The notes beneath the pieces were generated by a model that was not told where the DNA came from, did no database searches, and worked only from the letters and a program-made list of their open reading frames with translations. A DNA stretch of 64,000 nt, taken from positions 687,068 to 751,067 of the forward strand of contig NZ_CBDIDC010000011.1 of the NCBI RefSeq assembly GCF_965277525.1, written 5' to 3'. Numbering within the stretch: position 1 is the stretch's first letter; every line of letters starts with the position of its first letter. The translations under genes were made by a program, and so were the position numbers. Shown in pieces: positions 1 to 64,000 of this stretch. This stretch comes from Flavobacterium sp. (GTDB taxonomy: Bacteria > Bacteroidota > Bacteroidia > Flavobacteriales > Flavobacteriaceae).

Positions 1-2
1 AC

Positions 3-383
3 ACATGGATTCAAGGTCCGAATGGAGAAAAAATTACTAATGTAGATGAATTAAATGTAATTTTAAGTAAATACAGTTCTCAATGGAGAGATTTTTATAA
101 AAGTAAAAATGGAAAATTGACATTAGTGATAAAGGGTTGTAATGCAGGGAATGAAGAAGGTGGAGATGGAATAACAAACAAATTAAATGTTGGCAAAAAT
201 TTTACCTACGATAAAAAAGGTCTTACAATAATTGCTGCTAGTGGATTTTACCTAACTTCTCCTAATTTTTTAAGTAGGGTAGGTATCGATTTTGAAGTTG
301 GGGTTAGTAGGTCAAGTTTATTTACCGATGGCACATGGAATGTATATTATAACGGTACTTTAATAAATAAATTTAATGATTAA
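3..383 (+). CDS. 3' end of a larger ORF entering from the left window edge; probable C-terminal toxin domain of a polymorphic toxin
   Basis: The frame of the 117..383 ORF stays open back to nt 3 (TWIQGPNGEKITNVDELNV...), with stop TAA at 381-383. A lipoprotein gene starts 5 nt later, the toxin-immunity layout seen repeatedly further right. No catalytic motif recognised. Confidence 0.4.
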   Translation, partial: TWIQGPNGEKITNVDELNVILSKYSSQWRDFYKSKNGKLTLVIKGCNAGNEEGGDGITNKLNVGKNFTYDKKGLTIIAASGFYLTSPNFLSRVGIDFEVGVSRSSLFTDGTWNVYYNGTLINKFND

Positions 384-388
384 TTAAA

Positions 389-811
389 ATGAAAATAAAA
401 AAGTTATTTAGTTGTGTTTTACTAATTACATTATTTAGCTCATGTAATGATGGAATCTTGAAGGATTCTGAAGTCAAAGAAGCGAAAGCAATTATTATAA
501 AATCTGGAGATAAAAATTTGTATGCAAGTTTATGTATTTACTATTATGAGAAAGGAGAATATGAATCGACACTTCCTTATTCCATGATTATGGCTTATAA
601 ATATAATGATAAGGATGCATACTATAATATTTATAAAGTTATTGTCCAAATTAATAGTAATGGAAATTCAGATTATAAAGCTGTTAAAAAATTAGATAAA
701 AACAGTAAAGAGTTTGCATTGGAGAATTTGACTAAAAGTGCTAATTTAGGTAGTATTAGTGCAAAAAAGGATTTAGAGAAGTACAATTTAAAAGAAAATA
801 TTAAACAATAG
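389..811 (+). CDS. small lipoprotein, putative immunity protein for the upstream toxin domain
   Basis: N-terminal signal peptide ending in a lipobox-like LFSSC. Tightly coupled to the upstream ORF and followed by a terminator hairpin. Confidence 0.5.
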   Translation: MKIKKLFSCVLLITLFSSCNDGILKDSEVKEAKAIIIKSGDKNLYASLCIYYYEKGEYESTLPYSMIMAYKYNDKDAYYNIYKVIVQINSNGNSDYKAVKKLDKNSKEFALENLTKSANLGSISAKKDLEKYNLKENIKQ

Positions 812-830
812 AAATTAAATAAAAATACCT

Positions 831-866
831 AAAAGCCACTTCATTATTACGGAGTGGCTTTTGGAT
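831..866 (+). terminator. rho-independent terminator
   Basis: aaaagccact (831-840) pairs perfectly with agtggctttt (853-862), with a 12-nt loop and a T-rich tail. Confidence 0.6.
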
Positions 867-960
867 TTTATGAAGTTGCTACATGTTTAGCGAAACAATC
901 TTTGAATTATCAATATTCCCAACCTCTGTCGAGTTTGCCAGTATGAAAATCTTCACTAGC

Positions 961-1058
961 ATTAATTTCCTTGAAAACTAGAGCATTTCCAAACTTTTCA
1001 TTATTCTCTGGAAGAGTTCTTCAAAGGAATTGATATTCCTAACTCAAAAAGAAAGTAA
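961..1058 (+). pseudogene. decayed 3' remnant of an XRE-family HTH gene, a paralog of 10100..10363
   Basis: 975-1058 translates to KLEHFQTFHYSLEEFFKGIDIPNSKRK*, matching ...KICRVLEISLEEFFKGIDLPKSKIKS* of the intact gene. Upstream similarity (INFLEN vs ANFELK) lies in another frame and is broken by stops. Confidence 0.5.
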
Positions 1059-1077
1059 TAATCAATCATATAAATAA

Positions 1078-1114
1078 ATATGCGTCGATCCTGCGGAGCA
1101 GGATTAACGCATAT
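1078..1114 (-). terminator. terminator hairpin downstream of the 1119..2753 gene
   Basis: Nested perfect stems: atatgcgt/acgcatat (1078-1085 / 1107-1114) and atcctgc/gcaggat (1088-1094 / 1098-1104). It lies immediately after the minus-strand stop codon, with a T-rich run on the minus strand. Confidence 0.55.
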
Positions 1115-1118
1115 CTAA

Positions 1119-2753
1119 CTATTTAAGGTTTATCAAATTTTTTAATTTGGAAATTATTGATGCTGTTATCGGCACTCCTTCATAATCAATATACTTTTGC
1201 TGAGTATTCTGTCTATTGAAATAATCCATAAGTTTAGCCATTTCTACGTTTGAGTTATTAATGCCAGAAATGATTTTCAAAATATCTTCAACGTCAAACG
1301 ATAATAGTGGTAATATTTCATACAAGCTTACAATTTCATCCAGCGCATATTTTGGCAATTCCACCGCTACAAGTTCTGGTATCATTTCAACCAAATCCGC
1401 ATCCGTTTCCAATGTCAATGCATCAACCTTAACATTGGTCTTTACACCATGCTCTAATATAATGCGGTTCATGGTCTCAACTACCAAAGCTTCATCCTTG
1501 TCTTCACAAAGCAAAGCATCATATACGTAAAGTACAGAAACGCCTTTAGCGTTCAAATCTCTGATTACATTGCTCATGACACTCACTTCAACGCCAAACA
1601 TCTTTTGAGAGGTAATCTTATGACCGTGTTCGTTTTTATCTCTGTAAATCCTTACCAGCATATCAGTTTCGCATCTTGAATAGTATTCAAAAAGCGGAGA
1701 TTTTCTCATGTCATCCCATTTCATATTGAAAAAACTTAAGTGCTCAACCTTAACTTTTTTGAGCTCAATGTTTGCTTGTTCCGCTACTAATCCGTGTGTG
1801 AGGTAAGTGAGTGAACCATTATACAGCTTGATGGCAATATTGGGATGCAGTGCGCTGTAATCGCATTCTGTAAGCTTTTTACCGTCAATGGTAATCTGCT
1901 CTCGTATCCAAGCTGGCATCAAGGTAAAGCTATCCACGACACGACCACCGCTGTGCATGTCGCCAGCACTTGGAATCATAAAGCCACGAGAAGTCAGGAA
2001 CTCAAAGAGCCTGATATTGTCCTCAACAAAGCTCATGTTATCAGCATCTATCCAGTAATCATTTAGATGCTTGTTTCTCATTGTCAGGATTTTGCCCTTT
2101 TTGGTACAGCGACCCTCCTTGACCAATTGTTTGCCAATAGCCAGCAGTTCTGAGCTGGTTGGCAAATCAATCTTTGGATACATTGCAATGAGGTTCGAGC
2201 AGATTGGATTCTGAAAAGCCTCATGTAACTGCTTATAATACATCTTATTGCGAGTACGGATAATTCCTGTATCCTTGATGAAGTACTCGACCAGACCCGC
2301 TTTGAGATAAGTCTGGGTCAATCTAAACTTTTTGGACTGCACGCCAGCTTGATAGCTGTTATCAACTTCAACAAATGCGCCTTTTATTGTTCCAGCAGTA
2401 AGCACATCAATTATTTTAGTATAGATAAAGGTATTGTCAGTATTTCGGCTTTGCTCATGCAGTAAAACTGAATTAAGCGGTTTCCATTTGGAATCTGTAT
2501 AGTAGGTGCTTGCCAGATTAGAAAGGAACACCAGACACTTTTCCACTGCTGTATCAATATTAGGGTCAACAGCTTTAAGCATGGCTTTAGAAACGTATTT
2601 TCGCAGGTTGTACTGGGCTTTCTTTGGTATTAGGATAGAATTTACGTTGGGGAAACGCAGTGCTGATTCTGACAGCTTGTAATCGTTTTGGAGCAATTCT
2701 AAGTCTCCAGTATCGCCAGTAAAGGCAATGTAATCTTCATTTTTGAGGTTCAT
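1119..2753 (-). CDS. 544-aa hypothetical protein with right-hand polymerase palm-like motifs (family A/B DNA-polymerase-like); function unproven
   Basis: Long uninterrupted ORF. Ordered motifs are SGGRVVD (aa 268-274), CDYSALHPNI (297-306), KVEHLSFFN (336-344) and LYVYDALL (408-415). These resemble GGxV / DxxSLYPSI (or DYSQIELR) / KxxxNSxYG / DTDS (or VHDE). Confidence 0.4.
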   Translation of the reverse strand: MNLKNEDYIAFTGDTGDLELLQNDYKLSESALRFPNVNSILIPKKAQYNLRKYVSKAMLKAVDPNIDTAVEKCLVFLSNLASTYYTDSKWKPLNSVLLHEQSRNTDNTFIYTKIIDVLTAGTIKGAFVEVDNSYQAGVQSKKFRLTQTYLKAGLVEYFIKDTGIIRTRNKMYYKQLHEAFQNPICSNLIAMYPKIDLPTSSELLAIGKQLVKEGRCTKKGKILTMRNKHLNDYWIDADNMSFVEDNIRLFEFLTSRGFMIPSAGDMHSGGRVVDSFTLMPAWIREQITIDGKKLTECDYSALHPNIAIKLYNGSLTYLTHGLVAEQANIELKKVKVEHLSFFNMKWDDMRKSPLFEYYSRCETDMLVRIYRDKNEHGHKITSQKMFGVEVSVMSNVIRDLNAKGVSVLYVYDALLCEDKDEALVVETMNRIILEHGVKTNVKVDALTLETDADLVEMIPELVAVELPKYALDEIVSLYEILPLLSFDVEDILKIISGINNSNVEMAKLMDYFNRQNTQQKYIDYEGVPITASIISKLKNLINLK

Positions 2754-2776
2754 TGTGATATTCTCTTATTCTCTTT

Positions 2777-2851
2777 CCATCACTTGGATGGATTATTGTC
2801 TCTTAGATTGGCTTGGTAAGAGAAGCTGGGGCATGACTCCCAGCAACCAAG
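2777..2851 (-). promoter_or_regulatory. structured 5' leader of the polymerase-like gene (two stem-loops)
   Basis: ccatc/gatgg (2777-2781 / 2787-2791). A nested hairpin has cttggt/accaag (2812-2817 / 2846-2851) enclosing gctggg/cccagc (2825-2830 / 2839-2844). Both lie between the ATG (2753) and an AT-rich promoter-like stretch. Confidence 0.35.
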
Positions 2852-3045
2852 GTTTTAATGAGTTGTACTCTCAATTATTGCTTTTCATAAATATACTTCA
2901 AATCAAAAATTAGTCAAGAGTTTTGGATACCTAATTTTATAAAATAGTTGATATTAATTTGGTGTTCCACATTTACAATAGCGCAAACTGCGCATACTAC
3001 TATATAGCACAATATCCTTGTATCCCTTATTATTACTGGTATTAT

Positions 3046-3148
3046 ATAGAGATTATTCTATTATATATTTAAGTAACATATATGATAGAGGATGAAGAGA
3101 TATAGAAAGAAATAGATAAATTAATAAATAAATAGATAGATATATAGA
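3046..3148. repeat. AT-rich tract with 7 copies of ATAGA; candidate iteron or replication-origin region
   Basis: ATAGA starts at 3046, 3085, 3102, 3112, 3132, 3136 and 3144, inside an almost G/C-free stretch of the 1.1 kb non-coding region. Confidence 0.45.
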
Positions 3149-3442
3149 TTAAGAAAGTAATTTACTAATACATTACTATAGTACTATACTTGTATACGTA
3201 GTCCTTTATGTTCCTAAAACACTGTTATAAACCTCCCAAATTGCAACACACGAGCACGTAAGCGTTAACAACGCTTTGAAAGGGAATAATCTGCCTCAAC
3301 AGACCACCCCATGGTCGCGGAGCCCTTCCCACCCCTGTAAACACTAAGTTTTAGAGCCTAGTTACCGCCGAGTAAACATTCCAAAAGTGTACTTCTAGCC
3401 ACCCGTAGCTCTGATATGTCCGTAAACTGCGCTGGCAAAAAT

Positions 3443-3486
3443 TCAGAAAAAAAATTTCTGAGGGAAAAATGGGAAAAAATTTCTGA
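3443..3486. repeat. A/T-tract repeats: palindrome tcagaaa-N5-tttctga plus a direct repeat of aaaatttctga
   Basis: aaaatttctga occurs at 3451-3461 and 3476-3486. tcagaaa (3443-3449) is the inverted complement of tttctga (3455-3461). Confidence 0.5.
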
Positions 3487-3537
3487 AAAAAAATCTCGGA
3501 TTCAATTTTTAGACCATATTTATAGTAAAAAGAGACC

Positions 3538-3684
3538 ATGAGAATAATAATAAGCTTATCCCAATTAAAACAAGTACTTAAGACCCAAAAAGTCAGATAC
3601 CCGCTATCATTCAAAGCTGGCAATTTCACGGGAAAGGAACTTGAAGAGTTTTCACGATTGATACAATCCAAGGAACGAGGCTAA
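3538..3684 (+). CDS. 48-aa small ORF (MRIIISLSQLKQVLKTQKVRYPLSFKAGNFTGKELEEFSRLIQSKERG), not in the ORF track; possible small DNA-binding or excisionase-like protein
   Basis: ATG at 3538 and TAA at 3682-3684. The stop is embedded in a strong terminator hairpin. The gene sits directly upstream of the recombinase genes on the same strand. Function is a guess. Confidence 0.3.
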   Translation: MRIIISLSQLKQVLKTQKVRYPLSFKAGNFTGKELEEFSRLIQSKERG

Positions 3685-3698
3685 AACCTCGTTTTTTT
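3674..3698 (+). terminator. rho-independent terminator
   Basis: aacgagg (3674-3680) pairs with cctcgtt (3687-3693) and is followed by a T7 run. Confidence 0.6.
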
Positions 3699-3887
3699 GT
3701 GCTCCTCAAATTCAAAAGTCTGTGAGCCCAGGAAAACCAGGATTTTTCTTGTTTAATCCAAAATAGACCTGGACATTTGTTTCACTTTCTACTAAACCTG
3801 AAAGTAACTCTGTAAACCCAATAAAATCAATGGTTTACATCAACTAGAAAAACAACCCGTTTCAGATACATATATTAAGGTATAAAA

Positions 3888-4484
3888 GTGAAACTTAAAT
3901 CAAGCAAAATGGCATTAAAAGGACAAAAGACAACGAGTGATTTTTTAGAGTGGGACAAGATGCAGACTATCGTTTTGAAACTGGAGCGTGATAATGATTT
4001 GAAATTTGCGCTACTTATTGCAACGGGTTCTTACATTGGTCTTAGAATTTCAGACCTGCTTCAACTTAGATGGAATCAGGTTTTGAATCAGGATTATTTC
4101 ACGATTATCGAGAAGAAAACCAAGAAGACCCGCAAAATAACCATCAACCCAGAATTACAGATTATCCTGAACCGTTTGTTTGTTCAGCTCCAAGCCAATG
4201 AAAATGACTTGATGTTTGTGAACCGATTTGGCGATAAGCCGTTCAGTATCCAATATGTGAACAGCAAACTCAAAGACATTTTTGCTAAATACAAGGTAAG
4301 AGGTCAGTACTCCAGCCACTTTATGCGCAAAACACTTGGACGCAGAGTTTGGGAAGTGAACAAGTACAGTGACCAAGCATTATTGTTATTATCTCAACTA
4401 TTTAACCATTCTAGTGTTTCTACAACAAAAATTTACTTGGGTATTAGAGAGCAGGAAATCAGTAACTTATATCTTAGCGTGTAA
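3888..4484 (+). CDS. minimal tyrosine recombinase (catalytic domain only, 198 aa)
   Basis: The full catalytic set is visible: GLRISDL (Arg I), HFMRKT (HxxR), FNHSS (His) and TTKIYLG (Tyr). Only ~45 aa precede the catalytic domain. GTG start. Confidence 0.7.
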   Translation: MKLKSSKMALKGQKTTSDFLEWDKMQTIVLKLERDNDLKFALLIATGSYIGLRISDLLQLRWNQVLNQDYFTIIEKKTKKTRKITINPELQIILNRLFVQLQANENDLMFVNRFGDKPFSIQYVNSKLKDIFAKYKVRGQYSSHFMRKTLGRRVWEVNKYSDQALLLLSQLFNHSSVSTTKIYLGIREQEISNLYLSV

Positions 4485-4546
4485 AATATAGTGTTGTATT
4501 TGCGTAAATAAAGTGAAAATATCTTGTGTAATTGAAAAATATTTGT

Positions 4547-4554
4547 TACATTTG
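4547..4554 (+). promoter_or_regulatory. Bacteroidota-type -7 box (TAcaTTTG) for the 4581 gene
   Basis: tacatttg lies 27 nt upstream of the ATG, with a TTG at 4524-4526 at about the expected -33 spacing. Confidence 0.3.
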
Positions 4555-4580
4555 CAGTGTAGAATTGAAAATACAACAAT

Positions 4581-5324
4581 ATGGATACTCAACTTAAGAA
4601 TTGGACAAGCAAAGCTTTAGTGTTTTTTGGAATGTGGCTCTGGAGAGAAAAGGAATATGGGCATGCGATGTTGTGTTTGCACGGTCCGCAATTGGGATTA
4701 AAAATAGGAACCCAATTAAATATTACTTGGAACGATGTAATTAATACCGAAGATGGCTTACGCCAAAATGAAGTAAACTTAAGGGATAAAGAAGCACATG
4801 TTCGAGATATTAGTAATTTCTTTGGGCAATTACTTGAGATGGCATACTATGAGCTATCAATAGAGTCATTAATTAAATCTGCTGATGATTCTATTTATTT
4901 GAATTACAAGACTGGAAAGCCATTGACCTCTTCAACCCTTAATCGTGAATTACAGGCTCATGTCAAAAGATTTGAATCTGAAATCAAAAACAGGACAGGT
5001 CTTATATTGGATTATAAGCCGTTAAAAACAAATGCTTTCGAGATAGCTTGGGCAATGGACATGGTCAAAAAATATAACTATTCCAAACAGGTTTTCATTG
5101 CTGTATCAAATTTTATGGGACATAGGACTTTGAAAGATACCATACAGCTATTGGAACTAGAACCTGTCGAAAAAATTGAATTTGATTTTGATAATGTGTC
5201 TGACATACGTGAATTTGTTGATTTCAATACGTTCGACTTCAGAAAAAACTTAAAGAAATTTCTGGATTTCAAAGGCTATATTGACACAGATGGTCAATGG
5301 TACATACCACAATACTTAAAATAA
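4581..5324 (+). CDS. integrase-like protein with degenerate catalytic residues (probable inactive recombinase paralog)
   Basis: GLKIGTQLNITWNDV aligns with the GLRIsDLlxLxWxxV box, but Lys replaces Arg I. MGHRTLKDTIQLL resembles the LGHxxxxTTxxY box but has no Tyr. No HxxR is seen. Confidence 0.4.
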   Translation: MDTQLKNWTSKALVFFGMWLWREKEYGHAMLCLHGPQLGLKIGTQLNITWNDVINTEDGLRQNEVNLRDKEAHVRDISNFFGQLLEMAYYELSIESLIKSADDSIYLNYKTGKPLTSSTLNRELQAHVKRFESEIKNRTGLILDYKPLKTNAFEIAWAMDMVKKYNYSKQVFIAVSNFMGHRTLKDTIQLLELEPVEKIEFDFDNVSDIREFVDFNTFDFRKNLKKFLDFKGYIDTDGQWYIPQYLK

Positions 5325-5419
5325 ATTAGTTTTTTTTAACGGATTATTTATTCGGTGCAATACCCGAAGCAGGATTCTTATGCCCAAAAATTACGTGTTT
5401 AACCCAAAAATTAAAGCTT

Positions 5420-5983
5420 ATGCAAAACTTAGAATCGCTGTTCAAGTCTTTTGAAACTGGTATCAGGAGCGTAAAAGCGACCAAGCCGAAAGACTATCTC
5501 AATAAGATAGGTCTGGATTATGCGGAACTGAGAATAGGCTTTAATTCAGGACAGTTTCATCACAATAAAAGCCAAGGAGTCAAAGATGATTTTGAAGCTT
5601 TGGGAGTGCTTAAAAAGAGCGATGCGGGTGTAAGAAAGGAAGACCTGACAGCTTATACCGTTTTTGGAAGATACGGACTGATTTTTCCATTGTTGAGTAA
5701 GAAAAACGAGATTGTAAACTATTTCGCTTTACGGTTTGATTTGGATGCCCCTAAGGAAGAATACCTCAACAGCGAAGGCATTTATCCAGCTTATCCAAAT
5801 CCTCTGACTAAAAGGCTCTATATCGTGCCGACAGTTATTGACTGTGCAAGCCTGATGCAGTCCAAAGCACTGGAGAATAGGGATGCCGTGATTGCACTGC
5901 ACGACGGAGCGTTACTGCCTCAGCATCTGGAAGCTATTAAAACCCTGCACGAATTGGAAGAAATAATAATCATTAAACGTTAA
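5420..5983 (+). CDS. Toprim-like (degenerate) domain protein, possible primase-associated subunit
   Basis: The C-terminal LYIVPTVIDCASL ... AVIALHDGALLPQHLEAI resembles the Toprim E...DxD strand pattern, with the acidic residues partly replaced. A 4-nt gap separates it from the downstream P-loop gene. Confidence 0.3.
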   Translation: MQNLESLFKSFETGIRSVKATKPKDYLNKIGLDYAELRIGFNSGQFHHNKSQGVKDDFEALGVLKKSDAGVRKEDLTAYTVFGRYGLIFPLLSKKNEIVNYFALRFDLDAPKEEYLNSEGIYPAYPNPLTKRLYIVPTVIDCASLMQSKALENRDAVIALHDGALLPQHLEAIKTLHELEEIIIIKR

Positions 5984-5987
5984 GCAC

Positions 5988-7667
5988 ATGCAAAATATAA
6001 GAACACAAATACAAAATATAAGACCAGAACTGCCCGTAAGCATGATTCAGCTCCCTGAGGGTCACAGCATGAATGATATGTGGATAAACTACGGAACCGA
6101 TGGAATTCTGGAGCTTTTACAGAATCCAGAAGCAGAAAAAGCAGTCCAGTCACTTGAAATTCATAACGATTACAAAATCAGCTATAAAGGAAAAACAGGA
6201 ACATTTTATGCCATTGGAAGTCTGCCGATGGATTTGGGGAACCTTAGAATTTCACTACAGATTGTTGAAAAGGAGAGCCAGAAGAAACATCGAGTGAAAA
6301 TCGACCTGTTTGATTTTACCAGTGTTGAGAACCAATGCAGGGAACTCAGCGAGAAACAAGGTTTTGACGGTAATTTGCTTGAAGCTGATTTGAAGCAATT
6401 CACAGACCTGTTGGAAGACTACAGAGAAATAATCTTCAACGCTGAAATGAACCCCGTAACCGACCAATTTTCAGAAAAGGAACTTACGCCCCAAGCATAT
6501 GAAAAAGCGATAGAATTCCTCTCTAAGCCACGTGTTTTAGAACATGTAGATAAACTGCTGGGACAAAGCGGAATTGTTGGAGAAGAAGACAACAGGCTTT
6601 TATTGTTTGTACTGGCGTCCAGCTACAAAATGCCATATCTGATGCATGGACTCGTACAGGGAAGTTCAGGAGAAGGCAAGTCACACCTCATCAACGCTAT
6701 AGCAGACTGCATGCCACAGGAAGATGTAATGAACATGACCAGAATTACCAGCAAATCGCTTTATCATTACAGAGATAAAGAGCTGATGAACAAACTTATC
6801 ATTGTTCAGGATTTTGACGGATTGGATGAAGAAGCGCAATTTGCATTCAGAGAAATGCAGACAGCTAAGTTTCTGACCAGTTCCACGGTGGTTAAGGATA
6901 TGCAAGGCAATACCAGAGGAAAGATGAAAACGGTACAGTCACATTTTGCCAGTCTTATCGCTACTACAAGAGCAGAGGTCTATTATGACAATATGAGCCG
7001 TTCGGTAATCTTGGGAGTAGATGAGAGTCTGGAGCAGACACTTCGCATCATCAAGGCGCAGAATCTTAAAAACACTGGTCTCAGTAGTACCGAGAGCGAA
7101 CAGCAGGCAAAACAGCTACTTAGAAATTGTATGAGAGTTTTAAAGAGTTATGAAGTGGTTAATCCCTTTGCCGATAAGCTTATGTTACCGCTGGAGGCTA
7201 AAATGCTCCGAAGATTAAACAGCCAGTTTCAAAATTTTGTATCCCAGATAGCCATTTTAAATCAGTATCAACGAAAAAAAGATGATAAAGGAAGACTCAT
7301 CGCTACTGAAGAAGATGTAAGAAAAGCCGTTGAGATATTCTTTAGTTCCATCATTATCAAAGTAGATGAACTCGATAAAAGTACAAGACAGTTTTTTGAA
7401 AATCTCAAAGGATTTGTCAGAAGCCAGCCAAACGGAACAACATACCGATTCACAACCCGTGAGATACGGCAAGAGCTCAATATCAGCAAAACATCGGCTT
7501 TCAAATACATGCAGACCCTGCAGGAATTGGAATATATACAAGCCGTAGAAGGTTCGCCAAACAAAGGTTTTAAGTATGTAATCAGCTACTGGGACAATAT
7601 GGAAAAGCTGAAAGCCAAAATAAAGACAAACATGGCAATGCAGTTAGACCAGTTGAAAATCAGTTAA
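5988..7667 (+). CDS. P-loop NTPase, putative replicative helicase or primase-helicase C-terminal (SF3/D5-like) protein
   Basis: Walker A GSSGEGKS, Walker B LIIVQDFDGLDE, and a C-terminal winged-helix-like tail. This context is typical of plasmid and phage replication modules. Confidence 0.55.
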   Translation: MQNIRTQIQNIRPELPVSMIQLPEGHSMNDMWINYGTDGILELLQNPEAEKAVQSLEIHNDYKISYKGKTGTFYAIGSLPMDLGNLRISLQIVEKESQKKHRVKIDLFDFTSVENQCRELSEKQGFDGNLLEADLKQFTDLLEDYREIIFNAEMNPVTDQFSEKELTPQAYEKAIEFLSKPRVLEHVDKLLGQSGIVGEEDNRLLLFVLASSYKMPYLMHGLVQGSSGEGKSHLINAIADCMPQEDVMNMTRITSKSLYHYRDKELMNKLIIVQDFDGLDEEAQFAFREMQTAKFLTSSTVVKDMQGNTRGKMKTVQSHFASLIATTRAEVYYDNMSRSVILGVDESLEQTLRIIKAQNLKNTGLSSTESEQQAKQLLRNCMRVLKSYEVVNPFADKLMLPLEAKMLRRLNSQFQNFVSQIAILNQYQRKKDDKGRLIATEEDVRKAVEIFFSSIIIKVDELDKSTRQFFENLKGFVRSQPNGTTYRFTTREIRQELNISKTSAFKYMQTLQELEYIQAVEGSPNKGFKYVISYWDNMEKLKAKIKTNMAMQLDQLKIS

Positions 7668-7777
7668 AAGAACACGTGAAGCCCTGTAATTACAATTGAT
7701 ATAACGCCAGTGTTCACAGTTTTGTAAAGTGCGCCTAAGGAACATTTACAGATGATGATTCTAAAACCAGAGAAAAG

Positions 7778-8695
7778 ATGAAAAAAACAATACAGACCCC
7801 TGCATTTCAAAACCTTTTAAATGAGTTTGACAGCTATGTAAAAGTGAAGAATTATAAACAGGGAAAAGGCACAATGTACCAGAATGCCGTTTCGGAATTC
7901 CTTATCTGGCTGGAAGCATCTGGAATTACCGCTATCAAAAGCGTAACAGGTAAAGAATCAGTAAGTTATTTTGAATATCTGATAAAAAGACCCAAACACC
8001 GAGGAAACGGAACACTGGCAGGAAAGACCATAAAATTTCATCTGTTTGCTTTAGGGCTCTTTGTTTTGAATCTGCTGGAGAACAGGCATATTGAAAACGC
8101 ATATTACATTCCAAGCTATTCAGGAGAAAATGGAAAAGCCCGAAATGCCCTGAGCGTTGATGAAATCAGGAATATATATAAGCATTGTGTAAGTGATTTA
8201 CAGCGGGCTTTGTTATCAGTTGCTTACGGATGCGGGCTTCGAAGGTCGGAAATTACAGCTTTGAATGTAAGGGATATACAGCTGTCAAAAGGTATTTTAA
8301 TTGTTAGGAACGGAAAAGGAAGCAAAAGACGTGAGGTTCCTATGAGTGATATGGTCGTTGAATATCTCAGAAAATACATAACTGAAGAACGTTACCAGAA
8401 AGTAATAAGCAAAGATTTAATACAGGATGCACTTTTTATCCACGATAACGGAAAACAGATGAATGGCGAATACCTCAACAATATGCTAAAGAAAATAATT
8501 GAACAAACCAATGATTATCAGCTTATACAGAAAGAGATAACGCTTCACTGCCTCAGACACAGCATTGCCAATCATTTAATGGAAAAGAACGCAGGAATAG
8601 ATTTTATACGTGGATTTTTAGGTCATTCGGGAATCAATACAACCTATATCTATGCGGTTCGGAACAAAAAACGAAAACCAGTAACAACCTTTTAA
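7778..8695 (+). CDS. tyrosine recombinase (XerC/D-like integrase)
   Basis: N-terminal SAM-like domain, then GLRRSEITALNVRDI (Arg I), HCLRHS (HxxR) and LGHSGINTTYIYA (His...Tyr). Confidence 0.85.
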   Translation: MKKTIQTPAFQNLLNEFDSYVKVKNYKQGKGTMYQNAVSEFLIWLEASGITAIKSVTGKESVSYFEYLIKRPKHRGNGTLAGKTIKFHLFALGLFVLNLLENRHIENAYYIPSYSGENGKARNALSVDEIRNIYKHCVSDLQRALLSVAYGCGLRRSEITALNVRDIQLSKGILIVRNGKGSKRREVPMSDMVVEYLRKYITEERYQKVISKDLIQDALFIHDNGKQMNGEYLNNMLKKIIEQTNDYQLIQKEITLHCLRHSIANHLMEKNAGIDFIRGFLGHSGINTTYIYAVRNKKRKPVTTF

Positions 8696-8706
8696 GCAAT
8701 CAGCCT

Positions 8707-9573
8707 ATGACCAAATTAACAATTGAAAATTTCCTGCTCCAACATTACAGCATACAGACCGTAAAGAGTTATTTATTTGCTATAAACCATTTTTTAAAAC
8801 GGAACCCCAAAGCTAAACGTTACAAATACAGGAACATCGTGCAGTATATGGAAGAAATCAGCCAAGAACAACCCAATGGAAAATATCGAGTTGTCATTTT
8901 ATCAGCAATCAAAAAATATTATGATTATCTGGTTATGAGCGGATACAGAACAGACCATCCGTGCAGGAAGCTCAATATCAAGGTTAACAGCAATCAGGCT
9001 GTTCAGGTTCAGGATTTGTTTAGCTCAGAAGAGCTTGAGCTTCTCTTGACACGTGAGAATCGATACGAGAATTTGGATACCAGAAACAACGTTCTTTTGA
9101 ATCTGCTGATTTACCAAGGTTTAACCAGTGACGAAATCATAAAATTGAATGTTCAGGACATTGATTTGGACGCAGGAACAATTTATATCAAAGCATCCAG
9201 TAATTTGAGCAGACGCAAATTATCATTGTTAGCTAAACAAATATTGCTATTTTCCAAATACATCACCGAAGTCAGACCCAAAATGCTCAGAGGAGCAACC
9301 GACAAACTGATTATCGGCAAACTGGGCAAGCCTATTACAGTTAACAGTATCCATGCAATGATTGAGCCGTTAAAGCCTTTGTTTCCAGATAAGAACCTCA
9401 ACCCCAGAACTATCCGAATGAGTGTTATTTGCAACTGGCTCAATGAGAAAAAGCTGGCTTTGGAACACGTTCAGGAACTCGCAGGACATAAATGGCCTGG
9501 AACCACAGAGAAGTATATCAAAGCGGACAGCCTGCAACAGCGTGAACTGATAAATAAATACTTTCCGATTTGA
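8707..9573 (+). CDS. tyrosine-recombinase paralog with Arg I replaced (GLTSDE)
   Basis: Same fold pattern as 7778..8695, but GLTSDEIIKLNVQDI has Thr where Arg I is expected. RTIRMS replaces HxLRHS. AGHKWPGTTEKYI keeps His and Tyr. It starts 11 nt after the upstream gene. Confidence 0.65.
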   Translation: MTKLTIENFLLQHYSIQTVKSYLFAINHFLKRNPKAKRYKYRNIVQYMEEISQEQPNGKYRVVILSAIKKYYDYLVMSGYRTDHPCRKLNIKVNSNQAVQVQDLFSSEELELLLTRENRYENLDTRNNVLLNLLIYQGLTSDEIIKLNVQDIDLDAGTIYIKASSNLSRRKLSLLAKQILLFSKYITEVRPKMLRGATDKLIIGKLGKPITVNSIHAMIEPLKPLFPDKNLNPRTIRMSVICNWLNEKKLALEHVQELAGHKWPGTTEKYIKADSLQQRELINKYFPI

Positions 9574-9580
9574 ATAAAAA

Positions 9581-9600
9581 AAGAGGGAAAAATCCCTCTT
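9581..9600 (-). terminator. terminator between convergent genes
   Basis: aagaggga (9581-9588) pairs with tccctctt (9593-9600). The T-run is on the minus strand, serving 9616..9987. Confidence 0.5.
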
Positions 9601-9615
9601 TAATAGATATTAATG

Positions 9616-9987
9616 TTATTTGCATTTGTCAATTTCAGCATCAACATATGAACGCAGTTCTTCTGCATAACTGTCGGGCAAATCATTATCTTCTATCACA
9701 TTTCGAACTACCTGCGGTACATATATCGCTTGGGTGCTCTCAACATAATAGAGTTCTTTTTCTCGTTTTGTTTCATTGCTGAATGATTTTGCAAATGCAT
9801 ATTGTTCGCAATATTTCTGAACTATCGCTGTTTGCGCCCACGTTTTTAGCTCATCCATGCTTTTTGTTTTCGGATGGTCTTTGTCCCACTCTCTGTCATA
9901 GTGTTTGCTTAACATGTAGGCTCCTAGGCAAAGAAGCGTTACACCTACCAAAAATATTCTAACAAGAATTGTTAACGGTTTATTCAT
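9616..9987 (-). CDS. small N-terminally membrane-anchored protein
   Basis: A hydrophobic helix (LTILVRIFLVGVTLLCLGAYML) is followed by a charged soluble domain, and the gene has its own terminator. Confidence 0.5.
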   Translation of the reverse strand: MNKPLTILVRIFLVGVTLLCLGAYMLSKHYDREWDKDHPKTKSMDELKTWAQTAIVQKYCEQYAFAKSFSNETKREKELYYVESTQAIYVPQVVRNVIEDNDLPDSYAEELRSYVDAEIDKCK

Positions 9988-10041
9988 TTTTGTAGTTTTT
10001 AGTTGATTTAAAATTCAGGCAAATATATTAAAAATTCTATT

Positions 10042-10067
10042 TTATAGTGTACTAAATTATAGAGTAC
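10042..10067. promoter_or_regulatory. direct repeat TTATAG(T/A)GTAC x2 in the divergent promoter region; candidate XRE operator
   Basis: ttatagtgtac at 10042-10052 and ttatagagtac at 10057-10067, about 35 nt upstream of the XRE start codon. Confidence 0.3.
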
Positions 10068-10099
10068 CACAAAAAAGACAAAATATTGAGATTTGGAGT

Positions 10100-10363
10100 A
10101 TGAAAGATTCTACCCAAACAAACAATATAGAAGAACTTAATGCAATTGCATTGAGACTTAAAGAACTGAGAAAAGCAAAAGGATATTCCAATTATGAGCA
10201 TATTGCATTTGCTTTGGAAATGAGCCGTTCAGCTTACTGGAGATTAGAAACTGGAGCTAATTTTGAATTAAAAACACTTATTAAAATTTGTAGAGTGCTG
10301 GAAATTAGCCTTGAAGAGTTTTTTAAAGGAATTGACCTGCCAAAATCAAAGATAAAAAGCTAA
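10100..10363 (+). CDS. XRE-family helix-turn-helix transcriptional regulator
   Basis: LKELRKAKGYSNYEHIAFALEMSRSAYWRLETG is a typical Cro/CI-type HTH. Confidence 0.8.
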   Translation: MKDSTQTNNIEELNAIALRLKELRKAKGYSNYEHIAFALEMSRSAYWRLETGANFELKTLIKICRVLEISLEEFFKGIDLPKSKIKS

Positions 10364-10427
10364 AAAAAATTATAAAACTGTCCTATTTGTATCCCCCGCC
10401 AATACTGGGAACTTTAAAAATTACAAT

Positions 10428-10470
10428 AAAACTCTAAGTCATAACTGTTTGATTTAGAGTTTTTTGTTTT
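10428..10470 (+). terminator. hairpin and T-run downstream of the XRE gene
   Basis: aaaactctaa (10428-10437) pairs with ttagagtttt (10454-10463) and is followed by ttgtttt. The loop is large (16 nt). Confidence 0.4.
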
Positions 10471-10535
10471 AGTATCTGTCAAAATTTACTGTCCTATTTT
10501 ATTTTAGACCCTAAAATTACCTTCGCAAAAGAAAG

Positions 10536-10775
10536 TTGAATGTTTCAACCTTCATTGAAAGAATCATTTTTCAATTTGCAAACGATAATAAAATCAACGA
10601 TATGAATAATTTTACATTTTTTTTAGGTTTTATTCTGATAATAACCTCAATGTTTATGGCATTTCCAGAAAGAGCAAGAAAAGCTACTAAATGTCTAATC
10701 CAATTAGTCGGAGCTTTGTTTATCAGTAAAGCATTTCAAGCAATAACAGCTTATTTCAACCGAAATAAACCGTAA
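10536..10775 (+). CDS. small membrane protein (more likely starts at ATG 10602)
   Basis: The track start is TTG. The internal ATG gives MNNFTFFLGFILIITSMFMAF..., with one clear TM helix. Confidence 0.3.
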   Translation: MNVSTFIERIIFQFANDNKINDMNNFTFFLGFILIITSMFMAFPERARKATKCLIQLVGALFISKAFQAITAYFNRNKP

Positions 10776-10819
10776 TGATTATTTTTTATAAATGAAAAAT
10801 ATTACATTTGAATCGCTAG

Positions 10820-11785
10820 GATATAGAGAAAAGGACGTTCTTACTACATTATAGAAACTTTGCAGAACCTTATAAGTATAAGTACAACGGGAAAGAGCTC
10901 CAAGATGAGAGTATTGGCGGGAATCAGCTGAATTGGTATGACATGGAAGCTCGAAATTATATGCCTGACATTGGTCGTTGGGGTAATATGGATAAACTGG
11001 CTGAAAGTTTCTTTGTTTTATCTCCATATAATTTTTCAAATAATAATCCAGTATATTTTTCTGACTCTAGTGGTCTTTCTCCAGATGGACCAAAAGAAGC
11101 AATTGCTTCAACTATTGTAAGAAATGGAAGAGTAATAGAACATCGAGACGATGGCGACCCAGGTATTTATTTAGCTGATTTTGGCTGGCAAGTGGGTGGA
11201 TCGACTCAGGGTTTGTCATTATTAGGTTTTGAAAAACCAGGTGAAACTTATAACGTAGGCGATAGGATTATGTTTGATTTATCTGGTTATGGTACAACAA
11301 GTCAGCCTAAAAGAGCATTAGGTGTAACTTATGCTATTGGTGGTGCTTATGATATAACTGGAGCTTGGGAAGCTTTTTTTACAGAGTTGTTTTCGGAACT
11401 AGGTGATGATTCTCCAGAAACAGCACTTGCATTTGCAGTTGTGACGAAAGGAAAGGTAAAACCAAAACTTGCCGTTAGATTATTAGAAAATTTACCTACC
11501 CAGATTCATCATTTTGCAACAAATAAACATTCAAAATATTCAAAACAAATGGCAAAGATAATAGAGCAATATAATTTAAAATTGAGTGGTTCTTGGAACA
11601 AAGGTGCGTTACCACATTTGGGACGGCACCCGAATGCATATCATGATTTTGTTCTTGAAAGCATGCAAAAAGCTAGTATGGAGGCAGGAAATGACAAAGC
11701 AAAATTCTTAAAATTGTTTGACCAATATGTCAAACAACCCGTTATTGAGAATCCAAATTTATTAAGAAAATCAGGCTGGGAATAA
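10820..11785 (+). CDS. orphan Rhs/YD-repeat C-terminal module: core-end motif plus an HNH/EndoVII (AHH/SHH-like) nuclease toxin domain; 5'-truncated
   Basis: The frame is open from 10820 with no upstream rhs body. It reads YKYKYNGKELQDE...YDMEARNYMPDIGRWGNMD...SPYNFSNNNPVYFSDSSGL (Rhs core end), then IHHFATNKH...LPHLGRHPNAYHDF. The internal ATG at 10943 is the track start. Confidence 0.7.
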   Translation, partial: DIEKRTFLLHYRNFAEPYKYKYNGKELQDESIGGNQLNWYDMEARNYMPDIGRWGNMDKLAESFFVLSPYNFSNNNPVYFSDSSGLSPDGPKEAIASTIVRNGRVIEHRDDGDPGIYLADFGWQVGGSTQGLSLLGFEKPGETYNVGDRIMFDLSGYGTTSQPKRALGVTYAIGGAYDITGAWEAFFTELFSELGDDSPETALAFAVVTKGKVKPKLAVRLLENLPTQIHHFATNKHSKYSKQMAKIIEQYNLKLSGSWNKGALPHLGRHPNAYHDFVLESMQKASMEAGNDKAKFLKLFDQYVKQPVIENPNLLRKSGWE

Positions 11786-12384
11786 TGAGTAAGTATTTTT
11801 TTTTAAGTTGGAAGAATTCAACACAAACAGCAAGTGCAATTTATGAAATCGAACATCAGATTGCACATGAGCTAATCCCTGAATTAGAAGGAAAAGAATC
11901 ACTGCCGTTTAACTTTAATTTAAAACGAATTAGAGAAACAAAAGATGATATAATCATAGATGATAATTTGGATGAATTACAAGAAATTTGGCTGGATTAC
12001 CTACCAAATAGCCTTGCTTGGCCTTTAATGTCCCAAAAATTAAAATTGGTAGTGCAAGAAAACCTTACAGAAAATGAAGGTGTTGACTGGCTTGATTGTA
12101 AAGTTAATTATGGAAATGAAGAAAGAATATATTATATTTTAAGATTCAACAAAATATTGGATGTTTTGGATATGACAGAAACAAGTTTTGTTAGAGGTAC
12201 TGACCATATAATAAGACCAGTTTTTTCATATTCAAAAGTTAGAAATCTTAATATTTTTAGCAAACCAGCATATCAATATTTATGGAGAATTACATCGGGA
12301 CTGTATGTTAGTGAGAAATTAAAAAAAGAAATACAAAAAATGAAATTGACAGGACTTGATTTTTCAAAAGTACGAGTGATTTAA
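11785..12384 (+). CDS. putative cognate immunity protein
   Basis: Its start overlaps the toxin stop (TAATG). The N-terminus and size are similar to the protein that follows the second AHH/SHH-like toxin (25851..26543). Confidence 0.55.
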   Translation: MSKYFFLSWKNSTQTASAIYEIEHQIAHELIPELEGKESLPFNFNLKRIRETKDDIIIDDNLDELQEIWLDYLPNSLAWPLMSQKLKLVVQENLTENEGVDWLDCKVNYGNEERIYYILRFNKILDVLDMTETSFVRGTDHIIRPVFSYSKVRNLNIFSKPAYQYLWRITSGLYVSEKLKKEIQKMKLTGLDFSKVRVI

Positions 12385-12401
12385 ATTATTGTAGTAGAAA
12401 A

Positions 12402-12887
12402 ATGAAAAGCCTACCTAATAATAATGAACCTTTAGAATTGAGTATTAATAAGCAATATTATGTTATTGATGCTCTTTATTTAACTGAGATAAAAAGTGAA
12501 TTCTTAAAAGCTAATATTTTGCCGAAGGATATTAGAAACGAAGTTTTTCCTTATACAGATACTCCTTTTGCACTATATAAACCAAATGAGAGTACTTTTT
12601 ATATAAATCAAATTATAAAAGTAGACTATGATGAAGTTGTTTTAGAAGATTTCTCTTTTTTTTCGACGGATACAGGATTAATAGTCTTTATTACAGAAGA
12701 TATATTAGTAGAATTTTTAAAAGATTTCAATTATGAAGATTTAGTAGATTCAGAAAATGAATTAATAGATGAAAAATATTGGAAACAATTAGTTAGAAAA
12801 TTTGACACCACAGATGTTGGATTAATTTTAGCAGATGTAAATTCAGAAAATGATTTTGATGGAAGTGGAACTTATAGGGTCATTTAA
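12402..12887 (+). CDS. hypothetical acidic protein, possible additional immunity protein
   Basis: Same strand, 17 nt after the upstream gene, and followed by a strong terminator. Confidence 0.4.
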   Translation: MKSLPNNNEPLELSINKQYYVIDALYLTEIKSEFLKANILPKDIRNEVFPYTDTPFALYKPNESTFYINQIIKVDYDEVVLEDFSFFSTDTGLIVFITEDILVEFLKDFNYEDLVDSENELIDEKYWKQLVRKFDTTDVGLILADVNSENDFDGSGTYRVI

Positions 12888-12930
12888 TATCCTAAGTATC
12901 CTAATCAACAATAAAATAGAATTAAAAAGT

Positions 12931-12960
12931 AAAACCTCGCCATTTGGCGAGGTTTTTTTA
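12931..12960 (+). terminator. rho-independent terminator
   Basis: aaaacctcgcc (12931-12941) pairs with ggcgaggtttt (12946-12956), then a T-run. Confidence 0.7.
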
Positions 12961-13130
12961 TGTTTTAGAATATGTAAAAACTCCAATGAGAGCTACGTTT
13001 TTTTTGGAAGTATGTCAAACTTATAGTCCAACTGAAAACAAATGTTCTTGATATTCTTGCAAAAAAGATGCCTTACCTTTTTATGTGAATAAATAGAAAA
13101 CTCACTGAAAGTTCGAGTTTTTTTTGATTT

Positions 13131-13445
13131 TTAGACAATCGAAAACGGTTTTTGCTTGTTGTTATTTTTAGGGAAAAATAAGTTCTTAAAAGTAAAATAA
13201 AAGTATCCTGCCGTAATACTAATTGAAATAATGAAAGTTGATGAACTCATATAGAATCCATTTATTGAAAGTTTATGTTTTAATAATATCATTGTGAAGA
13301 TGAAAAGATGAATAAAAAGAAAGAAAATGAACCCAACTATTACAGAAACTTTAAGAATATTTTTTCCAAATTTAGAATCGTAAAATATTGTTGCGTGTTT
13401 AGCTAAATCTTTTCTACAGGTGGATATTCTGGATAAAGTGAGCAC
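13131..13445 (-). CDS. small multi-pass membrane protein whose first codons are replaced by an IS21 end (hybrid ORF)
   Basis: Codons for MLTLSRIST lie inside the IS. The remainder (CRKDLAKHATIFYDSKF...) continues the pre-insertion ORF MMCRKDLAKH..., which is reconstructed across the IS. Confidence 0.5.
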   Translation of the reverse strand: MLTLSRISTCRKDLAKHATIFYDSKFGKNILKVSVIVGFIFFLFIHLFIFTMILLKHKLSINGFYMSSSTFIISISITAGYFYFTFKNLFFPKNNNKQKPFSIV

Positions 13446-13523
13446 CTAATTCTGGATAAAAGTGAGCAGTATAAATGAACTCAAAAAGGTGTCTAAAAAG
13501 TAGTTTAAAAGTATAAAATTATT

Positions 13524-14264
13524 TTACTCTATTGGTTGTTTTTCTATTTTCTTTTTTCTCATTGATTCTCCCTTTAATTCTATCCGAAGGGCATTGTGAA
13601 CGATTCTGTCTAAAATTGCATCTGCAATGGTTTGTTCTGCAATAACTTCATGCCAGGATTCAACTGGGAGCTGCGAAGCAATAATAGTTGATTTTTTTCC
13701 ATGCCTGTCCTCAATTATCTCCATAAGATCCTGCCTTTTAAAGTTATCTAATGATTGCAGCCCAAAATCATCTAGTATAATGAGGTCCTGCTTTTCTATT
13801 TTATTAATTTCTTTTATGTAAGAGCCGTCAGCTTTAGCCATTTTAAGTTTAGAGAAAAGTTTATTGATATTAAAATACATTACTTTGTAGCCCATCATAC
13901 AGGCTTTATAACCAATTGCTGTAGCTATAAAGCTTTTACCAACACCCGTACTTCCACAGACCAGGATGTTTTGTTTGTTTTTTATAAAATCACAAAACTC
14001 AAGTCTGTTTATTAAGTTTTTATCTACTCCTCTGGAACTGTCAAAATCGATTTCTTCGATAAAAGCTTTATACCTGAACTTGGCAGTATTGATCAATCTT
14101 TCTACTTTTCGATTTTCTCTGTCATCATATTCAGAGTTAATTAAATAAGCAATAAGTTCATCATTTGTGTAATCGATACTACTTGCCTCTAAAGTAGTAT
14201 TAAAGGCTCTGGACATTCCGTAGAGCCTTAACTGTTTCATTTTTTCTAATGTTTGATCATTCAT
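13524..14264 (-). CDS. istB: IS21-family helper ATPase IstB
   Basis: Walker A GSTGVGKS and Walker B DLIILDDFG, DnaA/DnaC-like AAA+. Located downstream of istA. Confidence 0.9.
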   Translation of the reverse strand: MNDQTLEKMKQLRLYGMSRAFNTTLEASSIDYTNDELIAYLINSEYDDRENRKVERLINTAKFRYKAFIEEIDFDSSRGVDKNLINRLEFCDFIKNKQNILVCGSTGVGKSFIATAIGYKACMMGYKVMYFNINKLFSKLKMAKADGSYIKEINKIEKQDLIILDDFGLQSLDNFKRQDLMEIIEDRHGKKSTIIASQLPVESWHEVIAEQTIADAILDRIVHNALRIELKGESMRKKKIEKQPIE

Positions 14265-14286
14265 ATAGTTATTTCATTAATGGTTG

Positions 14287-15876
14287 TTATTTGTAATATT
14301 CCTTGCCTCTAATATTATTATGTTTTGGTATTTCTTTATCTTCAATAGCAGGATCTTCATCAATGAACTCTAATCCTTTCTCCAGGATAGATTTGATGAT
14401 TGGGTAATTTATTTTTTCATAATCCATCGCTCTCTTACAAGCATTGTTTAATCTGTCATTGCCTACTTTATTGGCTAAACTTAACACGCCGGTACAGGAT
14501 TTATAAGATTGCTCGGGATGCTGTTTTTTATCTAATATTTGTATAATAAATGATTTGCAAAATTCTCCAACAGAAGCTCCCCATTGGATAAACCTCTCAG
14601 GATTCCACTCGGCCACAAACTGATGTGATGTGGGCATGTGTTCGTTATTTGTTGTATAAAGATATTTGGAGTAGTCCCTCTGATGACTGGCTATTATGCG
14701 CTGCCCATGATAAATCTCAACGGTAGTCTTACTGTAAATAATCAATACTTTCTTGCCCATATAAATAAAAGGCACGCTATAATAGTGTTTGTCTTTATTG
14801 AGATAAACATGGCTGGATTTATGAACGGTTGCTTTAGCAAAACCTTTGAGCTGATAGGGATTAACAGGTAAAAATGATAGTGCTTCTTTTTCTATCTCAT
14901 TAAACAAATCTAATCTTGAGTATTTTCTGCCTTTAAAAGACATTGTATTATGCTTTTCTAAAAGTGGTAAAATAGCATCATTAAGGGCTTCTATAGTAAA
15001 AAATTCTTCTTTGCGTAAAGGGGCAAAAATTCTGGTATAAATTATTCTTACTGCATTTTCAACCAGAGCCTTATCTTTTGGGTGATAAGCTCTTGTGGGA
15101 AGTATTGTAGTTGCGTAATGAGATGCAAAGTCTAATAAATATTCCGTTACTAAGGGCTCATATTTATCACTCTTTTTAACGGCTGTTCTTAAATTATCCG
15201 TTACAATAGCACTTGGAACACCCTGATAGTAGTCTAGCATTTTTACCAAACTTCCCATAAAGTCTTCTTTGTTTTGAGTCCTGGTAGCTTCTACAAAAGT
15301 AAGTCCGCTTGCTCCCAGTACACTTACAAAAACTTCTACTTCACACACTTCTCCTGTAGACTGGTCAATAACGGATAATTTCTTTCCTGTATAGTCTACA
15401 AAAACTTTATCCCCTGCCTTATGATGCATATGCATAGAGGGTTTGAGTTTGCCTCGCCAATTTTGATAATGGTAGCAAAACTGGGAATAACTGTAGCCAT
15501 TAGGATGATTTTCCCTATACTCTTCCCAGAGCAATTGTCGGGTAACACCAACTCGCTTTAATTCTTTTTCTATCGTGGGAAATAAGGATTCTAAAACTAT
15601 GTTTTTTTCTGGAACAGCTTTTATCTGTCCATCAAAGAGTTCTTCCAGATCTTCATTACTAAGACCTGATAACTCTTGATAGGTAAAAGAATTTTGATGA
15701 AATGATTCAATATATTTCTTTACAGTATTGCGTGATAAGCCTAATTGTCTGCTTATTTGGAGCTTACTTACTCCTTGAGTATATAAACGTAATAATTGCA
15801 AAATGTTTCTCATATCCAGTCGTTTATTTGCCATATCTTTTGTTTTAAAAACAAGTAAGATATTCTTTACAAACAC
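14287..15876 (-). CDS. istA: IS21-family transposase IstA (likely true start MANKRLDMRN at 15834)
   Basis: N-terminal HTH (SRQLGLSRNTVKKY), a DDE core (VFVDYTG..., VTDNLRTAV) and a typical IstA C-terminal domain. Confidence 0.9.
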   Translation of the reverse strand: MFVKNILLVFKTKDMANKRLDMRNILQLLRLYTQGVSKLQISRQLGLSRNTVKKYIESFHQNSFTYQELSGLSNEDLEELFDGQIKAVPEKNIVLESLFPTIEKELKRVGVTRQLLWEEYRENHPNGYSYSQFCYHYQNWRGKLKPSMHMHHKAGDKVFVDYTGKKLSVIDQSTGEVCEVEVFVSVLGASGLTFVEATRTQNKEDFMGSLVKMLDYYQGVPSAIVTDNLRTAVKKSDKYEPLVTEYLLDFASHYATTILPTRAYHPKDKALVENAVRIIYTRIFAPLRKEEFFTIEALNDAILPLLEKHNTMSFKGRKYSRLDLFNEIEKEALSFLPVNPYQLKGFAKATVHKSSHVYLNKDKHYYSVPFIYMGKKVLIIYSKTTVEIYHGQRIIASHQRDYSKYLYTTNNEHMPTSHQFVAEWNPERFIQWGASVGEFCKSFIIQILDKKQHPEQSYKSCTGVLSLANKVGNDRLNNACKRAMDYEKINYPIIKSILEKGLEFIDEDPAIEDKEIPKHNNIRGKEYYK

Positions 15877-16133
15877 TACTTTTTGAGGTGGTCACTTTGA
15901 ACCGGAATCAAATGATCTCTTTCACAAGAATAGGGTGGTCACTTTAAACCGGAATCAACTGATCTCTTTTACCGGAATGGGATGCTCACTTTTGCCAGAA
16001 TTTGCACTTACACATCATAAACTCACTTTATTTATTTTACTTCGTAAGATTTAAGCATTATTTTTTTTTATGACTGCTAATATAGAACAATTTTTAAATC
16101 AGATAATTGCTAAATTAATTGGTATGTTTTTTA

Positions 16134-16697
16134 TTATTCTTTTACTGTTTTTTCTCCTTCGTTATCTAGATCCAGTTTTCCAAAATTATCTTTGATAAAT
16201 GGTTGAATATCAAATGTGACAGGAATATTGAAAGGTTTTCCTAGTAAGTTTGTTTCTTTGTGAAATTTATTATTGATAATTGTAACTTCGTTCTCATACC
16301 AACAGTCGAAGAAATTTACAAAACCTCTGAAATCGTTATTGGATAGAATTACTGGGTTTCCTCTCTTATTGTGGCCGCCTGCTTGAAAGTCCAAATAGTT
16401 ATCAAAAGTACAATTGTCAATTACCAGACCACCTGAAAAGTATGTAAAAATGAATTGGCAATTTTTGAAATGGCAGTTAATTAGCATGACGGGTTTGTCA
16501 AACTGAGTGACACTTCCTGAAAAATATTCTACGATACAATTTTCAAATACTACATCCTTGTTCCAAGTTTCATTAGTTTCAATTTCTAATGCTCCCTTAA
16601 CATATAAATCCTTAATAGGAAGTCCATCTTTCAATAAGTTCGTTGCTTTTTCTTTTGATATGTTCTTTTTTGATTGTGTTGTCATCGTTATTGCCAA
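16134..16697 (-). CDS. hypothetical protein with beta-helix-like internal repeats
   Basis: Repeating xNCxFxNxxF units (ENCIVEYF, INCHFKNCQF, DNCTFDNYLDF, NNDFRGFVNF). It belongs to a minus-strand run of immunity-like genes. Confidence 0.35.
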   Translation of the reverse strand: MAITMTTQSKKNISKEKATNLLKDGLPIKDLYVKGALEIETNETWNKDVVFENCIVEYFSGSVTQFDKPVMLINCHFKNCQFIFTYFSGGLVIDNCTFDNYLDFQAGGHNKRGNPVILSNNDFRGFVNFFDCWYENEVTIINNKFHKETNLLGKPFNIPVTFDIQPFIKDNFGKLDLDNEGEKTVKE

Positions 16698-16704
16698 ATT
16701 TTAG

Positions 16705-17205
16705 TTAGGCATTGATTTCATTAATTTGTTTAAATATTTCAGCAAAAATTAAATTTTCATTTGGTTCAATACTGTATTCGATTTTAATTTTAGTAATAAC
16801 TTCTTCCTTTTCCAAATCAAATTCGAGTATACTACTATAATCTGAAATAAAGCAATTATAATAACTTATTCCAATTATTTTATCAAAAAAATCAGATGCA
16901 ATGGATTCATATTTATCTATTTCAGTTGTATCACTAAATTGAATTTGTGTTTTTTTTCCAGGCCTTGGAATTTTGATATTATTTGCTTTGTTATCTTGTA
17001 GTTGTTTTTTTAGATTAACTATTGCAAGTTCTTCAGATTCTCCATGAGATACAAAAAGATACCAATTCGTAAAACTAGCTCCATATTTTAGTTCATGTAG
17101 TTCTGAATTTGGATTTTTCCAAGTTTCCAAAGGATAATCTTCAAATTCCCAATCATCTTTTCGGAAAGATAAGATATACTTGTAGAGTGCTTTTATCTGT
17201 TTCAT
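16705..17205 (-). CDS. hypothetical protein (orphan immunity-like)
   Basis: ORF with a 7-nt gap to the downstream gene. No motif recognised. Confidence 0.35.
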   Translation of the reverse strand: MKQIKALYKYILSFRKDDWEFEDYPLETWKNPNSELHELKYGASFTNWYLFVSHGESEELAIVNLKKQLQDNKANNIKIPRPGKKTQIQFSDTTEIDKYESIASDFFDKIIGISYYNCFISDYSSILEFDLEKEEVITKIKIEYSIEPNENLIFAEIFKQINEINA

Positions 17206-17352
17206 ATTTTTACTTGCAGATTACTTACTTTTTTCAATAATTTTGTCATTTATTTCTGTAGTCAGTAATAACTTTTCGATATTTTTAAAGTTGTTATTTC
17301 AGTTTTTTTTGGATTTAAATTCTGTATAAGATTTATATATAAAGAAAATGTC

Positions 17353-17955
17353 CTATGAAATCCCTGTTTGTTCAACCTTTTTGACAATCCATTTGTTTTT
17401 TATTTTTTTGATATAAACAGTATAGCTGATGCCACATTTCCCACCGCAGGAATAACTTACAGATAAAGTTCCAGTTTCTTTTATATTATCAAATTTAATA
17501 TTTGAAAGAAACATTGCTCCTGCAAACTTGCTGTATTTTAGTTCCCAATTTTCATAATCTATCACTTTTGGAAGTTCAGACAAATGTTTAAAGATGAATT
17601 TTTGACTGTTATATTTTTGTACTTGTGTTTTATCATTTATTAAACCATCGTTACCTACAGCAATTATAAGATTAAGAGTGTCTTTTTTTAAAGCTTCTCT
17701 TTTAAAATCGCAATCTAGATCTCTTTGATATTGTCCAGTTGTGTCTTGTCCAATCCATTTTCCTTTTTCGTTATAGAGATCTTTACCTTGTTCTGGAAAA
17801 CACGTATAAAGTCTTTTGTCCTTATAAGTTGAATCAATAACATTTAAGAATATTTCATCCAAAACGTTTTGTTCAAATTGTTCATCAGTGATTTTCTTCT
17901 CGCAACTGAAAAGAATAAAAGTTAATATCAGAATTATAAATTTTGGTTTACTCAT
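17353..17955 (-). CDS. lipoprotein, function unknown
   Basis: Signal peptide with the lipobox ILFSC. Confidence 0.5.
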   Translation of the reverse strand: MSKPKFIILILTFILFSCEKKITDEQFEQNVLDEIFLNVIDSTYKDKRLYTCFPEQGKDLYNEKGKWIGQDTTGQYQRDLDCDFKREALKKDTLNLIIAVGNDGLINDKTQVQKYNSQKFIFKHLSELPKVIDYENWELKYSKFAGAMFLSNIKFDNIKETGTLSVSYSCGGKCGISYTVYIKKIKNKWIVKKVEQTGIS

Positions 17956-17996
17956 GATAATATTGTTGTAAAAATTTTTATTTTAAAAACTCAATG

Positions 17997-18506
17997 TCAA
18001 TCATTATTAGCTTTAGCTATGGAATCAGTGATGAAATTATTCCAAACAGATAGAGAAATTGTATATGATGTTTGATAACTTGTATCATAAATAAAGGCTT
18101 TATTTTTTATTCTTAAAGTATCAACATTAAACCTTTTTAGTCTTTTTTTCTGCTTAAATAAATCGATTATATAGTGAGTTTTCGGACAGCAACAATATCC
18201 TAAATTTCTTGTTGATTCAAACAATAAATCAAATTGTTTTATTTTACTTAAATCAAGTATTCTATCTAACCTAACCAGTTTTGCAGTGTCTTGTAAATCA
18301 GTGTTTTTGATTTTGTAAAGAGAAATTTCTATTCTATCCATTTCCTTTCGCAACTTTTTAAAGTAATTTTCATGATAGTCTAAAACTAAATGTTTCTGCT
18401 TGGTAATGGTGTGCTCTATGTGGGGATTTACAACTTCATTTTTTTTATTGCAACAGTTGCAAAATATTGCAATTCCAACAATAATCGCTTTTTTAAGTTT
18501 AATCAT
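17997..18506 (-). CDS. hypothetical protein with N-terminal anchor
   Basis: ORF with a hydrophobic, Cys-rich N-terminus (IVGIAIFCNCC). Confidence 0.35.
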   Translation of the reverse strand: MIKLKKAIIVGIAIFCNCCNKKNEVVNPHIEHTITKQKHLVLDYHENYFKKLRKEMDRIEISLYKIKNTDLQDTAKLVRLDRILDLSKIKQFDLLFESTRNLGYCCCPKTHYIIDLFKQKKRLKRFNVDTLRIKNKAFIYDTSYQTSYTISLSVWNNFITDSIAKANND

Positions 18507-18646
18507 AATTTACTAATTTGAAGAATACCAAATCTTTTATAATATTCGGTACATAATTTATTATAGAATAGGCAAGTAGCCCCACTAATTGTTTTTTTTT
18601 ATTGAGTAAAGTTTAATTACTTAAGGGGTAGTTTCTTTTTTTTGGT

Positions 18647-19549
18647 CTAACTGCATTGCAAGCTTATCCAAGATTTGTCAAAATTTAGCTTTAATAAATC
18701 GTCTTTCTTAATCCAAAAATAAAGTCGTCCACAGTCACCCCACATCATTTCGCTTTCTTCGTTACTGTCTATTTGTAAAAGAAGTAGCCAATTTTTGGCA
18801 TTGGCTTCAAGGGCTTTTGCTCTTGGGTCATTATATCCCGATGGATCTCCACAATAAAGACCATTTGTTACAAGTTCACATTCTAATTCCATTTCATCTT
18901 GAATGTTGTCTGAATATCCCAAAAGTTTATTTAAGTTTCCATCATTGTAAACCTCTTCCCAAAACATATCGTCCTCTCCATCTTCAAAATCTTCATAAAC
19001 TTCCTGTCCATATGATGGTATGCTAACTTCTGATTTCATTTCCACTGAACAAGATTTGTAGCAAGAATAATGTGGTAAATTATTTGGAAAATCAATTCGT
19101 TTAAGTTCTGAAGAGTCGCCATTCCAATAGATAACTTTAAATTTATTTTTGTCTTTATGGTCAAAACCCCAAACTTCTTGTTCAGCTGAATAGAAAAAAT
19201 ATAAAAGCCCCGTCTTTGGTAGTAAATCTTCTTTATCAAATGTTGAAGTTTCAGAAAGATTTATCTGTGCAATAAAAGAAAGTGGTTTTGTAGTTTTCAA
19301 TTCCTTTTTACTATTAAAAATGAGAAATTTTTTCTCTATTGTTTCTATTATGTTTGTCTCTGTTGCCCAAGATATTTCTTTCGGCAAGTCTGGTCTACCA
19401 CCAATTTTTGTTTCTCCTACTTTGATAGCAGTTTCATCAGTTTTCTTTTGATAAAGTCTGATCGTGTTTCTCAAAAGAGGTTTTAACCTGTCAAAGTACT
19501 GCCCAAGTCCATTTATCTCAAGTTTGTTTTTAAATTCTTCTATGTTCAT
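18647..19549 (-). CDS. DUF1963 (YwqG-like) family protein, a family recurrently found in toxin-immunity loci
   Basis: KIGGRPDLPKEISW ... LLLQIDSNEE..MWGDCGRLYFWIKKDDL matches the characteristic YwqG/DUF1963 signature. Confidence 0.65.
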   Translation of the reverse strand: MNIEEFKNKLEINGLGQYFDRLKPLLRNTIRLYQKKTDETAIKVGETKIGGRPDLPKEISWATETNIIETIEKKFLIFNSKKELKTTKPLSFIAQINLSETSTFDKEDLLPKTGLLYFFYSAEQEVWGFDHKDKNKFKVIYWNGDSSELKRIDFPNNLPHYSCYKSCSVEMKSEVSIPSYGQEVYEDFEDGEDDMFWEEVYNDGNLNKLLGYSDNIQDEMELECELVTNGLYCGDPSGYNDPRAKALEANAKNWLLLLQIDSNEESEMMWGDCGRLYFWIKKDDLLKLNFDKSWISLQCS

Positions 19550-19914
19550 TGGGGTTGCTTTAAAATTTAGATTAGAATTACTATTTATATATTATCTAGA
19601 AATAAAACTGTGAATACATTTGATCCACAAATTTGACTTTACTTTCTAGCGAATATAATAAATATCTTTAATGTGAATATTTTAAATTGAAGTTTGCAGA
19701 TGCATATAACTAGAACCTATTTAAAGAAACTACTGGTTCATAATTCTTATTATTAGTCTTTACCAACTATCCTTTTGAACTATTTGTAATTTATTATATT
19801 CGCAGAAAGTAAAATTTTATGGCATAAAGCAATGTAATTTGCAAGGATTAACCAATTATGTGTCTGGGAAAAATAGTTGCCATCAAACGACAACAAAAAT
19901 AAAAAAACATAAAT

Positions 19915-20286
19915 ATGGAAAGTAAATATTGCTGGCGCTGTAAGATGAATGTCAATATGCTTACTGACGAAGAATTTAATTTATGCAGAGAAGCAATGTT
20001 TAAGGGTAAAATTATTGTTGAGCAAGAATTGAAAAGGAGAAATGTCAAAAAACATATATGGATAAATGAAATAAAAACTTTTGAAAAGTTCAGATACTTT
20101 TTAGAAATGTATAAATTGATAACTGGGGAAATTGAAACTAATCCAAATGCAATTTTTCATCATCAAATAAATCAATACGGAAAAGATTGTCCGGTCTGTT
20201 CAAAACCATACCGAACACCATTGGCTCGCTATTGTGTAAACTGTGGTTACGGAAAAGAAATATTAACCAATAATGAGATTAAATAA
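19915..20286 (+). CDS. small zinc-ribbon protein
   Basis: CWRC near the N-terminus and CPVC...CVNCG near the C-terminus. Confidence 0.4.
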   Translation: MESKYCWRCKMNVNMLTDEEFNLCREAMFKGKIIVEQELKRRNVKKHIWINEIKTFEKFRYFLEMYKLITGEIETNPNAIFHHQINQYGKDCPVCSKPYRTPLARYCVNCGYGKEILTNNEIK

Positions 20287-20447
20287 AACACAGATGTCTA
20301 AATAATTAAGAGATTCAAATATTTAATCTTAGGATATTCCGTGAACAAAAGCTATTTTCGTTAACAGAATTTTGCTCTTTGAATTATTATTCTTTTGGGA
20401 TTTTTAAGCGGAATTGGTTACTATAGAAAAGGTTTGCAGAACCTTAG

Positions 20448-21366
20448 AAGTATAAGTTCCAAGGTCAGGAGCGTCAGGATGATCTATCACTGGCTTGGGA
20501 TAGTTTTAAGTATAGAAACTACGATTACGCTATTGGTAGATTTATGAATGTTGATCCATTAACAGAAAAGTATATGGATTGGAGTCCATATGTTTTTAGT
20601 GGAAATAGAGTAATTGATTCAAGAGAGTTAGAAGGGTTAGAACCAGTAGATGCAGGTAAAATTAAAAATTCAAATATGCTTGTTATAACCGCTAATGGAA
20701 GAGCAGGCGGAATGTATGGTGATGAAATTAAAGGTAATAATACATTGGTTAATAACCTGCCAGAAGGTTATAATAAAGGAGATGATGGTTTATCAATGGT
20801 AGGACAAAGAGGATTTGGTGTAGGAAATGCTACTATTATTAATTATGCTGGCTCTGACAGTGGTATCACTGCTGGTCATATTGCGGAAACTATTGGTAAT
20901 TATAGACAAAACAATCCAGATGGTATGGTTGCTTTAATAGGCCACAGTTTAGGTGGTAAAGATGTTTTAGATGCAGCAAATATTGTGAACAAAAGGCGAT
21001 GTAATAAAAAATAAATCAATTGATTTAATAATAACTATGGAAGCAGCCTCAGCTGATGGTAAAGGATCTGCTTATAGTACCTCTTTAGGTTCTAATGTTG
21101 CGAATGTTGTTAATTTTAATTCTTCAGATTCATCAATGACAGGTGGAGGTGGAAGAACAACAACTGGTTCATCGACAAATATAACATTAGGAAACGGTAC
21201 TAATCATACAAACATGGATAATACTTTAACTCCTTATTTAGCACCAATATTAAATCATATGGGGAAAGGGGTTAACCCAGTTAATTTAATAAACAATATA
21301 AACTTTGAAAAAGCTAAAGTTTTAAATAACGGAGATCTAAAACCTGCAAGTGGAGGCTCTTATTAA
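20448..21366 (+). pseudogene. orphan Rhs-core-end module with an alpha/beta-hydrolase (GHSLGG lipase/esterase-like) toxin domain, split by a frameshift
   Basis: YKFQGQERQDD...YRNYDYAIGRFMNVDPL...SPYVFSGNRVIDSRELEGL, then LIGHSLGG. Frame 1 stops at 21012-21014. The continuing frame (TKGDVIKNKSIDLIITMEAAS...) is open from 20989 to 21366. Confidence 0.55.
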
Positions 21367-21377
21367 ATAATATAATT

Positions 21378-21794
21378 ATGCAAAAATTGAATATTTTATT
21401 GGGTGTTGTAATACTTATTTTTTGTTTTTTATGTATACAGATTAGTTATAACGGTACACCGTCAGTATCAATCTTTGGCAGTCTAGTTGCTATTACATAC
21501 AATGCTTTAGATAAGGGCTGGGATTTTGGATTAACTAATTGGAAAATGAATTTTACTTTTTTAATTGTTGAATTTATTTTTGTAGCAACTAGTCTATTCG
21601 TTTCCGCAATAATTAAAAAGTATAAATTACTAATTTTTTCATTGATTTTGATAATTGCTTTATGGTTATTTTGGGGGATTACCTACAGGCCTTATATTGA
21701 AATTAAACTTTACTTGCTGTCTTCAATACCATTTTTAATCGTATTTATTTCAGTTCTATACCTTAGTTTTAAAAAGGTTAAAAGTAAGTTTTAG
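21378..21794 (+). CDS. multi-pass membrane protein, putative immunity protein for the lipase-like toxin
   Basis: Four hydrophobic helices. It starts 11 nt after the toxin ORF ends. Confidence 0.5.
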   Translation: MQKLNILLGVVILIFCFLCIQISYNGTPSVSIFGSLVAITYNALDKGWDFGLTNWKMNFTFLIVEFIFVATSLFVSAIIKKYKLLIFSLILIIALWLFWGITYRPYIEIKLYLLSSIPFLIVFISVLYLSFKKVKSKF

Positions 21795-21995
21795 TTAGTT
21801 ATTATAAATTTACTCACCCTTCCCGCACGAATCCTTTCGTGTGGAGCAAAGATAACCCCGCTCTCCGAAGAGTTCTTATAAGGTGCTGTGCGAATGTCTC
21901 CTGACTTCGCACCCCGCTCGCTGAGAAATCACGTAGATTTAATCCTTATACCCGCTGGCAGAAGTTTCAAGACGATGGTCTCCTTATACATATGC

Positions 21996-22086
21996 GGTAG
22001 TGTTACAGATTAGGTGTTTTTATAATTTAATCACTTAACTGACTGAAAAAGAAGATAAATTTTAATTATTGAATAGAAAAAGAGAC
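21996..22086. repeat. 91-bp perfect direct repeat, copy 1 (begins with the IS-end-like ggtagtgttacagattaggtg)
   Basis: Identical base for base to 24742-24832. Confidence 0.9.
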
Positions 22087-22169
22087 TAATGCTGATTGTC
22101 TCTTTCTTTTTTTGTCTTTAAATAAGCCTTAAAATGCTTTTGTCTTACCTTAGTGTTTCAAATTAGGTC

Positions 22170-22751
22170 ATGAAAATAAAATGTAATTTTTGTAATGGTA
22201 AATGCATAAAAAATGGATTTCAATCTAACGGAAATCAACGTTATAAATGTTGTGTTTGTCAAAAGAGACAGCAGTCTGATTATACGTATAATGCGTGTAA
22301 AAGAAGCATTAATCAGGAGATAATTCTATTCACAAAAGAAGGTTTGGGAATAAGAAGTACGGCAAGAATATTGAAAATATCAACGACAACATTATTAAAA
22401 AGAATCGTTTTTATCGCCCGAAATATTACCAAACCAATTATCAGCAGAGGTAAAACTTATGAAGTCGATGAGCTTTGTACTTATATCAGATACAAGAAAA
22501 ATTATATTTGGCTGGTTTATGCATTGGAAAAGAATTCTAAAACTGTCGTAAGCTTTAACGTTGGGAAACGAACTAATAAAACGCTTAACGGTGTTCTGGA
22601 AACTTTAAAATTATCTGACGCTAAAAAAATATTTACGGACAGATTAAAAAACTACAGATATTTGATTGACGAGAAACTGCATTCGGTAAAACGTTTCGGA
22701 ACAAACCACATTGAAAGGAAGAATCTGACACTTAGAACTCATCTGAAATGA
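22170..22751 (+). CDS. IS1-family transposase, interrupted by an in-frame TGA (the frame continues to 22829)
   Basis: N-terminal zinc finger CNFCNGKC...RYKCCVCQKR and an HTH (IRSTARILKISTTTLLK). After TGA 22749-22751 the same frame reads LNRRTICFSKSLVIFTAVLKIYFWI*, the usual C-terminus of this family. Confidence 0.75.
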   Translation: MKIKCNFCNGKCIKNGFQSNGNQRYKCCVCQKRQQSDYTYNACKRSINQEIILFTKEGLGIRSTARILKISTTTLLKRIVFIARNITKPIISRGKTYEVDELCTYIRYKKNYIWLVYALEKNSKTVVSFNVGKRTNKTLNGVLETLKLSDAKKIFTDRLKNYRYLIDEKLHSVKRFGTNHIERKNLTLRTHLK

Positions 22752-22923
22752 CTCAACCGCAGGACAATCTGCTTCAGCAAAAGTTTAGTGATTTTTACTG
22801 CTGTTTTGAAGATTTATTTTTGGATTTGAGTAATTAAATAGTAAGTTTATCCTTGAAATACGTTTTAAAAGTTTTGTAGTCAACAGGTAAATGCTTGCGA
22901 AAAATAATTACAAATTTTTATAA

Positions 22924-24279
22924 TTATATTACAACGCAGCAGGGCAGAAACTAGAGAAAATTGTAACAGAAAATGGAACTGTAATCACTACGGATTATCT
23001 GGGAGGGTTTCAGTATAAGTTTGGCGACAATGGAGGTTATGTACCGGATGATCCGGGAAATACAGATCCACCTGTAGATGGTTATGATCCAGTTCCTAAT
23101 CCGCCGGTTGAAGTCAGTCGCAGTGGTGTAATAACTCCGCAGGTTTTGTCAGCAAATACAACATCTGGCTCCGGGTTACAATTTTTTCCAACGGCAGAAG
23201 GGTATTTTGATAATATAAATCAAAAATATGTATTTCAGTACAAAGATCATTTAGGAAATGTACGTGTGAGTTATGCTAAGAACCCAATAACAAACGTTCT
23301 TGAAATTGTCGAAGAGAATAATTATTATCCTTTTGGTTTAAAACATGAAAGATATAATACGGATAATAAGCACGTAGGATATAATTATAAGTACAACGGA
23401 AAAGAGCTGCAGGATGAGATGGGGCTTGGGATGTACGCAATGGATATGCGCCAATATGATCCTGCAATTGGAAGATGGGTTGTTCAAGATCCAATAGTAC
23501 ACCTAAGTGTATCTCCGTACGTTGCATTTGATAATAATCCTGTGATTTTTTCTGACCCAAGTGGTGCGGATGCCCAATATGTATTTACAGGTGCAAATGC
23601 AGGTAAATATATGGACGGTGACGAGGAAGTGTCTTTTGAAACAGCAATGGGACAACAGGGATTAAATGCAGATGGTAGCAAAAAATCAAGTGGATCAGAT
23701 CCAGGAAGAAGAGGAGCAAGACAAAGAGATAGAAATCGTAGCAGAGCAGGTAGCGGTAGCGTTCTTTTTGATGCTCGTGGACAAGAATTGTTAAGTCATT
23801 GGTTGTCAGGATCTGGTAGAGATCTGGTTTTAGATAATGATGCATGGCAAGATTATATGAAGGAAAATGATATACTAAATGATGAAATAATAAGAAATGC
23901 TTTTGAAATTGCAAGTGGAATGTCTATTGATAAAAAGAAAAAAACATCTGCCGAGTCAGGAAATTATCATGTTGACATAGAAGATGGTTATTTTACGGGT
24001 TATCAAATGCTACATGGTACAAATTTTTTTAGTTACGGAGTTGTTGGGAAATATGATAAAAAGACTGATACCTATACATTTAATTTTAATTTAAAATGGT
24101 TTGATACAATTGACCCTAATCATAATTATCCTTTGGATTCAGCACTTAATGATGCTTTAAATAAGATGTACTCTCCAGTCGATTATAACGTAGCTATAAA
24201 ATGGAAACAAACAATAACGGTATCAGGTGCAGATATAAAAAATGGTAATATTAATGGAACAATAGTTACAGGAAAATAA
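22924..24279 (+). CDS. 5'-truncated Rhs/YD-repeat protein C-terminus with a toxin domain of unknown type
   Basis: The frame is open from 22924 (stop at 22921). YYNAAGQKLEKIVTENGTVITTDYLGGFQY (YD repeat) ... YKYNGKELQDE...MDMRQYDPAIGRWVVQDP...SPYVAFDNNPVIFSDPSGAD, then a ~260-aa unique tail. Confidence 0.8.
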   Translation, partial: LYYNAAGQKLEKIVTENGTVITTDYLGGFQYKFGDNGGYVPDDPGNTDPPVDGYDPVPNPPVEVSRSGVITPQVLSANTTSGSGLQFFPTAEGYFDNINQKYVFQYKDHLGNVRVSYAKNPITNVLEIVEENNYYPFGLKHERYNTDNKHVGYNYKYNGKELQDEMGLGMYAMDMRQYDPAIGRWVVQDPIVHLSVSPYVAFDNNPVIFSDPSGADAQYVFTGANAGKYMDGDEEVSFETAMGQQGLNADGSKKSSGSDPGRRGARQRDRNRSRAGSGSVLFDARGQELLSHWLSGSGRDLVLDNDAWQDYMKENDILNDEIIRNAFEIASGMSIDKKKKTSAESGNYHVDIEDGYFTGYQMLHGTNFFSYGVVGKYDKKTDTYTFNFNLKWFDTIDPNHNYPLDSALNDALNKMYSPVDYNVAIKWKQTITVSGADIKNGNINGTIVTGK

Positions 24280-24297
24280 TCTTATAAAATATAGAAA

Positions 24298-24702
24298 ATG
24301 AAAAAAGCACTTTTAATGGTATTAGTTTTTATATGCTCATGCTGTAAGAATGATAATAATCAATTTATAAAGGATAATGAATTTATATCTCAGCCTGGAA
24401 ATTATTATCACAAATCAATAAAAATTATTGTTAAAGAATTTAAAGATGGAAGCTTGATTTACGGCATTGCAGATCTAAGAAATAATATAATCTATCAACA
24501 AGATATCAATAAAAGTTTCAGCAATAATAGTAGATGGGTTTTATATATTGATAAAAAAGATAATATTTGGTTTCATACATCAGATCTTCAGTTAACAAGT
24601 GTATTGCTTAAAGGAAATCTAAAGTATGATTATACATACAAAAGAATATATGGCAACAATACTATGCCAATTCCAAATGAATTTAAAATGAATTTAAAAT
24701 GA
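24298..24702 (+). CDS. lipoprotein, putative immunity protein
   Basis: Signal peptide with Cys (LVFICSCC). It starts 18 nt after the toxin stop. Confidence 0.55.
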   Translation: MKKALLMVLVFICSCCKNDNNQFIKDNEFISQPGNYYHKSIKIIVKEFKDGSLIYGIADLRNNIIYQQDINKSFSNNSRWVLYIDKKDNIWFHTSDLQLTSVLLKGNLKYDYTYKRIYGNNTMPIPNEFKMNLK

Positions 24703-24741
24703 ATTTAAAATAAATCCCCTGTCCCGCACTGAAAAATCCTT

Positions 24742-24832
24742 GGTAGTGTTACAGATTAGGTGTTTTTATAATTTAATCACTTAACTGACTGAAAAAGAAG
24801 ATAAATTTTAATTATTGAATAGAAAAAGAGAC
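24742..24832. repeat. 91-bp perfect direct repeat, copy 2
   Basis: Identical to 21996-22086. It is followed directly by an Rhs-core fragment rather than by the IS1-like gene. Confidence 0.9.
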
Positions 24833-25845
24833 GACCTGCTAAGAACCCAATAACAAACGTTCTTGAAATTGTCGAAGAGAATAATTATTATCCTTTTGGT
24901 TTAAAACATGAAAGATATAATACGGATAATAAGCAGGTAGGATATAATTATAAGTACAACGGAAAAGAACTGCAAGACGAGAGTATCGGGGGCTTTCAGC
25001 TGAATTGGTATGACATGGAAGCTCGAAATTATATGCCGGATATTGGGCGTTGGGGAAGTATAGATGAACTTGCAGAAAGTTTTTTTAATTTTTCGCCCTA
25101 TGATTTCTCAAATAATAATCCTGTATTTTTCTCAGATCCGAGTGGTTTAGCTCCAGAAAATCCTAATACTAACTATTTGGCATCAACTGTTGTAAATAGT
25201 AGAGGAAAAGTACTAGATTATAAAAATGATGGAGATACAAATATTTATTTAGCTGATGATAATTGGAAAGTGGGAAGTTCTAGAACAGGATTGCCTATAA
25301 TAGGACATGAGAAGGCAGGAGCTACATATTATCCTGGACAACAAATTAATATTAATTTTTTAACTGGAGTTGGGGAAGTTTCTAGGATAGCTAATGGCGC
25401 AGCAACTCCAATAGGTGGGGCTTTCGATATTTTAGGATTTTGGGATATGCTATCTCAAACAACTGAAGGTGATTCAGATTTACTGGCATTACTTTTCATA
25501 ATGAGAGGTAAGGGAGTTAATTCAACAAATATAGGAATCAATAACTCACATCATTTAGTGCCTAAAGCTGTTTTTAAAGCACTTAAAAGAGATTTAAAAG
25601 CTTTAATGAAATTAGGCAGTAAGAAAAACTTAATTAATTTAACGACACCTTTTCATGGTAATCACCCACAATATAGTGCATATGTTAAAAATGTGCTTAC
25701 GGAACTTAAAAATGCTGGTTCACTAAGTAAGGCATCAATCGAAGTTTTACAAAATGATTTAAGATCAATAATAAGTAATGCAGCAAAAGAATATGATAAA
25801 ACAGGAAAAAATTTGAATGAATATTTTAGACAGTTAAATAAATAG
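24823..25845 (+). CDS. orphan Rhs C-terminal module with an HNH/EndoVII (SHH/AHH-type) nuclease toxin domain; 5'-truncated and mosaic
   Basis: AKNPITNVLEIVEENNYYPFGLKHERY...YDMEARNYMPDIGRWGSID...SPYDFSNNNPVFFSDPSGL, then NNSHHLVPK...PFHGNHPQYSAYV. There is no rhs body upstream. Confidence 0.7.
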   Translation, partial: KKRRPAKNPITNVLEIVEENNYYPFGLKHERYNTDNKQVGYNYKYNGKELQDESIGGFQLNWYDMEARNYMPDIGRWGSIDELAESFFNFSPYDFSNNNPVFFSDPSGLAPENPNTNYLASTVVNSRGKVLDYKNDGDTNIYLADDNWKVGSSRTGLPIIGHEKAGATYYPGQQININFLTGVGEVSRIANGAATPIGGAFDILGFWDMLSQTTEGDSDLLALLFIMRGKGVNSTNIGINNSHHLVPKAVFKALKRDLKALMKLGSKKNLINLTTPFHGNHPQYSAYVKNVLTELKNAGSLSKASIEVLQNDLRSIISNAAKEYDKTGKNLNEYFRQLNK

Positions 25846-25850
25846 AGAAT

Positions 25851-26543
25851 ATGAAATATTATCAAATAAGCCACTCTTCTGAACCTAAGGTTATTGGAGT
25901 TAAGAATGGGGTTTACCAATTCGAAATTGATTATAATAACCTAACTAAGGATATTGAATCTCAATCTTTTTTAGATTTTTTTGATTACAGTAATAAGGAT
26001 TTTTGGAGTGATCAAGAACGTATAAAAAACTTTAAAATTCCTGTAATTAAAGGAGAAATGTTAAAAAAAGCAACAGTGACAGACATTATGGGGTATGCGC
26101 CTATTATTAGCTATTTAAATGAAGCATTTAGTTATAAATATGTTAGTATTCTTAAAGAATATAATATAGATAATTATGGTACTTTTAAAATAGAAATACA
26201 AGATGTTTTAGAAAGATACTATTTGTTATTTAATAAAACAATTTGTCTTGATGAAATTGATTATAAAGAATCAACATTAGTGACAGGTCATGCAATGATG
26301 GATAATCTAAAATATTACAAGGTCGAAAATGAATTTGAATATATTGAATTCAAACAAAAAAATCCATTGGGTAAATTTGATAAAATTTCTATTTCAAAAG
26401 AATTTTTTGGAAAAGATATCATTTGTATTCAACCTTTAGCCAACCCATTTTATTCGGAAAAATTAATTAATGGATTAATAAATGAAGGTATAACTGGCTT
26501 GGAAATCAAATATGAAAATTCTACGAAACTTAGTTTTGTTTAA
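25851..26543 (+). CDS. putative cognate immunity protein
   Basis: It starts 5 nt after the toxin stop. The N-terminus MKYYQISH resembles MSKYFFLSW of 11785..12384. Confidence 0.55.
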   Translation: MKYYQISHSSEPKVIGVKNGVYQFEIDYNNLTKDIESQSFLDFFDYSNKDFWSDQERIKNFKIPVIKGEMLKKATVTDIMGYAPIISYLNEAFSYKYVSILKEYNIDNYGTFKIEIQDVLERYYLLFNKTICLDEIDYKESTLVTGHAMMDNLKYYKVENEFEYIEFKQKNPLGKFDKISISKEFFGKDIICIQPLANPFYSEKLINGLINEGITGLEIKYENSTKLSFV

Positions 26544-26612
26544 TTAAAATTGTATTCTTTGAAAACACGAGATTTTACATTTATAATGTGTTTCAAACGA
26601 TAATTACAAGTT

Positions 26613-26652
26613 AAAATTAAAGGATGAGCAATATTGCTCATCCTTTAATTTT
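26613..26652 (+). terminator. strong rho-independent terminator
   Basis: An 18-bp perfect stem: aaaattaaaggatgagca pairs with tgctcatcctttaatttt. Confidence 0.7.
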
Positions 26653-26693
26653 AATGCTATATGTTCGGATTTTAGTTAAAGATAAAGAAAGAT

Positions 26694-27014
26694 ATGTCTG
26701 TTGAAGATAAAAACAAAATCGATGCAATTAGCACTAATAAAGAAGATGTGGTTGTGTTAACTATTTCGGATCATTTGGAATGGCATAATAATGAACATTT
26801 ATTGATCCTACAAGAGAAAATAAATAGCTATATGGATTTCCTTGAAAGTGGCCAGATATACGAAAGTTATCCTAGTGCACTAGATAAAAAAATCATTATA
26901 CAAATTGTTTTTAAATACCTGCCTAACAGAATAGCTGAAGAGTTTTTAGAAGTTGTGAAAGAGATTCTTAATAAAAATGGTTATGATTTTAAATTTTATC
27001 AGCTTGTCGTGTAA
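26694..27014 (+). CDS. small acidic hypothetical protein (orphan immunity-like)
   Basis: ORF in a same-strand run of small unrelated genes downstream of the toxin modules. Confidence 0.4.
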   Translation: MSVEDKNKIDAISTNKEDVVVLTISDHLEWHNNEHLLILQEKINSYMDFLESGQIYESYPSALDKKIIIQIVFKYLPNRIAEEFLEVVKEILNKNGYDFKFYQLVV

Positions 27015-27134
27015 TTAGAAGATAGGAAATTTAAGCTATTTTGAAGTTTTCGATAATAAAATCAAAGTAATATAATTACAGGCTTCTCAATAAGCAATAA
27101 CGTTTTTGGAACATATTTTTTTAAATTTTAAATA

Positions 27135-27668
27135 ATGAGTAGTTCAAAACAGTTAAACTTTTTTATTACACCGGAAGACTATAATTCAGTAAATAGTTTT
27201 CTTAAAGAATGTGGTGCAATGGTATTGGCTGATGGTGATATCGGAAAAGAAGAAAATGTAAGTACTTCAATAATTAATTTAAATGAAGATACTAAGCAGG
27301 TCTTTTTGAGTAGGAATGATTTTTTTGAAAAAGTTATGATTAAGACATTTGAAAATAATATTTCTTATTATTATATCACATCTAGTCCATTGATTGAATT
27401 CAGTATTGGTGGATTTTATCCATATGATAAAAATTCATTACAAAGCGCTCGTTTTTATTATATAAAAGCATACTACGATGAGAATGGTGATTTTGTTTCT
27501 AAGCCTGATGATCTCATAAACTGGTTTGATGAAGTCTTTAAAAAATTTAAAAAGGTTTTTTTAAAGAAGTATTCTAAAGATTGTTACTGTTCAGAATCTG
27601 CAATTAAGTGGATAGAATTAAATAATGCAGTATTGAATAATGGAGGGCAACAATGGTCAAAGCAGTAA
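27135..27668 (+). CDS. hypothetical protein (orphan immunity-like)
   Basis: ORF with no recognised motif. Confidence 0.4.
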   Translation: MSSSKQLNFFITPEDYNSVNSFLKECGAMVLADGDIGKEENVSTSIINLNEDTKQVFLSRNDFFEKVMIKTFENNISYYYITSSPLIEFSIGGFYPYDKNSLQSARFYYIKAYYDENGDFVSKPDDLINWFDEVFKKFKKVFLKKYSKDCYCSESAIKWIELNNAVLNNGGQQWSKQ

Positions 27669-27722
27669 AAGTATAATTAGAAGAAAATTTAATCATATCC
27701 ATAACCATTAATAAAAAAATAT

Positions 27723-28655
27723 ATGTTTTCATTTTTTAATAGAAGAAATACCAAACCAGATATACCAAACTGGGCTAGTTTTTTTGAAAATTCAGAATAT
27801 TCAATATTCATATACGAAATTGAAAATTATTTCGGTAAGCTAAACATCCAATTTGAAATTTCTGATGGAATTATAACAACAAATCAAAACGAATTTAGAT
27901 TAAGTAATTTAGGATTAAGCAATGTTGCTCAAATCTGCAAACAAGATCAACCTAAAAATTATAAAGTGATAATAAAGGATCACTTTAATTCACTGATAGA
28001 AGCAAATAAATTTGAAATAGAATTTGAAAAAAAAGTAGACAACTTTGATGAAGTTAAAAAATATATTGGAGTAAGATTATATAACGAAGAATATGTTGAT
28101 TATACTGGAAAAGAGTTTACAATAGGAAAAGAATTTGAGGGAGATATTTATTCTATGATTGTATTTGATTTCCCTCATAGTATTTCAAGTATAAAGCCGG
28201 AGCAAATAAAAAACTGGGGAAAATCTATAGACGAACTTTTCGAAATTGGAATACAAAATATTAGAGAAAAATATCCACTTACAATAACAAAAGAAGATTT
28301 TAATACATTCGACATTTGGTTTGTAAATTCTGATCATTTTTTTACACCAAACATACTATTTGATATAGAAAACCTCAAAAAGCTTAGTGGCAGTAATGGT
28401 TTATTAATTGGAATTCCTCATAGACATTCGGCTATAATATATCCAATTGAGAATTTAGAAATCGTAAAAGCTATGAATGGAATTTTTCCGGCAATTCATA
28501 ATATGAACATCGAGGGGCCTGGTTCTCTTAGTAATAAAGTTTTTTGGTATAAGGACGAAATTTTTACTGAAATTCCATATAAAATTCAAGATGAGAAATT
28601 GCAATTTTTTCCTCCAGAAAACTTTCTAAAAATGCTAAACGAGCTAAATACTTAA
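27723..28655 (+). CDS. hypothetical protein
   Basis: 310-aa ORF with no recognised motif. Confidence 0.4.
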   Translation: MFSFFNRRNTKPDIPNWASFFENSEYSIFIYEIENYFGKLNIQFEISDGIITTNQNEFRLSNLGLSNVAQICKQDQPKNYKVIIKDHFNSLIEANKFEIEFEKKVDNFDEVKKYIGVRLYNEEYVDYTGKEFTIGKEFEGDIYSMIVFDFPHSISSIKPEQIKNWGKSIDELFEIGIQNIREKYPLTITKEDFNTFDIWFVNSDHFFTPNILFDIENLKKLSGSNGLLIGIPHRHSAIIYPIENLEIVKAMNGIFPAIHNMNIEGPGSLSNKVFWYKDEIFTEIPYKIQDEKLQFFPPENFLKMLNELNT

Positions 28656-28735
28656 ATAAAATTGCGGACTTAGGTGCGTCTCTGGCCTTACGGTACGGCA
28701 GACTTAAGTAAAAAGCTACACACTACTATTATAAT

Positions 28736-29492
28736 ATGGACTACAAAGATTTTTCAACAAATTGTTTTGGCGAGTTAGAAAAATTGCAAGATAATTTAAA
28801 TATGTCTTATGATATTAATTCTTATACAAGATGGGATTATGACCAGCCGAGTGGTATTATAACTCTTTCTAAAGCTGATAAAATTATTAATTTTAGATAT
28901 TATCAAGTTGGAACTTATTCAACAGAATTAAAAACTTGGAAATGGTCTTGGGACAATGAAAATACATCAAAAAATGTAGCCGTTGATATTGAAAAAATTA
29001 AAGGTTTTGGAATTGCAAATGAGTATGAGAATTTAATTAATGGAGAATTTACTTCGTACGAAGAAATTGGATGGGAATTATCGTCTATTTGCTGTAACTT
29101 AATTGGTGGTATTGGCGTATATAGACCCGTTATTGATCATTTAAAAATTCACCTTGTACTAAGAAGTAATTGATAACGATTTAGCAGAAAGGGAAAAGAC
29201 TAAATATGTTGATTGTGAAAATCATGATAGAAGAAGAAGAGCATTTATCTGTCAGCATTTAAAAGAAGGATGCAAAAATGGATTTGAAGAATCTTTCGAA
29301 ACATTTGAAGACATGGAATTTGAGTACGAAGATGATGATTTTGTAGCTTGGTGTAACGAATGTGAAAAAGTGAGAGTTGAGGAAGGTAGTTTAGATGGAA
29401 AATGTTGGGAACAAGGCGAATTTAAAATCGTTTGTGAAAAATGTTACTTCAAAATTAAAGAAAGTAACATCGAAAAAATATCTAAAATTTAA
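28736..29492 (+). pseudogene. hypothetical protein apparently split by a frameshift; the downstream part encodes a CxxC...CxxC zinc-ribbon tail
   Basis: ORF 28736..29173 ends RSN*. The overlapping frame, open from 29163 to TAA 29490-29492, reads EVIDNDLAEREKTKYVDCENHD...WCNECEK...VCEKCY. It has coding-like composition but no start codon before residue ~52. Confidence 0.35.
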
Positions 29493-29493
29493 T

Positions 29494-30459
29494 ATGAAAA
29501 ATTACATTCTGATTTTATTAATATTGTTTAAAACCTTCACTGCTCACGGACAAAAGAAAATGGAAAATAAATTTATTACTTGGAATAATTTTGTAAATGG
29601 ATTTGGTAAAGAAATGGTTTCCGCTGAAGATGTTTTTAAAAACATGGTTAAAAGTGGATTGAAAGACCATTGCTTAACCAAAATGGATTTCACTTTTATT
29701 TCAGACAATAAGGAAAATCTAAATCGATTAGCTGAGTTTTTAAAATCACATTATCCATACACAGTGCAGGAAGTGAAGAAATATGGATCCCTGTGGGAAA
29801 TAAATGGAGAGACAAATGAAATGCCGATTACGAAAGATAATTTAATGTATTGGTGTTTGGATATGTATAAAAGAGGCTATGAATTTGATTCAACTCTAGA
29901 CGCTTATGGAGGACTATTTGACCCTAAAGATCCCAAACTTCCAGACTTAGCCCCTTCAAAAGCAGATTACTATTTTGAGAAAGGCGTTGAATGTTATAAT
30001 AATGGAGATTTAAGCGGCTCTTTAATCAATTGGTCATTAACCATTGCTATTAATTCAAAAGATCCAAATGCTTATTACTCAAGAGCAATCGTGAAAAATG
30101 AATTGTATACTTGGAAATCAGCACTTAAAGATTATGATAAAGCTTTAGAAATAGCACCAAAATTTGCAAGTGCCTTAATAAACAGAGGTGGGCTTAAAGA
30201 TGAAAATGGAGATTATCAAGGGGCAATTGCTGATTATTAGAAAGTATTGCAACTCGATGATTCAGAGATTGAGAATAAACAACAAGCATATTTTAATCTT
30301 GGTAATACAAAATTCAATTTAAAAGATAAAAATGGAGCTTGCGAAAATTGGAAAAAAGCATTGGAACTTGGTGCCGATTATGCTAAAGATAAAATTGATG
30401 AATACTGTAAAGAAAAAAGAAATGAATGCTTAACTCTTTCTAAGAATGAATTTTCTTAA
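29494..30459 (+). pseudogene. secreted TPR-repeat protein interrupted by an in-frame amber codon (30238-30240)
   Basis: Signal peptide MKNYILILLILFKTFTAHG. TPR units run on both sides of the TAG (…GAIADY*KVLQLDDS…). 29395..30240 and 30247..30459 are in the same frame. Confidence 0.5.
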
Positions 30460-30922
30460 AACTATTTTTGGCATTAAAAAGCCAGTCATACAAAGTATTA
30501 GTGTAATAAAATACCCTGATAGAATTTTCTTCGAAACCTGCTATAAAATAGTTAACTCATATTCTACAAGATCGAAAGAAATTACAATCTCAGATGTTGA
30601 AATAGGTATAACAATTCTTAGACATCTCGATTTATCTAGAACAATAAAGAAATTTACCAAACAGGAAAGAATAGAAAATTATGAAGCGTACAAAAAGATT
30701 ACGGGATTAAAATCTATAAAAGCTCAGATGAAAGATTCACTTCATGTATCTATTACCCGCCAAAATAATCAGATTACATTCTACCCGACAATAAATGGAG
30801 GAACTTCTGGCGACCGAAAAGGATATCATTTCTTAAACGAAGAAAAAATTATCATTGAAGATAGTGAAGATTTCGAATCAATTGGAGAAGCATTGAAAAT
30901 AGCTTTGGAGAAATGTAGTTGA
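30446..30922 (+). CDS. hypothetical protein
   Basis: ORF overlapping the upstream gene end by 14 nt. Confidence 0.4.
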   Translation: MNFLKTIFGIKKPVIQSISVIKYPDRIFFETCYKIVNSYSTRSKEITISDVEIGITILRHLDLSRTIKKFTKQERIENYEAYKKITGLKSIKAQMKDSLHVSITRQNNQITFYPTINGGTSGDRKGYHFLNEEKIIIEDSEDFESIGEALKIALEKCS

Positions 30923-31046
30923 GTAAACCCAATTAGTTAAAAAAACAAGAGTTAGCAACCTTCATAGTTATGCTGAAAAGACTTCAAAAACATTAGAAAG
31001 TATAAGTGGAACTCACCCTACAAAAAAAAATGAATAATAGAAAAGA

Positions 31047-31703
31047 ATGAAAAAGTTTAAATTTATATTATTTTTAATGTTGACAGTAACTTCATGTCAG
31101 CTAATGAACAAAAATGAATCAGAAGAAAAAAGTAAAAATATAGTTAGTGAATTTATAAAAGGAAATAAAATGGATAAAACCGAATTCTGGAAAATAATAG
31201 CTTACTCAATTACAAATTCGAATGAAGATAAAGTAAAACAGGAAAAAATTATTATTGAAAAATTATCAGCTTATAGTCCTGAGCAAATTATTGAATTTGA
31301 AATAATTCTTAGACAGCTAATTATTCAAGCAGATGATTTTAAAATAATGGGAGCTCAAAAAATTATCGAAGGATATGTTTCTGACGACAGTTATCTATAT
31401 TTTCGCTGTTGGTTAATTGGAAAAGGGGAAGAAATTTATAGGAAAACCATTAGAAATCCTGATTTTTTGTCAGAAAGGATTAGCCGAGATGATGAGTTCT
31501 ATTTTGAGGGACTATTATATGTTTCAACAAATGCATATAAAATAAAAACAGGTAAAATTGTAGAAGATGCAACCTTTCCAAGAGATGTAGCATATCTAAA
31601 AGGTTTAGACTATGATTTTGGGGCACCGCCAACAAAAGGCGTGGATTGGAAAGAGGAAGATCTGCCGACAACTTATCCTAAATTATGGAGGCTTTTTAAT
31701 TAA
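31047..31703 (+). CDS. lipoprotein with a DUF4240-like domain
   Basis: Lipobox LTVTSC. MDKTEFWKII...LSAYSPEQIIEF...SDDSYLYFRCWLIGKGEEIY matches the DUF4240 signature. Confidence 0.55.
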   Translation: MKKFKFILFLMLTVTSCQLMNKNESEEKSKNIVSEFIKGNKMDKTEFWKIIAYSITNSNEDKVKQEKIIIEKLSAYSPEQIIEFEIILRQLIIQADDFKIMGAQKIIEGYVSDDSYLYFRCWLIGKGEEIYRKTIRNPDFLSERISRDDEFYFEGLLYVSTNAYKIKTGKIVEDATFPRDVAYLKGLDYDFGAPPTKGVDWKEEDLPTTYPKLWRLFN

Positions 31704-31752
31704 AAAACACCCAATTTTTATATAACGAAGCAAACAAAACATTGTAGGAGAT

Positions 31753-32064
31753 ATGATATTAAGTCAAGCAATTATAAATTGTATGGATTATAAGGATACT
31801 GAGGAATCTATGTATTCAATTTATGCTAAAAGAATAAATGGAAAATTCCAGCCAGATTCAGAAGCTTTAGTTTTAAAATTGACATTTGAAGAAATGGAAA
31901 TGAAATCGATTAAAGTAGCTGAAGAAAAATGTCCAGGATTTGACTATTTTTTAGAAATGTTTGTTTTAAAAGATTTTTACGAAGATTTACTAAAACATGA
32001 AGAATTCAAATCAGATACTAAAAAGATAGAAAGAATTATTTATTATGCAGAATTTGATGCTTAA
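31753..32064 (+). CDS. hypothetical small protein
   Basis: ORF, the last gene before the mobilization module. Confidence 0.35.
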   Translation: MILSQAIINCMDYKDTEESMYSIYAKRINGKFQPDSEALVLKLTFEEMEMKSIKVAEEKCPGFDYFLEMFVLKDFYEDLLKHEEFKSDTKKIERIIYYAEFDA

Positions 32065-32156
32065 GTAAAATTGATAATTATTCAAAAAATATTATGATAG
32101 AACAACTGGATGTGCTAACAAATAGATACTCATTGTAAGAGTGTACATTTTTTCAA

Positions 32157-33428
32157 TTATTGAGAGAGTCCTCTTCTCTTTTTCTTGCTTTTTTTCTTTT
32201 TCAATTGATTTTGTATATAATCTGAAGAATATTCAGCTCGCATAAGCACATCCAATAACTTAACTAAATGAGGAATAGTAAGTGTATCTTTTTGATATTG
32301 AAGATCATCAATCAATAATTCTTTAGATGGGAGGTTTTCGTAAATCTGATTGCTTTTTCCTTCAATAGCAACCTTTAATCCGCATCGCTCTTCAATAGCT
32401 TTTGCACTGTATTCTTTTCCCAAGCTACTGCCATTAAAAACATTTTTGGTGATAAGGTCTATATAAGTAATACCATAAAGTAAGCCTTCACTACTTCTTC
32501 TAAAAACGGTTTGAATGCCTTCTCTTTCCAATAGTTTTGCAAGATGACTTATAGGCATTGCTCGCTCATTTAAGAGTGCCATATTAATAATGTTTTTTAT
32601 CCGTAATTTGTCAGACATATTTCTTGCTTCATTTTCCTTAAATTTTTCTCCCAAGAATTTCAACGTTGGTTTAAAATAAAAATCACTTGCTTTTATTGGA
32701 ACACCAATTGGGTTTCCTTTGTCATCCAGTATTCGGTACACCAATCCATTTGCTAAAAAGATTTTTGAATTCTCACTGCCACGATCAGCCAAAACATTAT
32801 ATTGTTTTAGCACTGCATTAAGTTCGGGAAGGCTGGAATATTTATACTCATTAATTATCTTATTTAAAACATTGGTTAGGGCTTTTTTAGATTCAATTTT
32901 TCCATAGCTAACCTTGCCCATCGAAATGGGCTGTAAATTAAACTGCTCTTTTATTTTTCGTCCTTCCGCTTTTACCAGTCCAAAAATCTCTTCTATTTCC
33001 TTTCTCGCTGGTTCTGATTTTCGTATGCCTAGATGGTGCATGTCAATCCGCTTGCCGTATCTTTCAATGTTTACAGAAACTACATGCACGTGCGGGTGTC
33101 CCGCATCGTGATGCTGGTAAACCAAATAAGGCTGTTTTGCAAAACCGATTTTGTCCATGTAGGTATTTACAATAGCCATCAATTTTTCTTTTGAATGATT
33201 TTCTGACGGATCAAAATTGAGCGAAATATGTACGCTGTTCCGTTTGGTATTTTCGTTTAATTCAAGGCGTTTTGTAAAGCGGTTGATCTTTGCAAAATCA
33301 TCTAATTTATCTACATCAGCAGTATAATTTTCCGCACCGATACATTCTGCTACACCCTGTTTAACCTTATTCTCATTATAGTTAAAGATACTCCGGATCG
33401 AATGGCTCGTTTTTATGATTGTAACCAT
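32157..33428 (-). CDS. MOB relaxase (relaxase/mobilisation nuclease domain; Bacteroidota MobB-type)
   Basis: YLVYQHHDAGHPHVHVVSVNI is the HxDxxxPHxH histidine triad. The N-terminal Tyr region is present. The start overlaps the upstream accessory gene by 16 nt. Confidence 0.85.
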   Translation of the reverse strand: MVTIIKTSHSIRSIFNYNENKVKQGVAECIGAENYTADVDKLDDFAKINRFTKRLELNENTKRNSVHISLNFDPSENHSKEKLMAIVNTYMDKIGFAKQPYLVYQHHDAGHPHVHVVSVNIERYGKRIDMHHLGIRKSEPARKEIEEIFGLVKAEGRKIKEQFNLQPISMGKVSYGKIESKKALTNVLNKIINEYKYSSLPELNAVLKQYNVLADRGSENSKIFLANGLVYRILDDKGNPIGVPIKASDFYFKPTLKFLGEKFKENEARNMSDKLRIKNIINMALLNERAMPISHLAKLLEREGIQTVFRRSSEGLLYGITYIDLITKNVFNGSSLGKEYSAKAIEERCGLKVAIEGKSNQIYENLPSKELLIDDLQYQKDTLTIPHLVKLLDVLMRAEYSSDYIQNQLKKKKSKKKRRGLSQ

Positions 33429-33808
33429 TTATCCGAGATTTTATAAATATGATTTTGAATGTCATTTATTTTATTGGAAAGGATTATTCTTTCCAATTCG
33501 TAACGTGTAATCCATTCTCTGAATTCCGGAAATTGTTTTAAGGTATGCATCTTTTTCACAACCTGATTTACATTGTTTCCCACAGCACTCAGCTCGTTAC
33601 GGAGTAGTACGATTTCTTCGATAGAATCGTCTATTGACTGATTTCTGTAATGTGTTGTAATGGGCTTGTTAAATAAATGCTTGCGAATATAATCGCTCAG
33701 TTTACGGCACGTACTGTTTTTGTATCGTTGCTCAATTTTCGAATACTCTTCTGGTGTCACGCGCACTGTAATTCTGCGTGATCTGTTTGAATTTTCTCTT
33801 TCCATCAT
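33413..33808 (-). CDS. relaxosome accessory protein (MobC family, RHH-like)
   Basis: RITVRVTPEEYSKIE (ribbon-helix-helix-type strand) and LSAVGNNVNQVVKKMH (the MobC GxNxNQ motif). Confidence 0.75.
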   Translation of the reverse strand: MMERENSNRSRRITVRVTPEEYSKIEQRYKNSTCRKLSDYIRKHLFNKPITTHYRNQSIDDSIEEIVLLRNELSAVGNNVNQVVKKMHTLKQFPEFREWITRYELERIILSNKINDIQNHIYKISDKWLQS

Positions 33809-33876
33809 CTTTCATTTTCATTGTTATCAAACTCTTTTTTCCTTTCAGTGTCACTGATCCCGAGTTCCGAGGATAG

Positions 33877-33921
33877 ATCAGCCAGATAGGCGGTTGTCCG
33901 ACAACCGTTCATCTGGCTGAT
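33877..33921. promoter_or_regulatory. oriT-like compound inverted repeat upstream of the mob operon
   Basis: atcagccagat-agg-cggttgtc-c-gacaaccg-ttc-atctggctgat, i.e. 11-bp outer and 8-bp inner perfect arms, starting 69 nt upstream of the mobC-like start. Confidence 0.45.
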
Positions 33922-34107
33922 TGCAGGAACGTGGCAATCTTTGGAGATTTTTAAAAGCAGGTTTCTAATTTAGTGAAAAAAATTATATGTATCATGCGTA
34001 AAATATGGTCATGATAGCTGCAGACTGTTATCTTTAAAAAAAGTTTTTTTCCATATAACTCTTAAAATAGGATATTTTAGATTAGAGAATTTTAGAATCA
34101 TAAAATA

Positions 34108-34344
34108 TCAATTAACTGACAATTCTGATTTTAGTTCGTCAGTCTGTTTTTTATGTTTCTTTTCAAGCTCTTCAAACTCTTTTACTTTCTTTTTGTAATA
34201 AACCTCTTTTAGATAAATTTCTTTATCAATGCGCGAAAGCTCCTTTTCCAAGGTTTTGGTTTTTTCAGAGCGGTATAAAAAAAATATGGTTGTGAAGAAT
34301 AAGAGGCATAAAAGAATTACAAGATGAAATTTGAGACGATTCAT
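34108..34344 (-). CDS. small membrane-anchored coiled-coil protein
   Basis: An N-terminal TM helix followed by a Lys/Glu-rich helix. Confidence 0.4.
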   Translation of the reverse strand: MNRLKFHLVILLCLLFFTTIFFLYRSEKTKTLEKELSRIDKEIYLKEVYYKKKVKEFEELEKKHKKQTDELKSELSVN

Positions 34345-34767
34345 GAGTAATGAATTATTAAATTAGAAATCGTTTGTTTTTATTAGTGATAAATATATAG
34401 TAAAATTTTTAATTCTTTTTTTTTAATTTACTGCAATTCATGTGTTTATGAGGTAGGTATGCCTCGATTAAAAATATTTTTAAAAGAAAAAGGAAAAAAA
34501 GAAAGCAGTCTTGAATTGGACAATCAGACAGTTGAAGTGCTATAAGTCCCGAAGGGCATTTTTTGAGGAACGAAGAAAAATGTTATGCGCACTTCTCTGG
34601 CTGTGTACAATACCTTGCTTTGCTTTTTTTCTTTTAGCAATAATTTTTAAATTTTAAGATTGTACCTACTATATTAGCAGATATAAATTTTTGAATTATA
34701 TTGAAAATGGCTTTGAGGTAAAAAAATAAACTTTTGTTTATTAACATGTGTAATCCGTTATTTTATC

Positions 34768-34803
34768 TACGCAAAATTATTGCGTACAACTTTTATAGTT
34801 TTG
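34768..34803 (+). promoter_or_regulatory. palindrome tacgcaa-N5-ttgcgta overlapping the promoter region, plus a -7 box TAgtTTTG, upstream of the ApeA-like gene
   Basis: The inverted repeat lies at 34768-34786 and tagttttg at 34796-34803. The ATG is at 34847. Confidence 0.3.
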
Positions 34804-34846
34804 ATTCGAAATAAGGAAGTGTAATATTAAAAACTGAACAATATTT

Positions 34847-36256
34847 ATGACAGAAAGATTTGAGATAAAAGGTTTATGGTTTTTACCGAGTAACAAAGAC
34901 AAAAAAGTTTCAGGTGTATTGAGATTTGATCCTGTCGAAGGTTCTTATCTAGAATTAATAGGGTCTTTAGACGAGAATATAAGTCTTCAGGATTTTAATT
35001 CGTTAGACAATGGTGCTATAATTTTAGGAACTTCTGTTGACAGTGAATCAATCACACTTTATCATTGTTATTTGAGCTCTAGAGAAAAAAAATCAGTACG
35101 TAATGAAATAGCTGGGCCAATAAAAGAAACGTTTTTCGTTAACTTCATTTTAAATGGCTATCATTTTGAAAATGAAGAATCTTTTAAATTTAATACCATT
35201 GCGAGTTCACTACAAAATTTTGATGAGTGGCTCGATATCTCAGGTTTTCAGATTGATCATGAAACAACGATTGAAAATTCATATAGTATAAATTATATAA
35301 AACCAAAAGACATTCAGTTTGATCTTCATGAAAATCATAACGGGAAATTTACTTTTCATGTTTCGAGACCTCATGTTTATTCTCAAAAACATGAATATAT
35401 CATTCAAGAAGCATGGTTAGAGCTAAATTCTAGAAACGAAATCGGTTTACAAGAAATACGTCAATTGTTAAACCGTTTTCAAAATTTTCTGACTATGGGG
35501 ATATACCAAAGTGTTTACCCTCAAAAAATTATTCTTTATAATAATAATTTAAAAAACGATTTTGGTATGGCTGGAAAATATAGAAAACCAATTAAATTTT
35601 ATTATTCTAGTAGCCGTCAAAGAAAAAATAAGAAAGAAAAACATTCATTTGAGATGCTTTTTAACTATACGAAAATTAAAGATGTTTTTCCGTTAATTAT
35701 AAAAAACTGGTTTGAAAAGTATGATCGATTAAGCCCTGCTTTTAATCTTTTGTTTGATCAATTTTATAACGGAGCAATATTTAATGAAAATACATTCCTC
35801 AATCTTGCACAATCAGCGGAAACTTTGCATTCAAGGATCTATGACCATACAAAAATACCGAAGGAAGAATATGAGGCAATGAAAAAAGAAATATTAGAAA
35901 AATTACCACAGTATCATAGCTGGATGAAAGAACAATTACACTTTGGTAATCATCTAGATTTATCACAAAGACTAACAGAATTAACTGAGAAATATTCTAA
36001 TGAAGTAATAGATAAGATTATTCCAGAAAAATCAAATTTTGTTACACAGGTCAAAAATCTAAGAAATTATTATACTCACTATAGTAAATCCTTAGAAAAA
36101 AAAGTAATTCCTGAAAGAGATCTGCTCTTTTTATCTGAAAGATTAAAAATGTTACTAGTAAGTGGATTTTTGTTTGAAATTGGCATTCCTAAAGAATTGT
36201 CAAATACACTATTTAAAAATGCTAGTCCGAACTTATTTAGACATTTATTACCTTGA
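34847..36256 (+). CDS. ApeA-like HEPN-domain anti-phage defence protein
   Basis: The N-terminus FEIKGLWFLPSN..KVSGVLRFDPVEGSYLELIGSL resembles the ApeA N-terminal domain. The C-terminal LRNYYTHY is an Rx4H HEPN motif. It is a single-gene unit on a mobile element. Confidence 0.55.
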   Translation: MTERFEIKGLWFLPSNKDKKVSGVLRFDPVEGSYLELIGSLDENISLQDFNSLDNGAIILGTSVDSESITLYHCYLSSREKKSVRNEIAGPIKETFFVNFILNGYHFENEESFKFNTIASSLQNFDEWLDISGFQIDHETTIENSYSINYIKPKDIQFDLHENHNGKFTFHVSRPHVYSQKHEYIIQEAWLELNSRNEIGLQEIRQLLNRFQNFLTMGIYQSVYPQKIILYNNNLKNDFGMAGKYRKPIKFYYSSSRQRKNKKEKHSFEMLFNYTKIKDVFPLIIKNWFEKYDRLSPAFNLLFDQFYNGAIFNENTFLNLAQSAETLHSRIYDHTKIPKEEYEAMKKEILEKLPQYHSWMKEQLHFGNHLDLSQRLTELTEKYSNEVIDKIIPEKSNFVTQVKNLRNYYTHYSKSLEKKVIPERDLLFLSERLKMLLVSGFLFEIGIPKELSNTLFKNASPNLFRHLLP

Positions 36257-36286
36257 TTTGAATATAAGTTAGGGTAACAATTATTC

Positions 36287-36321
36287 AAAAATAAAGAGAC
36301 TGATGAGTCTCTTTATTTTTT
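36287..36321. terminator. bidirectional terminator between convergent genes
   Basis: aaaataaagagac (36288-36300) pairs with gtctctttatttt (36307-36319), with A- and T-runs on both sides. Confidence 0.7.
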
Positions 36322-36345
36322 GAATTAATATATCTTTTAAAAAGC

Positions 36346-36738
36346 TTATTTGTCTTTTAGTAATTTTTCCAAATACTCGACTTTGTCTTTTTCTGCTTGA
36401 ACCAAACGTTCATAAAGCTCAACAACCTTATCTAGCGGATTAAAGTTAATAGTATCTTGTCGCCCAAAATTATTATTTGCAACAGCTTCATTAAAAGTGT
36501 TGAAATAATTAATTACACCTTCATCAGAAAAATTTTTAATTGCTTCCACGCTTACTCCTAAAGCTTTTGCCACTTCTTTTAATTTTTCATCATCTATTTC
36601 TTCACTGTTTTCTAATATCGAAACAGTCTGCTGGTTTGTTCCCATAGCCTGCGCGAGCGCTTCCTGCTTCATGTCTTTCAGTTCACGGATACGGCTGATT
36701 TTGCGTCCCATGTGATTTGGTTTTGTTAATGTACTCAT
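36346..36738 (-). CDS. XRE-family HTH regulator with a C-terminal extension
   Basis: MGRKISRIRELKDMKQEALAQAMGTNQQTVSILE is a Cro/CI-type HTH. Confidence 0.8.
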   Translation of the reverse strand: MSTLTKPNHMGRKISRIRELKDMKQEALAQAMGTNQQTVSILENSEEIDDEKLKEVAKALGVSVEAIKNFSDEGVINYFNTFNEAVANNNFGRQDTINFNPLDKVVELYERLVQAEKDKVEYLEKLLKDK

Positions 36739-36800
36739 AGCTCAAAGATAATAATTAAGAATAAAAAAGAGGGATTCATGTATGATACAAAAAATCTCAT

Positions 36801-36834
36801 GTACGGTACGGTAAAATTTGATACGGTACGGTAC
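36801..36834. promoter_or_regulatory. two blocks of tandem GTACG pentamers (gtacggtacggta ... tacggtacggtac); candidate operator
   Basis: Blocks at 36801-36813 and 36822-36834, separated by aaatttga, in the 161-bp divergent intergenic region between the XRE gene and 36900..37769. Confidence 0.4.
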
Positions 36835-36899
36835 AAGTAATTGCTTACTTGCCTGTGTGTTAAACAAAAATACAATTTTTCAGACAAGTATTAACTAAA

Positions 36900-37769
36900 A
36901 TGATTAAAATTATGAAAGCAATTCAAAACACCGCATCCGATTTAATTTATCGAGTTATTTCGCAGAACATCGATCCGATAGGTATCTACTGTTTTGCACA
37001 GAAGAAAAGCAGTTATACTTTTAATGAGCCTTTTCAAAAGCCCGTCCAGAAAGAAAAGCATGTCCATCTTTATCTGCTGGTCATAGCCGAAGAGTTTGAG
37101 GATAATATCGGCAATGACCTTACCGATAAGATAAAGAGCATATCAAGAGGCCAGATAACGGTAACCATTCTCATGCACCGCCTGAGAAACATCGTGAAAT
37201 TATACGGAGACCAGCAGTATTTCTTCTGGAACATTTTTAAGAAAGCCCAAAGAATTCATATAGATGCATACAGATCGCCGATAATCTGGGCGAAAAATCC
37301 AGAAAAGAGATATGTGAAAAGCACTTCAGCATACGCAGGAGACAGAAGAAATGTTACTGAATCGATCTGGGATCTTATCTATAATAACGACCAGTATTTT
37401 TCCTATGAAGTCAGAATGTGTTCACTCCACCAGATAGTGGAACAGACCTGCCTTTCCCTTATAAGGGTATTTCTGGGATATACCCCGAATCATTTCTCAC
37501 TGGGCTACTTATTTGAGCTGTGCGAATACTTCACAAGCTTAACTTCTGAATATTTTCCCCGAAACAGCAGCGATGAAAAAAATATGTTCAAGCTTCTGAA
37601 AAAAAATCCAAACACGCTTCGATTCAGCAGAAGCAACAGTTTTGATTATCTGTATTATGGAATGATGGAAGGCCGATGTCGTGATTTTATGAAAGAGGCA
37701 GAAGTTATGATCCAGAAGGAACTGGAGAGGCTTGAGGGAATTCATCAGCAGGAAGCTTTATCAGTATAA
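36900..37769 (+). CDS. hypothetical protein with a HEPN-like C-terminal region, possibly a degenerate NTase-HEPN fusion
   Basis: VRMCSLHQIVEQTCLSLIRVFLGY resembles the first HEPN helices and contains R-x4-H. The N-terminal IGIYCFAQ...HLYLLVIAEE loosely resembles a minimal nucleotidyltransferase lacking its catalytic residues. Confidence 0.3.
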   Translation: MIKIMKAIQNTASDLIYRVISQNIDPIGIYCFAQKKSSYTFNEPFQKPVQKEKHVHLYLLVIAEEFEDNIGNDLTDKIKSISRGQITVTILMHRLRNIVKLYGDQQYFFWNIFKKAQRIHIDAYRSPIIWAKNPEKRYVKSTSAYAGDRRNVTESIWDLIYNNDQYFSYEVRMCSLHQIVEQTCLSLIRVFLGYTPNHFSLGYLFELCEYFTSLTSEYFPRNSSDEKNMFKLLKKNPNTLRFSRSNSFDYLYYGMMEGRCRDFMKEAEVMIQKELERLEGIHQQEALSV

Positions 37770-37780
37770 AAACAGAAGTT

Positions 37781-38119
37781 ATGGAAACTGATAAAATCAA
37801 AAAACTGGAAGACATCAGGGTGTTAAGCGGAAAACTGCTTAATGCCCTGAAAAAAGCAGAGGATAAAAGGGGGATGTATAATGCAGAGATCAGGGTTTAT
37901 GGCTATTGCGAACTCGGTTCTGTGATCAGAAACCTGATGAAGCTCTGTATTATTGCTTTAGATCATGACAGCGCAGAAGTTCCGCCCACGATTGAAAATC
38001 AATACATTGATGTTGGGCTTATACTGGGGATTGCACTTCAGCTTTTTCCAGTTGACGAATTAGAATTTTTAAATGAGATTACTGATCTGTTTTCAGAAAG
38101 TAAAGAAGAAACAGAATAG
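37781..38119 (+). CDS. small hypothetical protein, paralog A (METDKIK...)
   Basis: Shares its N-terminus and several blocks (EIR.YGY, ..LALQL.P..E.E.L.EI) with the next gene. Confidence 0.5.
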   Translation: METDKIKKLEDIRVLSGKLLNALKKAEDKRGMYNAEIRVYGYCELGSVIRNLMKLCIIALDHDSAEVPPTIENQYIDVGLILGIALQLFPVDELEFLNEITDLFSESKEETE

Positions 38120-38148
38120 CACAGATTAAGATTTAATATTTTAAAATT

Positions 38149-38466
38149 ATGGAAACTGACAAAATAAAAACACTGGATGAATTTAAGGATTTTGCATCGT
38201 TTCATTTCAAGCTTCTGAAACCTGCTCAGGACAAGAAAGGGGAATCAATACGAGAGATAAGATTTTACGGATACACGGATATGACGTGTCTGGGAGTGAA
38301 TCTCATCCGAATGTGCCTGCATATCATTTATTCAGACGAGCTGGATAACAGAGAAATATACATAGGTTCTGTTCTGGAACTTGCCCTTCAGCTGATTCCA
38401 AGTGCAGAAATTGAGGTTCTGGATGAAATATACAGAATGCTCAATAAGCAGAGGGAGGATAAATGA
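38149..38466 (+). CDS. small hypothetical protein, paralog B (METDKIK...)
   Basis: Tandem paralog of 37781..38119. Confidence 0.5.
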   Translation: METDKIKTLDEFKDFASFHFKLLKPAQDKKGESIREIRFYGYTDMTCLGVNLIRMCLHIIYSDELDNREIYIGSVLELALQLIPSAEIEVLDEIYRMLNKQREDK

Positions 38467-38702
38467 ACACAGGGCTTATCAATGATTCCAATACCGTTTT
38501 CATGAACATATTATGTCCATGAGATTGAGAGAAAAGCATTTTATCTTTGTCAGAATCAAAAATTTTATTGAGTGATGATAAGTAAATTTTACTTGTGATC
38601 CTTAGTTGGTTAGGTTTTATATTTGTGTTATCCTACCCAAATTTTGCGCAGGATAAAAAGAGAAAAGTGTTTTAACTTTATAGCGATGAATGATTGTGGA
38701 AC

Positions 38703-38730
38703 AAAAAAGACCGAGGCTCGGTCTTTTTTT
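38703..38730 (+). terminator. rho-independent terminator
   Basis: aaaagaccg (38705-38713) pairs with cggtctttt (38719-38727), then a T-run. Confidence 0.7.
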
Positions 38731-38748
38731 AATGAAGAGGAATTTCAA

Positions 38749-38958
38749 ATGGAGAGGGATGGAAGAGTAGAAAGAGGAAAAATGACGGCAGAAAAGACAA
38801 GAAAAATGCTGAAAGATGAAGGAGTGGAAGTAACGCTGGAACAGGCGGGAATGATTTTAGAATTTTTAAGAAAACTGGCAAACATGGCAGTTTCAAACTA
38901 TTTAAAGAAAAAAGATGAGAAAAATAGCAGACCTATACGTGAGAGTGAGTACCGATGA
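38749..38958 (+). CDS. small protein preceding the serine recombinase (possible recombination directionality or accessory factor)
   Basis: In-frame ATG downstream of the terminator that lies inside the 38623..38958 track ORF. It overlaps the recombinase start by 44 nt. Confidence 0.4.
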   Translation: MERDGRVERGKMTAEKTRKMLKDEGVEVTLEQAGMILEFLRKLANMAVSNYLKKKDEKNSRPIRESEYR

Positions 38959-40459
38959 GCAGGCAGACAGGGGCTACTCACAGAGAAATCAGGAAGAAAT
39001 GCTTCGAAAATACTGCGATATAAATGCAGTTGAAGTTAGACATGTAATTTATGAAGACCATTCGGCAAAGACATTCAACCGCCCGCAGTGGAAGAAACTG
39101 CTTGCGGATCTAAAGAAGCATAAGAATAAAACTGATCTTCTCCTTTTTACCAAATGGGACAGATTCAGCAGAAATGCAGGAGATGCTTACCAGATGATCA
39201 GTATGCTAAGAAAATTGGGAGTTGAGCCTCAGGCGATAGAACAGCCTTTAGATCTTTCAATACCGGAGAACAAAATGATGCTGGCTTTTTATCTGGCTGC
39301 TCCCGAGGTGGAGAATGATAGAAGAGCCCTGAATACCTTTCACGGTATGAGAAGAGCTAGAAAAGAGGGTAGATATATGGGGATTGCACCAATAGGGTAT
39401 ATTAACAGAGTAAAAGAAGACGGAGCAAAATATATTGCATTCGACCAGCCAGAAGCCTCTATTTTAAAATGGGCTTTTGAAGAACTTTCCAAAGGTATAT
39501 TCAATACGGAACAGGTGCTTCACATGGCAAAAGAAAAAGGGCTTAAAGCAGGCAAGAACCATTTTTGGAGAGCGATTCGCAATCCTCTTTACTGTGGAAA
39601 GATAGAAGTTCCTAAATATAAGGATGAGGAACGCACTTTAGTGAGAGGACAGCATGAAGCATTAATCTCGGAATCACTTTTTTACAAAGTTCAGGATGTG
39701 CTTGACGGGAGATCCCGTAAATATCTTCCAAAAGCTCTTTCAGGCAAGCCTTTTCCGCTGAGAGGTTTTTTCATCTGTCCCGACTGCGGGAAAATATTGA
39801 CTGGAAGCATATCTAAAGGACGACATAAATATTATCCTTATTACCACTGCAGTGCAGGATGCAGATATAGAATAAATTCGGAAACGGCCAATGAGATATT
39901 TATACAGAACCTGAAAAAGTATGTGCCGATTCCTGAAATCAAAAGCATTTATGCCAATGTAATAGGCGACTGTTATAGAGAACAGATTAAAGATGTCTTG
40001 GAAGAGAAAAATAAAATCATAAGCCAGATCAAGGATTATGAAACCAGAATCTCAAATGCGAGAGATCTTCTTGCAACAAAACAGATAGATGCTTCGGACT
40101 ACCGAGAGATGAAGTCAGATTATGGAGAGATGGTAAGAAGGCTTGAACTTAAATTATCTGGCATTGATGATGAGAATAAAGATATCGAAGAGCTTTTAAA
40201 AACTGGAGTTGAGAATCTGATGAAGCTTAACGAATATTATGAAAACGGCAACTGGATTGAATCGAGAGATTTATTAGGTTCGATTTTTCCTGAGAATTTT
40301 ACGATCTCAGAAAACGGGTTTCGAACCGCTAGAGTTAATGAAGTAGTGCATCTCATCTACAGTATTAACAGGCTGATAGGGCTAAATAAAAAAGGGACAA
40401 AGAAGAAATTTTCTTCTTTGTCCCAATTAGTAGCGGGAACGGGACTCGAACCATATTAA
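38915..40459 (+). CDS. large serine recombinase
   Basis: ADLYVRVSTDEQ (catalytic Ser12), a resolvase domain, a recombinase domain, a zinc ribbon (CPDCGKIL...YYHCSAGC) and a coiled-coil. The last ~25 codons are encoded by a terminator hairpin and a tRNA fragment. Confidence 0.9.
   Translation: MRKIADLYVRVSTDEQADRGYSQRNQEEMLRKYCDINAVEVRHVIYEDHSAKTFNRPQWKKLLADLKKHKNKTDLLLFTKWDRFSRNAGDAYQMISMLRKLGVEPQAIEQPLDLSIPENKMMLAFYLAAPEVENDRRALNTFHGMRRARKEGRYMGIAPIGYINRVKEDGAKYIAFDQPEASILKWAFEELSKGIFNTEQVLHMAKEKGLKAGKNHFWRAIRNPLYCGKIEVPKYKDEERTLVRGQHEALISESLFYKVQDVLDGRSRKYLPKALSGKPFPLRGFFICPDCGKILTGSISKGRHKYYPYYHCSAGCRYRINSETANEIFIQNLKKYVPIPEIKSIYANVIGDCYREQIKDVLEEKNKIISQIKDYETRISNARDLLATKQIDASDYREMKSDYGEMVRRLELKLSGIDDENKDIEELLKTGVENLMKLNEYYENGNWIESRDLLGSIFPENFTISENGFRTARVNEVVHLIYSINRLIGLNKKGTKKKFSSLSQLVAGTGLEPY
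40381..40424 (-). terminator. minus-strand rho-independent terminator directly downstream of the tRNA 3'-end fragment
   Basis: The 12-bp perfect stem gggacaaagaag (40394-40405) pairs with cttctttgtccc (40413-40424). On the minus strand it is followed by tttttatttagc. Confidence 0.6.
40430..40452 (-). pseudogene. 23-nt tRNA 3'-end fragment (T-loop, T-stem 3' strand, acceptor 3' strand, discriminator); att-site remnant
   Basis: The minus strand reads GG-TTCGAGT-CCCGT-TCCCGCT-A, a canonical T-loop and acceptor arm. tRNA similarity stops inside the 5' T-stem, and there is no D or anticodon arm. Confidence 0.55.
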
Positions 40460-40776
40460 TTATTGGGTCTTTCCTATAAAAGTTTAAGTATTGATTCTTT
40501 GAGTAAAATAAATCAAAGTCGGTTTAGAATTGTACTTCTTTACGTTGTATCTTACCTGTACCTCGAATTCCTTTTACTTTGGTGATAGCTGGAAATTTAA
40601 TTTCTGAAGGTTTAATTAGTAAAATATTTTAAAGCATTTTTTTGTTTACGCGTTTTCTTGTTTTAACGCCAAAGATTCTGTTTTCTCTTTCCAATTTAAG
40701 GTATTAACTCCATACCAATGTATATTAAAAAAAAAGACATAAAAACATGTATTATTTTTAAAACCATAATTCTACT

Positions 40777-41010
40777 TTATTTTATTAGTAAGTCTATTAC
40801 TTCCCTAACAGAACTAATTGTTAATAAAGCCAAGACAAAAAGTATAGACCATAATGATATCTTTGTACCTATTATCTTTGATTTATAAAAAATGGAATCT
40901 CTATTTCCTTTTTTAAATTTTTCTAAATTCCAACCGTATAATATATACAGCAAGTATCCCATTATTATATAGGAAAAAGATTTAAGGAATAAAAATAATA
41001 TGTATTTCAT
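40777..41010 (-). CDS. small two-TM membrane protein
   Basis: ORF with two hydrophobic helices. Weak support. Confidence 0.3.
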   Translation of the reverse strand: MKYILFLFLKSFSYIIMGYLLYILYGWNLEKFKKGNRDSIFYKSKIIGTKISLWSILFVLALLTISSVREVIDLLIK

Positions 41011-41408
41011 TTTTTTTGATTAAATTGAATCAATCTGCTGTGCTTCCGTAAGCTTGTTTAATAACTTCATTCATTGTATCTATAGCACTACTTAATTCAG
41101 GGAGAAAGAGCGGTATGACCAGGTAATACAGAATCCTTAGCAAAATCCTGGAATCTGCTGCTCTATTTTTACCGTGGAGCAGGAAACTGCTAGCATTCCT
41201 GCTATTGCTATGTTTAACTGTTTCATGACTGTAAGCTTAGAGGCTCTATATTTTTCAAATAATAGTTTCTGTTCAATCATTTGCATGTCTCTAATGTCTG
41301 AACGTGCCATCTTTAAGAAGTTTATCCATTTTTTTTAATATAAATGGAACCCTAAAAAAAAGAAGAAACCTGCAAATCCTTAGACTTGCAGGTTTATTAG
41401 GCTCTTTT

Positions 41409-41996
41409 CTAATGAAAAACATTCGGATCGTAAAACTCTGCTATTATTATCCATTTGTTGCGGTCTTTTTCAGCTAAGCAGACTTTTTTGGCGATGCTGC
41501 TCATGGGCAAAAAACTGTAATAGTAAAAAAGGGCATATTTTCCATCTGCAGTCACAATTGGTCTTGATATTATATTTCCGGATGAAGTCAGCGGCAGAAC
41601 CTGTCTGGCTATTTCAGATTCCAGATCTTTTCGGTTTATTATCGGAATATCAAGGGAATTGAAATTATTGGGATTCCAGCGCTCAGATAAGGTGGTTTTA
41701 TTACTTTCCTTTAATCGGGAAAGTTCATTTTCATTTATTGGCCAGTTCTTAAAATTGCCGGGTAAAACCTCTATCCGTTTTTTTCCAGCAGGCAGGTTTT
41801 TATCGGCATAGGCCATTTCGTAATATTCTAGAGATTTTGCTCTCGGACCTGATTCTTCAATTAGATAGGCTGGAGAGGCATTTGGATTATTTTTAAGATT
41901 CTTTTCTTTTATAAAATCCTGAACGATCTGTTCTTGGACTCTTATTGTTGAACAGGAAGTAAAAATAATACCTGCCAATATTATATATTTTTTCAT
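41409..41996 (-). CDS. lipoprotein, function unknown
   Basis: Lipobox IIFTSC. It starts 5 nt downstream of the HExxH protein gene. Confidence 0.5.
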   Translation of the reverse strand: MKKYIILAGIIFTSCSTIRVQEQIVQDFIKEKNLKNNPNASPAYLIEESGPRAKSLEYYEMAYADKNLPAGKKRIEVLPGNFKNWPINENELSRLKESNKTTLSERWNPNNFNSLDIPIINRKDLESEIARQVLPLTSSGNIISRPIVTADGKYALFYYYSFLPMSSIAKKVCLAEKDRNKWIIIAEFYDPNVFH

Positions 41997-42001
41997 AAAT
42001 A

Positions 42002-42946
42002 TTATTTATCACATGGCGCCCCTTTCGGTTCGTTAGCGCCTCTTTGTTCATTATATGTTTCAGCGGCTCTTTCAGAGCCTATTCGATCTCGGTCCGTTTG
42101 ACTGAGATAAGTGTTTGACTCATAAGCGGAAGTTCCCTGCATTGAGCCCCAAGCCATATCTTTATAAAATATTTCAGCCTGACCTTCCGGCACAGCTATT
42201 CCAGTCTGGAACTCCTGTATTGCCGCTGCCATTATATCTATAAAGCTGGCAGCTATTTGATTATGATGCGCTTCCTGCTTATCTCCATTTCCATTGACAT
42301 AGGCTTCATGTAAAAACGGATAATTATCATAGGCATGTGAATTACCGTTATTTGCCCAGTCGTCAAATACTGTATTAAAATAGGCATGAATATACTCATG
42401 CACCAGTGAGGTTGCAATGGATAGCGAAGTTGCATTGCTGTAATTTTCATTTAATACAATATTATATGTTCCGTGCGTTCCGCTATTCATTGTTCTGGCC
42501 AAATCTGTATCTCCTCCCAGTGAACCTACACTGATGTTTACTTTATATAGGGAGTTTGGATTATTGAATTTGTCCGTTATTGCTGCAAATTTTGCCTGAG
42601 TCAGTTTTTCAAGCTTATCATCAACAGCTTCTGAGCAGGGATTATCATCTGAAGGATCTGTAGAAGGATAAGGATCCTCAGGTACGCAAAGGCTCGGATT
42701 GCTGTAGCAGGGATCGTTTTGATTGGGGTCGCAGAATGAAGGGTCGCAGGAACAATCATAACAGGAATTATCAGGTCCACAGAAGAAAGGATCACAGCCG
42801 CAGTCAAAGCATGGTTCCGGATCGGGAGGACCAATAATTACTTCGCCCAGTTCGCCGCCATTTTCATCAATTTGTCCGTAGCTGGTCTGCTGTCCGCACA
42901 AGATGCATAAGAACGTCAGCACTAATATAAAATAATTTTTCTTCAT
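42002..42946 (-). CDS. secreted Cys-rich protein with an HExxH zinc-metallopeptidase-like motif
   Basis: Signal peptide, the duplicated C(F/Y)DC(G/S)CDP(F/S)FC motif, and then SLVHEYIHAY. Confidence 0.45.
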   Translation of the reverse strand: MKKNYFILVLTFLCILCGQQTSYGQIDENGGELGEVIIGPPDPEPCFDCGCDPFFCGPDNSCYDCSCDPSFCDPNQNDPCYSNPSLCVPEDPYPSTDPSDDNPCSEAVDDKLEKLTQAKFAAITDKFNNPNSLYKVNISVGSLGGDTDLARTMNSGTHGTYNIVLNENYSNATSLSIATSLVHEYIHAYFNTVFDDWANNGNSHAYDNYPFLHEAYVNGNGDKQEAHHNQIAASFIDIMAAAIQEFQTGIAVPEGQAEIFYKDMAWGSMQGTSAYESNTYLSQTDRDRIGSERAAETYNEQRGANEPKGAPCDK

Positions 42947-42952
42947 GAAGCT

Positions 42953-44497
42953 TTATTTTTTTATTAAAATTGTTTTTATCATTTTGGTTCCGTATTTCAG
43001 ATTAAGGATATAGTTTCCAGGAGGCGCGTTAAATGGTATAGCCAGCTCCTGATGGCCGGAGTCTAAAGTTTTGAGTTTCTGCTGGTTTACTAAAAAACCT
43101 GTGAAGGAATAAATATCAATGCTTATGTCCGTATGCTCTGCAAGTTCAAAACTTAAATTAAAGGTATCTGAAGTAACAGGATTTGGATAGACAATAAGCT
43201 GCGAAAGGATCTGTTGGGTCTTGTCATCTGCAGTTGGGGCATTTCGTTGCAGGCTTAAATACATGGGTTTTTCATTCTCATGCTCTTTAAGATCATAAAG
43301 CTGGATGTTTCCAGCTATATAGACTGCATTATCTTTTTCAAGATATTGTACTCTGGCCTGCTTAAATTCGTATGTTTTTGGCATGTTGTTGGAAAAATGT
43401 TCTATGCGGTCAATTTTTGAATTTTCAAAAACAATTGCATCAGAGGTAATTTCAGCTTTAAACTGGGCCTGATCACCTTCTTTTTCTTTCCAGATCCCTG
43501 AAAGAATTTTACCTTTCTGGTCTAAAGTCACCTCAAGCGGGGTTCTGCTGATTATGTTTTGCCCGCTCCAGTCGTAACGGATTAAATGTCCTGTATAAAC
43601 GCCGCTGATATCTCCCTGTATTGTTTTTTGATTTACGTTCTGGAATTTTTCAGGTGCTGTGCCTTCCGTAAGCGTATTTACGGTTTCTGCCGGTGCAGAT
43701 ACCGTTGTGTTCTGATTTGGCGCATCATTCTCAGCAGAGGGAGTCTGCAGTTCAATGGATGCATTTTTATATCCCAGAGACGCAGATTTTCTGAGCCAGT
43801 AGTCTGCTTTTGCCGGATCTATGGCAGTTCCGTAGCCATTGCGGTAAGATAATCCAAGCATATACATCCCTGCACTGCCACCTTTGTCCGCGGCAAGCTG
43901 AAACAGCTCAATGGCTTTCTTGTAATCCTGCGCTGTTCCAAAACCTTTGTAATGAAGGTAGCCCTGTCCAAAGATACAGTCCTGGATGCCTAGATCACCG
44001 CCCTGTTTCCAGATGCTCATCGCAAGGGCATAATTCTGGGGTGTGCCTAAACCTTTTGAGGTCATCTGGCCCCAGTAAAAAAAGGCATAGTTATAACCGG
44101 CTTTAGCCGCTTTTTCAAAATAACCTACTGCCTTTGCTTCGTCCTTAAGAACTCCGGTTCTATTTTTATAAAGCAGCGCCATATTGTAATATGCTTTGGC
44201 ATAGCCGCTCTGCGCCGCTTTCTCCAGCCATTCCAAGGCTATGGATTCATTCGCTTGGGTAACTGTACCCTGGCTGTAAATAATCCCTAAAGCATTCATA
44301 GCTTCAGAATTTCCCTGTGATGCCAGCTCTCTGTAAGTATTGAGCGCGGCTGGCGGATTGTAATTTTTAGTGCCCTTTTCAAGCTGTTGCTTTGCTGCTT
44401 TCAGCTTATTTTGCGTGTTGGCATTTTCCTGCGAAAAACTGCTGGCGCACGAAAAAAGGAGCAGCAGAAAGATTCCTGTTCTAATTGTTTTTTTCAT
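42953..44497 (-). CDS. Sel1-repeat protein with a T9SS C-terminal sorting domain
   Basis: Repeated A..GN..A...LG..Y..G Sel1 units. The C-terminus reads LIVYPNPVTSDTFNLSF...GNYILNLKYG...ILIKK. Confidence 0.7.
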   Translation of the reverse strand: MKKTIRTGIFLLLLFSCASSFSQENANTQNKLKAAKQQLEKGTKNYNPPAALNTYRELASQGNSEAMNALGIIYSQGTVTQANESIALEWLEKAAQSGYAKAYYNMALLYKNRTGVLKDEAKAVGYFEKAAKAGYNYAFFYWGQMTSKGLGTPQNYALAMSIWKQGGDLGIQDCIFGQGYLHYKGFGTAQDYKKAIELFQLAADKGGSAGMYMLGLSYRNGYGTAIDPAKADYWLRKSASLGYKNASIELQTPSAENDAPNQNTTVSAPAETVNTLTEGTAPEKFQNVNQKTIQGDISGVYTGHLIRYDWSGQNIISRTPLEVTLDQKGKILSGIWKEKEGDQAQFKAEITSDAIVFENSKIDRIEHFSNNMPKTYEFKQARVQYLEKDNAVYIAGNIQLYDLKEHENEKPMYLSLQRNAPTADDKTQQILSQLIVYPNPVTSDTFNLSFELAEHTDISIDIYSFTGFLVNQQKLKTLDSGHQELAIPFNAPPGNYILNLKYGTKMIKTILIKK

Positions 44498-44600
44498 TGG
44501 TTTTTATAATATTCACTGGTTACTGATTATGATTTTAATTCATGATTAAGACAGGGCGGTATTCTTTTAGTTTTCAGGTTTCCATATGCCTGCTTCAGGG

Positions 44601-45887
44601 TTACCACTTCAAATCGTTTTTTGTACTTTTAGCAGTGTCTCTACTTTTCTGTAAAGCATCAAGTTGTTTTAAAAGTTCTGGCTTTTTGAGTTCTGCATCA
44701 CGTCTGCTGAAGATGTTTGCGGCATTATTATTCATCTTTACTTTATCGCTCGCAATGAGAAAATTCAGGTGATAGTGGATAAATTCTTTAAGATTTGAAG
44801 TTTTATCTAAGCCCTTGGTAAGGCCCAACTGCTCAAGTTCCTCCCAATTGTTTACCGCCAGATGTGAGGCAGCTTTTTCATTTTTCTTAAGCAGTAATTT
44901 TTCTACCTGTCTGGCTTCAAGTATGTTAGTTGTAGTTTTATTTTCAAAAAGGGCATATTCATTTTTCTTATAAATCGTCTGGTAATTTTTTTCATCTTTA
45001 AGTTTTGTTATTTCCAGGTCCTTATATTTTGAGAGAATAGAATCTGTCTGGGAAGGATTAAGCTCCAAGTCTTTTCCATATTTAATTGCTGTAGAAAAAA
45101 GATTGGTTTTATAAGGGCCATCAGCCAGGATATTGTATCGGGTTAAGATGGCAGGCTGTTTATATAGCATGAGGGCATTTCTGACTTCCCTGTTTTTTAT
45201 TATTCCTAATTTTTCTGACTGAGGATCAACAACCGCATTTACCGTTAAATTATAATTATACAGCTGTGTGTACACAATGCTACTGTCCCTGCTGGAAGCT
45301 AGTTTATAATTCAGGATATTCTTCCAGTCTCTTTTGGTTTCTTCTGCAGAGAGAGAGGAATAAATCTTCTTGATGAGTGCTGCAAATTGTACTTTATCAA
45401 GGACGGACTCCAGCTTGGCATTATAAAACTGAATCTTTTTATGGAAATCATTAATAATAACAGAATCTGCAGCTTCGTTCTGCTGGCGTATACGGGTGAT
45501 CTGGTCGGGAGTCAGTTTCAGAAGAGAAGCTGATTTTAAAGCTGCTAAAAATCTGTTGTCTGGGTCTGTTCTGTAAAAGAATTCCTCGATTTCTTCCTGC
45601 GAGCATATTCCTTTAAAGAAAGTTTTCTCTGTTACGTAGTATTTCTTAAGTTCTGAAACAGGTCTTCCCTTTGATAATGCGGTATTGGCAAGACTGTCTC
45701 TTTTAAATAATTTTTCTCCGATTTTGATCTGTTTTTCTTCATTAAGAGTTATTTTGGATGACATCATATCTATCTGATAGATAATCGAGGCCGGAAAGCG
45801 CTTAATTACCTTTGGGCTTATCTGTGCCGGAACCAGAACAGGAACTGTCAGACAGAGACTGATCAGTATTAGTTTGATTGTTTTCAT
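44601..45887 (-). CDS. secreted hypothetical protein (start moved to the signal-peptide Met)
   Basis: The track ORF extends to 45989, but MKTIKLILISLCLTVPVLVPAQ at 45887 is a signal peptide. Using it removes the overlap with the upstream gene. Confidence 0.5.
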   Translation of the reverse strand: MKTIKLILISLCLTVPVLVPAQISPKVIKRFPASIIYQIDMMSSKITLNEEKQIKIGEKLFKRDSLANTALSKGRPVSELKKYYVTEKTFFKGICSQEEIEEFFYRTDPDNRFLAALKSASLLKLTPDQITRIRQQNEAADSVIINDFHKKIQFYNAKLESVLDKVQFAALIKKIYSSLSAEETKRDWKNILNYKLASSRDSSIVYTQLYNYNLTVNAVVDPQSEKLGIIKNREVRNALMLYKQPAILTRYNILADGPYKTNLFSTAIKYGKDLELNPSQTDSILSKYKDLEITKLKDEKNYQTIYKKNEYALFENKTTTNILEARQVEKLLLKKNEKAASHLAVNNWEELEQLGLTKGLDKTSNLKEFIHYHLNFLIASDKVKMNNNAANIFSRRDAELKKPELLKQLDALQKSRDTAKSTKNDLKW

Positions 45888-45939
45888 TTTGGTTTTTCTT
45901 TTTTCTTTTAATTTTATTTTATGTTGCTTTGCGGACATG

Positions 45940-47478
45940 CTAGAACCATGTTCGTTCTCCTTTATCATCAATAATAAATGGTCTTTCATATCCTTTGGAA
46001 CTGCTGGCTAAAAGCAAGAGCAGAGCATTTTTCGGAACTTTAGTAAACAATAATGACTGGGTGGTCTGGGTGGCTGTCTGCGCATCAATGAGTTTCCATC
46101 CGTCATTCCAGTAAAACAGCTTATAAACTGCTCCGGGTTTAAAAATCAGATAGTTTGTGAGCTGTGTTATTGAGATGTCCCGGCTCTGGTTAAGATCAGG
46201 AGCTAAAACACGGGTTTCACCGTCTGTAACAATTACCGGAGGTCCCGCATTGGTCATTTTATCATTATTGTAGTATTGCGGAAGAACAACAGTCCCCTGG
46301 CATATCCGGGTGAACTCTGCTTTATTGTTATTGGTTTTCCCCCACCAGAAGGGCTTCCAGCTTAAACCGTTGAAGGTTGCTAGATACACAATTTTAGAAT
46401 AGGCTGGCGCAGGATACAAATCGCATTGGATTGTACTGGTTTTCCAGTACTCCTGTGTCACATCAATATAGTTCTGATCCCGCAGATAGCCTTTTGGGAT
46501 ATTTTCAGGGTCTTCAAAACTGGCAAGGGTTTCAGGCTGTTTAGAATAAGTCAGCCGCAGCACTTTGGCAGGCTCACGTCTCAATTTTTCGTTGATTTCT
46601 TTTGAGCCATAATCAAAAAGGACACTTTCGTTATTATCTCCAAAAAATACATTGATGGAGTGTCCGCCGGTAGATGTTGCCCAATAGGGAATGATATTTA
46701 TGGCAGCAGGAATACCCGTGGCCCGCATTGTGAAAATGCCCAGGTCAGCAAGATCATCACAATTGCCTTGTTTTCTCAGCAGCAGTTGCAAACTTCCCAG
46801 TCTCGGCAACGGTTCTTTGCGGGCTCCGCTTCCCCAGGTGTTGGCGAACCAGGAATTAGCTTCGTCTCTGACAAATGGCAGAGTGGTTTCAAAACCATCA
46901 GACTGAATCCGGTCGCGGAGCCAGGCAAATTTTGTTCTGTAAGCAGTGCGCCAGTCCTGCAGCGGTTCTACGCTGGCACGGTAAGGCAGAATGTATTGGC
47001 AGAAATCTTCGAAAGAAATATTGTTTACAGGGGATTCTTTCCATGCGCTGAAGGCCTGTTCAATATTTGCAGTTAAATAATCCGCTTTTATGTTTTCCAG
47101 ATCTTTTAAGATGATTTTTTTGGGCTGCAAACCCGGATTCTGTTCTTTAATAAGTTCAAAAGCCTTTACCGCCCCTTCAAAATCAGGATATTCAAGTTCA
47201 TTGTAAGGTATTTTTGCCCCAGCCGTATTTTCCCAGTAATAATCTGAGCTGTTATGGATATCCATGCTGGAGATTAAAAAGTAAATGGCTTTCAGTTTTA
47301 GCGGATCACCGCTCTTTTTACAATAGGCGATAGCCTTTTCTAATTCAATGCGGTTATTTCCTGCTTTAACAAGGTTCTGTTCCACTACAGCGGGATATTG
47401 GGCCAGTGCGTGGGCGGAACAGAGAAAAATAAAGACCAGCTGTTTAAATGAAGCAGAAAGGGGTAATTTTTTAAGCAT
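45940..47478 (-). CDS. transglutaminase-like cysteine peptidase-fold protein, secreted
   Basis: Signal peptide. QGNCDDLADLGIFTMRATGIPA is the transglutaminase core Cys motif, followed by GGHSINVFF. Confidence 0.65.
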   Translation of the reverse strand: MLKKLPLSASFKQLVFIFLCSAHALAQYPAVVEQNLVKAGNNRIELEKAIAYCKKSGDPLKLKAIYFLISSMDIHNSSDYYWENTAGAKIPYNELEYPDFEGAVKAFELIKEQNPGLQPKKIILKDLENIKADYLTANIEQAFSAWKESPVNNISFEDFCQYILPYRASVEPLQDWRTAYRTKFAWLRDRIQSDGFETTLPFVRDEANSWFANTWGSGARKEPLPRLGSLQLLLRKQGNCDDLADLGIFTMRATGIPAAINIIPYWATSTGGHSINVFFGDNNESVLFDYGSKEINEKLRREPAKVLRLTYSKQPETLASFEDPENIPKGYLRDQNYIDVTQEYWKTSTIQCDLYPAPAYSKIVYLATFNGLSWKPFWWGKTNNNKAEFTRICQGTVVLPQYYNNDKMTNAGPPVIVTDGETRVLAPDLNQSRDISITQLTNYLIFKPGAVYKLFYWNDGWKLIDAQTATQTTQSLLFTKVPKNALLLLLASSSKGYERPFIIDDKGERTWF

Positions 47479-47479
47479 A

Positions 47480-49360
47480 TTATTTAGTTATTTTCGAAAT
47501 TTCAGATGCTGGATGCTGTTGGTCGTCCAGAATTTTTAAGAGTTTATAGGCTGCTCTTTTGTAATGAGTGACCTTATCCGAGAAGATTTTAGGATGCAGG
47601 TCCAGAATTCCGCGGGCTTCTTTGACAGTGTTTGCTGTATCTTTATTTTGCAGATATGCATTCATTAACGCAAAGCGGTAAGCAAATTTTGAAGGGTGCA
47701 GCATGACTAATTGATAATACTGTTTGACTGCCTGGGGATACTGTTTTAATTTTTCGTAACAAACGCCCGAAGCGAGATACAGTTCCGGATGGACACTGGT
47801 CTCTTTAGCTTTTTGTATGCATCTTATTGCAGAGGAGTAGTTCTGCATTTTGAAATGAATGCCGGCATAGTTTTTCCAGTAATCACAGTTGTTTTTCAGG
47901 CGCTTTTCTAAAGACGGCATACAGAGAAGAGCTTTCTGTATGTGCCCTTCTTTTTTGAACAGAAAGGCTTTTCTGTTCTGTATGTCAGCTGAGGCAATGG
48001 CGAAAATGGAGAACATTAAATATATGCTTACGAAGATTAATGCAGTATATGCAGTAATGGAAAATGAGCGGTGCTTTTCAAGAAAAACCAGTCTGCGGGA
48101 AAGTTTAACCGGCTCAATTATGCTGCAGATGATGGCCGCATAAATTGTCATCATTGCCATTGCGGGAACAGATTGAATGGTAAAGTTCACAAGCCCCATG
48201 CTTAAAAACGCGACTACTCCTGAATAACTCAGATTATAGAGACTGCCGCTATGATCAGCAGAAGTTTTTTCCTGGGCAAGAACTGCTTTTACTGGATTTT
48301 TTTTCTGCCTGACTGAAATGATGAGAGATCCAAAGAAACATGACATAATCAGTAAACCGGCAAAACCGCCTTCGGTTAAGTTTTGAAGAATTTCATTCTG
48401 TGCAAAAACTGTCGGGCCTGCATTTTGAAGTTCTTTTGGCGTAGCTTTCCCTTCCTGTATGTACTGAGCTTGAAATAAATTAAAATCTCTTTGGAATAAG
48501 CCATATCCGCAACCTAGAACCGGATTGTCCATGATCATCAGTGAAGACAGTTTCCAGATAAAGATCCTTCCGTCAGCTGAAGCTTTTTTGCTTTTATATA
48601 ACTGGTTTCCTAAAGCGGCTAAAACTAGTAAGCTTATGACAATTAAAGCCTTTAGAGTAGTTCTATTTTTTTCTTTTTTTGCCCAGCTTATAAAGGAATA
48701 TTCTAAACTAAAGTAAACCGCTGCGGCAACGGCACTTCCAATAATCGCAGCTCTGCATTTAAGAAGCAGCAATGCGGTTATTACGATTGTAAAACCCATC
48801 AAGTATTTCTTTTTATGTGGGCTTTTAAAACGATACAGAAAAACAGGGACCGACATTGCCAGAAAAATGGCAGTAACGTTTGGATTCATCCAAGTTCCTG
48901 TAACGGGGAAAAAGTCACTTTTACTTTTTAAAAACCCGGTAAACTGCAGAATGCAGTAACAGGATTCTAAAATAGAAACTGCTATTATACCCGTGAAGAA
49001 CCTGTAAAATTTAAATTCAGTTGAGCTAAATGCAGTAACCAGACTGAATAATAATAGTAGATGCGCGCTTATATATAGCAGAAATGAGCTAGATCCCGAT
49101 TTGTATATATTGTGAAATAAAATATACAGGAACCATATTGCAAAGTATAATAGGGGTAGTTTAAGATGAGATAAATTATATCCTTTGCAAATATTATTAA
49201 TTGCGACATAAGCCGTGAAAATTAATGCAGTTGTACAAAATATATAGTAGGAAGCAAAAGTTGGGTTAAAAAAGCAATCAATATTAAGTAAGCTTCCGGT
49301 TATAATCAGAAGAAGAGAGATATCATAGAATCCCGCTGTTTTTATTTTTAATTTAGTCAT
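47480..49360 (-). CDS. O-antigen ligase (Wzy_C)-like polytopic membrane protein with a C-terminal TPR domain
   Basis: At least 10 hydrophobic helices and a large loop with FIWKLSSLMIMDNPVLGCGYGLF. The C-terminal TPR units include YYQLVMLHPSKFAYRFALMNAY. Confidence 0.6.
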   Translation of the reverse strand: MTKLKIKTAGFYDISLLLIITGSLLNIDCFFNPTFASYYIFCTTALIFTAYVAINNICKGYNLSHLKLPLLYFAIWFLYILFHNIYKSGSSSFLLYISAHLLLLFSLVTAFSSTEFKFYRFFTGIIAVSILESCYCILQFTGFLKSKSDFFPVTGTWMNPNVTAIFLAMSVPVFLYRFKSPHKKKYLMGFTIVITALLLLKCRAAIIGSAVAAAVYFSLEYSFISWAKKEKNRTTLKALIVISLLVLAALGNQLYKSKKASADGRIFIWKLSSLMIMDNPVLGCGYGLFQRDFNLFQAQYIQEGKATPKELQNAGPTVFAQNEILQNLTEGGFAGLLIMSCFFGSLIISVRQKKNPVKAVLAQEKTSADHSGSLYNLSYSGVVAFLSMGLVNFTIQSVPAMAMMTIYAAIICSIIEPVKLSRRLVFLEKHRSFSITAYTALIFVSIYLMFSIFAIASADIQNRKAFLFKKEGHIQKALLCMPSLEKRLKNNCDYWKNYAGIHFKMQNYSSAIRCIQKAKETSVHPELYLASGVCYEKLKQYPQAVKQYYQLVMLHPSKFAYRFALMNAYLQNKDTANTVKEARGILDLHPKIFSDKVTHYKRAAYKLLKILDDQQHPASEISKITK

Positions 49361-50223
49361 TTCTCAACCGTTCCCATTTAAGTTTATTTAAAGATTTGGG
49401 ATAGCTAAAGTATTCGGGAATGTCTATATAGACTTTTAAATTTGATTAAAAAACTTTCAAATTTGATTAAATTGATGTTTTTTTAAGCTGACTATGCTTA
49501 CAAAGCGAGTAAATATTGGGGTTGTTGGTATCTTGAGTTAAGTCCTTTAGCTTAAAAAGTTTTAGTTTATTTAAAGGAATAGAAGTTTAAGGGATAAAAA
49601 ACAGTAAGAAATGATAAATTACGATAAATTGATTTAACTAAAAATATAACTTTAAAACAGATTATCTCATCAAATTTTGTGATAACTTCTTTTTTATTCA
49701 CTTAATTTAAATTCTAATTCATACGTTAAGATGAAGTAATATTATATTTCTTTTTAATTGCTTGAATTTCTTTCTCTAATTTGTTGAGAATCTCTAAATC
49801 CGATTTTAACATCTTTGGATTAGTTTTATTCAGTTTCTTATTGAGCAATAGCATTTCTCTTCCAATGGTTGCCTGTCTGTTATTGCATAAGCCCCGGTCT
49901 GTTTGACAGAAGCATGGCCAAGCAGTTCTTTTACAACATTTATTGGAACATAAGTGCACTTGAAAATCGATGTTATATTATATAATATATTCGAATCTAA
50001 CTGTTGTCTCTCTTGTCATTACTGCAATTATAATTCTAAAAAAAAAATTTGTGCCACGATTTTGCCAAGAAACCTAAATGCTATTTTTTGTATACTTTTT
50101 TTTGATAAAAAATGACTCTAACTTGTTTAAAATTAATGTTATAATTGGTGATAGCTTAGGTGTTGAAAAATACATTTTTTATCCTTTTTTAATGGAATAA
50201 AAGCGGACTCATAAGAAAGAATT

Positions 50224-50829
50224 TTAATCAATTACAATGCTATTAATTGCTTTTTTCATCGCATGTTCTTTTAATTCTGAAACTTTTAATCCTTCCGCTC
50301 GGAATGCCGTAAGATCTGTCATACCTAAGAATCCTAGAAAAGCCTTTAAATAAGGAACTACAAAGTCATTAACTTGACCTGGGCCTTCTGAATAAACACC
50401 GCCAGAAGACATTGCTATATATACTTTTTTCCCTGTTACCAACCCAATTGGCCTGCCATCTTCACTATATCCAAAAGTTACTCCTGGTCTTGTAATGTGG
50501 TCAATCCATGCTTTTAATGCGGAATGGATGGTAAAATTGTAAAGTGGGGCACCGATAACAATGATATCTGCCGCCTGCAATTGCTTAAGTAAATTATTAG
50601 AAAACGTGATAGATTTTTTTTCTTCTTCGTTTAGATAATCAGCAGGAGTGAATAATTTACGAAGGGATTCAGTATTAAGATGCGGTATTTCAAGATCAAC
50701 CAGATTTGTTTCTTCTAGGGTACTATTGGGATACCTTTCTTGAATTTTTTCGATAATAGCCTTACCCAGCTTAATACTGTATGATTCTTTTGGCTGAATA
50801 CTTGATATTAAATGAAGAATGTGTTTCAT
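50224..50829 (-). CDS. azoR: FMN-dependent NADH-azoreductase
   Basis: End-to-end similarity to AzoR: ...IIVIGAPLYNFTIHSALKAWIDHITRPGVTFGYSEDGRPIGLVTGKK...PYLKAFLGFLGMTD. Confidence 0.85.
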   Translation of the reverse strand: MKHILHLISSIQPKESYSIKLGKAIIEKIQERYPNSTLEETNLVDLEIPHLNTESLRKLFTPADYLNEEEKKSITFSNNLLKQLQAADIIVIGAPLYNFTIHSALKAWIDHITRPGVTFGYSEDGRPIGLVTGKKVYIAMSSGGVYSEGPGQVNDFVVPYLKAFLGFLGMTDLTAFRAEGLKVSELKEHAMKKAINSIVID

Positions 50830-51004
50830 AACTTATACGTTTTTAAAGTTTATTTTTTTATGCTCTAATAATTATTTAACAATTAAGTAATGATTAGAGT
50901 CATAGCTTTTATTTAATACAAAGTTACTGTTGCAAAGTATGTAAAAGACAGCGGTTTCCTAAAGGAAACTAGTTACTTTTAGGAAAGTTTGTATCTTTAC
51001 TCCC

Positions 51005-51376
51005 ATGAAAACAATTGAAAAACAGGAGCTTCCAACTAATGATGAATGTGCAGGATCACTTAGAAATATTATAGATGCACTCTATGTTTTAAATGGAAAA
51101 TGGAAGATTGCTTTAATTCTAAGTTTAATTCAATCTTCAAAACGTTTTAACGAAATAAAAAAAGAGATTGAAGGTATATCTCCAAAGATTTTGGCAAAAG
51201 AACTCAAAGATTTGGAATTAAATGATTTTGTTAAGCGTACTGTGCATCAGACCATTCCAGTTAGTGTTGTTTATGAGGTAACTGATTATAGTAAGACCTT
51301 GAAAAGTGTAATACACGAGCTAAGTAACTGGGGGAAGATGCATAGAGAAAAAGTCAAAGAAAGCATGAGGAAATAA
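51005..51376 (+). CDS. HxlR-family winged-helix transcriptional regulator
   Basis: LNGKWKIALILSLIQSSKRFNEIKKEIEGISPKILAKELKDLELNDFVKR. Divergent from azoR. Confidence 0.85.
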   Translation: MKTIEKQELPTNDECAGSLRNIIDALYVLNGKWKIALILSLIQSSKRFNEIKKEIEGISPKILAKELKDLELNDFVKRTVHQTIPVSVVYEVTDYSKTLKSVIHELSNWGKMHREKVKESMRK

Positions 51377-51795
51377 AATCGTAAGTGACTAGATTCAGAC
51401 GAAGAAACTAAAAATCTTTGTATAATTCTCAGTATTTTATTGTAGAGGAGGGCCACCTGAACTTTAACTTTAAGTCTTTCGATATTGGGCGATAACAATC
51501 TTCTTGAAAAGTGGGGCATCTATAGGATCACTTTTTCCTAGTCTTTTGCCTTTTTCAAAGTTGTGGAGTGTTAACTTGTCGTAAAATTAATAGATAGTAA
51601 ATACTTCGGATCTAACTTTACTGGTATATTTCAAAAAAACGGTATTAACTTTTTGTGGCAGAAAAGGTATTCACTCCATTGGATTCGGGATTAAAAACAA
51701 CTACAAAGGGCTGGCATTATGGCTTACCCTTTGTAGTGTAAAGCTTAAAAATTTATAATAGCATAACGGAAGTATGACTAATTCTGTGTTTTTTA

Positions 51796-52095
51796 TTAAT
51801 TAGAAACCTGTTCTAATTCTATCAATTGTATAGGTTCAAGCATCAGTTCGTTTATTTGCGATGCAAAGTTTTTGAAGTGTGCTGTGTTTCCGTGGGCTTC
51901 AAAAGCTTTGTAATCTTTAAACGCCTCGCGCATGTAAAATGTACCGGTCTGATTTTTATCTTCAAAAAGAATATACTCCAAACATCCTTCTTCTTTACGG
52001 GTGGGAGTGATGAGTTTTAATAATTCCTCCCGTAGTTTTTCCCGCTTGCCGCTTTTGGCTTTTAGTACGGCCATAGTTATATAATTATTTTTCAT
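51796..52095 (-). CDS. antibiotic-biosynthesis-monooxygenase (ABM/YgiN-like) domain protein
   Basis: ~100 aa, with a ferredoxin-like fold pattern: ...EEGCLEYILFEDKNQTGTFYMREAFKDYKAFEAHGNTAHFKNF. Confidence 0.7.
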   Translation of the reverse strand: MKNNYITMAVLKAKSGKREKLREELLKLITPTRKEEGCLEYILFEDKNQTGTFYMREAFKDYKAFEAHGNTAHFKNFASQINELMLEPIQLIELEQVSN

Positions 52096-52100
52096 GGTTA

Positions 52101-53528
52101 TTATTTTAATTTAAATCTGTAAATATAATAAGGTGGTTTCCCTTGGTCGACACCACCCGTAAATGCAGGAGTAGTGTTCAATTGGTTGGCAGAAATATAC
52201 ATCCAGTTATCAGGACCCAGGTAAGTGTTATCTGGCCAAAGCAAAAGTGTATTGTCTTTTACAGTATTGGTTAAAGTACCGTCGATTGCCAGTTTTGTAA
52301 TGGCGTGCTCCTGCAAATTAGTAAAATAGTGGTTGCCCATTGCATCTGTTATTGCGCCATCGCTAAAGGGTTTTTTACCAGCAATTGTAATGGCTTCGCC
52401 AATGGTTTTGTCATTTTTGTTTTCCCTAAAAAGCTTTGTCGGAACTTTGTACCAGCTGGTACCGTTCATAGCACCAAAGAAAAGAGTTTCCCTGTCTGCC
52501 GAAAGAGTGATGGGATCTATAGCCACGCGTGCAGGTTTGCCGCCAAAGTTTATTACTTTGCCCTCTATAACCATATCTTTATCTTCTGCCGCCAATGTGT
52601 GATGACCACTAAAGCGACGGGCATTTTTTGTTTTCAGGTTAATAGCAATAATACCCGGATTGGCAATATCGGCAAGATAAGCCCAATTATTTTTCTCGTC
52701 AATGACAACATCTTGTAAAAATGAACCTTTAGGTGCGATAGAACCTGGTAATTCTATTTTTTCAATGACTTTATTGGTGTTGATGTCAAATGACCATAAT
52801 CTGGTTTTTCCTAATTCAAGTCCCATATCAGTTACCCAGAGCCTGCCTTTTTTATCGAATATTAATCCCAACATGGCATCAAACTTGGCATTGGTGGCGG
52901 GCTGGTTGTTTTTTTGAAAACTTTCATTAGGGTAGGCAACAGCTTTACCGTTGATAATTTCTACCAATTGCATTTTTTGACTGCCCAGAGGATGAATGGT
53001 GGCAAACACACGTCCATTAGCAGATACGGCCACATCGCCCGGACGAATATCCATAGCTGCCACGGATTCTAATTGGGGTTGTGCAGTTGCAGTGTTTCCA
53101 AAATAATTAGCTGTTCCATTAATCCAATCGGTACGTGGCGGCGCAAAAAAATCAATGTCGAGGGTACCGTCTTCCAGACACTCAAACTCGTGTGGTATAT
53201 TTGCCGGAATAATCAGTACTTCACCTGCTTTTACTGTGTAATCTTTACCTTGCATTGTTACTTTGACACTGCCTTTGGTAATGTAGGAAGTTTGCTCGTT
53301 AGAGTGATGATGTAAAGGGACTTTTGCTCCTTTGTCCATTTTAAATAGTGCCAGCATCCCTTTTTCGCCGTATACATATTTGCGTTGCAGTTGGGGCGCC
53401 ATCTGTTCCCAGCCTTCATCTTCAAATTTTATGTGCTGTATTTCATTGGGCTTTTGTGCCCATATCGATTGTACCAACATATTGAAGGTGGCAATGGCAA
53501 GAGTTGCAATTTTTGTTTTAAATTTCAT
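52101..53528 (-). CDS. secreted cupin-domain / MRJP (yellow)-like beta-propeller fusion protein
   Basis: The N-terminal cupin has HHHSNEQTSYITKG...IIPANIPHEF. The C-terminal part (LWVTDMG..., WAYLADIANPGIIAINL, FFGAMNGTSWYKV) resembles major-royal-jelly/yellow family proteins. Confidence 0.55.
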   Translation of the reverse strand: MKFKTKIATLAIATFNMLVQSIWAQKPNEIQHIKFEDEGWEQMAPQLQRKYVYGEKGMLALFKMDKGAKVPLHHHSNEQTSYITKGSVKVTMQGKDYTVKAGEVLIIPANIPHEFECLEDGTLDIDFFAPPRTDWINGTANYFGNTATAQPQLESVAAMDIRPGDVAVSANGRVFATIHPLGSQKMQLVEIINGKAVAYPNESFQKNNQPATNAKFDAMLGLIFDKKGRLWVTDMGLELGKTRLWSFDINTNKVIEKIELPGSIAPKGSFLQDVVIDEKNNWAYLADIANPGIIAINLKTKNARRFSGHHTLAAEDKDMVIEGKVINFGGKPARVAIDPITLSADRETLFFGAMNGTSWYKVPTKLFRENKNDKTIGEAITIAGKKPFSDGAITDAMGNHYFTNLQEHAITKLAIDGTLTNTVKDNTLLLWPDNTYLGPDNWMYISANQLNTTPAFTGGVDQGKPPYYIYRFKLK

Positions 53529-53554
53529 TCTGTTTTAATTTAATAATTAATGTT

Positions 53555-54343
53555 TTAATAAGAAGATTTTTTGTCGTTACTTTTGAACTTCGTGTTACGA
53601 AAACGTTGGTTGTTTTTAAGCAGTTCTACCGTATAGCCGTCTTTTTCATCAAGTGATACTATTAGGTTTCCGTTTAGTAAGCCTGCTACCAAATGCCCTC
53701 CATATGTTTTATCATCGGCAATAAAATGAAAATGAAACGGAGAAAGATCGATACTGCTGAAGTATGGCGGGTTATAAAAGCCAACCAAAGTGCCCGTAAT
53801 ATTTTTGGCTTTGTACAAGGGCCTGTTTTTCATCAATACCGCAAGGCCTGTAGTGTCAGCTGATGCAATTTTTTCTGCGCCACCTGTGGTAATTTCAGAA
53901 AAACTGCAATTGATTTTAATGGCATAAGGCATATTCTGCGATGGCAATAAAGTAAGGAGTTTTTGTTGCAGTTGTTCTGCCGTTCCGTTAAAAGAAAAGG
54001 TAATTACAGTATCTTTTTTAAACTGTGCCAAAGAAAAAAATGGAGATTTTCGGTTGGTTTCTTCCACTACTTTTCCATCGGAGGCAATGCGATAAAAAAT
54101 ACCGTCTAAGGCAATTAATTCTCCATCTAAAAGATTATAAGTGCCAAGTCCAAAATCGCCTTTGGCTGTCAGATATTGAATGTTGTGTTCCCCCTCATAA
54201 ATGCCGTTGCGCATTGCATCCATTACCGAGTAATGGTAGATGACATCATGTTGTTGTGCTTGGGCTTCAAAGCATAAAAAAGTTAAAACGGTGATGATTG
54301 GTATTAATCTCATAATATTTTTTTTAAAAGGAATGTTCCTCAA
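53555..54343 (-). CDS. budA: alpha-acetolactate decarboxylase
   Basis: YHYSVMDAMRNGIYEG...GDFGLGTYNLLDGELIALDGIFYR...HFHFIADD is characteristic of ALDC. It has a signal-like N-terminus. Confidence 0.75.
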   Translation of the reverse strand: MRNIPFKKNIMRLIPIITVLTFLCFEAQAQQHDVIYHYSVMDAMRNGIYEGEHNIQYLTAKGDFGLGTYNLLDGELIALDGIFYRIASDGKVVEETNRKSPFFSLAQFKKDTVITFSFNGTAEQLQQKLLTLLPSQNMPYAIKINCSFSEITTGGAEKIASADTTGLAVLMKNRPLYKAKNITGTLVGFYNPPYFSSIDLSPFHFHFIADDKTYGGHLVAGLLNGNLIVSLDEKDGYTVELLKNNQRFRNTKFKSNDKKSSY

Positions 54344-54366
54344 ATGAAAATGTCCTTTATAATTGC

Positions 54367-54966
54367 CTACAAAAATTCGATAACGCTTTCCATCTGCAGA
54401 CGCTCTTTTGGCTTAACAGCTGGCTGATTGCCATCTTCGGGGTTTCTATAGCCAATTGCAACTGCAAATAATGGCTTATAATTTTCGAGTTTTAAGATGC
54501 TTTTGTATTCATCGTTTTTAATCCCTTCCATGGGCGTACTGTCAATTTCCATATTTGCACAGGCACTTAAAAAAAAACCAAGAGATAAATACACCTGATG
54601 CTGTAGCCACGATTTAATTGCTGTTTCTGAACCGGTTTTTATAAACTGATTGTAATAACCAACGGCACCTTCTGGCAGGTTTTGATGAATTTGCGTTTCA
54701 AATTTTCCAATGTCGTCAATAGCGCTAAAAACCACCAAATGACTTGCTTCATTTATTTTCTGTTCATTGAAATAAGAAACAGCTGCCAGTTTACTTTTTA
54801 TTTTTTCGTCTGAAACGAAAGTAAATTTCCAGGGTTGGCTGTTGATAGATGATGGGCTTAAGTGTAAAATTTCTTTTAACTGCTGGATTTTATCATCCGT
54901 AATTTTTTCGTTTGAATTGTACTTCTTTGTGGTATACCTGCTCTTTGCAAGATTTAAAAAACTCAT
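54367..54966 (-). CDS. oxygen-insensitive NAD(P)H nitroreductase (NfsB-like)
   Basis: SRYTTKKY...SPSSINSQPWKF...MEGI...AIGYR pattern. Confidence 0.8.
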   Translation of the reverse strand: MSFLNLAKSRYTTKKYNSNEKITDDKIQQLKEILHLSPSSINSQPWKFTFVSDEKIKSKLAAVSYFNEQKINEASHLVVFSAIDDIGKFETQIHQNLPEGAVGYYNQFIKTGSETAIKSWLQHQVYLSLGFFLSACANMEIDSTPMEGIKNDEYKSILKLENYKPLFAVAIGYRNPEDGNQPAVKPKERLQMESVIEFL

Positions 54967-55064
54967 ATTTCTAAAATTTTAATTATACTATACTTTTTAT
55001 TGTTACAAACATAAGTATAGTTTGTTATCTTTGCAATAACGGTCAAAATAGATAGTATAAAAAA

Positions 55065-55412
55065 ATGTATTGCATAAACGATAAAGAATATCCATGTAGC
55101 ACCAGTCTGACTATGAAATATATAGGTGGAAAATGGAAATCAGTCATTCTTATTCATTTAATTGAAAAGAAACGCTACAATGAATTGAGAAAAGAATTGC
55201 CAATGGTTACGGAGCGAACCATAAGTTTGCAATTAAAAGAATTGGAAGAAGACGGTTTGATTATACGCACCGTACACACCACCAAACCACCTTTGAAAGT
55301 AGATTATGAGCTAACAGATTTTGGAAAAACACTCATTCCCTTACTTAAAGCGATTGCTAGTTGGGGAAAAGAAACAGCTAAAAACAATAAAAGGATAGTT
55401 GTTGTGGAATGA
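55065..55412 (+). CDS. HxlR-family transcriptional regulator
   Basis: IGGKWKSVILIHLIEKKRYNELRKELPMVTERTISLQLKELEEDGLIIR. Divergent from the nitroreductase gene. Confidence 0.85.
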   Translation: MYCINDKEYPCSTSLTMKYIGGKWKSVILIHLIEKKRYNELRKELPMVTERTISLQLKELEEDGLIIRTVHTTKPPLKVDYELTDFGKTLIPLLKAIASWGKETAKNNKRIVVVE

Positions 55413-55491
55413 GCAGGCTGTTGCTAAAGATAACAGCAGTGGTTGCAGAAGTTAGATGAATATGATTTAAACATATTTTAATTGATTTTGG

Positions 55492-55524
55492 GAGTGTTTC
55501 AGATTAGGTGTTTTAGTATAATAG
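55492..55524. repeat. diverged solo copy of the first ~33 nt of the 91-bp repeat (IS-end-like)
   Basis: gagtgtttcagattaggtgttttagtataatag aligns with gtagtgttacagattaggtgtttttataattta at 21997/24743. Confidence 0.4.
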
Positions 55525-55996
55525 CATTGTGAGATTGGAAAAATGGCCGGCTCAGACCAGAGTCTTTTAGCATAATTTGACCACTACTTTTAGAATGTGT
55601 TGACCAATGTTATTCAATTTAAAGTGATCATCATAATTTGGAATTAAATCTAGTATAAATTATTGTGAGTCAGACTCTATTTTGTAATTATATTAATATG
55701 AAATTCTACGAAATAGACAATAAAATTTAGAACCGAATTTAGGTGGTCATTCCATTTTAACATATAATGGTCAATTAAACTGATTTTTCCAACAGTTCTG
55801 CGAAGTGGAGAAAATGTTTTTCGAGGGTTGCCTGAGATAATTTATATAAATTATCCTTAGTGTCCAAAACATTTGTTTATCAAGATTTTTCTTACGAATA
55901 TCGAGCCTAATTGTTGAGTAGGTCTTCAACTTGTGTTTGCTCCAATTTACAGAGATCATATTCTATTTTAATGTGACATTCTCAACAAAGGATTTT

Positions 55997-56013
55997 GACT
56001 TTTTAAACAAAAT
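55997..56013. repeat. 17-mer gactttttaaacaaaat (copy 1 of 3 in the window)
   Basis: Exact copies at 55997-56013, 63004-63020 and 63026-63042, each in a promoter-proximal intergenic region. Confidence 0.6.
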
Positions 56014-56188
56014 AATCTATTTGTAATTCCCGTAAATTTGATCTATAGCTTTAAAACATTAAATAAGCGAACGGAATTGAAAATATAATTTAAAACATAA
56101 TTTGTTTTTAATGATTTGATTATCAGTATATTTATATAGGAATAAAATAAGAGTATTAAAGTAATAAGTTTTAAAATAAAAGCAAGCA

Positions 56189-56632
56189 ATGGAAAATTCA
56201 AATTCTCAATCAAAACCCGCGTCTATTTTATTCAAAGAATATCTGGATTGCGTAAATGCAGGAAATCCAAAAACAGTAGCTGAATTTTTTGACAAAGACG
56301 GTTATATCGAAGCGCCTTATGTGGCAACTTTCGGAATGGACTCAAAAATCTTAGGCAGGCCTGCCATTGAAGCTACTATGACAGGACTATTGCAAAATGC
56401 ACCCAATTTTAAATTTACAAGTCTTAGAATTATTCTGGAAACGCCTATAGAGGTTGTGGCCGAATATGAAAGTGAGGCTGTCATGGCTACAGGCAAAGAT
56501 TACAAGCAATTGTATATTGGCCACATCACATTTAAAGACGGAAAAATTGTTACGCACAAAGAATTCCTGAATACCGTGACTTTTGCAAAGGCATTTTTGC
56601 CTGATGTATTAAAAGATTTGGCAAACAAATAA
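56189..56632 (+). CDS. NTF2/SnoaL-like fold protein
   Basis: Its size and pattern (FFDKDGYIEAPY..., ...YIGHITFKDGKIV.HKEF) are typical of SnoaL-like proteins. Confidence 0.5.
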   Translation: MENSNSQSKPASILFKEYLDCVNAGNPKTVAEFFDKDGYIEAPYVATFGMDSKILGRPAIEATMTGLLQNAPNFKFTSLRIILETPIEVVAEYESEAVMATGKDYKQLYIGHITFKDGKIVTHKEFLNTVTFAKAFLPDVLKDLANK

Positions 56633-56643
56633 ATAGAGAAACT

Positions 56644-57615
56644 ATGCGAGTTACAAAACAGATGCATAATAAAGAACTGCAGAAGGGCTATTGGGTCATG
56701 AAAATAGCATCAAAGTTGCTTATGAACAAAGTGGGCATTAGTTTATTGAATACCTTCAGTGCAAATAGTAAAGGAAAAAACATAGAAGGGCTTCACTGCG
56801 AACAGGTATATATATGTGACGCAAATAACAGTAAGAATATACGGTTAAGGATTTTTAGCCCTTTGAACTACAGTGGCAAATTGCCAGGTATGCTTTATAT
56901 CCATGGCGGAGGACTGATGATGGGTACTCCGGAAGACTTCCTGGATATTATTAAAAATTATATGGATGCAAGTCCCTGCATCATTGTTGCCCCGGATTAT
57001 ACCAAAGCCTTTGATGCTCCCTATCCCGCAGCTTTTAATGACTGCTACGATACTTTATTGTGGATGAATAAAAACACGGCAATACTTAGCATAATTCCTG
57101 ACAAATTAATTGTTGCAGGACATAGTGCAGGGGGTGGCCTTGCGGCTGCCGTTACCTTGAAAGCCACTGATACCGGAGACGTAAAAATAGCTTTTCAGAT
57201 ACCAATTTATCCGATGCTAGATGACAGGCAGAATACAGAATCAGCAAAGGATAATAATTCAGCAGGATGGAATTCAAAATCAAATGAAATGGGATGGAAA
57301 GCATACCTTAAAGAACTTCTGGAAGAGGGTAGTGAAATTCCAACGTATGCAGCACCGGCCCGTGCAGAGGATTATTCAAAATTACCGCCAACGATTACTT
57401 TTGTAGGCAGTCTTGAACCTTTCAGAGATGAGACCCTTGCATATGTTGAACATTTAAAGGTCAATAATATTGATGTCACATTTCGCCTTTTTGAAGGCTG
57501 CTATCATGCTTTTGAGGTACTGCACCCGAAGCTTAAAATCAGTGAGGAAGCCTGGGGATTTCTACTAAGTGCCTACAGTAAGTATGTGCATAAATATGTC
57601 TACTCAAAAAAATAA
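56644..57615 (+). CDS. alpha/beta-hydrolase fold-3 esterase/lipase
   Basis: Oxyanion HGGG (LYIHGGGLMMG), nucleophile elbow GHSAGG, and a catalytic His in CYHAF. Confidence 0.8.
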   Translation: MRVTKQMHNKELQKGYWVMKIASKLLMNKVGISLLNTFSANSKGKNIEGLHCEQVYICDANNSKNIRLRIFSPLNYSGKLPGMLYIHGGGLMMGTPEDFLDIIKNYMDASPCIIVAPDYTKAFDAPYPAAFNDCYDTLLWMNKNTAILSIIPDKLIVAGHSAGGGLAAAVTLKATDTGDVKIAFQIPIYPMLDDRQNTESAKDNNSAGWNSKSNEMGWKAYLKELLEEGSEIPTYAAPARAEDYSKLPPTITFVGSLEPFRDETLAYVEHLKVNNIDVTFRLFEGCYHAFEVLHPKLKISEEAWGFLLSAYSKYVHKYVYSKK

Positions 57616-57626
57616 AAAAATCAATT

Positions 57627-58448
57627 TTGATGGATTATATTTCAAAATATCTGACTCCTGAAATCAAGCTTTCCAGCTATGATGATGAACTTTTTAAGTC
57701 TGACCTCATGTTTGATGACCATATGCTTATCTGGTTCATCTCAGGAGAAACAAAAATTATACAGGCTGATGCCACTTTCTATTTTAAGACAGGAGATATA
57801 TTCCTGATCCCAAGGAACCTCCTCGCTGCAATGGTAAATTATCCTAAGAACGGACAGCCTCATAAAACAGTGGTAATGCATCTCTCTACAGAAAGGCTGA
57901 AAAAGTTTTACGAAAAAATTAACATTGACAAAAAAACTGAGACCGCGCATAAAATATTTAGTTTCAGCAACCATCCTTTAATTGAAAGCTGCATGGCCTC
58001 AGTAGTACCGTATTTTGATATGAAAGGGGAATTACCTGATAGTATCGCGTCACTTAAAATTACCGAAGCCATAAGCATACTGCGTGAGATTGATAAAAGC
58101 GTAGACAATGTCCTGGCAAATTTTGATGAGCCGGGGAAGGTGGACCTGATCGATTTTATGGAGCGCAATTTCATGTATAATATGCCGATGGAGAAATTAG
58201 GCTATCTCACAGGCCGCAGTTTGTCAACCTTCAATAGGGACTTTAAGAAGTATTTTAACATGCCGCCGCAAAAATGGCTGACCGAGAAAAGGTTGCAGAT
58301 GGCGCATTTTCTTCTTTCCGATAAAAGGAAAAAGCCGGCAGAAGTTTATCTCGAAGTAGGTTTCGAAGATTTTTCTCATTTTTCATTTGCCTTCAAGAAA
58401 AAATATGGATTCTCTCCAAGCCAAACACCATTACTGGATTCTGATTAA
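57627..58448 (+). CDS. AraC-family transcriptional regulator (ATG at 57630)
   Basis: An N-terminal cupin-like sensor and the C-terminal HTH pair ...SLSTFNRDFKKYFNMPPQKWLTEKRLQMAHFLL...VGFEDFSHFSFAFKKKYGFSPSQ. Confidence 0.85.
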   Translation: MMDYISKYLTPEIKLSSYDDELFKSDLMFDDHMLIWFISGETKIIQADATFYFKTGDIFLIPRNLLAAMVNYPKNGQPHKTVVMHLSTERLKKFYEKINIDKKTETAHKIFSFSNHPLIESCMASVVPYFDMKGELPDSIASLKITEAISILREIDKSVDNVLANFDEPGKVDLIDFMERNFMYNMPMEKLGYLTGRSLSTFNRDFKKYFNMPPQKWLTEKRLQMAHFLLSDKRKKPAEVYLEVGFEDFSHFSFAFKKKYGFSPSQTPLLDSD

Positions 58449-58534
58449 CCGCAGCTTTGATCATCATATAATATATCAATTCAAAATAACTCCCAAGTTA
58501 ATCCATAACTCTAAATCTACTAATAAAAAATTTT

Positions 58535-61456
58535 ATGAAGAAAAAATTACTTAAAGGATCCAGTAAAACACAGTTTACGCTTTGCATCCTGTTTGCTTGT
58601 TTGCTCCTGAGCTCCTGGCAGGCACATTGCCAGTACATAACCCAAAATCTTGCTCCGACAGCCGTGATTAGAGAAGGGCTTGCACTGGAGCAATCAGCTG
58701 ACGGTCGCATATTTATTGCTGAAAGGGCGGGTATCGTAAAAGTATTCCAGAACAATACCGTTTCAACAGTGTTTACAGTCACGACCGTTACTGATAATGA
58801 ACAGGGCCTGTTAGGATTAACCCTTCATCCTGATTTTGCTGCAAATGGATATATTTATGTATTTTACTCTATAAACGAGTCAGGAATAATCAGGCATCGT
58901 ATAGAAAGGGTACAGATCAACAATGCCAATCAGGTTCTCGCAAGACAGGAGATCCTATTGCTTGAGCCGATTGGTGGTGGATTCCATAACGGAGGGGATT
59001 TGAAGTTCTTCAACGGATTTCTATATGTCACCGTGGGAGATAGCCAAAGAGATACCAATGCTCAGGATCTGGATACCTACAAAGGAAAAATACTTCGATT
59101 GACAGAAAACGGATTGCCAGCGCCTGGAAATCCTTTCTATGGAAGCGGTTCCCTTCAGAGGCAGAGTATCTGGGTCTACGGATTTAGAAATCCCTGGAGA
59201 CTTGTTTCCAATCCGGTGGCCAATAAATTATTCGTCCTTGATGTAGGGACATCCTGGGAAGAAATAAATGAAATCAGCAATCCTGTGATACGCAATTATG
59301 GCTGGGGTCACCCTCAGGGAGGCGATGGAAAACAGACCGAAGCTAACCTTTTTACCAATCCCATATTTACCTATGCTACGGGAAGTATTGGAAATGCGCT
59401 TACTAACGGGCTTTTGTACAACCCTGTAACACCCCGGTATCCAAATCTTGAGGGAAAATTCATTATCAAAGATTTTGTTAGAAATGCGATACGTTCATTT
59501 GATCCGAATATTCCAGATCCGGTTTCTACTGAATTCTATACGGCGCCGCAGCAGCAGGCACTCGGAATGATGATGGGCAATGACGGATTCATCTACTATT
59601 GCGCATATGGAAATAATGGGGCTTTAATCAAGCTTGATTATATCGCAACTGCTGCCCCGACTATTGTAAACCACCCGTTATCGCAATCCATAATGCAGAC
59701 CACGCCTGTCACTTTTACTGTTTCTGCCAGTGGAGTGGGACTTTCGTATCAATGGCAGTTCAATAATACAGATATTCCCGGGGCAACTACAGTGAACTAT
59801 ACGATTCCAAACCTATCAGTAGCAAATGCAGGCTCTTATAGGGTTATTGTAAGCAATACTGCGGGAAGCGCCACCAGCAATCCGGCGATGCTTACTGTAA
59901 CTCCTTTCAACAATACACCGACAGTTACTATCCTCTCCCCATTACCCACTTTAAAGTGGAATGCGGAGGATATTGTTTATTTTGAAGCAACAGCAATTGA
60001 TATCGAGGATGGAACCCTGCCTGCAAGCGCTTATTCATGGAGTATGGACCTTTTTCATGAAGATGTGCCTGGTGCAGGACACTCTCATCCCGGAGCAAGT
60101 CCACAAGGGGTAAAATCAGGAAACTTTACAGCATCAAACCAAGGAGAGAAGACACCAAATGTCTGGTACCGATTCACTGTAAGGGTAACCGACAGCAATG
60201 GTCTGGTAGGAACTGCTTTTGTGGATATAAGGCCCAATTTAGTTGATGTCACCGTAACGAGTTCTCCTGCCTTATTGAATCTGGAATTCAATCAGAGGGC
60301 TGTTACCACGCCTTCCACAAAGCAGGTCGTTGCCAATGCATCCTTACAGACGCTAAACGCGCCTACTCCCCAATATATCGGAAATGTGCGCTACGATTTT
60401 GATCATTGGAGCCAGGGAGGAACCGTTAACCAGACATTTCAGGCACCGGCGACCGGCACCATAACCTATACTGCATTCTATAACTCCTCTACACTTCCAA
60501 GTGGTCCTTATCAGGGAATTGTTGCTCAGGTTCCAGGAGTAATAGAGGCAGAAAATTATGATGTCGGTGCGGGTGCTTATTTTGATAGCAATGGCGGCGG
60601 AGATACAGTCTACAGGCCGGGAGATGGCGTAGGAACCGAGGCTTGCAGCGAAGGCGGTTTTAATCTTGCGTATGTAGCAAGGAATGAATGGCTGAAATAT
60701 ACCGCAAAAGCAAATACGACTGGAATCTATAATATCAACCTGAGAGTTTCATCGCCTTACAACGCAAGAAAAGTGCATCTTGAAGTGGATGGCGTGAATG
60801 TGACCGGAACAGTCAACCTGCCTAATACAGGAGGTTTTCAGGCATGGCAGACCGCTACAGTGCTAAATGTACCTTTAACCCAAGGCGTGCACGTTATAAC
60901 GTTATTTTTCGAGGAGGGAGACATAAATGTCAATAAGATGGAATTCGTGCTCACTGGAAGCACAGCGGCCCCGACCGCTGATTTTGAGGCCAGCACATCA
61001 ATGGGATGCCTTAATACTCCTGTTATTTTTACTTCTGTTTCGATAGGAAACGTTGACAATTATCTTTGGAATTTTGGGCAGAGTGCACAACCTGCAACTG
61101 CTACAGGTGCAGGTCCGCATTCTGTTATCTATAGCACTGAAGGAGACAAAGAAGTTTCACTTACCGTAAACAATACCGCTGGAGGCAATACCAAAGATGT
61201 TTTTTTTATGGTTCATAGTTGCAACCTTGGCATTGATATTCCAGCGATTGAATCTAAGAAAATTATAGTTTATCCAAATCCTTCTACTGGAATATTTCAC
61301 CTGTCAGAAGAACTGCAATGGACTGTATATTCCCCTTTAGGGATTAAGGTCAAGCATGGAGCGGGAAATCAGGTCAATATCTCTGAGCATGCATCGGGAA
61401 TTTATTTTATTAAAACAGGAAAAAATAGTAAAGCCATACAGATCGTTAAACAGTAA
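58535..61456 (+). CDS. T9SS-secreted multidomain protein: PQQ-type sugar dehydrogenase-like beta-propeller, Ig-like, CBM6-like, PKD and T9SS C-terminal sorting domains
   Basis: GLLGLTLHPDFAANGYIYVFYS (sorbosone/glucose dehydrogenase-like). YQWQFNNTDIPGAT...AGSYRVIVSN (Ig). IEAENYD...WLKYT...GGFQAWQT (CBM6-like). A PKD unit. The C-terminus reads IIVYPNPSTGIFHL...GIYFIKT. Confidence 0.7.
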   Translation: MKKKLLKGSSKTQFTLCILFACLLLSSWQAHCQYITQNLAPTAVIREGLALEQSADGRIFIAERAGIVKVFQNNTVSTVFTVTTVTDNEQGLLGLTLHPDFAANGYIYVFYSINESGIIRHRIERVQINNANQVLARQEILLLEPIGGGFHNGGDLKFFNGFLYVTVGDSQRDTNAQDLDTYKGKILRLTENGLPAPGNPFYGSGSLQRQSIWVYGFRNPWRLVSNPVANKLFVLDVGTSWEEINEISNPVIRNYGWGHPQGGDGKQTEANLFTNPIFTYATGSIGNALTNGLLYNPVTPRYPNLEGKFIIKDFVRNAIRSFDPNIPDPVSTEFYTAPQQQALGMMMGNDGFIYYCAYGNNGALIKLDYIATAAPTIVNHPLSQSIMQTTPVTFTVSASGVGLSYQWQFNNTDIPGATTVNYTIPNLSVANAGSYRVIVSNTAGSATSNPAMLTVTPFNNTPTVTILSPLPTLKWNAEDIVYFEATAIDIEDGTLPASAYSWSMDLFHEDVPGAGHSHPGASPQGVKSGNFTASNQGEKTPNVWYRFTVRVTDSNGLVGTAFVDIRPNLVDVTVTSSPALLNLEFNQRAVTTPSTKQVVANASLQTLNAPTPQYIGNVRYDFDHWSQGGTVNQTFQAPATGTITYTAFYNSSTLPSGPYQGIVAQVPGVIEAENYDVGAGAYFDSNGGGDTVYRPGDGVGTEACSEGGFNLAYVARNEWLKYTAKANTTGIYNINLRVSSPYNARKVHLEVDGVNVTGTVNLPNTGGFQAWQTATVLNVPLTQGVHVITLFFEEGDINVNKMEFVLTGSTAAPTADFEASTSMGCLNTPVIFTSVSIGNVDNYLWNFGQSAQPATATGAGPHSVIYSTEGDKEVSLTVNNTAGGNTKDVFFMVHSCNLGIDIPAIESKKIIVYPNPSTGIFHLSEELQWTVYSPLGIKVKHGAGNQVNISEHASGIYFIKTGKNSKAIQIVKQ

Positions 61457-61523
61457 GCTGGTTTAGTTATATTTAAAGTTATAAATTATATATAAAGACG
61501 TAACTGACAGAGATTGTAATAAT

Positions 61524-61567
61524 GCATATACAAAAGCCTGCAAAGAATTGCAGGCTTTTGTATATGC
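61524..61567. terminator. long perfect hairpin (20-bp stem) downstream of the 973-aa gene
   Basis: gcatatacaaaagcctgcaa (61524-61543) pairs with ttgcaggcttttgtatatgc (61548-61567). There is no clean T-run after the stem. Confidence 0.45.
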
Positions 61568-62000
61568 AGCAGTAGACCGAAAATAGTAACCGGATAATTT
61601 TATTAGTCGTTGATTTTATCCTTTTGGTAAAGTGTGAGCCAGGTATCCTACGGGCTGTAGCAGCGATACTTCCTTCGCATCTCCTGTCGGGTCGTTGAGC
61701 CCTTTTATCTTCTTGCTGAAACTTAACTTCTTATTTTCAAAAATGCAGCTGAACTTTGGAAATTCATTATGGGATACAATCCAATTGTAAGGATCCTTTT
61801 TTTTAATTACAAATTTTTTCATTGCCAATTTTTCCTTTGAGGCAGTATCTTACTATTACCAATAAACTCCCGCTATGTTCAAGTAGCAAATTTATCTGTT
61901 TCAAAGTTAGCGACAATATTGCATTTTATTGTACTCCTTAGACACTTCCTGTATACAAAATTTTGCATGTCTCTCCCGTGATACACCTGTTGCTGTTTAA

Positions 62001-62039
62001 TGACATTGTAAACAAAGAATATTGACATTGTAAACAAAG
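62001..62039. repeat. 17-bp direct repeat tgacattgtaaacaaag x2 with a 22-bp period
   Basis: Copies at 62001-62017 and 62023-62039, about 200 nt upstream of the 62235 gene. Confidence 0.6.
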
Positions 62040-62234
62040 CCCAGCATGGTGGTTGTGTATAACTTTGTAATAGGCTTTTAGCAACAAAGAACGGCGCTTG
62101 ACATTTATCGGGGGACACCACAGAAGCCTATAAATTCAGGATTTAGCTTGAAGGTAGAGAAGCTAATCAAAGTGACCCACCTTAAAGTAGACTGTGTCCA
62201 TTCCAGCCTCTAATCAATAATTTATTTTTTAGAC

Positions 62235-62955
62235 ATGAAAAAAATCATCACTAAAATTACGCAGGCCCATGGTGGTATCCAAAGATGGAACAAACTTGAA
62301 AAAGTAACAGCTCAAATGAGGAGCAGCGGAAAGTTTTTTGAGTTAAGGGGACTTGCCCCTGACGACTCTATTCGTGAGATGACGGTTTTTCTACATGAGA
62401 AAAAAGCGTCGTTATGGCCATTCGGATCAATTGATAAACGAATCAGTTTTGCTTGTAGCCGTATTGCCGTTGAGACAATATGCGGCGAATTATTGCTCAA
62501 GCGTACCGGAACACTAGAAAAGACAAACAACCCTATGACAGGTGACAGCTGGGATGTACTGGACAGGGCTAATTTTAACGGCTATGCATCATGGAATTAG
62601 CTTACCACTCCTTCTCTTTATGCTTATGGCTGGAATTGAATTGGAGCAGTTGCCGAGTGAAGAACATCAGGGTGAGCAATGGCATAAAATAAAAGTTCTC
62701 TTCTCTGATAGTATTGCCGGCCATAGCGCCATGAAACATTTCTATTTTGGGCCTGATTATCTGCTCAGAAGGCTTGATTACACTGTGAATGTTGCCGGTA
62801 CATTTCAGGCAGCGCAATTGGTATCTGATTTTATTGAAGTCGATGGCATAAAACTGCCAACAAAACGAAGAGCTTATAAAATGCAGAGTAATGGAGAACC
62901 GGATTTAAACGAACTGATGTTAGCTTTTGATTTTGAAACAGTTGCATTCTTTTAA
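62235..62955 (+). pseudogene. hypothetical protein gene split by a frameshift near 62590-62605
   Basis: ORFs 62235..62600 and 62542..62955 overlap in different frames. ...ANFNGYASWN* continues plausibly as ...ISLPLLLFMLMAGIELEQL... in the second frame. Confidence 0.45.
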
Positions 62956-63003
62956 ATAACGATCGACTGTTTACATATTGGTTGCACAGGCTTAATCCTC
63001 AAT

Positions 63004-63042
63004 GACTTTTTAAACAAAATAAATAGACTTTTTAAACAAAAT
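63004..63042. repeat. two tandem copies of gactttttaaacaaaat (22-bp period) upstream of the SDR gene
   Basis: Copies at 63004-63020 and 63026-63042, 56 nt upstream of the ATG at 63098. Confidence 0.6.
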
Positions 63043-63097
63043 CACTAATCTCATATCAATCTAATTTTGTCCTATAACATTTTAAATATAAAAAAAA

Positions 63098-64000
63098 ATG
63101 AAAACTAATAATTATCAAGGAGCCTTACAACAGCCACTAGGTTCGGGATTTAACGAAAAATCAACAGCAAGCGATGTAATTAAAGGCAAAGACCTAACAG
63201 GCAAAATCGCGATTGTCACAGGAGGAAATGCAGGTATCGGTCTGGAAACTACCAAAACACTTGCAGCTGCGGGTGCTACGGTTATAGTACCGGCAAGGGA
63301 TCTGGAAAAAGCCAGAAAAAATCTTGAAGGAGTTGAAAATGTAGAAATCGAGGTTATGGATATTATGGATCCATTGTCTATAGATGCATTTGCTAAAAAA
63401 TTCCTCTTGTCAGAGAGACCACTGCATCTTCTTATCAACAATGCCGGAATTATGTGGGTACCGCTTCGTAGGGACAGCAGAGGGATTGAATCTCAATTGG
63501 CGACCAACTATGTTGGTCAGTATCATTTGACAGCCAGATTATTTCCTGCACTTAAAAAAGCTGACGGGGCAAGGGTAATCAATGTATCATCTTTAGGACA
63601 CCAGATGGCACCTTTTAATTTCGAGGACCCTAATTTCCTTCACAGGGAATATGAAACCCTGCAGGGTTACGGTCAGTCAAAAACAGGAAGTAATCTGTTT
63701 TCCCTTGAACTTGACAATCGTGCAAAAGCATATAATGTTAGGGCCTACTCGGTACACCCGGGTTCAATTGCAGGTACCGAATTAGGCAGAGAAGCTTCAT
63801 TGGAGTTGTTCCAAAAAATGGGTTTTCTCGATGCAGATGGAAATATGAATCCTGAGGTAGCGGCTAAACTAAAATCAATTGAGCAGGGAGCTGCTACTAC
63901 TGTGTGGTGTGCTACAAGTTCTTTACTTGATTCTATTGGAGGGGTTTACTGTGAAGATGCAGATATCGCCAGATTAGCTGATGGTGTGGAGAGTGTCGGA
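63098..64000 (+). CDS. short-chain dehydrogenase/reductase (SDR), 3' end outside the window
   Basis: The ATG at 63098 is in frame to the window edge (301 codons, no stop). TGGNAGIG cofactor motif, NNAG, and YGQSK (YxxxK). It is absent from the ORF track because it has no stop. Confidence 0.85.
   Translation, partial: MKTNNYQGALQQPLGSGFNEKSTASDVIKGKDLTGKIAIVTGGNAGIGLETTKTLAAAGATVIVPARDLEKARKNLEGVENVEIEVMDIMDPLSIDAFAKKFLLSERPLHLLINNAGIMWVPLRRDSRGIESQLATNYVGQYHLTARLFPALKKADGARVINVSSLGHQMAPFNFEDPNFLHREYETLQGYGQSKTGSNLFSLELDNRAKAYNVRAYSVHPGSIAGTELGREASLELFQKMGFLDADGNMNPEVAAKLKSIEQGAATTVWCATSSLLDSIGGVYCEDADIARLADGVESVG

Follow-up and report, generated by a model that had tools for sequence, protein, structure and literature searches.

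In the rAID-1 systems of Bacteroidales, a XerD-like recombinase lies upstream of orphan arrays (10.1101/471110). Marine satellites known as VEIMEs, and also tycheposons, encode an integrase together with a primase/helicase and sometimes a polymerase (PMC9618062; 10.1101/2020.12.28.424599). Here, we examined a 64,000-nt stretch of a Flavobacterium sp. genome (the window) and conclude that it holds most of an integrative, replicative element with its left end beyond the window. We put the probability at roughly 60% that window positions 1 to ~10890, continuing past the left edge, are an integrated copy of a small (~11–12 kb) integrative, plasmid-like element, the hosts of which are Flavobacterium and other Bacteroidota.

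An element within rhs toxin loci

All open reading frames listed in the original prediction are present at the coordinates given there, and the features of the region are collected in Table 1. [quoted passage not shown] Among the 31 loci with at least 3 kb of sequence beyond the second recombinase, 25 carry a same-strand rhs-core motif no more than 6 kb away, relative to a background of 0.086 per 6 kb. Full-length rhs genes were found upstream in L010, L102, L106, L108, L131, and L135. The earlier view that the module interrupts a toxin/immunity island is upheld. Far from being incidental, that island is what the element specifically targets and probably what it carries.

Table 1. Coordinates, strand, and basis of assignment for features in the window
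Position	Strand	Feature	Basis
1..383	+	Toxin gene 3′ end, runs off left window edge	Reading frame open from base 3
389..811	+	Immunity-like lipoprotein gene, 140 aa	Position equivalent to immunity genes in L102, L135
831..894	+	Terminator-hairpin block ('A motif') after immunity gene	Common to L008, L010, L012; repeated in L135
913..1058	.	Two fused decayed remnants	155-aa-like gene fragment 913–1008 (−); XRE 3′ end ~1005–1058 (+)
1080..1112	.	Imperfect palindrome ATGCGTCGATCCTGCGGAGCAGGATTAACGCAT, bidirectional terminator-like	3′ end of polymerase gene
1119..2753	−	Exonuclease-less family-A (Pol I-like) DNA polymerase homologue, 544 aa	Structure prediction, Foldseek
2754..2870	−	Structured 5′ leader of polymerase mRNA: two hairpins, anti-start-region pairing	Conserved
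2871..3537	.	Origin-like non-coding region	Sequence features
3538..3684	+	Conserved small protein, 48 aa	Upstream of polymerase gene in 27 loci
3685..3800	.	Nearly invariant non-coding block, TCCAGG/TCCTGG repeats	Between 48-aa ORF and small recombinase
3888..4484	+	Tyrosine recombinase without N-terminal domain, 198 aa	Pfam Phage_integrase 4e-17
4581..5324	+	Degenerate recombinase-fold protein, 247 aa	Phage_integrase weak, E 0.078, below threshold
5420..5983	+	Relic of DnaG-type primase Toprim domain, 187 aa	Weak DNA-primase PHROG match, 0.0024
5988..7667	+	P-loop NTPase with C-terminal winged helix, 559 aa	Weak P-loop, wHTH matches
7778..8695	+	Canonical XerC/D-like tyrosine recombinase, 305 aa, R-H-R-H-Y intact	Phage_integrase 7.5e-34
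8707..9573	+	Non-canonical tyrosine recombinase, 288 aa	Phage_integrase 3.5e-15
9616..9987	−	Small protein, N-terminal hydrophobic segment, 123 aa	Travels with XRE gene
10100..10363	+	XRE-family regulator, 87 aa	XRE/HTH_3, 3e-9
10536..10775	+	Small membrane-like ORF, 79 aa	Position conserved in L008, L102, L110
10835..10873	+	Element-side arm of right junction: ACGTTCTTAC ... TTTGCAGAACCTTAT	Locus comparison
10874..10890	+	Proposed crossover core AAGTATAAGTACAACGG, encodes KYKYNG of rhs core	Start of displaced orphan toxin
10874..12384	+	Displaced orphan cassette: rhs core fragment, AHH-nuclease tip, Imm11 immunity gene	Locus comparison

The position equivalent to the toxin gene at the left window edge is occupied by the tip of a full-length rhs gene in L102, L010, L135, and L008, the last being the same site in F. 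pectinovorum. We infer that the window gene is likewise such a tip, carried as cargo, and that attL lies beyond the window. The immunity-like protein that follows gave no significant Pfam match. DNA homology with related loci has its left limit at the terminator-hairpin block, and homology between the window and L008 spans 831 to 10885. The ends had originally been placed at an XRE 3′ remnant on the left and an XRE gene on the right. The right-hand gene is indeed intact, with alleles that are divergent among otherwise similar elements, and the remnant is real, though shorter than the proposed 961–1058; ~55 nt at 1005–1058 resemble 10310–10363, while the neighboring minus-strand fragment comes from a different gene. 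Neither feature marks an end or an att site. The right junction is at ~10874, inside an rhs core fragment, and the left one is beyond the window's left edge. The same 155aa-XRE-palindrome arrangement also occurs in L135, without any backbone.

At ~39 orphan-type junctions, rhs homology begins at the same codon (KYKYNGKE; AAGTATAAGTA, window 10874), the shared start residue being the K of KYKYNGKELQDE, and nearly all of these adjoin an element. Other orphans in the same arrays have variable start points. The junctions comprise a conserved non-coding arm and then AAGTATAAGT, and full-length genes are coding up to the same bases. The GTTCTT motif of the arm is kept even where the 559-aa protein of relatives is ~41–47% identical. 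The uniform orphan boundary could partly be a product of strong conservation of that sequence. Within the window's orphan cassette, the AHH-nuclease tip occupies 10943–11785 and the Imm11 immunity gene 11785–12384.

Most likely, insertion into rhs is site-specific, delivering a new tip and shunting the old tip downstream. The excised, circular form would carry a 5′-truncated rhs fragment made up of the core end, toxin tip, and immunity gene. Acting on the circle's copy of AAGTATAAGTA (the KYKY codons of the rhs core) and the identical stretch in a chromosomal rhs gene, the recombinases would then fuse the element's tip in frame onto that resident gene, leaving the previous tip and immunity gene downstream of the element as a silent orphan. 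An accessory module would let the excised circle replicate autonomously, with synthesis by an active, phage-derived family-A polymerase.

Tandem units, a circular relative, and the case for mobility

The original prediction of a mobile block with replication-type genes is supported by the unrelated toxin tips that adjoin it, its presence in several species, its tandem copies and permuted gene order, and a related unit that assembles as a circle. Tandem core-tip-immunity-element units with diverged copies were found in L184 (at 90.6%) and L115 (at 93.7%). The window and L106 have backbones that are 95% identical even though both the flanks and the accessory module differ, and relative to L010/L135 the window's gene order is permuted. 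The elements of the window and L008 are 89–95% identical, yet their tips and immunity genes differ, meaning that either an additional tip exchange is needed or the tip is not cargo.

Evidence for a circle comes from the relative L153; for the window copy, neither an excised circle nor an empty site nor attL was observed. This 9.1-kb metagenome contig has an exact 122-nt terminal overlap and is apparently circular, though an identical tandem duplication would look alike. It encodes an rhs core-end fragment with tip, an immunity-like gene, RelE/RelB, and XRE, alongside an intact DnaG-type primase/P-loop protein and both recombinases. The start of its rhs fragment lies closer to the DP motif than the KYKY site, and the crossover position therefore varies by lineage.

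It is unlikely that the recombinase/primase block is instead a non-mobile cassette platform resident in rhs loci, integron-like or rAID-like, where toxin/immunity cassettes are captured or shuffled at a fixed site and the block itself does not move. The block is without exception found in rhs loci, with co-oriented orphan toxin/immunity genes downstream, the uniform orphan boundaries behind a conserved non-coding arm recall cassette recombination sites, and the rAID-1 arrangement is comparable (10.1101/471110). However, such a platform predicts that new cassettes pile up between the full-length gene and the block, which was not seen. Moreover, the entire block is tandemly repeated with tips (L184, L115, L183, and L010), a block-plus-tip unit assembles as a circle (L153), 95%-identical blocks sit beside unrelated flanks, and the block includes replication-type genes, with a relaxase gene in L120.

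An invariant four-gene core and interchangeable modules

The invariant core of the element consists of the relic primase, the P-loop/wHTH protein, the canonical recombinase, and the non-canonical recombinase; the polymerase is not defining. This four-gene block was kept in 66/66 relatives with enough sequence (559-aa genes followed by 2.1 kb or more), with both recombinases behind the 559-aa gene in every copy across 41–100% identity. The relic primase is missing the zinc finger, the catalytic Glu, and the DxD motif. Both it and the 559-aa protein have homologous regions within a single fused protein of 894 aa, in which DnaG zinc-finger and Toprim domains are clear; the 559-aa protein represents the C-terminal portion of a primase-helicase-like protein whose parts are joined in distant relatives.

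Of the two tandem recombinase pairs originally proposed, the second stands. Its 288-aa member has Arg-I and the HxxR His replaced family-wide, retains Arg-II, His, and Tyr, and is always the partner of the 305-aa recombinase gene, for which a heteromeric pair is the best explanation. The first pair does not, as the weak match and absent catalytic residues of the 247-aa protein leave one recombinase plus a degenerate recombinase-fold protein that is optional (missing in L008, L010, L102, and L106). In L004 and L100, a small serine resolvase takes the position of the 198-aa recombinase, which suggests a resolvase-type role for the latter.

The slot upstream of the relic primase is variable. It holds the polymerase and origin-like region in the window, an HUH-like 214-aa protein in F. 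johnsoniae, a MobA/VirD2 relaxase in L120, and a resolvase plus methylase in L113. Most relatives of the recombinase/primase block have no polymerase and a different module in the slot, and the polymerase module is also found alone with other recombinases, such as a large serine recombinase in F. ginsengisoli, where both the recombinase pair and helicase are absent. The polymerase and origin-like region are one of several interchangeable accessory modules, and the expectation that the polymerase is a hallmark obligatorily co-occurring with the recombinase pairs and helicase fails in both directions.

The accessory module and its polymerase

The accessory module, which is replicon-like and separable, is made up of the polymerase gene, its leader, the iteron/AT-rich region, the 48-aa protein, and the small recombinase. 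The leader had no match in Rfam. Within the origin-like region we noted a promoter-like TTGACT-N16-TATATT, a GC-rich block (3220–3435), and invariant boxes at 2979–2996 and 3071–3088 that are tandemly duplicated in L002, L010, and L011. The predicted repeats were substantiated: an ATAGA cluster (3046–3144; seven copies in 121 nt) is found nowhere else in the window and was equalled in 0/2000 shuffles, and A/T-tract repeats span 3434–3493. The 48-aa ORF also proved to be conserved; family searches gave no match, and it is possibly a ribbon-helix-helix regulator, as read from the N-terminus only. An extra copy of the block that follows it occurs in L010. The palindrome beyond the polymerase gene is conserved in all polymerase-carrying loci, with a second copy in L135 that has no backbone.

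Sequence searches of Pfam, NCBIfam, and PDB gave no match for the 544-aa protein. Foldseek searches with an AlphaFold model (pLDDT 86.9, pTM 0.80) returned Pol I-type top matches in both structure sets: family-A polymerases throughout the top 50 in PDB (best 3e-5), and a “putative DNA polymerase I” as the top BFVD match (4e-14), the best BFVD matches being phage “DNA polymerase I” proteins of 400–450 aa (TM up to 0.69). At the level of a predicted model, these data confirm a family-A DNA-polymerase fold and bear out the polymerase-palm-like assignment. The family comprises 474 clusters at 50% identity, and D298 (DYSALHPN), K335, and D412 (YVYDAL) are invariant across 61 representatives with 29–61% identity to the window protein, which ends in a variable C-terminal domain of ~100 aa. 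Relatives at 33–55% identity sit in phage contigs alongside portal, terminase, and tail genes; one such contig also encodes a separate polymerase exonuclease subunit. None of the PLSDB plasmids or catalogued phages carries the polymerase, and no circular contigs were found among polymerase-carrying loci.

We consider it quite unlikely that the 544-aa protein has lost polymerase activity and that its fold now serves as an origin-binding initiator or regulator. Such a role would fit a motif C that reads YDA rather than HDE and lacks the second acidic residue, as well as the His in place of Glu after motif A, the unrecognisable motif B, and the missing exonuclease domain. The C-terminal domains also vary and are DNA-binding-like, some relatives carry a transcriptional-regulator annotation, and an HUH-like nickase fills the polymerase slot in relatives. 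Conversely, both metal-binding Asp residues and the fingers-helix Lys are invariant in the representatives, the phage relatives look like the phage's polymerase, in one case with the exonuclease subunit alongside, and a single Asp in motif C is also found in single-subunit RNA polymerases of the same fold.

Discussion

Profile searches found no conjugation or capsid matches among the block's genes, as originally stated, nor any to defence systems, and transfer genes are absent from the window copy. There is a small chance that the locus is what remains of a degraded prophage, or a phage satellite. Its polymerase, XRE repressor, primase-helicase, and integrases would then have come from phage, the element would spread by hijacking a helper phage, and rhs would be only its attachment site. 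Other polymerase family members do lie in genuine phage contigs, some bear homing-endonuclease domains, XRE alleles are exchanged in the manner of phage immunity regions, and VEIMEs and tycheposons are similar in gene content (PMC9618062; 10.1101/2020.12.28.424599). Nevertheless, a PHROG search of the element gave no capsid, terminase, small-terminase, or packaging-related match, its architecture was in none of the viral-contig matches, and the relaxase/HUH nickase modules of relatives point to plasmid-like biology. A satellite origin would in any case be compatible with the rhs-tip model, bearing only on the putative route of cell-to-cell transfer.

The alternative of a pipolin-like “self-synthesizing” element, with the polymerase as its defining gene and the two XRE features as its bounds, is highly improbable: the polymerase fold, the Xer-like recombinases, and the resemblance between the XRE 3′ ends agree with it, but the polymerase is not piPolB, is missing from most recombinase-block relatives, is interchangeable with other modules, and occurs without the recombinase pair or helicase, while the L008 homology extends past both XRE features, the left one being fused to another gene's remnant as in the backbone-free L135 arrangement.

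Pipolins carry PolB and target a tRNA, whereas the window element has neither PolB nor a tRNA target and encodes a family-A polymerase. The element could represent the circular intermediate long postulated for toxin-tip replacement.

Gene content of the block

All of the genes named in the original prediction were reproduced in our ORF list. Their positions are collected in the table below, alongside features of relative loci from our surveys, which carry L numbers (L008 is the same-site locus of F. pectinovorum and L102 is from F. johnsoniae). Two pairs of tyrosine recombinases had been proposed; Pfam and NCBIfam models recognized three of these four proteins, together with the XRE regulator, while the 247-aa protein reached an integrase model at E = 0.078 at best. 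The G+C content is ~0.40 inside the block versus 0.26-0.30 in its flanks. PADLOC defence models gave just generic HTH matches, to the XRE protein, and PDB sequence searches with the 559-aa and 187-aa proteins returned nothing useful.

Positions of features in the window and in relative loci
Locus	Feature	Positions	Strand	Remarks
Window	Terminator block	831-894		Left limit of homology with L008
Window	XRE remnant	~1005-1058
Window	544-aa polymerase homologue	1119-2753	-
Window	Leader of the polymerase gene	2754-2870	-	Same region in L001-L135
Window	First invariant box	2979-2996		TAGCGCAAACTGCGCATA
Window	ATAGA cluster	3046-3144		7 copies in 121 nt
Window	Second invariant box	3071-3088		AAGTAACATATATGATAG
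Window	GC-rich block	3220-3435
Window	Box-related sequence	3421-3432		CGTAAACTGCGC
Window	48-aa ORF	3538-3684	+
Window	TCCAGG/TCCTGG block	3685-3800		Non-coding
Window	198-aa recombinase	3888-4484		Pfam/NCBIfam match
Window	247-aa protein	4581-5324
Window	187-aa relic primase	5420-5983
Window	559-aa P-loop/wHTH protein	5988-7667
Window	305-aa recombinase	7778-8695		Pfam/NCBIfam match
Window	288-aa recombinase	8707-9573		Pfam/NCBIfam match
Window	XRE regulator	10100-10363		Pfam/NCBIfam match
Window	Direct repeats	10372-10535		TGTCCTATTT
Window	Junction arm	10835-10873		rhs core from 10874
Window	Right limit of homology with L008	10885
Window	rhs core fragment with AHH tip	10943-11785
Window	Insertion sequences, further rhs core fragments	13524-15876, 22170-22751, 22930-25845
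L006	Defence-island-like context	8822-19518		605-aa polymerase homologue
L010	TCCAGG/TCCTGG block	301-458
L102	214-aa protein	7424-8068
L102	TCCAGG/TCCTGG block	8210-8300
L102	Direct repeats	14496-14677		TGTCCTATTT
L120	Relaxase and small upstream ORF	3526-5150
L153	RelE/RelB-type pair	2582-3134		Beside XRE gene

A reverse survey with the 559-aa protein as the query yielded 80 metagenome loci and four F. johnsoniae records. In every one of the 66 copies with enough downstream sequence, the 559-aa gene is followed by homologues of the 305-aa and then the 288-aa recombinase, at 41-100% identity. The 187-aa and 559-aa proteins together correspond to one longer protein, which occurs as a fusion in distant relatives such as L153 and there comprises a DnaG CHC2 zinc finger (Zn_ribbon_DnaG, 9.7e-14), a Toprim_2 domain (3.5e-10), and the P-loop domain. 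The zinc finger, the Toprim catalytic Glu, and the DxD motif are absent from the 187-aa protein of the window and from all 41 separate homologues. Throughout the 305-aa recombinase family, R-H-R-H-Y is kept. In the 288-aa protein and its 73 homologues, Arg-I is replaced by Thr, Lys, Ser, or Gln and the His of HxxR by Gln, Arg, or Lys, with Arg-II, His, and the Tyr nucleophile kept. This family-wide loss of two residues with retention of the nucleophile suggests an obligate heteromer with divided catalytic roles. The NCBIfam model recomb_GmtY matched the window recombinases only insignificantly (0.014-0.043).

A family-A polymerase homologue

The 544-aa protein is homologous to family-A polymerases and is of phage origin. 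An AlphaFold model built on a 94-sequence alignment, reaching down to 33% identity, had a pLDDT of 86.9 and a pTM of 0.80; a shallower alignment of close relatives only gave an unusable model (pLDDT 52). Foldseek searches of the PDB returned family-A polymerases for all of the top 50 matches, including Aquifex, Bacillus, and Taq Pol I, T7 DNA polymerase, Pol theta, and the apicoplast polymerase, with a best E value of 3e-5 and TM scores of just 0.28-0.36. Among viral models, the best matches were 400-450-aa proteins from uncultured phages annotated as “putative DNA polymerase I” (4e-14 and 6e-13; TM ≤0.69). The polymerase-like character suspected from sequence is thereby borne out as a Pol I-type fold with thumb, palm, and fingers. 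Sequence-based searches found none of this: the protein has no match in Pfam (DNA_pol_A included) or NCBIfam at E ≤0.1, none of 61 diverse relatives matches curated polymerase models at E ≤0.01, PDB sequence searches with the single sequence and the family profile found nothing, and the hhalign alignment of the family profile to the Klenow polymerase domain of E. coli was out of register and insignificant.

The family is unnamed and large, with 678 matches in a word-indexed search and 474 clusters at 50% identity in an exhaustive one, and its named members are nearly all from Flavobacterium or other Bacteroidota. Residues 38-442 form the conserved core and the last ~100 residues vary. Residues invariant across 61 representatives, which are 29-61% identical to the window protein, include D298 in DYSALHPN, K335, and D412 in YVYDAL. 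The first of these segments resembles the motif A sequence DYSQIELR, and in the model D298 lies at a strand end and D412 at the tip of a β-hairpin in the position of motif C, both as expected for a family-A polymerase, with K335 on a fingers helix. The putative motif C reads YDA instead of HDE, with Ala replacing Glu, and the Glu five residues past the putative motif A Asp has become an invariant His.

No 3′-5′ exonuclease domain was detected in the protein. Polymerase relatives (32-55% identity) are encoded by 13 IMG/VR contigs. Five of these were inspected; portal genes were present in all five, a large terminase in three, and a tail gene in one, flanking the polymerase on both sides. One of the five, L088, has a further gene for a DNA polymerase exonuclease subunit (phrog_403, 2.9e-56). 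These matches are whole phages and not the element of the window. Together, the phage contigs and the separate exonuclease suggest that the family represents the polymerase subunit of a Pol I that is split in phages. The 544-aa protein has in common with phage family-A polymerases the overall fold, a putative DYS-type motif A, the Asp of the presumed motif C hairpin, and relatives in tailed-phage genomes beside an exonuclease subunit; it differs in its lack of Pfam and NCBIfam matches, the two substitutions, shortened fingers, and a variable, DNA-binding-like C-terminal domain. Searches of PLSDB plasmids and catalogued phages, using tblastn for the polymerase and megablast for the block, gave no match.

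Some family members (P0137, P0280, P0314, and others) carry HNH, GIY-YIG, or NUMOD homing-endonuclease domains, and others, annotated as transcriptional regulators, have a C-terminal domain of HTH type. In F. marginilacus (L006), a distant 605-aa homologue has a C5 DNA methylase on one side and a type I restriction-modification system on the other, with a small resolvase and a CHAT protein nearby; this defence-island-like context is unlike that of the window.

The polymerase occupies a variable slot

The polymerase is accessory to the element and is not its hallmark. It had been asked whether polymerase homologues always accompany the recombinase pairs and the helicase, and such an obligatory association fails in both surveys: the recombinase pair and the 559-aa gene lie beside the polymerase in only a minority of 79 genome loci (L001, L007, L008, L010, L015, L019, and L046), and just two reverse-survey loci (L108 and L135) have the polymerase. 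Elsewhere, the polymerase module travels with cargo such as a cation-efflux pump or a TonB receptor. In F. ginsengisoli the module of polymerase, 48-aa ORF, and small recombinase occurs with a large serine recombinase beside prs, and in L004 and L100 a small serine resolvase takes the position of the 198-aa recombinase.

The slot between the immunity gene and the relic primase is variable, holding the polymerase replicon in the window and other modules in relatives. One of these encodes a 214-aa protein, found in F. johnsoniae (L102) and in 12 copies in related loci, whose gene overlaps the start of the 48-aa ORF. Its N-terminal segment is HTH-like, and it shows three motifs without variation, WSFFxTVAY, GxHNHxV, and YxxK (in FYxSK), which we read as putative HUH nickase motifs; as the protein has no match in Pfam, PHROG, or the PDB, the HUH-like assignment comes solely from these motifs. 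The slot contains a MobA/VirD2 relaxase (2.7e-32) in L120 and a resolvase with a C5 methylase in L113. These varied contents indicate a modular family, part of which is probably conjugatively mobilisable; the window copy has no transfer genes. A strict link between loss of the primase motifs and gain of a polymerase or HUH module was considered and rejected, as L113 and L117-L120 have the split relic with other modules.

Regulatory and origin-like region

The 48-aa ORF is divergent from the polymerase gene and lies 650-870 bp upstream of it in 27 Flavobacterium-type loci. Alignment of 20 upstream regions revealed a promoter-like TTGACT-N16-TATATT, a variable AT-rich stretch rich in CTAT/ATAGA, and two invariant boxes, which are tandemly duplicated together in L002, L010, and L011. 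On the polymerase strand, the boxes read TATGCGCAGTTTGCGCTA and CTATCATATATGTTACTT, and a related sequence lies further upstream. They may be initiator binding sites. The predicted iteron-like ATAGA cluster held up well, being unique in the 64-kb window and matched by 0 of 2000 shuffles, and both the A/T-tract repeats and the GC-rich block were present in the non-coding region. As a structured RNA, the GC-rich block was rejected, its folding z-scores (-0.37 and +0.32) being no better than those of shuffled sequence.

The 5′ leader of the polymerase gene, ~115 nt long, is nearly invariant. Its outer stem, CTTGGT/ACCAAG, does not vary, while the inner hairpin and a second hairpin vary in sequence with complementarity kept through compensatory changes. 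A 7-nt TCTCTTA is complementary to TAAGAGA, 13-18 nt ahead of the start codon, and this pair covaries in three lineages (GCTTCTA/TAGAAG, TCTTCTA/TAGAAGA). A second copy of TAAGAGA near the first stem suggests alternative pairings. A permissive Rfam search of window positions 1-12000 returned no family, and we consider the leader a candidate new cis-regulatory RNA. We read it as translational control of the polymerase gene, which would be reminiscent of plasmid copy-number control.

Following the 48-aa ORF is a nearly invariant non-coding block with TCCAGG/TCCTGG repeats, seen in the window, L010, and L102. It is kept with either a tyrosine or a serine recombinase as neighbor, and with either the polymerase or the HUH-like replicase.

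The element adjoins a fixed point in rhs

The window opens inside a toxin gene, with the frame open from base 3, followed by a 140-aa immunity-like gene. Right of the block lie a core fragment of rhs, the polymorphic toxin gene, fused to an AHH nuclease tip (the variable C-terminal toxic part), then an Imm11 gene and more immunity-like genes. A search with the Imm11 protein matched only contigs beginning inside the toxin gene. The gene order in F. johnsoniae CP140160.1, and in a second record of this species, is full-length rhs, immunity gene, 214-aa protein, 48-aa ORF, 191-aa recombinase, relic primase, 559-aa protein, two recombinases, 123-aa protein, XRE, 60-aa ORF, and finally an orphan (a displaced, 5′-truncated rhs fragment with its tip) with a DUF4329 tip and Imm-NTF2-2. 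Of the 31 loci that extend far enough, 25 have a same-strand rhs-core motif no more than 6 kb downstream of the second recombinase, against a background of 0.086 per 6 kb.

With the F. johnsoniae core as the query, the start of rhs homology fell on one residue, the K of KYKYNGKELQDE, in ~39 orphan-type junctions, and nearly all of these adjoin an element. Orphans in the same arrays that do not adjoin an element have scattered starts. The fixed start residue points to a site-specific event. At element-adjoining junctions, the DNA consists of a non-coding arm followed by AAGTATAAGTACAACGG, the arm being laid out as ...GTTCTT..., ~25 nt, and then TTTGYAAANCCTTAT; full-length rhs genes have ordinary coding sequence up to the same AAGTATAAGT. 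Within one locus, the two copies have 8-23 identical bases in common from that start point.

The XRE gene and its left-hand remnant had been put forward as possible ends of the element, but homology with the same-site locus and with other loci runs past them. The second unit of L135 comprises a tip, an immunity gene, 136-aa and 155-aa proteins, XRE, and a palindrome, with no backbone, and the remnant in the window corresponds to a decayed 155-aa/XRE pair of this kind, which argues against an att site.

Conserved direct repeats with TGTCCTATTT, ~110-130 nt apart, lie between the XRE gene and a small membrane-like ORF in both the window and F. johnsoniae; they may serve as operators or as accessory sites for a recombinase. 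Beyond the orphan cassette, the window contains an element of the IS21 family (IstA/IstB) and an IS1-family transposase, as well as more rhs core fragments whose 5′ ends vary, among them a second AHH tip. The locus continues as a long toxin/immunity array broken by insertion sequences.

Mobility and a predicted circular form

The element occurs in different genomic contexts with different flanks. Its four-gene core in the window is 95% identical to that of L106 despite a different accessory module and different downstream genes, and homology between the two stops exactly at the stop codon of the second recombinase. Tandem diverged units of core, tip, immunity gene, and element were found in L184, L115, L183, and L010; the two copies in L184 are 90.6% identical with unrelated tips, and those of L115 are 93.7% identical. 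In the window, L001, L008, and F. johnsoniae, the second recombinase is followed by the 123-aa/XRE pair, which in L010, L108, and L135 is found by the 3′ end of the polymerase gene. This shift in position is a circular permutation.

A single locus among 187, the 9,246-bp metagenome contig L153, has an exact terminal overlap, of 122 nt. In L153, a fragment from the end of an rhs core carries a tip of 339 aa; the contig also encodes an immunity-like protein of 485 aa, RelE/RelB, XRE, an intact primase/P-loop protein (~47% identical to the 559-aa protein of the window), and both recombinases. At the end of its ~1 kb of non-coding DNA stands AAGTTCTTTGAA, 45 nt ahead of the rhs fragment. L153 would be the circular form that the model predicts; a tandem repeat of identical copies would give the same assembly. 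The RelE/RelB-type toxin-antitoxin pair would fit plasmid-like maintenance. No polymerase-bearing locus was a circular contig, and no true empty rhs site was found among the relatives scanned; the second unit of L135 lacks the backbone. Two weak points of the mechanism proposed below are that the rhs fragment of L153 begins at a different point in the core and that tips differ between near-identical backbones.

Discussion

The original finding is real, with its interest lying partly elsewhere than was first proposed, and we take it for a probable integrative and replicative element. What is unusual about it is the rhs locus as target, with tips as probable cargo, the non-canonical recombinase partner, and, in this copy, a phage-type family-A replicon. 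A full-text literature search combining rhs, tyrosine recombinase, and primase, of incomplete coverage, found no description of such an element.

We propose that the canonical/non-canonical recombinase pair would join a circle to a chromosomal rhs gene by recombination at AAGTATAAGTA, a sequence that both carry. The core-end, tip, and immunity gene of the element would become the expressed 3′ end of the rhs gene, and the previous tip would become an orphan. Replication or transfer of the circle would fall to the primase-helicase-type protein together with the polymerase, HUH, or relaxase module. Such insertion would account for the uniform 5′ boundary of the orphans and for the arm, as well as for the tandem arrays and the placement of the block right after the first tip/immunity pair. 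We assign a probability of about 40% to the joint reading, namely that Bacteroidota carry self-replicating circles as the carriers of Rhs C-terminal displacement; that a recombinase pair, one member lacking Arg-I, inserts them at an 8-12-bp site in rhs core codons, re-arming the toxin gene and archiving the old tip as an orphan; and that the circle here has in addition captured a phage family-A polymerase replicon, which would make it the first “self-synthesizing” integrative element based on PolA and not PolB.

The route by which new Rhs and other polymorphic-toxin tips arrive, leaving orphan tip arrays behind, has been an open question since the displacement model of 2009. If our reading is true, the element supplies a carrier, recombinases, a site, and a replication system for tip replacement. 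As a close relative is present at ~6.007-6.029 Mb (CP140160.1/CP000685) in the genetically tractable F. johnsoniae UW101, excision, integration, and toxin switching are directly testable. This analysis also documents a large unannotated family of minimal family-A polymerases common to phages and integrative elements, a recombinase pair with a systematically non-canonical partner, and a conserved RNA leader ahead of the polymerase gene.

For rhs C-terminal displacement, Jackson et al. (PMC2935791) postulated in 2009 a circular intermediate with a core fragment and tip. Their model, for Enterobacteriaceae, invoked RecA-dependent homologous recombination, with no integrase known to accompany Rhs. 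The layout is common to both, with full-length rhs, tip, and immunity gene preceding a displaced core fragment, tip, and immunity gene, and in our proposal, too, a circle inserted by a single crossover in the core would shunt the old tip downstream. L153 has the content predicted for the circle (core fragment, tip, and immunity gene), its circularity resting on the terminal overlap. The models differ in that our circle, in Bacteroidota hosts, would carry its own recombinase pair and replication genes. A crossover anywhere in the core, which would give variable fragment lengths, does not fit the ~39 junctions, which fall at one residue within a fixed short sequence. Integrase-like genes near rhs loci of bee-gut bacteria were mentioned, without analysis, by Steele et al. 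(PMC5727410).

The rAID-1 (recombinase-associated acquired interbacterial defence) systems of Bacteroidales (Ross et al., 10.1101/471110; PMC12247911) are also from Bacteroidota and have XerD-like recombinase(s) upstream of co-oriented orphan toxin/immunity arrays, with a conserved non-coding sequence ahead of the cassettes. Their definition calls for two or more low-GC orphan genes and for a recombinase that is >44% identical to BF9343_RS08045. The window has the same gene layout, with recombinases at 7778-9573 followed by co-oriented orphan toxin/immunity genes at 10943-12887 (GC 0.25-0.29). Whereas rAID-1 has a single recombinase and neither primase/helicase nor polymerase, the family described here has two recombinases, one of them non-canonical, and a primase-helicase relic; its block is repeated, and a related unit assembles as a circle.

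We regard multi-recombinase transposons, pipolins, tycheposons, and VEIMEs as functional analogues. Tn554, SE (strand-biased circularizing integrative elements), GInt, and RIT (PMC10214605) resemble the element in architecture: adjacent recombinases act as a set in which one member may lack catalytic residues (Tfp/GinC), transfer genes are lacking, and, as is proposed for the element, insertion is target-specific and the intermediate is circular. They differ in their gene sets (IntA-Tfp-IntB-Srap, TnpA-B-C) and hosts (Gammaproteobacteria or Firmicutes), and have no primase-helicase partner or rhs targeting.

Pipolins and other self-synthesizing elements (PMC7385651), to which the block was originally likened, are likewise integrative, with Xer-like recombinases and their own DNA polymerase. 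The likeness breaks down at the polymerase, which here is family A, exonuclease-less, and accessory, versus a primer-independent PolB, and at the target, there being no tRNA gene in the window and a junction in a rhs core fragment. P4-type primase-helicase satellites, tycheposons, and VEIMEs (10.1101/2020.12.28.424599; PMC9618062) are small integrative elements as well; they combine a primase/helicase with tyrosine or serine recombinases and an XRE-type regulator, and some also have a polymerase. Their targets are tRNA genes, and they occur in phage particles or are packaged by them, whereas the window element has no PHROG matches to packaging or capsid-redirection genes. When they insert at the 3′ end of a gene, that gene is restored; in the case of the window element, the restored gene would be a polymorphic toxin gene that gains a new functional tip.

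Follow-up and report, generated by a model that had tools for sequence, protein, structure and literature searches.

Introduction

Small polymerases with a Pol I-like (PolA-like) catalytic domain have been described on bacterial mobile elements and in phages. The TV-Pols, defined by Iyer, Abhiman and Aravind in 2008, are minimal exonuclease-less PolA-like enzymes that were predicted to be primase-polymerases and were proposed to resemble the common ancestor of T7-like RNA polymerases (PMC2579912). CcPol-MP of SCCmec has been shown experimentally to be a PolA-type primase (PMC7581432, PMC10061031). It makes DNA primers (PMC7581432) and is the only tested enzyme of the kind, with primer-independent DNA synthesis (PMC7581432, PMC10061031). 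In a 2023 survey, PolA-SSB primases were found only in Bacillota, and vestigial 'Pol' proteins that consist of an RRM only exist in related element families (PMC10061031). Restriction-modification cargo is common in mobile islands generally (PMC10061031, PMC2579912).

Here we describe a Flavobacterium protein, which we call POL, and the family to which it belongs. The window, by which we mean the whole 64,000-nt stretch of DNA that was analysed, is a mobile mosaic of recombinases, IS21, a relaxase and toxin cassettes. From its modelled structure, its conserved residues and its genomic surroundings, we propose, with a probability of roughly 60%, that POL is an exonuclease-less minimal polymerase with the family A (Pol I/T7) fold and an active primase-polymerase that replicates its phage or mobile element.

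Results

Predicted fold and domain layout

The 544-aa open reading frame from which the initial annotation started, on the minus strand and with an ATG start, is present in the ORF list. The gene and the parts of its product are as follows, in window coordinates.

1119..2753, minus strand: POL coding sequence, 544 aa, ATG start, stop codon TAG at 1119-1121 (ORF list)
2394..2642, minus strand: N-terminal all-helical domain, aa ~38-120, a candidate TV-PolN-like domain; six helices with pLDDT >90
1953..2393, minus strand: small beta unit, thumb-like helix pair and N-terminal part of the palm, aa ~121-267 (model secondary structure, Foldseek)
1902..1952, minus strand: SGGRVVDS...WIR segment, aa 268-284 (alignment column counts, hhalign)
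1833..1880, minus strand: motif A, aa 292-307; a beta strand ending at D298, then H303-P304-N305, all invariant
1539..1832, minus strand: shortened fingers, aa 308-405, holding H320, K335, N343, Y358, E389 and K373
1503..1538, minus strand: motif C, aa 406-417, the beta hairpin YVYD412A
1122..1427, minus strand: variable C-terminal helical extension, aa 443-544, low pLDDT

An AlphaFold model based on a 125-sequence alignment has a pLDDT of 87.2, with core residues 30-445 above 90; an earlier model from 58 close homologs had a pLDDT of 49.6 and was unusable. D298 ends the beta strand 292-299 and D412 sits in the turn of the hairpin 408-410/413-417, after which come a helix and a strand; this modelled arrangement is palm topology. 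Two long helices, aa 162-180 and 183-194 (pLDDT >95), are thumb-like, judged from secondary structure. The N-terminal helical region (aa ~38-120) is conserved throughout the family, and the profile match of many homologs stops near aa 442. Some carry an HNH or GIY-YIG homing-endonuclease domain after the core, at aa ~490-700 (Pfam, long homologs).

The polymerase palm first suspected from sequence motifs is found in the structural comparison. Each of the 50 best Foldseek PDB matches listed is a family A DNA polymerase, and 45 have E<=1e-3; Aquifex, Bst, Taq, Klenow, apicoplast Pol, Pol theta and T7 enzymes are represented. Alignments to Pol I polymerase domains span 370-440 columns with a probability of 1.0, and TM-scores against solved structures are modest (0.30-0.36). 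The best viral matches are ~400-aa phage proteins named 'DNA polymerase I' (E 1e-13, TM 0.64-0.68), and the Zamilon virophage 'DNA replication protein' V6BPG7 is matched weakly (E 1.5e-3). The initial annotation had seen no ExoI-III motifs, and neither the model nor the profile searches reveal an exonuclease domain; residues 38-255 form the helical N-terminal domain and the thumb-like helix pair.

Active-site residues and sequence searches

A search for homologs gave 678, and 477 clusters at 50% identity were counted for the family; a 76%-identical homolog is titled 'DNA-directed DNA polymerase family A palm domain-containing protein' in UniRef. Conservation was counted over 125 cluster representatives with 30-62% identity. 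Ten residues are invariant in all of them (D298, H303, P304, H320, K335, N343, Y358, E389, Y409 and D412), R271 and R284 each occur in 124 of the 125, and K373 in the fingers is near-invariant in the same alignment. Because the key residues are conserved over so wide a range, the motifs are not due to chance. The two aspartates singled out in the initial annotation are thus unchanged in 125/125 diverse sequences, and their spacing is the 114 aa that it gave. Three of its four motifs lie where it placed them (SGGRVVD at 268-274, ECDYSALHPNIA at 296-307 and VLYVYDALLC at 407-416); the fourth, KVEHLSFFN, was put at 336-344 and actually occupies 335-343. Divergent viral copies also keep D298, D412, R271, R284, H320 and K335.

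The family pattern is D-[YF]-x-[CA]-L-H-P-N for motif A and Y-D-A for motif C. The Glu of the HDE motif is replaced by Ala (A413) in 122/125 sequences, and an outlying Psychroflexus member retains FDE in motif C. Position 331, that of the Arg in the O-helix RxxxK, is L, R or V, so that only K335 of RxxxKxxxFxxxYG is invariant. The 125-sequence alignment holds no invariant Asp between 299 and 411.

Window POL had no Pfam match at E<=10, and NCBIfam, PADLOC and PDB sequence and profile searches with POL and two family profiles returned nothing useful. A confident match to an unrelated family, which the initial annotation had named as evidence against its reading, likewise did not appear in Pfam, NCBIfam, PADLOC or PDB. 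When 82 members were compared with Pfam, no family was matched by more than four and DNA_pol_A was not among the families listed; PHROG 4756 was matched by 76 of the 82. HMM searching gave no match in Pol I, in T7 or in the initial 50 kb of Ma-LMM01, a Microcystis phage reported to carry a TV-Pol. The outcome was the same for tblastn searches of 50,697 phage records, with window POL and with a distant viral member as queries, and of 72,556 plasmid records, with window POL. A search seeded with the outlying Psychroflexus protein yielded 28 unnamed relatives only and reached neither named TV-Pols nor other phyla.

In hhalign comparisons with E. coli Pol I, T7 DNAP and T7 RNAP as single sequences, the family gave no signal. 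A larger, trimmed POL profile gave three weak runs against a 9-sequence PolA profile (E 0.017-0.054), all of which place R284 on R682 of (R)IRQAF in E. coli Pol I. The two longer of these weak alignments equate D298 with D705, H303 with E710, H320 with H734 and K335 with K758, and R271 was matched by eye to R668 of TGRLSS in E. coli Pol I. Since sequence methods give no link to Pol I, T7 DNAP or T7 RNAP, homology to Pol I rests on predicted structure. Taken on the model, both the fold and the motif register are those of family A, namely TGRLSS, IRxAF, DYSQIE, DIH, K758 and HDE.

Leader RNA and gene boundaries

A structured leader and a terminator of its own had been attributed to the gene, and both were recovered, together with a promoter-like site.

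2754..2876, minus strand: conserved 5' leader RNA motif, ~125 nt (covariance model R1)
2859-2873, minus strand: leader hairpin P0
2812-2851, minus strand: leader hairpin P1, nested
2776-2792, minus strand: leader hairpin P2
2818..2824, minus strand: TTCTCTT in the P1 internal loop, a candidate anti-RBS that complements AAGAGAA (2761-2767), which lies just before the ATG
2890..2917, minus strand: promoter-like site TTGACT-16-TATATT, directly ahead of the leader, the best of the region in a consensus scan (10/12), by the sigma-70 consensus, from which Bacteroidota promoters differ
1070..1122, minus strand: intrinsic-terminator-like hairpin directly after the stop, then UUUAUUUAU; dG -27.5 kcal/mol, z -6.4

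Every one of the 26 instances of covariance model R1 lies immediately 5' of a POL gene, and the motif has no match in Rfam. Its three hairpins are supported by covariation: 98.6% of cells are paired, both sides change in 20/22 pairs, and the covariation score is 0.439 against at most 0.056 when partners are slid, with 0/500 shuffles reaching the observed values. For TTCTCTT and AAGAGAA, 91% of cells are paired, with modest support from a TC/GA swap that co-varies in 5 cells; AAGAGA occurs as a third copy at 2799-2804. The potential of TTCTCTT to pair with the purine-rich sequence by the start codon suggests translational control. None of 200 shuffles was as stable as the terminator hairpin, which is followed by a U-rich tail and whose sequence is conserved at four loci (L001, L008, L009 and L011). 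Window POL is monocistronic, sitting between its own promoter-like site and its own terminator.

Genomic distribution and neighbours

POL loci in GTDB (n=54) are nearly all from Bacteroidota. A clustered serine or tyrosine recombinase lies within 5 kb in 31/58 loci and type I restriction-modification genes are present at 10/58; C5 methylase, LRR proteins and toxin/immunity cassettes are also found beside POL in variable islands. Homing endonucleases adjoin POL or are fused to it. Twenty IMG/VR contigs carry POL, some of them together with portal, head protease, large terminase or tail fibre genes. At 8 loci POL ends a co-directional module, c2-AAA_24-DUF3871-c6-POL, in which no family was detected for the small conserved neighbours c2 (114 aa) and c6, and c2 has no PDB match. 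Among the loci compared, no partner gene is conserved in all contexts. Two small genes near window POL recur elsewhere.

3888..4484, plus strand: short tyrosine recombinase of 198 aa, consisting of the catalytic domain alone; Pfam Phage_integrase 4e-17; divergent from POL
3538..3700, plus strand: small ORF, putatively coding, 48 aa, ending in the hairpin CGAGG..CCTCG and a T7 run (sequence read)

Eight loci have this tyrosine recombinase as a neighbour; others have a small serine recombinase instead. The region of the 48-aa ORF, which has no Pfam match, is conserved in 16 loci and accompanies POL whichever recombinase adjoins. Farther along, the P-loop protein at 5988-7667, on the strand opposite POL, has no PDB or family match, and its identity as a D5/SF3 helicase is not supported; the protein at 5420-5983 has no PDB or family match either.

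The GCGCAGTTT[A/G]CG repeats at 2982-2993 and 3421-3432 raised the idea of an invertible promoter separating POL from the recombinase, which was set aside: the repeats are direct, and the interval varies among loci.

Some aspects of these surroundings speak against a role in replication. Unlike CcPol, window POL has no helicase or SSB-like operon partner, and the many loci that adjoin restriction-modification genes would fit a role in conflict or defence too.

Discussion

We propose that POL is the replication initiator and polymerase of Bacteroidota tailed phages and integrated mobile elements, similar to TV-Pol and CcPol, and that an element copies itself via POL after excision or infection. 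Catalysis would proceed by two-metal nucleotidyl transfer, with the metals bound by D298 of motif A and D412 of motif C. R271 may touch the primer or template end, and the triphosphate of the incoming nucleotide would be held by R284, H320 and K335. The O-helix Arg is not conserved and the Glu of HDE is Ala; therefore, the kinetics or the substrate of POL may differ. The promoter-like site, the ~125-nt leader RNA and the terminator would make the gene a self-contained expression unit.

It is tempting to speculate further, although more tentatively, that POL is an independent branch of the PolA fold with changed substrate rules, one that is primer-independent and takes rNTPs or mixed nucleotides, and whose synthesis is switched by the leader, maybe bound by POL itself. 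Use of rNTPs or mixed nucleotides is conceivable because the steric-gate Glu has become an invariant His and neither the O-helix Arg nor the motif C Glu has been kept. The autogenous translational operator of T4 gp43 would be a model for POL binding its own leader. If true, phages and mobile elements would have in such an enzyme a primase or small RNA polymerase of a new kind.

Rather doubtful is an alternative in which POL, as a PolA-fold enzyme, selects rNTPs to synthesize RNA, either as an RNA-primer primase or as a single-subunit DNA-dependent RNA polymerase. The active site offers some encouragement, as the Pol I steric gate E710 corresponds to the invariant H303, Phe342 or Asn343 stands where Pol I has Tyr766, and the lost Glu of HDE recalls the HDS motif of T7 RNAP. 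The fold is also common to T7-like RNA polymerases, to whose shared ancestor TV-Pols were proposed to be similar (PMC2579912). However, the 50 best PDB matches listed are all DNA polymerases, with RNA polymerases absent, and hhalign found no significant match to T7 RNAP. The 400-aa core is too small for a T7-like N-terminal promoter-binding domain and specificity loop, and CcPol-MP, the tested analogue, yields DNA primers (PMC7581432).

A component of anti-phage or inter-element conflict, in which the polymerase serves defence and not replication, for instance by producing nucleic acid that is toxic or acts as a decoy, appears improbable. The type I restriction-modification, C5 methylase, LRR and toxin/immunity genes that often lie beside POL in variable islands would suit it, as would a self-contained, tightly regulated gene with an adjoining structured RNA. 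Nevertheless, restriction-modification cargo is typical of mobile islands anyway (PMC10061031, PMC2579912), PADLOC gave no match and no partner gene is kept across contexts, and POL occurs in tailed-phage genomes and in the replication-type AAA_24 module.

We give slightly less credence again to a catalytically dead polymerase relic, retained for binding DNA or RNA or for regulation, for example as a partner of the neighbouring recombinase. The O-helix Arg and motif C Glu have been lost, POL is constantly paired with a small Tyr or Ser recombinase in many loci, and vestigial RRM-only 'Pol' proteins are known from related element families (PMC10061031). Yet both metal-binding Asp and three of the four triphosphate ligands are kept down to 30% identity, a degree of conservation not expected without catalysis, and the model retains thumb, palm and fingers. 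Finally, we regard it as very improbable that POL is a polymerase of family B or of the protein-primed type, or else an archaeo-eukaryotic primase (AEP): DYSALHPNIA resembles DxxSLYPS, and E296-x-D298, T319-H320 and D412 can, on our own reading, be taken as the AEP motifs I-III (DxD, sxH, hD), but neither family B enzymes nor AEPs are among the 50 top PDB matches listed, which are all family A, exonuclease motifs and TPR or terminal-protein features are lacking, and the elements follow one another as in family A (thumb, beta-hairpin Arg, palm, inserted helical fingers, palm). The initial annotation had entertained both families; the likeness to family A stands, and that to family B is superficial, limited to DYSALHPN and without a counterpart among the 50 Foldseek matches listed. 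Its divergent DNA polymerase is supported by the family A fold in Foldseek, while its protein-primed type is dropped, as nothing supports priming by protein.

The findings have several consequences. At least ~480 clusters (50% identity), annotated 'hypothetical' and covered by neither a Pfam nor an NCBIfam model, become readable as Pol I-fold polymerases, and islands of Flavobacterium and Chitinophagaceae as well as uncultured Bacteroidota phages gain a candidate replication enzyme. The family would extend PolA-type primases beyond Bacillota to a second phylum. As a natural variant of the Pol I active site, altered in both the steric gate and the O-helix, it matters for polymerase engineering and for the evolution of priming from elongation. 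The leader, absent from Rfam, is a candidate cis-regulatory RNA that was previously undescribed.

Comparison with known polymerases

Compared by published description, the anatomy and context of POL appear to fit the TV-Pol group and CcPol. Like TV-Pols, POL has a minimal PolA-like domain without a proofreading nuclease (its nuclease fusions are homing endonucleases only), a two-helix antiparallel thumb, as judged from secondary structure, a beta-hairpin Arg (R271, 124/125) with two palm Asp (D298 and D412, 125/125) and an all-helical N-terminal domain, which is optional in TV-Pols. The surroundings are also similar, with occurrence in Bacteroidetes and phages, restriction-modification and mobile-element hot spots, and recombinase neighbours, which for TV-Pols are gamma-delta-type resolvases and lambda-type integrases. 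Unlike TV-Pols, the POL fingers keep only the Lys of RxxxK and lack an invariant Asp, motif A is D-[YF]-x-[CA]-L-H-P-N and motif C is Y-D-A. The POL profile fails to reach Pol I/T7 polymerases, which the 2008 TV-Pol profiles reached, and no D5-like helicase link was seen at POL loci.

With CcPol-MP and the PolA-SSB primases, POL shares a truncated PolA-type polymerase on integrative islands with recombinases and restriction-modification cargo. CcPol, unlike POL, has BLAST-detectable similarity to Pol I, retains a portion of the exonuclease domain and is known only in Bacillota. It shares an operon with its OB-fold partner MP and a helicase (COG3378 or DUF927), whereas window POL is monocistronic, with no SSB partner identified, and far more divergent.

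The polymerase-domain fold is that of Klenow, Bst LF, KlenTaq, apicoplast Pol and Pol theta (Foldseek probability 1.0), and R668, R682, D705, H734, K758 and D882 of Pol I have equivalents in POL. Identity to these enzymes is 10-13%, and POL has no match to Pfam DNA_pol_A (PF00476). Neither a 3'-5' nor a 5'-3' exonuclease is present, the fingers are ~60 aa shorter, E710 is replaced by His, R754 is lost and E883 is replaced by Ala. The best structural matches (TM 0.64-0.68) are PHROG 4756 and phage proteins of ~400-450 aa, such as A0A8D9FR19 ('putative DNA polymerase I') and the Rheinheimera phage Barba31A DNA polymerase; their sequence similarity to POL is limited to ~50 residues around R271-D298, and they are likewise uncharacterised. 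The piPolB of pipolins embodies the same concept, an integrative element with a primer-independent polymerase, recombinases and defence cargo (PMC11551731), but as an unrelated family B enzyme with an exonuclease domain it is an analogy to POL only. POL does not lie outside the known kinds, as exonuclease-less minimal PolA-like enzymes of mobile elements have already been described.

The POL family

POL, the minimal family A-like polymerase of the window, is the 544-aa product of an ATG-started minus-strand ORF (1119-2753), its span and length being as first annotated. The four motifs then read from its translation are all present, three at the residues given and KVEHLSFFN at 335-343, one earlier than written. 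The protein has no match in Pfam, NCBIfam or PADLOC, nor among PDB sequences, whether searched singly or with the family profile. Its sole library match, over residues 264-310, is PHROG 4756, a functionally uncharacterised phage family, and this match is common to 76 of 82 POL family members. A word-indexed search returned 678 homologs, the nearest being Flavobacterium 'hypothetical proteins', and when 1.84 billion cluster representatives were scanned exhaustively with the family profile, 477 clusters matched at E<=1e-3, of which 248 at E<=1e-30. An independent UniRef annotation of a homolog with 76% identity reads 'DNA-directed DNA polymerase family A palm domain-containing protein'. The family is a new, large, uncharacterised group within a known kind of enzyme, not a new kind.

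The family core spans residues ~38-442, the final ~100 residues being variable, and in some homologs a homing-endonuclease module (HNH+NUMOD4 or GIY-YIG+NUMOD1) follows the core on its C-terminal side. Such modules, with HNH_3+NUMOD4 in homologs P0137 and P0150, GIY-YIG+NUMOD1 in P0140 and P0247, and the c16 genes of loci L022, L023, L025, L032, L041 and L043, are joined to the POL C-terminus or lie directly downstream as genes. This is the usual pattern around conserved phage replication genes.

Predicted structure

AlphaFold reached a pLDDT of 49.6 with only 58 close homologs, and 87.2 (pTM 0.78; residues 30-445 above 90) with a 125-sequence alignment. Foldseek comparison of the model with the PDB, a check proposed in the initial annotation, yielded family A DNA polymerases in all 50 matches listed, with 45 matches at E<=1e-3; they include Aquifex Pol1, Bst large fragment, KlenTaq, Klenow, apicoplast Pol, Pol theta and T7 DNAP (probability ~1.0, TM 0.30-0.36, identity 10-13%). 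The family A resemblance noted earlier is thus borne out, and the family B likeness (DxxSLYPS) is superficial, as no family B enzyme is among these matches listed. The best predicted viral structures are ~400-aa proteins (E 1e-13, TM 0.64-0.68), among them a 'putative DNA polymerase I [uncultured marine phage]'. The predicted secondary structure runs as follows.

aa 38-120, six-helix N-domain
after the N-domain and before the helix pair, small beta unit
aa 162-194, two long antiparallel helices
between the helix pair and the D298 strand, Arg-bearing segment
following the Arg-bearing segment, strand ending in D298
aa 302-402, helical insertion
then a hairpin with D412 at the turn, a helix and the final strand

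In the model, this order is that of thumb, palm, fingers and palm in Pol I, and it leaves no space for an exonuclease, in agreement with the earlier failure to see exonuclease motifs.

Conserved residues and the Pol I register

Among 125 cluster representatives (30-62% identity), D298, H303, P304, H320, K335, N343, Y358, E389, Y409 and D412 are invariant, R271 and R284 each occur in 124, and A413 in 122; divergent viral copies also keep these residues. Conservation of Asp298 and Asp412 among homologs had been named as a test of the polymerase reading, which passes it because both are unchanged in every representative. An outlying member in Psychroflexus montanilacus (L058, 9914-11257) has Phe-Asp-Glu at motif C, unlike the Tyr-Asp-Ala of the main family, suggesting that the motif C Glu was lost within the family.

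Profile-profile comparison of the family with nine aligned PolA sequences was weak in statistical terms (E 0.017-0.054) and aligned R284 to R682 in all three runs. The two longer alignments also placed P280 on the Pro of NLQNIP, D298 on D705, H303 on E710, H320 on H734 and K335 on K758; visual inspection matches GGR271 with TGR668LSS and YD412A with HD882E. The roles of the Pol I residues as metal ligands, triphosphate ligands and steric gate (E710) are established. By this register and the residue conservation, POL retains both metal ligands and, of the four residues that bind the triphosphate, three; R754 and E883 of Pol I are lost, and the invariant His takes the place of E710.

Expression signals and leader RNA

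The least expected element is a leader RNA. Three signals accompany the gene.

1070-1122, terminator hairpin with U-rich tail at the end of POL (dG -27.5 kcal/mol, z -6.4)
2754-2876, minus strand, leader RNA motif of ~125 nt with three covarying hairpins
2890-2917, promoter-like TTGACT-16-TATATT

The ~125 nt between the promoter-like site and the ATG are better conserved than the POL protein. Seven loci were used to build a covariance model, which found 26 instances, all directly 5' of a POL gene; beyond the window these are L001, L003, L006-L021, L030, L036, L051, L052 and L062-L064, including three viral contigs and loci whose POL proteins are merely 40-50% identical to ours. Of the cells in the three helices 98.6% are paired, and both sides change in 20 of 22 pairs, values reached by none of 500 shuffles; covariation scores 0.439, and no more than 0.056 once partners are slid. 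Fitting the alignment to the model favours structure, but the margin is large. The structured leader and own terminator of the initial annotation therefore both stand. No Rfam family matches, and we regard the leader as a candidate for a new cis-regulatory RNA. An internal loop contains TTCTCTT, a candidate anti-RBS that could pair with the complementary AAGAGAA directly upstream of the ATG; in a few sequences a TC/GA swap co-varies, and between the two elements there is a third copy, AAGAGA. This pairing suggests a possible translational switch.

Genomic settings and distribution

Neighbour clustering gave four recurrent settings. In the first (8 loci), POL closes a co-directional module of c2 (114 aa), AAA_24 ATPase, DUF3871 and c6 (82 aa), often with a tyrosine integrase upstream and, in six loci, a GIY-YIG homing endonuclease next. 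The second has a small serine recombinase divergent and upstream of POL, often with a large serine recombinase at the island edge adjoining prs-rplY-pth. In the third, that of the window, a short tyrosine recombinase takes the divergent upstream position, and in the fourth, with defence-type cargo, C5 methylase or type I restriction-modification genes adjoin POL. A clustered recombinase lies within 5 kb of POL in at least 31 of 58 loci, the short length of many contigs making this a minimum. In the window itself, mobile elements form a mosaic.

3888-4484, 7778-8695 and 8707-9573, tyrosine recombinases
5988-7667, plus strand, 559-aa P-loop protein (GSSGEGKS, C-terminal HTH), between recombinases
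10943-12384 and 25015-26543, AHH-family nuclease toxin domains
13524-15876, minus strand, IS21-type istB (IstB_IS21) adjoining a transposase with a Mu-transposase C-terminal domain
32157-33808, minus strand, MobA/VirD2 relaxase with a small upstream ORF

The AHH regions look like polymorphic-toxin cassettes, the first being followed by an Imm11 immunity gene and the second by an ORF with no assignment. The P-loop protein and a 187-aa protein form a pair (5420-7667, plus strand) that recurs in L003, L006, L008 and L011; neither matched a family, and by position only the pair resembles a replication initiator or helicase. A 48-aa ORF, MRIIISLSQLKQVLKTQKVRYPLSFKAGNFTGKELEEFSRLIQSKERG (3538-3700, plus strand), ends in a clean intrinsic terminator and is kept beside POL in 16 loci, with a tyrosine or serine recombinase as neighbour; it has no family match. 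Between this ORF and the short integrase, a 66-nt non-coding block (~3714-3779) is 95% identical in L017 and L030, whose recombinase gene differs (serine type), and may be a recombination site or operator. The direct repeat CG[C/T]AAACTGCGC (2982-2993 and 3421-3432), part of a small palindrome, flanks an AT-rich stretch of ~430 nt with large indels between loci, considered a candidate origin or recombination site.

A scan of GTDB, with one genome per species, found 54 POL loci in Flavobacterium, Chitinophagaceae, Lacinutrix, Nonlabens, Salinimicrobium and Psychroflexus, two MAGs among them being labelled as other phyla. By tblastn, cultured phage and plasmid records gave no match. POL occurs on 20 IMG/VR contigs, three of which also carry phage structural or packaging genes (L064, portal and head protease; L066, large terminase; L071, tail fibre). 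One Flavobacterium genome (L003) has two POL copies (689-1999 and 10001-11599), 89% identical over 1278 nt and in the same orientation, flanking an integrase and P-loop module.

Proposed function

We propose, with a probability of about 0.6, that POL is an active, proofreading-free polymerase of the PolA fold that would initiate, presumably independently of a primer, and extend DNA synthesis for its carrier phage or integrated element. The leader RNA would control its expression. The analysis shows the fold, the invariance of the catalytic residues, the occurrence in phages and islands and the structure of the RNA, and from these we infer activity, primer independence, substrate, a part in replication and the way expression is regulated. 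That POL is instead an rNTP-using primase or an RNA polymerase seems unlikely, no RNA polymerase being among the Foldseek PDB matches listed. A conflict or defence effector, for all the defence-type cargo of the fourth setting, is improbable, and a dead polymerase relic, in a family with invariant catalytic residues, quite improbable. A family B enzyme or AEP is very improbable, as neither is among the matches listed.

Comparison with known systems

Close counterparts of POL are the TV-Pols, a group that Iyer, Abhiman and Aravind (2008, PMC2579912) defined as minimal PolA-like polymerases found in transposons and viruses. TV-Pols combine a thumb of two helices, an Arg on a beta-hairpin, two Asp, and fingers with Asp and RxxxK; they have no nuclease, and a subset has an all-helical N-terminal domain (PMC2579912). 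Their genes adjoin gamma-delta resolvases, lambda-type integrases or transposases, in restriction-modification operon hot spots; named members come from Cytophaga, Polaribacter, Psychroflexus and a Flavobacteriales bacterium, and they are predicted primase-polymerases of replicative elements (PMC2579912). The only member tested, the SCCmec protein CcPol, acts as a DNA primase in complex with MP, an OB-fold protein (PMC7581432). In the window, POL is not part of a CcPol-MP-type operon. PolA-SSB pairs came only from Bacillota in one survey (PMC10061031), and in the text covered, two recent family A censuses (PMC10201439; PMC12926913) make no mention of a Bacteroidota group like POL. The POL family differs from TV-Pols in having K alone in place of RxxxK in the fingers, in motifs A and C, and in that its profile does not reach Pol I. 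Anatomy and neighbourhoods are nonetheless alike when set against the published description of TV-Pols, and the POL family probably belongs among them.

Follow-up and report, generated by a model that had tools for sequence, protein, structure and literature searches.

What do four tyrosine-recombinase-like genes do at a single locus, and why have two of them lost catalytic residues? The genes lie within a 64,000-nucleotide stretch of Flavobacterium DNA (the window), where the original prediction described two tandem pairs, each joining an active enzyme to a degenerate paralog. All four open reading frames proved to be present on the plus strand.

3888..4484, + strand: P1, catalytic-domain-only tyrosine recombinase (Pfam, residue alignment; likely start 3909)
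4581..5324, + strand: P2, conserved pseudo-recombinase with a tyrosine-recombinase fold and no nucleophile (profile and structure comparison)
7778..8695, + strand: P5, canonical Xer-like tyrosine recombinase with core-binding and catalytic domains (Pfam, NCBIfam, alignment)
8707..9573, + strand: P6, conserved paralog without Arg I, the beta-hairpin Lys or His I (alignment)

Catalytic residues and the accessory first pair

Against the Pfam catalytic-domain model PF00589, which has a gathering cut-off of 27.1 bits, P1, P5 and P6 scored 62.9, 117.4 and 56.6 bits, all above it, and P2 (247 aa) scored below it at 13.2 bits (E 0.078). Alignment of the R-K-H-R-H/W-Y set found complete active sites in P1 (R53, K80, H144..R147, H174, Y183) and P5 (R155, K183, H257, R260, H283, Y292), as had been proposed. 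Three of the six residues are present in P6 and one of six, H181, in P2, where K41 occupies the Arg I position, N151..E154 the HxxR position and L190 the Tyr position, again in agreement with the earlier calls. Those calls hold overall for P6 as well, in which Thr replaces Arg I (T140) and H261 (His II) and Y270 (Tyr) are kept, with two corrections. The sequence RTIRMS, read as a loss of HxLRHS, does place R234 at the His I position, but its second Arg is R237, which is Arg II and is retained; and the beta-hairpin Lys is lost, with S168 aligned to K183 of P5.

P1 has 198 aa when read from its GTG, and its orthologs begin at the ATG at 3909, giving 191 aa. It matches Pfam Phage_integrase (E 4e-17), has no N-terminal core-binding domain and is 88-94% identical across 18 loci, even where P4 is only ~77% identical. 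A comparison of P2 with PDB sequences returned no match. Although P2 fails the Pfam cut-off, profile and structure comparison place it in the tyrosine recombinase superfamily: its family aligned with the P1 family in hhalign profile-profile comparison at 97.4% probability (E 1e-11, 154 columns), and the top Foldseek PDB matches of its AF2 model (pLDDT 85.8) were all tyrosine recombinases, namely XerA (E 8.6e-5), Cre, Tn1549 Int and lambda Int, at TM 0.43-0.52. P2 has 109 homologs, down to 36% identity, in which K41 and H181 are invariant and L190 is nearly so.

The two pairs are not equivalent, as the prediction had supposed. In a scan for related loci, the best 80 of 87 confirmed stretches gave the 79 loci on which our module counts are based; the second pair is fixed among them and the first is patchy, with P1 at 19/79 and P2 at 3/79 module loci. 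The first pair belongs to the accessory cargo of a single Flavobacteriaceae sub-lineage. The gene before P2 is P1 at 7/11 P2 loci and a serine resolvase (Pfam Resolvase) at 3/11, which argues against a mixed P1/P2 tetramer. P1 is small and under strong constraint, and from gene context it most likely resolves multimers of a circular form. P2, which has no nucleophile, may on the same grounds be a DNA-binding derivative that works with the small recombinase encoded before it, be that a tyrosine or a serine recombinase.

A toxin-tip junction downstream of the second pair

The order P3-P4-P5-P6 recurs in Flavobacterium, Chryseobacterium, Mucilaginibacter, Chitinophagaceae, Bacteroidales and others (79 loci from the best 80 of 87 stretches), and P5 and P6 are neighbors in at least 74 related Bacteroidota loci, behind the DnaG-type primase and helicase P3/P4. 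The pairs do flank a replication module, and in loci L064, L068 and L077, from other clades, P3 and P4 form a single protein of 881-913 aa with a CHC2 zinc finger, a Toprim domain and a P-loop region. The original prediction overlooked the rhs toxin gene and the orphan tips as the likely recombination target. These and the remaining features are as follows.

1..383, + strand: Rhs/YD-repeat protein (1200 aa), 3′ end a toxin tip (ORF L091:16784 through to window 383)
389..811, + strand: 140-aa presumed immunity gene of the main rhs tip; terminator hairpin behind it at 824-869
905..1060, + strand: degraded 3′-terminal piece of an HTH gene (direct repeat with 10310-10376)
1119..2753, - strand: 544-aa gene of the accessory backbone (no Pfam match; common to L008, L041 and L066)
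5420..5983, + strand: P3, Toprim-type primase remnant (phrog_6444, weak match)
5988..7667, + strand: P4, P-loop helicase-like, C-terminal winged helix (Pfam; 79 related loci from the best 80 of 87 stretches)
9574..9601, + strand: terminator-like hairpin directly 3′ of P6
9616..9987, - strand: 123-aa ORF (common to L036, L037 and L041)
10100..10363, + strand: Cro/C1-type HTH regulator (Pfam)
10536..10775, + strand: 79-aa membrane-like ORF
10780..10870, + strand: conserved non-coding arm on the element side, containing ..GGACGTTCTTA.. and ..TTTGCAGAACC
10871..10887, + strand: junction core TATAAGTATAAGTACAA, encoding Y-K-Y-K-Y-N at the Rhs core end; proposed crossover region, attR-like
10871..11785, + strand: orphan Rhs core-end fused to an AHH-nuclease toxin tip (Pfam, sequence comparison)
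11785..12384, + strand: Imm11-family immunity gene of the displaced tip
20445..20461, + strand: second arm-type orphan junction, tttgcagaacct joined to TAGAAGTATAAGTTCCA, with no backbone adjoining

The rhs gene ending at 383 starts 3.2 kb upstream of the window, and its attL-like junction core lies 471 nt before window base 1. At 10871-10887 the orphan Rhs core-end, with the core TATAAGTATAAGTAC, meets the arm at one fixed codon. Direct core repeats stand at both ends (-471 and 10871), as in site-specific integrative elements generally. Arm and core together have the consensus TTTgcAAAaCCtTATAAGTATAAGTACAAcGG, and only 11 Rhs core-end junction motifs occur in the 6.25 Mb of the window's genome. 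Of the P6 copies (best 80 of 87 stretches), 66 have 3 kb or more of sequence behind them, and 55 of these are followed within 5 kb by a plus-strand junction to an Rhs core-end::toxin orphan, at a median distance from P6 of 1081 nt and a minimum of 194 nt; no Rhs junction was seen within 5 kb downstream of the other 11. In-frame stops fall within 35 codons upstream of 55/62 junctions that follow P6, and 15/27 junctions without a preceding P6 are open, that is, fused to rhs. An upstream junction was seen in only 25/64 module copies, within the up to 7 kb of upstream sequence examined, and no core-like site marks the point on the left where the shared backbone ends (window ~1073).

The breakpoints are sharp. 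The window and L008 are identical as far as ...TATAAGTATAAGTAC and divergent beyond it, and the tip and immunity block of the window (1-871) recurs behind arm and core in L036 at 88% identity. Partners switch within the same ~20 nt in the main rhs (rhs joined to tipW), the L036 orphan (arm joined to a tipW-like tip) and the window orphan (arm joined to the AHH tip), and these three-way comparisons yield an attL/attR/attP-like pattern. The backbones of the window and L008 are 95-98% identical yet carry different tips on the left side, so tip and backbone are not stably linked, and the preferred reading below has to invoke homologous exchange between tandem backbones. A search of the assembled contigs for circles or restored sites gave no reliable joint, and terminal overlap was present in 0/14 short contigs. 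The TTTG conserved in the arm might just as well belong to a promoter.

Two plasmids carry minimal versions of the unit. On Aureibacter pAT2 and an Aureispira plasmid the gene order is RHS, hypothetical, HTH(-), primase, YR, YR/hypothetical and a short RHS, after which the same hypothetical, HTH and primase genes follow again. Both plasmids thus hold tandem units, 99.96% and 100% identical, each beginning inside the rhs reading frame. The second YR has the same degenerate pattern as P6, and the units contain no further recombinase. The Aureispira boundary lies ~50 codons further upstream in rhs than in other clades, so the insertion site is not universal. Whole modules also stand in tandem in several genomes (best 80 of 87 stretches), and in the window, L008 and the two plasmids the unit comes immediately after a full-length rhs.

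A candidate integrative element and its rivals

What the loci show directly (which genes they hold, the residue patterns and how well these are conserved, the fixed junctions, the tandem units) led us to favor, as somewhat more likely than not, a reading in which the region is one integrative element of ~11.3 kb that sits in the 3′ core end of rhs and delivers a toxin tip, with P5/P6 as its heteromeric integrase. Its ends would be the core inside the full-length host rhs, 471 nt ahead of window base 1, and the core at 10871-10887. The exchange would be catalyzed by P5/P6, most likely as an XerC/XerD-like heterotetramer on an asymmetric site, of which one half would be the conserved arm (..TTTGCAGAACC) and the center and other half the DNA for Rhs Y-K-Y-K-Y-N-G-K-E. 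On integration, the Rhs shell of the host would become fused to the tip that the element brings along with its immunity gene (window 1-811), and the former tip (AHH toxin and Imm11, 10871-12384) would be displaced downstream and left as an orphan behind the arm. Repeated integrations would produce tandem units and orphan arrays, and the primase-helicase P3/P4 would replicate the excised circle. We found no description in print of an Rhs-tip element with such a recombinase pair.

Alternatively, P3-P6 could be a resident platform resembling an integron or rAID, in which P5/P6 capture tip-immunity cassettes, each with its own arm and core, downstream of P6 while the backbone stays put. Cassette capture would suit cargo that diverges right after the P6 stop even between cores 95% identical, the lone arm-type orphan at 20445 without a backbone, and the fall in GC from 0.38-0.40 in the element core to 0.26-0.32 downstream. 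There is also precedent, as these sources describe it, in the rAID-1 arrays of Bacteroidales, orphan immunity arrays that lie behind an XerD-like recombinase and are defined by that one recombinase being at least 44% identical to BF9343_RS08045 (Ross et al., 10.1101/471110), and in the XerC/D genes that adjoin polyimmunity loci (Zhang et al. 2012, PMC3482391). The region has in common with both a Xer-like recombinase followed by co-oriented toxin-remnant and immunity genes of lower GC and by repeated junctions, in the same phylum. The array pattern used for rAID-1 (at least two co-oriented downstream genes of lower GC, repeated intergenic motifs) is found here, with toxin and immunity genes on the plus strand and arm-type junctions at 10871 and 20445. 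The account of rAID-1 consulted mentions no primase-helicase, degenerate partner, fixed rhs-frame junction or fusion to a full-length rhs. A resident platform is nevertheless unlikely in our view: pAT2 and the Aureispira plasmid repeat the whole unit (tip, immunity, HTH, primase and both recombinases) at 99.96-100% identity, whole modules are in tandem in several genomes, and a full-length rhs stands directly before the unit in all four settings named above. As integron integrases proper, P5 and P6 were rejected with scores of 94.1 and 40.3 against an NCBIfam cut-off of 265.

C-terminal displacement of rhs genes in Enterobacteriaceae is attributed to homologous recombination. A second alternative is that P5/P6 only resolve multimers of a plasmid-like replicon and that insertion into rhs is RecA-dependent and homologous across the core-end DNA. 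The best NCBIfam models for P5 and P6 are indeed XerC/XerD/XerA, the module always comes with a primase-helicase and occurs on two plasmids, and conservation of the rhs core-end DNA continues for ~60 nt past the core; displacement is moreover an established account of rhs diversification in Enterobacteriaceae, as presented by Jackson et al. 2009 (PMC2935791). Against this, both window products switch lineage within ~20 nt, and the sequence right of the core is very different between tips. Efficient homologous exchange needs more identity than so short a stretch offers, and the divergent right flanks add too little. With the L008 breakpoint also at the core and minimal elements that have no other integrase, we regard resolution alone as quite improbable. 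The preferred element shares with the displacement and orphan tip arrays in that account (PMC2935791) a new tip at the core end and an old tip and immunity gene kept downstream; going by what is described there, it differs in that the tip rides a self-replicating element with its own recombinases and that a conserved arm, foreign to rhs, immediately precedes the orphan, whose first codon is always the same.

With XerC/XerD at dif and the elements that exploit them, P5/P6 share the arrangement of two simple paralogous tyrosine recombinases side by side, which would be expected on different halves of one asymmetric site. As chromosome dimer resolvases, however, both were rejected, since P5 scored 131.7 against the XerC equivalog cut-off of 335.15 and P6 93.9 against the XerD cut-off of 329.6, both far under. 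They are also element-borne, always behind a primase-helicase, with a target inside a toxin gene, and P6 lacks three catalytic residues (Arg I, Lys, His I). Tycheposons, which target tRNA genes, and pipolins likewise combine one or more tyrosine recombinases with a primase/helicase/polymerase module and variable defense or toxin cargo, as far as their descriptions allow comparison. Tn554 and recombinase-in-trio elements carry several tandem tyrosine recombinase genes too, and in Tn554 both TnpA and TnpB are required; the partners there carry catalytic motifs, according to the source consulted (PMC3414803). Assignment to this group was rejected: no third recombinase follows P6, there is no TnpC, and the pairs are separated by the primase-helicase. 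Among NCBIfam models of this kind the only match was GmtY, far below cut-off (E 0.014-0.043).

A possible division of labor between P5 and P6

Among sequences from the best 80 of 87 stretches, the catalytic set of P5 is canonical in 78/78. In P6, Arg I is absent in 76/77 (T46, A11, Q6, H5, K4, S3, V1, R1) and Asn or Ser holds the beta-hairpin Lys position in 65/77, with Arg II retained in 76/77, Tyr in 76/77 and His II in 74/77. R170 is present in 77/77, aligned to an equally invariant R185 of P5, and a basic residue occupies position 169 in 57/77. P6 identity exceeds P5 identity in 56/74 loci, by a median difference of +5.9 points. The original prediction had raised the possibility that its degenerate copies are pseudogenes, and the missing catalytic residues of P2 and P6 might suggest functionless, decaying duplicates. 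This reading is already contradicted by conservation and has next to no probability: P6 is intact in at least 76 related sequences, adjoins P5 at at least 74 loci and is conserved above it, and the 109 P2 homologs are intact with invariant motifs.

Of the heteromeric recombinases that had been suggested for both pairs, the second, P5/P6, is the one for which this is the best reading, and P1/P2 is disfavored by the serine-resolvase contexts. Complex prediction gave weak support for a P5+P6 complex, with a score of 0.60 against 0.00 for the best of three controls, contact agreement between runs of at least 82% and partner pLDDT of at least 81. The mark it passed is reached by 116/157 solved complexes and 2/215 mismatched pairs, and scores of 0.60 or lower account for only 18 of those 157 complexes and for both mismatches that passed. 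This pass may stem from resemblance to solved recombinase complexes.

We read P5 as the catalytic subunit and P6 as a partner for specificity and synapsis that is, on a slight balance of probability, non-cleaving. If so, the Holliday junction would be resolved by replication or by host enzymes. A protein that never does chemistry would hardly be expected to keep its Tyr, Arg II and His II almost invariant, as P6 does. A fully active P6, its active site rewired as in IntDOT, so that P5 and P6 each exchange one strand pair like XerC/XerD, is possible but doubtful. It would account for the retention of Tyr270, Arg237, His261 and R170 at the frequencies above and for the basic residue at position 169, and a Bacteroidota tyrosine recombinase without the first Arg can be active: some members of the IntCTnDOT subgroup lack it, and the CTnDOT integrase uses a downstream Arg, as reported in PMC8138268. 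In P6, however, three of six catalytic positions are altered together, and R170, whose counterpart R185 in P5 is just as invariant, is therefore common to the family and did not arise as compensation. IntDOT, moreover, has an arm-binding domain and retains the other catalytic residues, Lys and His I among them, whereas P6 is a simple two-domain protein without either residue. In Cre, only Lys and Tyr are strictly needed for more than 5% of wild-type activity, according to PMC2943603, and P6 mostly has Asn or Ser in place of that Lys.

Taken furthest, the preferred reading would have Rhs diversification in Bacteroidota driven by dedicated self-replicating elements, site-specific for one rhs core-end codon, whose integrase works only as a heteromer. 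P5 alone would cleave, P6 would restrict the reaction to one strand exchange, and the primase-helicase of the element would then have to copy through the Holliday junction for integration to be completed. We offer this version as speculative and rather unlikely in its entirety. If true, it would account for the constant association of the primase-helicase with the recombinase pair, which are never found apart.

Four recombinase genes and their catalytic residues

All four recombinase open reading frames of the original prediction are present in the window, with the primase-helicase genes P3 and P4 lying between pair 1 (P1 and P2) and pair 2 (P5 and P6):

3888-4484: P1, small tyrosine recombinase
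4581-5324: P2, pseudo-recombinase
7778-8695: P5, first recombinase of pair 2
8707-9573: P6, second recombinase of pair 2

P1 matches Pfam Phage_integrase (E 4e-17), and its alignment to XerA returned a full catalytic set (R53, K80, H144, R147, H174 and Y183) with the core-binding domain absent, in agreement with its description as a catalytic-domain-only enzyme; the P1 orthologues begin at the ATG at 3909. P5 is, as had been proposed, fully canonical, a two-domain Xer-like enzyme with all six catalytic residues (R155, K183, H257, R260, H283 and Y292). P6 had been described as degenerate, with Thr in place of Arg I, RTIRMS in place of the HxxR box, and His and Tyr kept. Compared with XerD, P6 does have Thr at Arg I (GLTSDE vs GLRVSE), Arg at His I, and a retained His II and Tyr, but the Arg of RTIRMS is Arg II and is retained as well. 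To this description we add the loss of the beta-hairpin Lys: in a profile alignment to the P5 family, its position is taken by S168 in the window protein and by Asn in 60 of 77 relatives. R170 of P6 was considered as an IntDOT-like compensating arginine and rejected, as it aligns to the equally invariant R185 of P5. In the IntDOT papers PMC2034462 and PMC2817482 we found no passage on the Arg I substitution.

P2 falls below the Pfam cut (E 0.078), and its sequence gave no match in the PDB. The P2 family profile matched that of the P1 family at 97.4% probability and gave no match to the P5 family, and the best PDB matches of its AF2 model (pLDDT 85.8) were all tyrosine recombinases. The catalytic positions are occupied by K41 (Arg I), N151 and E154 (HxxR), H181 (His II) and L190 (Tyr), which bears out the earlier reading of Lys at Arg I and no HxxR or Tyr.

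Conservation of the module and the context of pair 1

A scan with P4, using one genome per species, found 87 stretches encoding a relative, and the best 80 of these were kept, giving 79 loci. Module genes were counted only from plus-strand tblastn matches covering at least 70% of the query, and where a reading frame was matched by both P5 and P6, the higher identity decided its family. Within this set (best 80 of 87 stretches), the order P3-P4-P5-P6 is constant wherever loci extend far enough, and P5 and P6 are neighbours in 74 loci. P3 and P4 are fused in Chitinophagaceae-like loci into a single 881-913-aa protein containing CHC2 zinc-finger and Toprim domains, and therefore the module is a DnaG-type primase-helicase followed by a recombinase pair.

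The complete catalytic set of P5 is found in 78/78 sequences, with Lys changed to Arg in three. The row for the F. zepuense P5 orthologue (L066:8750-9658) was left out of this alignment; it has one internal stop and is a broken copy or an artefact of the ORF boundary. At the Arg I position, 77 P6 sequences carry Thr (46), Ala (11), Gln (6), His (5), Lys (4), Ser (3), Val (1) or Arg (1), and the His I position is also variable, while Arg II, His II and Tyr are retained in 76/77, 74/77 and 76/77, respectively. Because P6 is better conserved than P5 in 56 of the 74 loci where the two are adjacent, we conclude that P6 is a selected protein and not a relic or pseudogene. Among phage records, relatives of P6 were limited to four weak matches from Listeria and Staphylococcus phages (23-29% identity). 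Metagenome-assembled genomes labelled Bifidobacterium breve, Rhizobium sp., Kosmotogaceae and Variovorax paradoxus (L012, L039, L060 and L082) hold Flavobacterium-like module or P2 copies with 53-83% identity to the window proteins, and these labels likely result from misbinning or contamination.

The four genes had been presented as two like pairs of an active and a degenerate enzyme. This parity does not hold: P5 and P6 lie side by side in 74 loci, whereas P1 is present in 19/79 and P2 in 3/79 (best 80 of 87 stretches). The P1 protein is 88-94% identical across 18 loci, including those where P4 is ~77% identical and the DNA of the P1 block only ~74% identical, and therefore strong constraint acts on the P1 protein. 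Of the 109 homologues of P2, one is labelled "Tyr recombinase domain-containing" and the others are unnamed. A P2-family search gave 11 loci, two of them from contigs already in the P4 scan; the gene directly upstream of P2 is P1 in seven, a Pfam Resolvase gene in three (L085, L086 and L090), and in L082 a 576-aa protein without a Pfam match. P2 therefore goes with small site-specific recombinases of both chemistries: it is a second, wholly nucleophile-less derivative, used beside tyrosine and serine recombinases alike. Most of the 11 loci have P2 just 5′ of a primase or helicase gene. From this context, P1 would resolve the circular form and P2 would be an accessory protein that binds DNA without catalytic activity; a search around P1 for inverted repeats suggestive of an invertase gave nothing convincing. 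Two loci carry at the P2 position a 179-aa ORF without a Pfam match that is ~25% identical to both P1 and P2 (L003:5749-6285 and L007:5748-6248); this ORF may represent the pseudo-recombinase in an intermediate form.

Rhs junctions and partner switching at the core

The 20 kb upstream of the window contain an Rhs/YD-repeat gene of 1200 aa whose 3′ end lies at window position 383. Directly 5′ of this gene is a 1917-aa protein with 12 DUF5977 repeats (L091:11000-16753), preceded by a protein carrying a C-terminal T9SS sorting domain, and the two may represent the delivery context of the Rhs toxin. The rhs-related features of the window are:

1-383: toxin tip of the full-length rhs gene (tipW)
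389-811: immunity-like gene after the rhs gene
10780-10870: arm, conserved non-coding DNA on the element side
10871-10887: core, the junction sequence in the Rhs core end
10871-11785: orphan with Rhs core-end motif and AHH nuclease tip
13524-14264, minus strand: IstB of an IS21 pair
14287-15876, minus strand: IstA-like gene of the same pair
22170-22751, plus strand: IS1-like transposase fragment
23380-24279: orphan Rhs fragment
24943-25845: orphan Rhs fragment with another AHH tip

P6 is followed by a 123-aa ORF, an HTH gene, a 79-aa ORF, the AHH orphan and an Imm11 gene. The two insertion sequences break the orphan toxin/immunity array. In the two orphan Rhs fragments, the DNA preceding the motif is ~90 nt of rhs core and not the arm, an arrangement suggestive of homologous rearrangement.

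Junctions were searched for in all related loci with the 77-residue start of the AHH orphan. A same-strand Rhs core-end junction lies within 5 kb 3′ of P6 (median 1081 nt, smallest 194 nt) in 55 of the 66 copies with at least 3 kb of downstream DNA, and is absent from that interval in 11/66; a further 13 P6 copies with shorter flanks and no match were excluded. The window's own genome has 11 Rhs core-end motifs in 6.25 Mb. The junction set, 88 from the loci plus the window's own, omits an uncounted number of minus-strand matches, starts past query residue 9 and matches less than 120 nt from a locus start. Junctions after a P6 have stop codons within the 35 upstream codons in 55/62, and at junctions without a preceding P6 the open rhs frame runs on in 15/27. 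In the Flavobacterium group the orphan begins at one constant codon, immediately 3′ of the arm, with the arm and core consensus TTTgcAAAaCCtTATAAGTATAAGTACAAcGG. With up to 7 kb of upstream DNA examined, an upstream junction is present in 25/64 module copies.

The window and L008 (F. pectinovorum) have backbones that are 95-98% identical, and the two are identical up to and including ...CCTTATAAGTATAAGTAC and unrelated beyond. Past the core, L008 switches to another frame, which encodes an HNH-like toxin of 179 aa (11539-12078) lacking the Rhs core-end motif; this resembles the outcome of a deletion or aberrant exchange located precisely at the core. In a three-way alignment, the main rhs gene joins rhs-coding sequence to tipW, the orphan of a related locus (L036) joins the arm to a tipW-like tip (~95% identical along the aligned portion), and the window orphan joins the arm to the AHH tip, with the partner switch falling within one ~20-nt stretch. 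Together these three joins follow the attL, attP and attR pattern. To the right of the core tipW and the AHH tip differ strongly, and therefore little identity is available for homologous recombination.

Two complete plasmid records with RefSeq annotation show the element architecture. Aureibacter tunicatorum pAT2 reads RHS protein, hypothetical protein, HTH (minus strand), CHC2 primase, small ORF, recombinase, recombinase, and continues with a short RHS protein, the same hypothetical protein, the same HTH and the same primase; the Aureispira plasmid has this order without the small ORF, and its second recombinase appears in the annotation as a hypothetical protein only. Identity between the repeated units is 99.96% in pAT2 and 100% in Aureispira. 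These minimal units of 8.2 and 7.7 kb have the pair as their only recombinases, the second in each with the degenerate pattern of P6. The pAT2 unit starts inside the rhs frame, between TAT(CGT/GGG) and TATGGATTTAACGG, and the Aureispira unit inside the frame ~50 codons further upstream. Tandem modules occur on several chromosomes too. Weak points for an exchange at the core are the P6 copies that lack a junction within 5 kb (11/66), the small share of module copies with an upstream junction (25/64), the near-identical backbones with different tips (window and L008) and the site position, which differs among clades (Aureispira).

Other searches for sites gave negative results. We found no tRNA genes as targets in the window or 38 loci, no Rfam families within the window, no conserved att directly 3′ of the P6 stop among Flavobacterium loci (the first 28 nt after it form a terminator hairpin in the window), no convincing direct repeats at the ends of L064, no core-like site where the backbone common to the window, L008 and L041 begins on the left, and terminal overlap in 0/14 short contigs screened for circularity. 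In assembled Logan contigs from four of 24 sequencing runs, all 24 of which were available in this form, one metagenome contained joints of 2491-2581 to 13870-13936 of L092; these were rejected as empty sites and read as other rhs genes, with shorter-side flanks of 26-38 nt and 85% likeness. Four loci outside Flavobacterium (L077, L064, L069 and L093) have 0.4-1.1 kb of conserved non-coding DNA after P6 with repeated TTTCAATTGAAA palindromes and a ..TTTTTTCGTCATGCTTTTTGT.. box, and the arms of two clades share a ACGTTCTT box. Possible roles for these sequences are an origin, an operator or accessory sites.

Proposed tip exchange, related systems and further cargo

From the observed architecture, fixed junctions and conservation, we propose an element made up of tip, immunity gene, accessory genes, primase-helicase, P5, P6 and arm. 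The element would excise as a circle whose attP is arm and core joined to the tip, P5 and P6 would recombine this circle with the core inside a resident rhs gene, and the Rhs shell would then end in the tip brought by the circle. Its former tip, together with the immunity gene, would be left as an orphan behind the arm, which could possibly serve as a promoter too.

Catalysis by P5 and P6, and their acting as a heteromer, are steps that we infer. A P5+P6 complex prediction gave weak support, with a score of 0.60 against 0.00 for the best control; the mark was reached by 116/157 solved complexes and 2/215 mismatches, and scores of 0.60 or below, rare for true complexes (18/157), include both of the mismatches that passed. 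At least 82% of contacts are shared between runs, the partner pLDDT is at least 81, and the pass may reflect solved recombinase complexes. We consider P6 more likely to be non-cleaving, because Lys and Tyr are the only strictly required residues of Cre (PMC2943603) and P6 lacks this Lys; the junction would then require replication or host enzymes. Against this reading, some Bacteroidota integrases are functional without Arg I (PMC8138268), and hardly any P6 sequence departs from Tyr, Arg II and His II; we regard an active P6 as the less likely of the two readings. P5/P6 is a natural conserved case in which an active enzyme is paired with a protein that lacks half the catalytic residues and still has the nucleophile.

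The pair would work in the manner of XerC/XerD, but P5 and P6 score under the equivalog cut-offs. Similar settings are rAID-1 arrays (10.1101/471110, PMC12247911) and the XerC/D genes beside polyimmunity loci (PMC3482391); the accessible parts of these descriptions name one recombinase and mention no primase-helicase, degenerate partner or fixed in-frame junction. We found no published description, in main texts, of an element with a primase-helicase and a tyrosine-recombinase pair that targets rhs. In Rhs and other polymorphic toxins tips change and orphan tip and immunity arrays remain, a change that the accessible excerpts describe as displacement or recombination with cassettes, naming no dedicated machinery. 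A mobile element with tip, immunity gene, replication module and a site-specific recombinase directed at the rhs frame would give a concrete, testable mechanism of tip exchange and would also account for identical tips behind unrelated Rhs shells.

The gene right after P6 in one Flavobacterium locus (L019:10747-15552) encodes a 1601-aa Cas9-like protein with RuvC_III and HNH, and other loci have Dnd, Fic, PRTase-CE/NADAR, Gp49 or TseH genes after P6; the cargo behind P6 therefore consists of defence and toxin genes generally. The window also holds a second mobile unit (32157-40459):

32157-33428, minus strand: relaxase
33413-33808, minus strand: MobC/NikA-like gene
34847-36256: ApeA-type HEPN protein
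36346-36738, minus strand: HTH gene
38915-40459: large serine recombinase

Ordinary chromosomal genes begin ~41.4 kb into the window.
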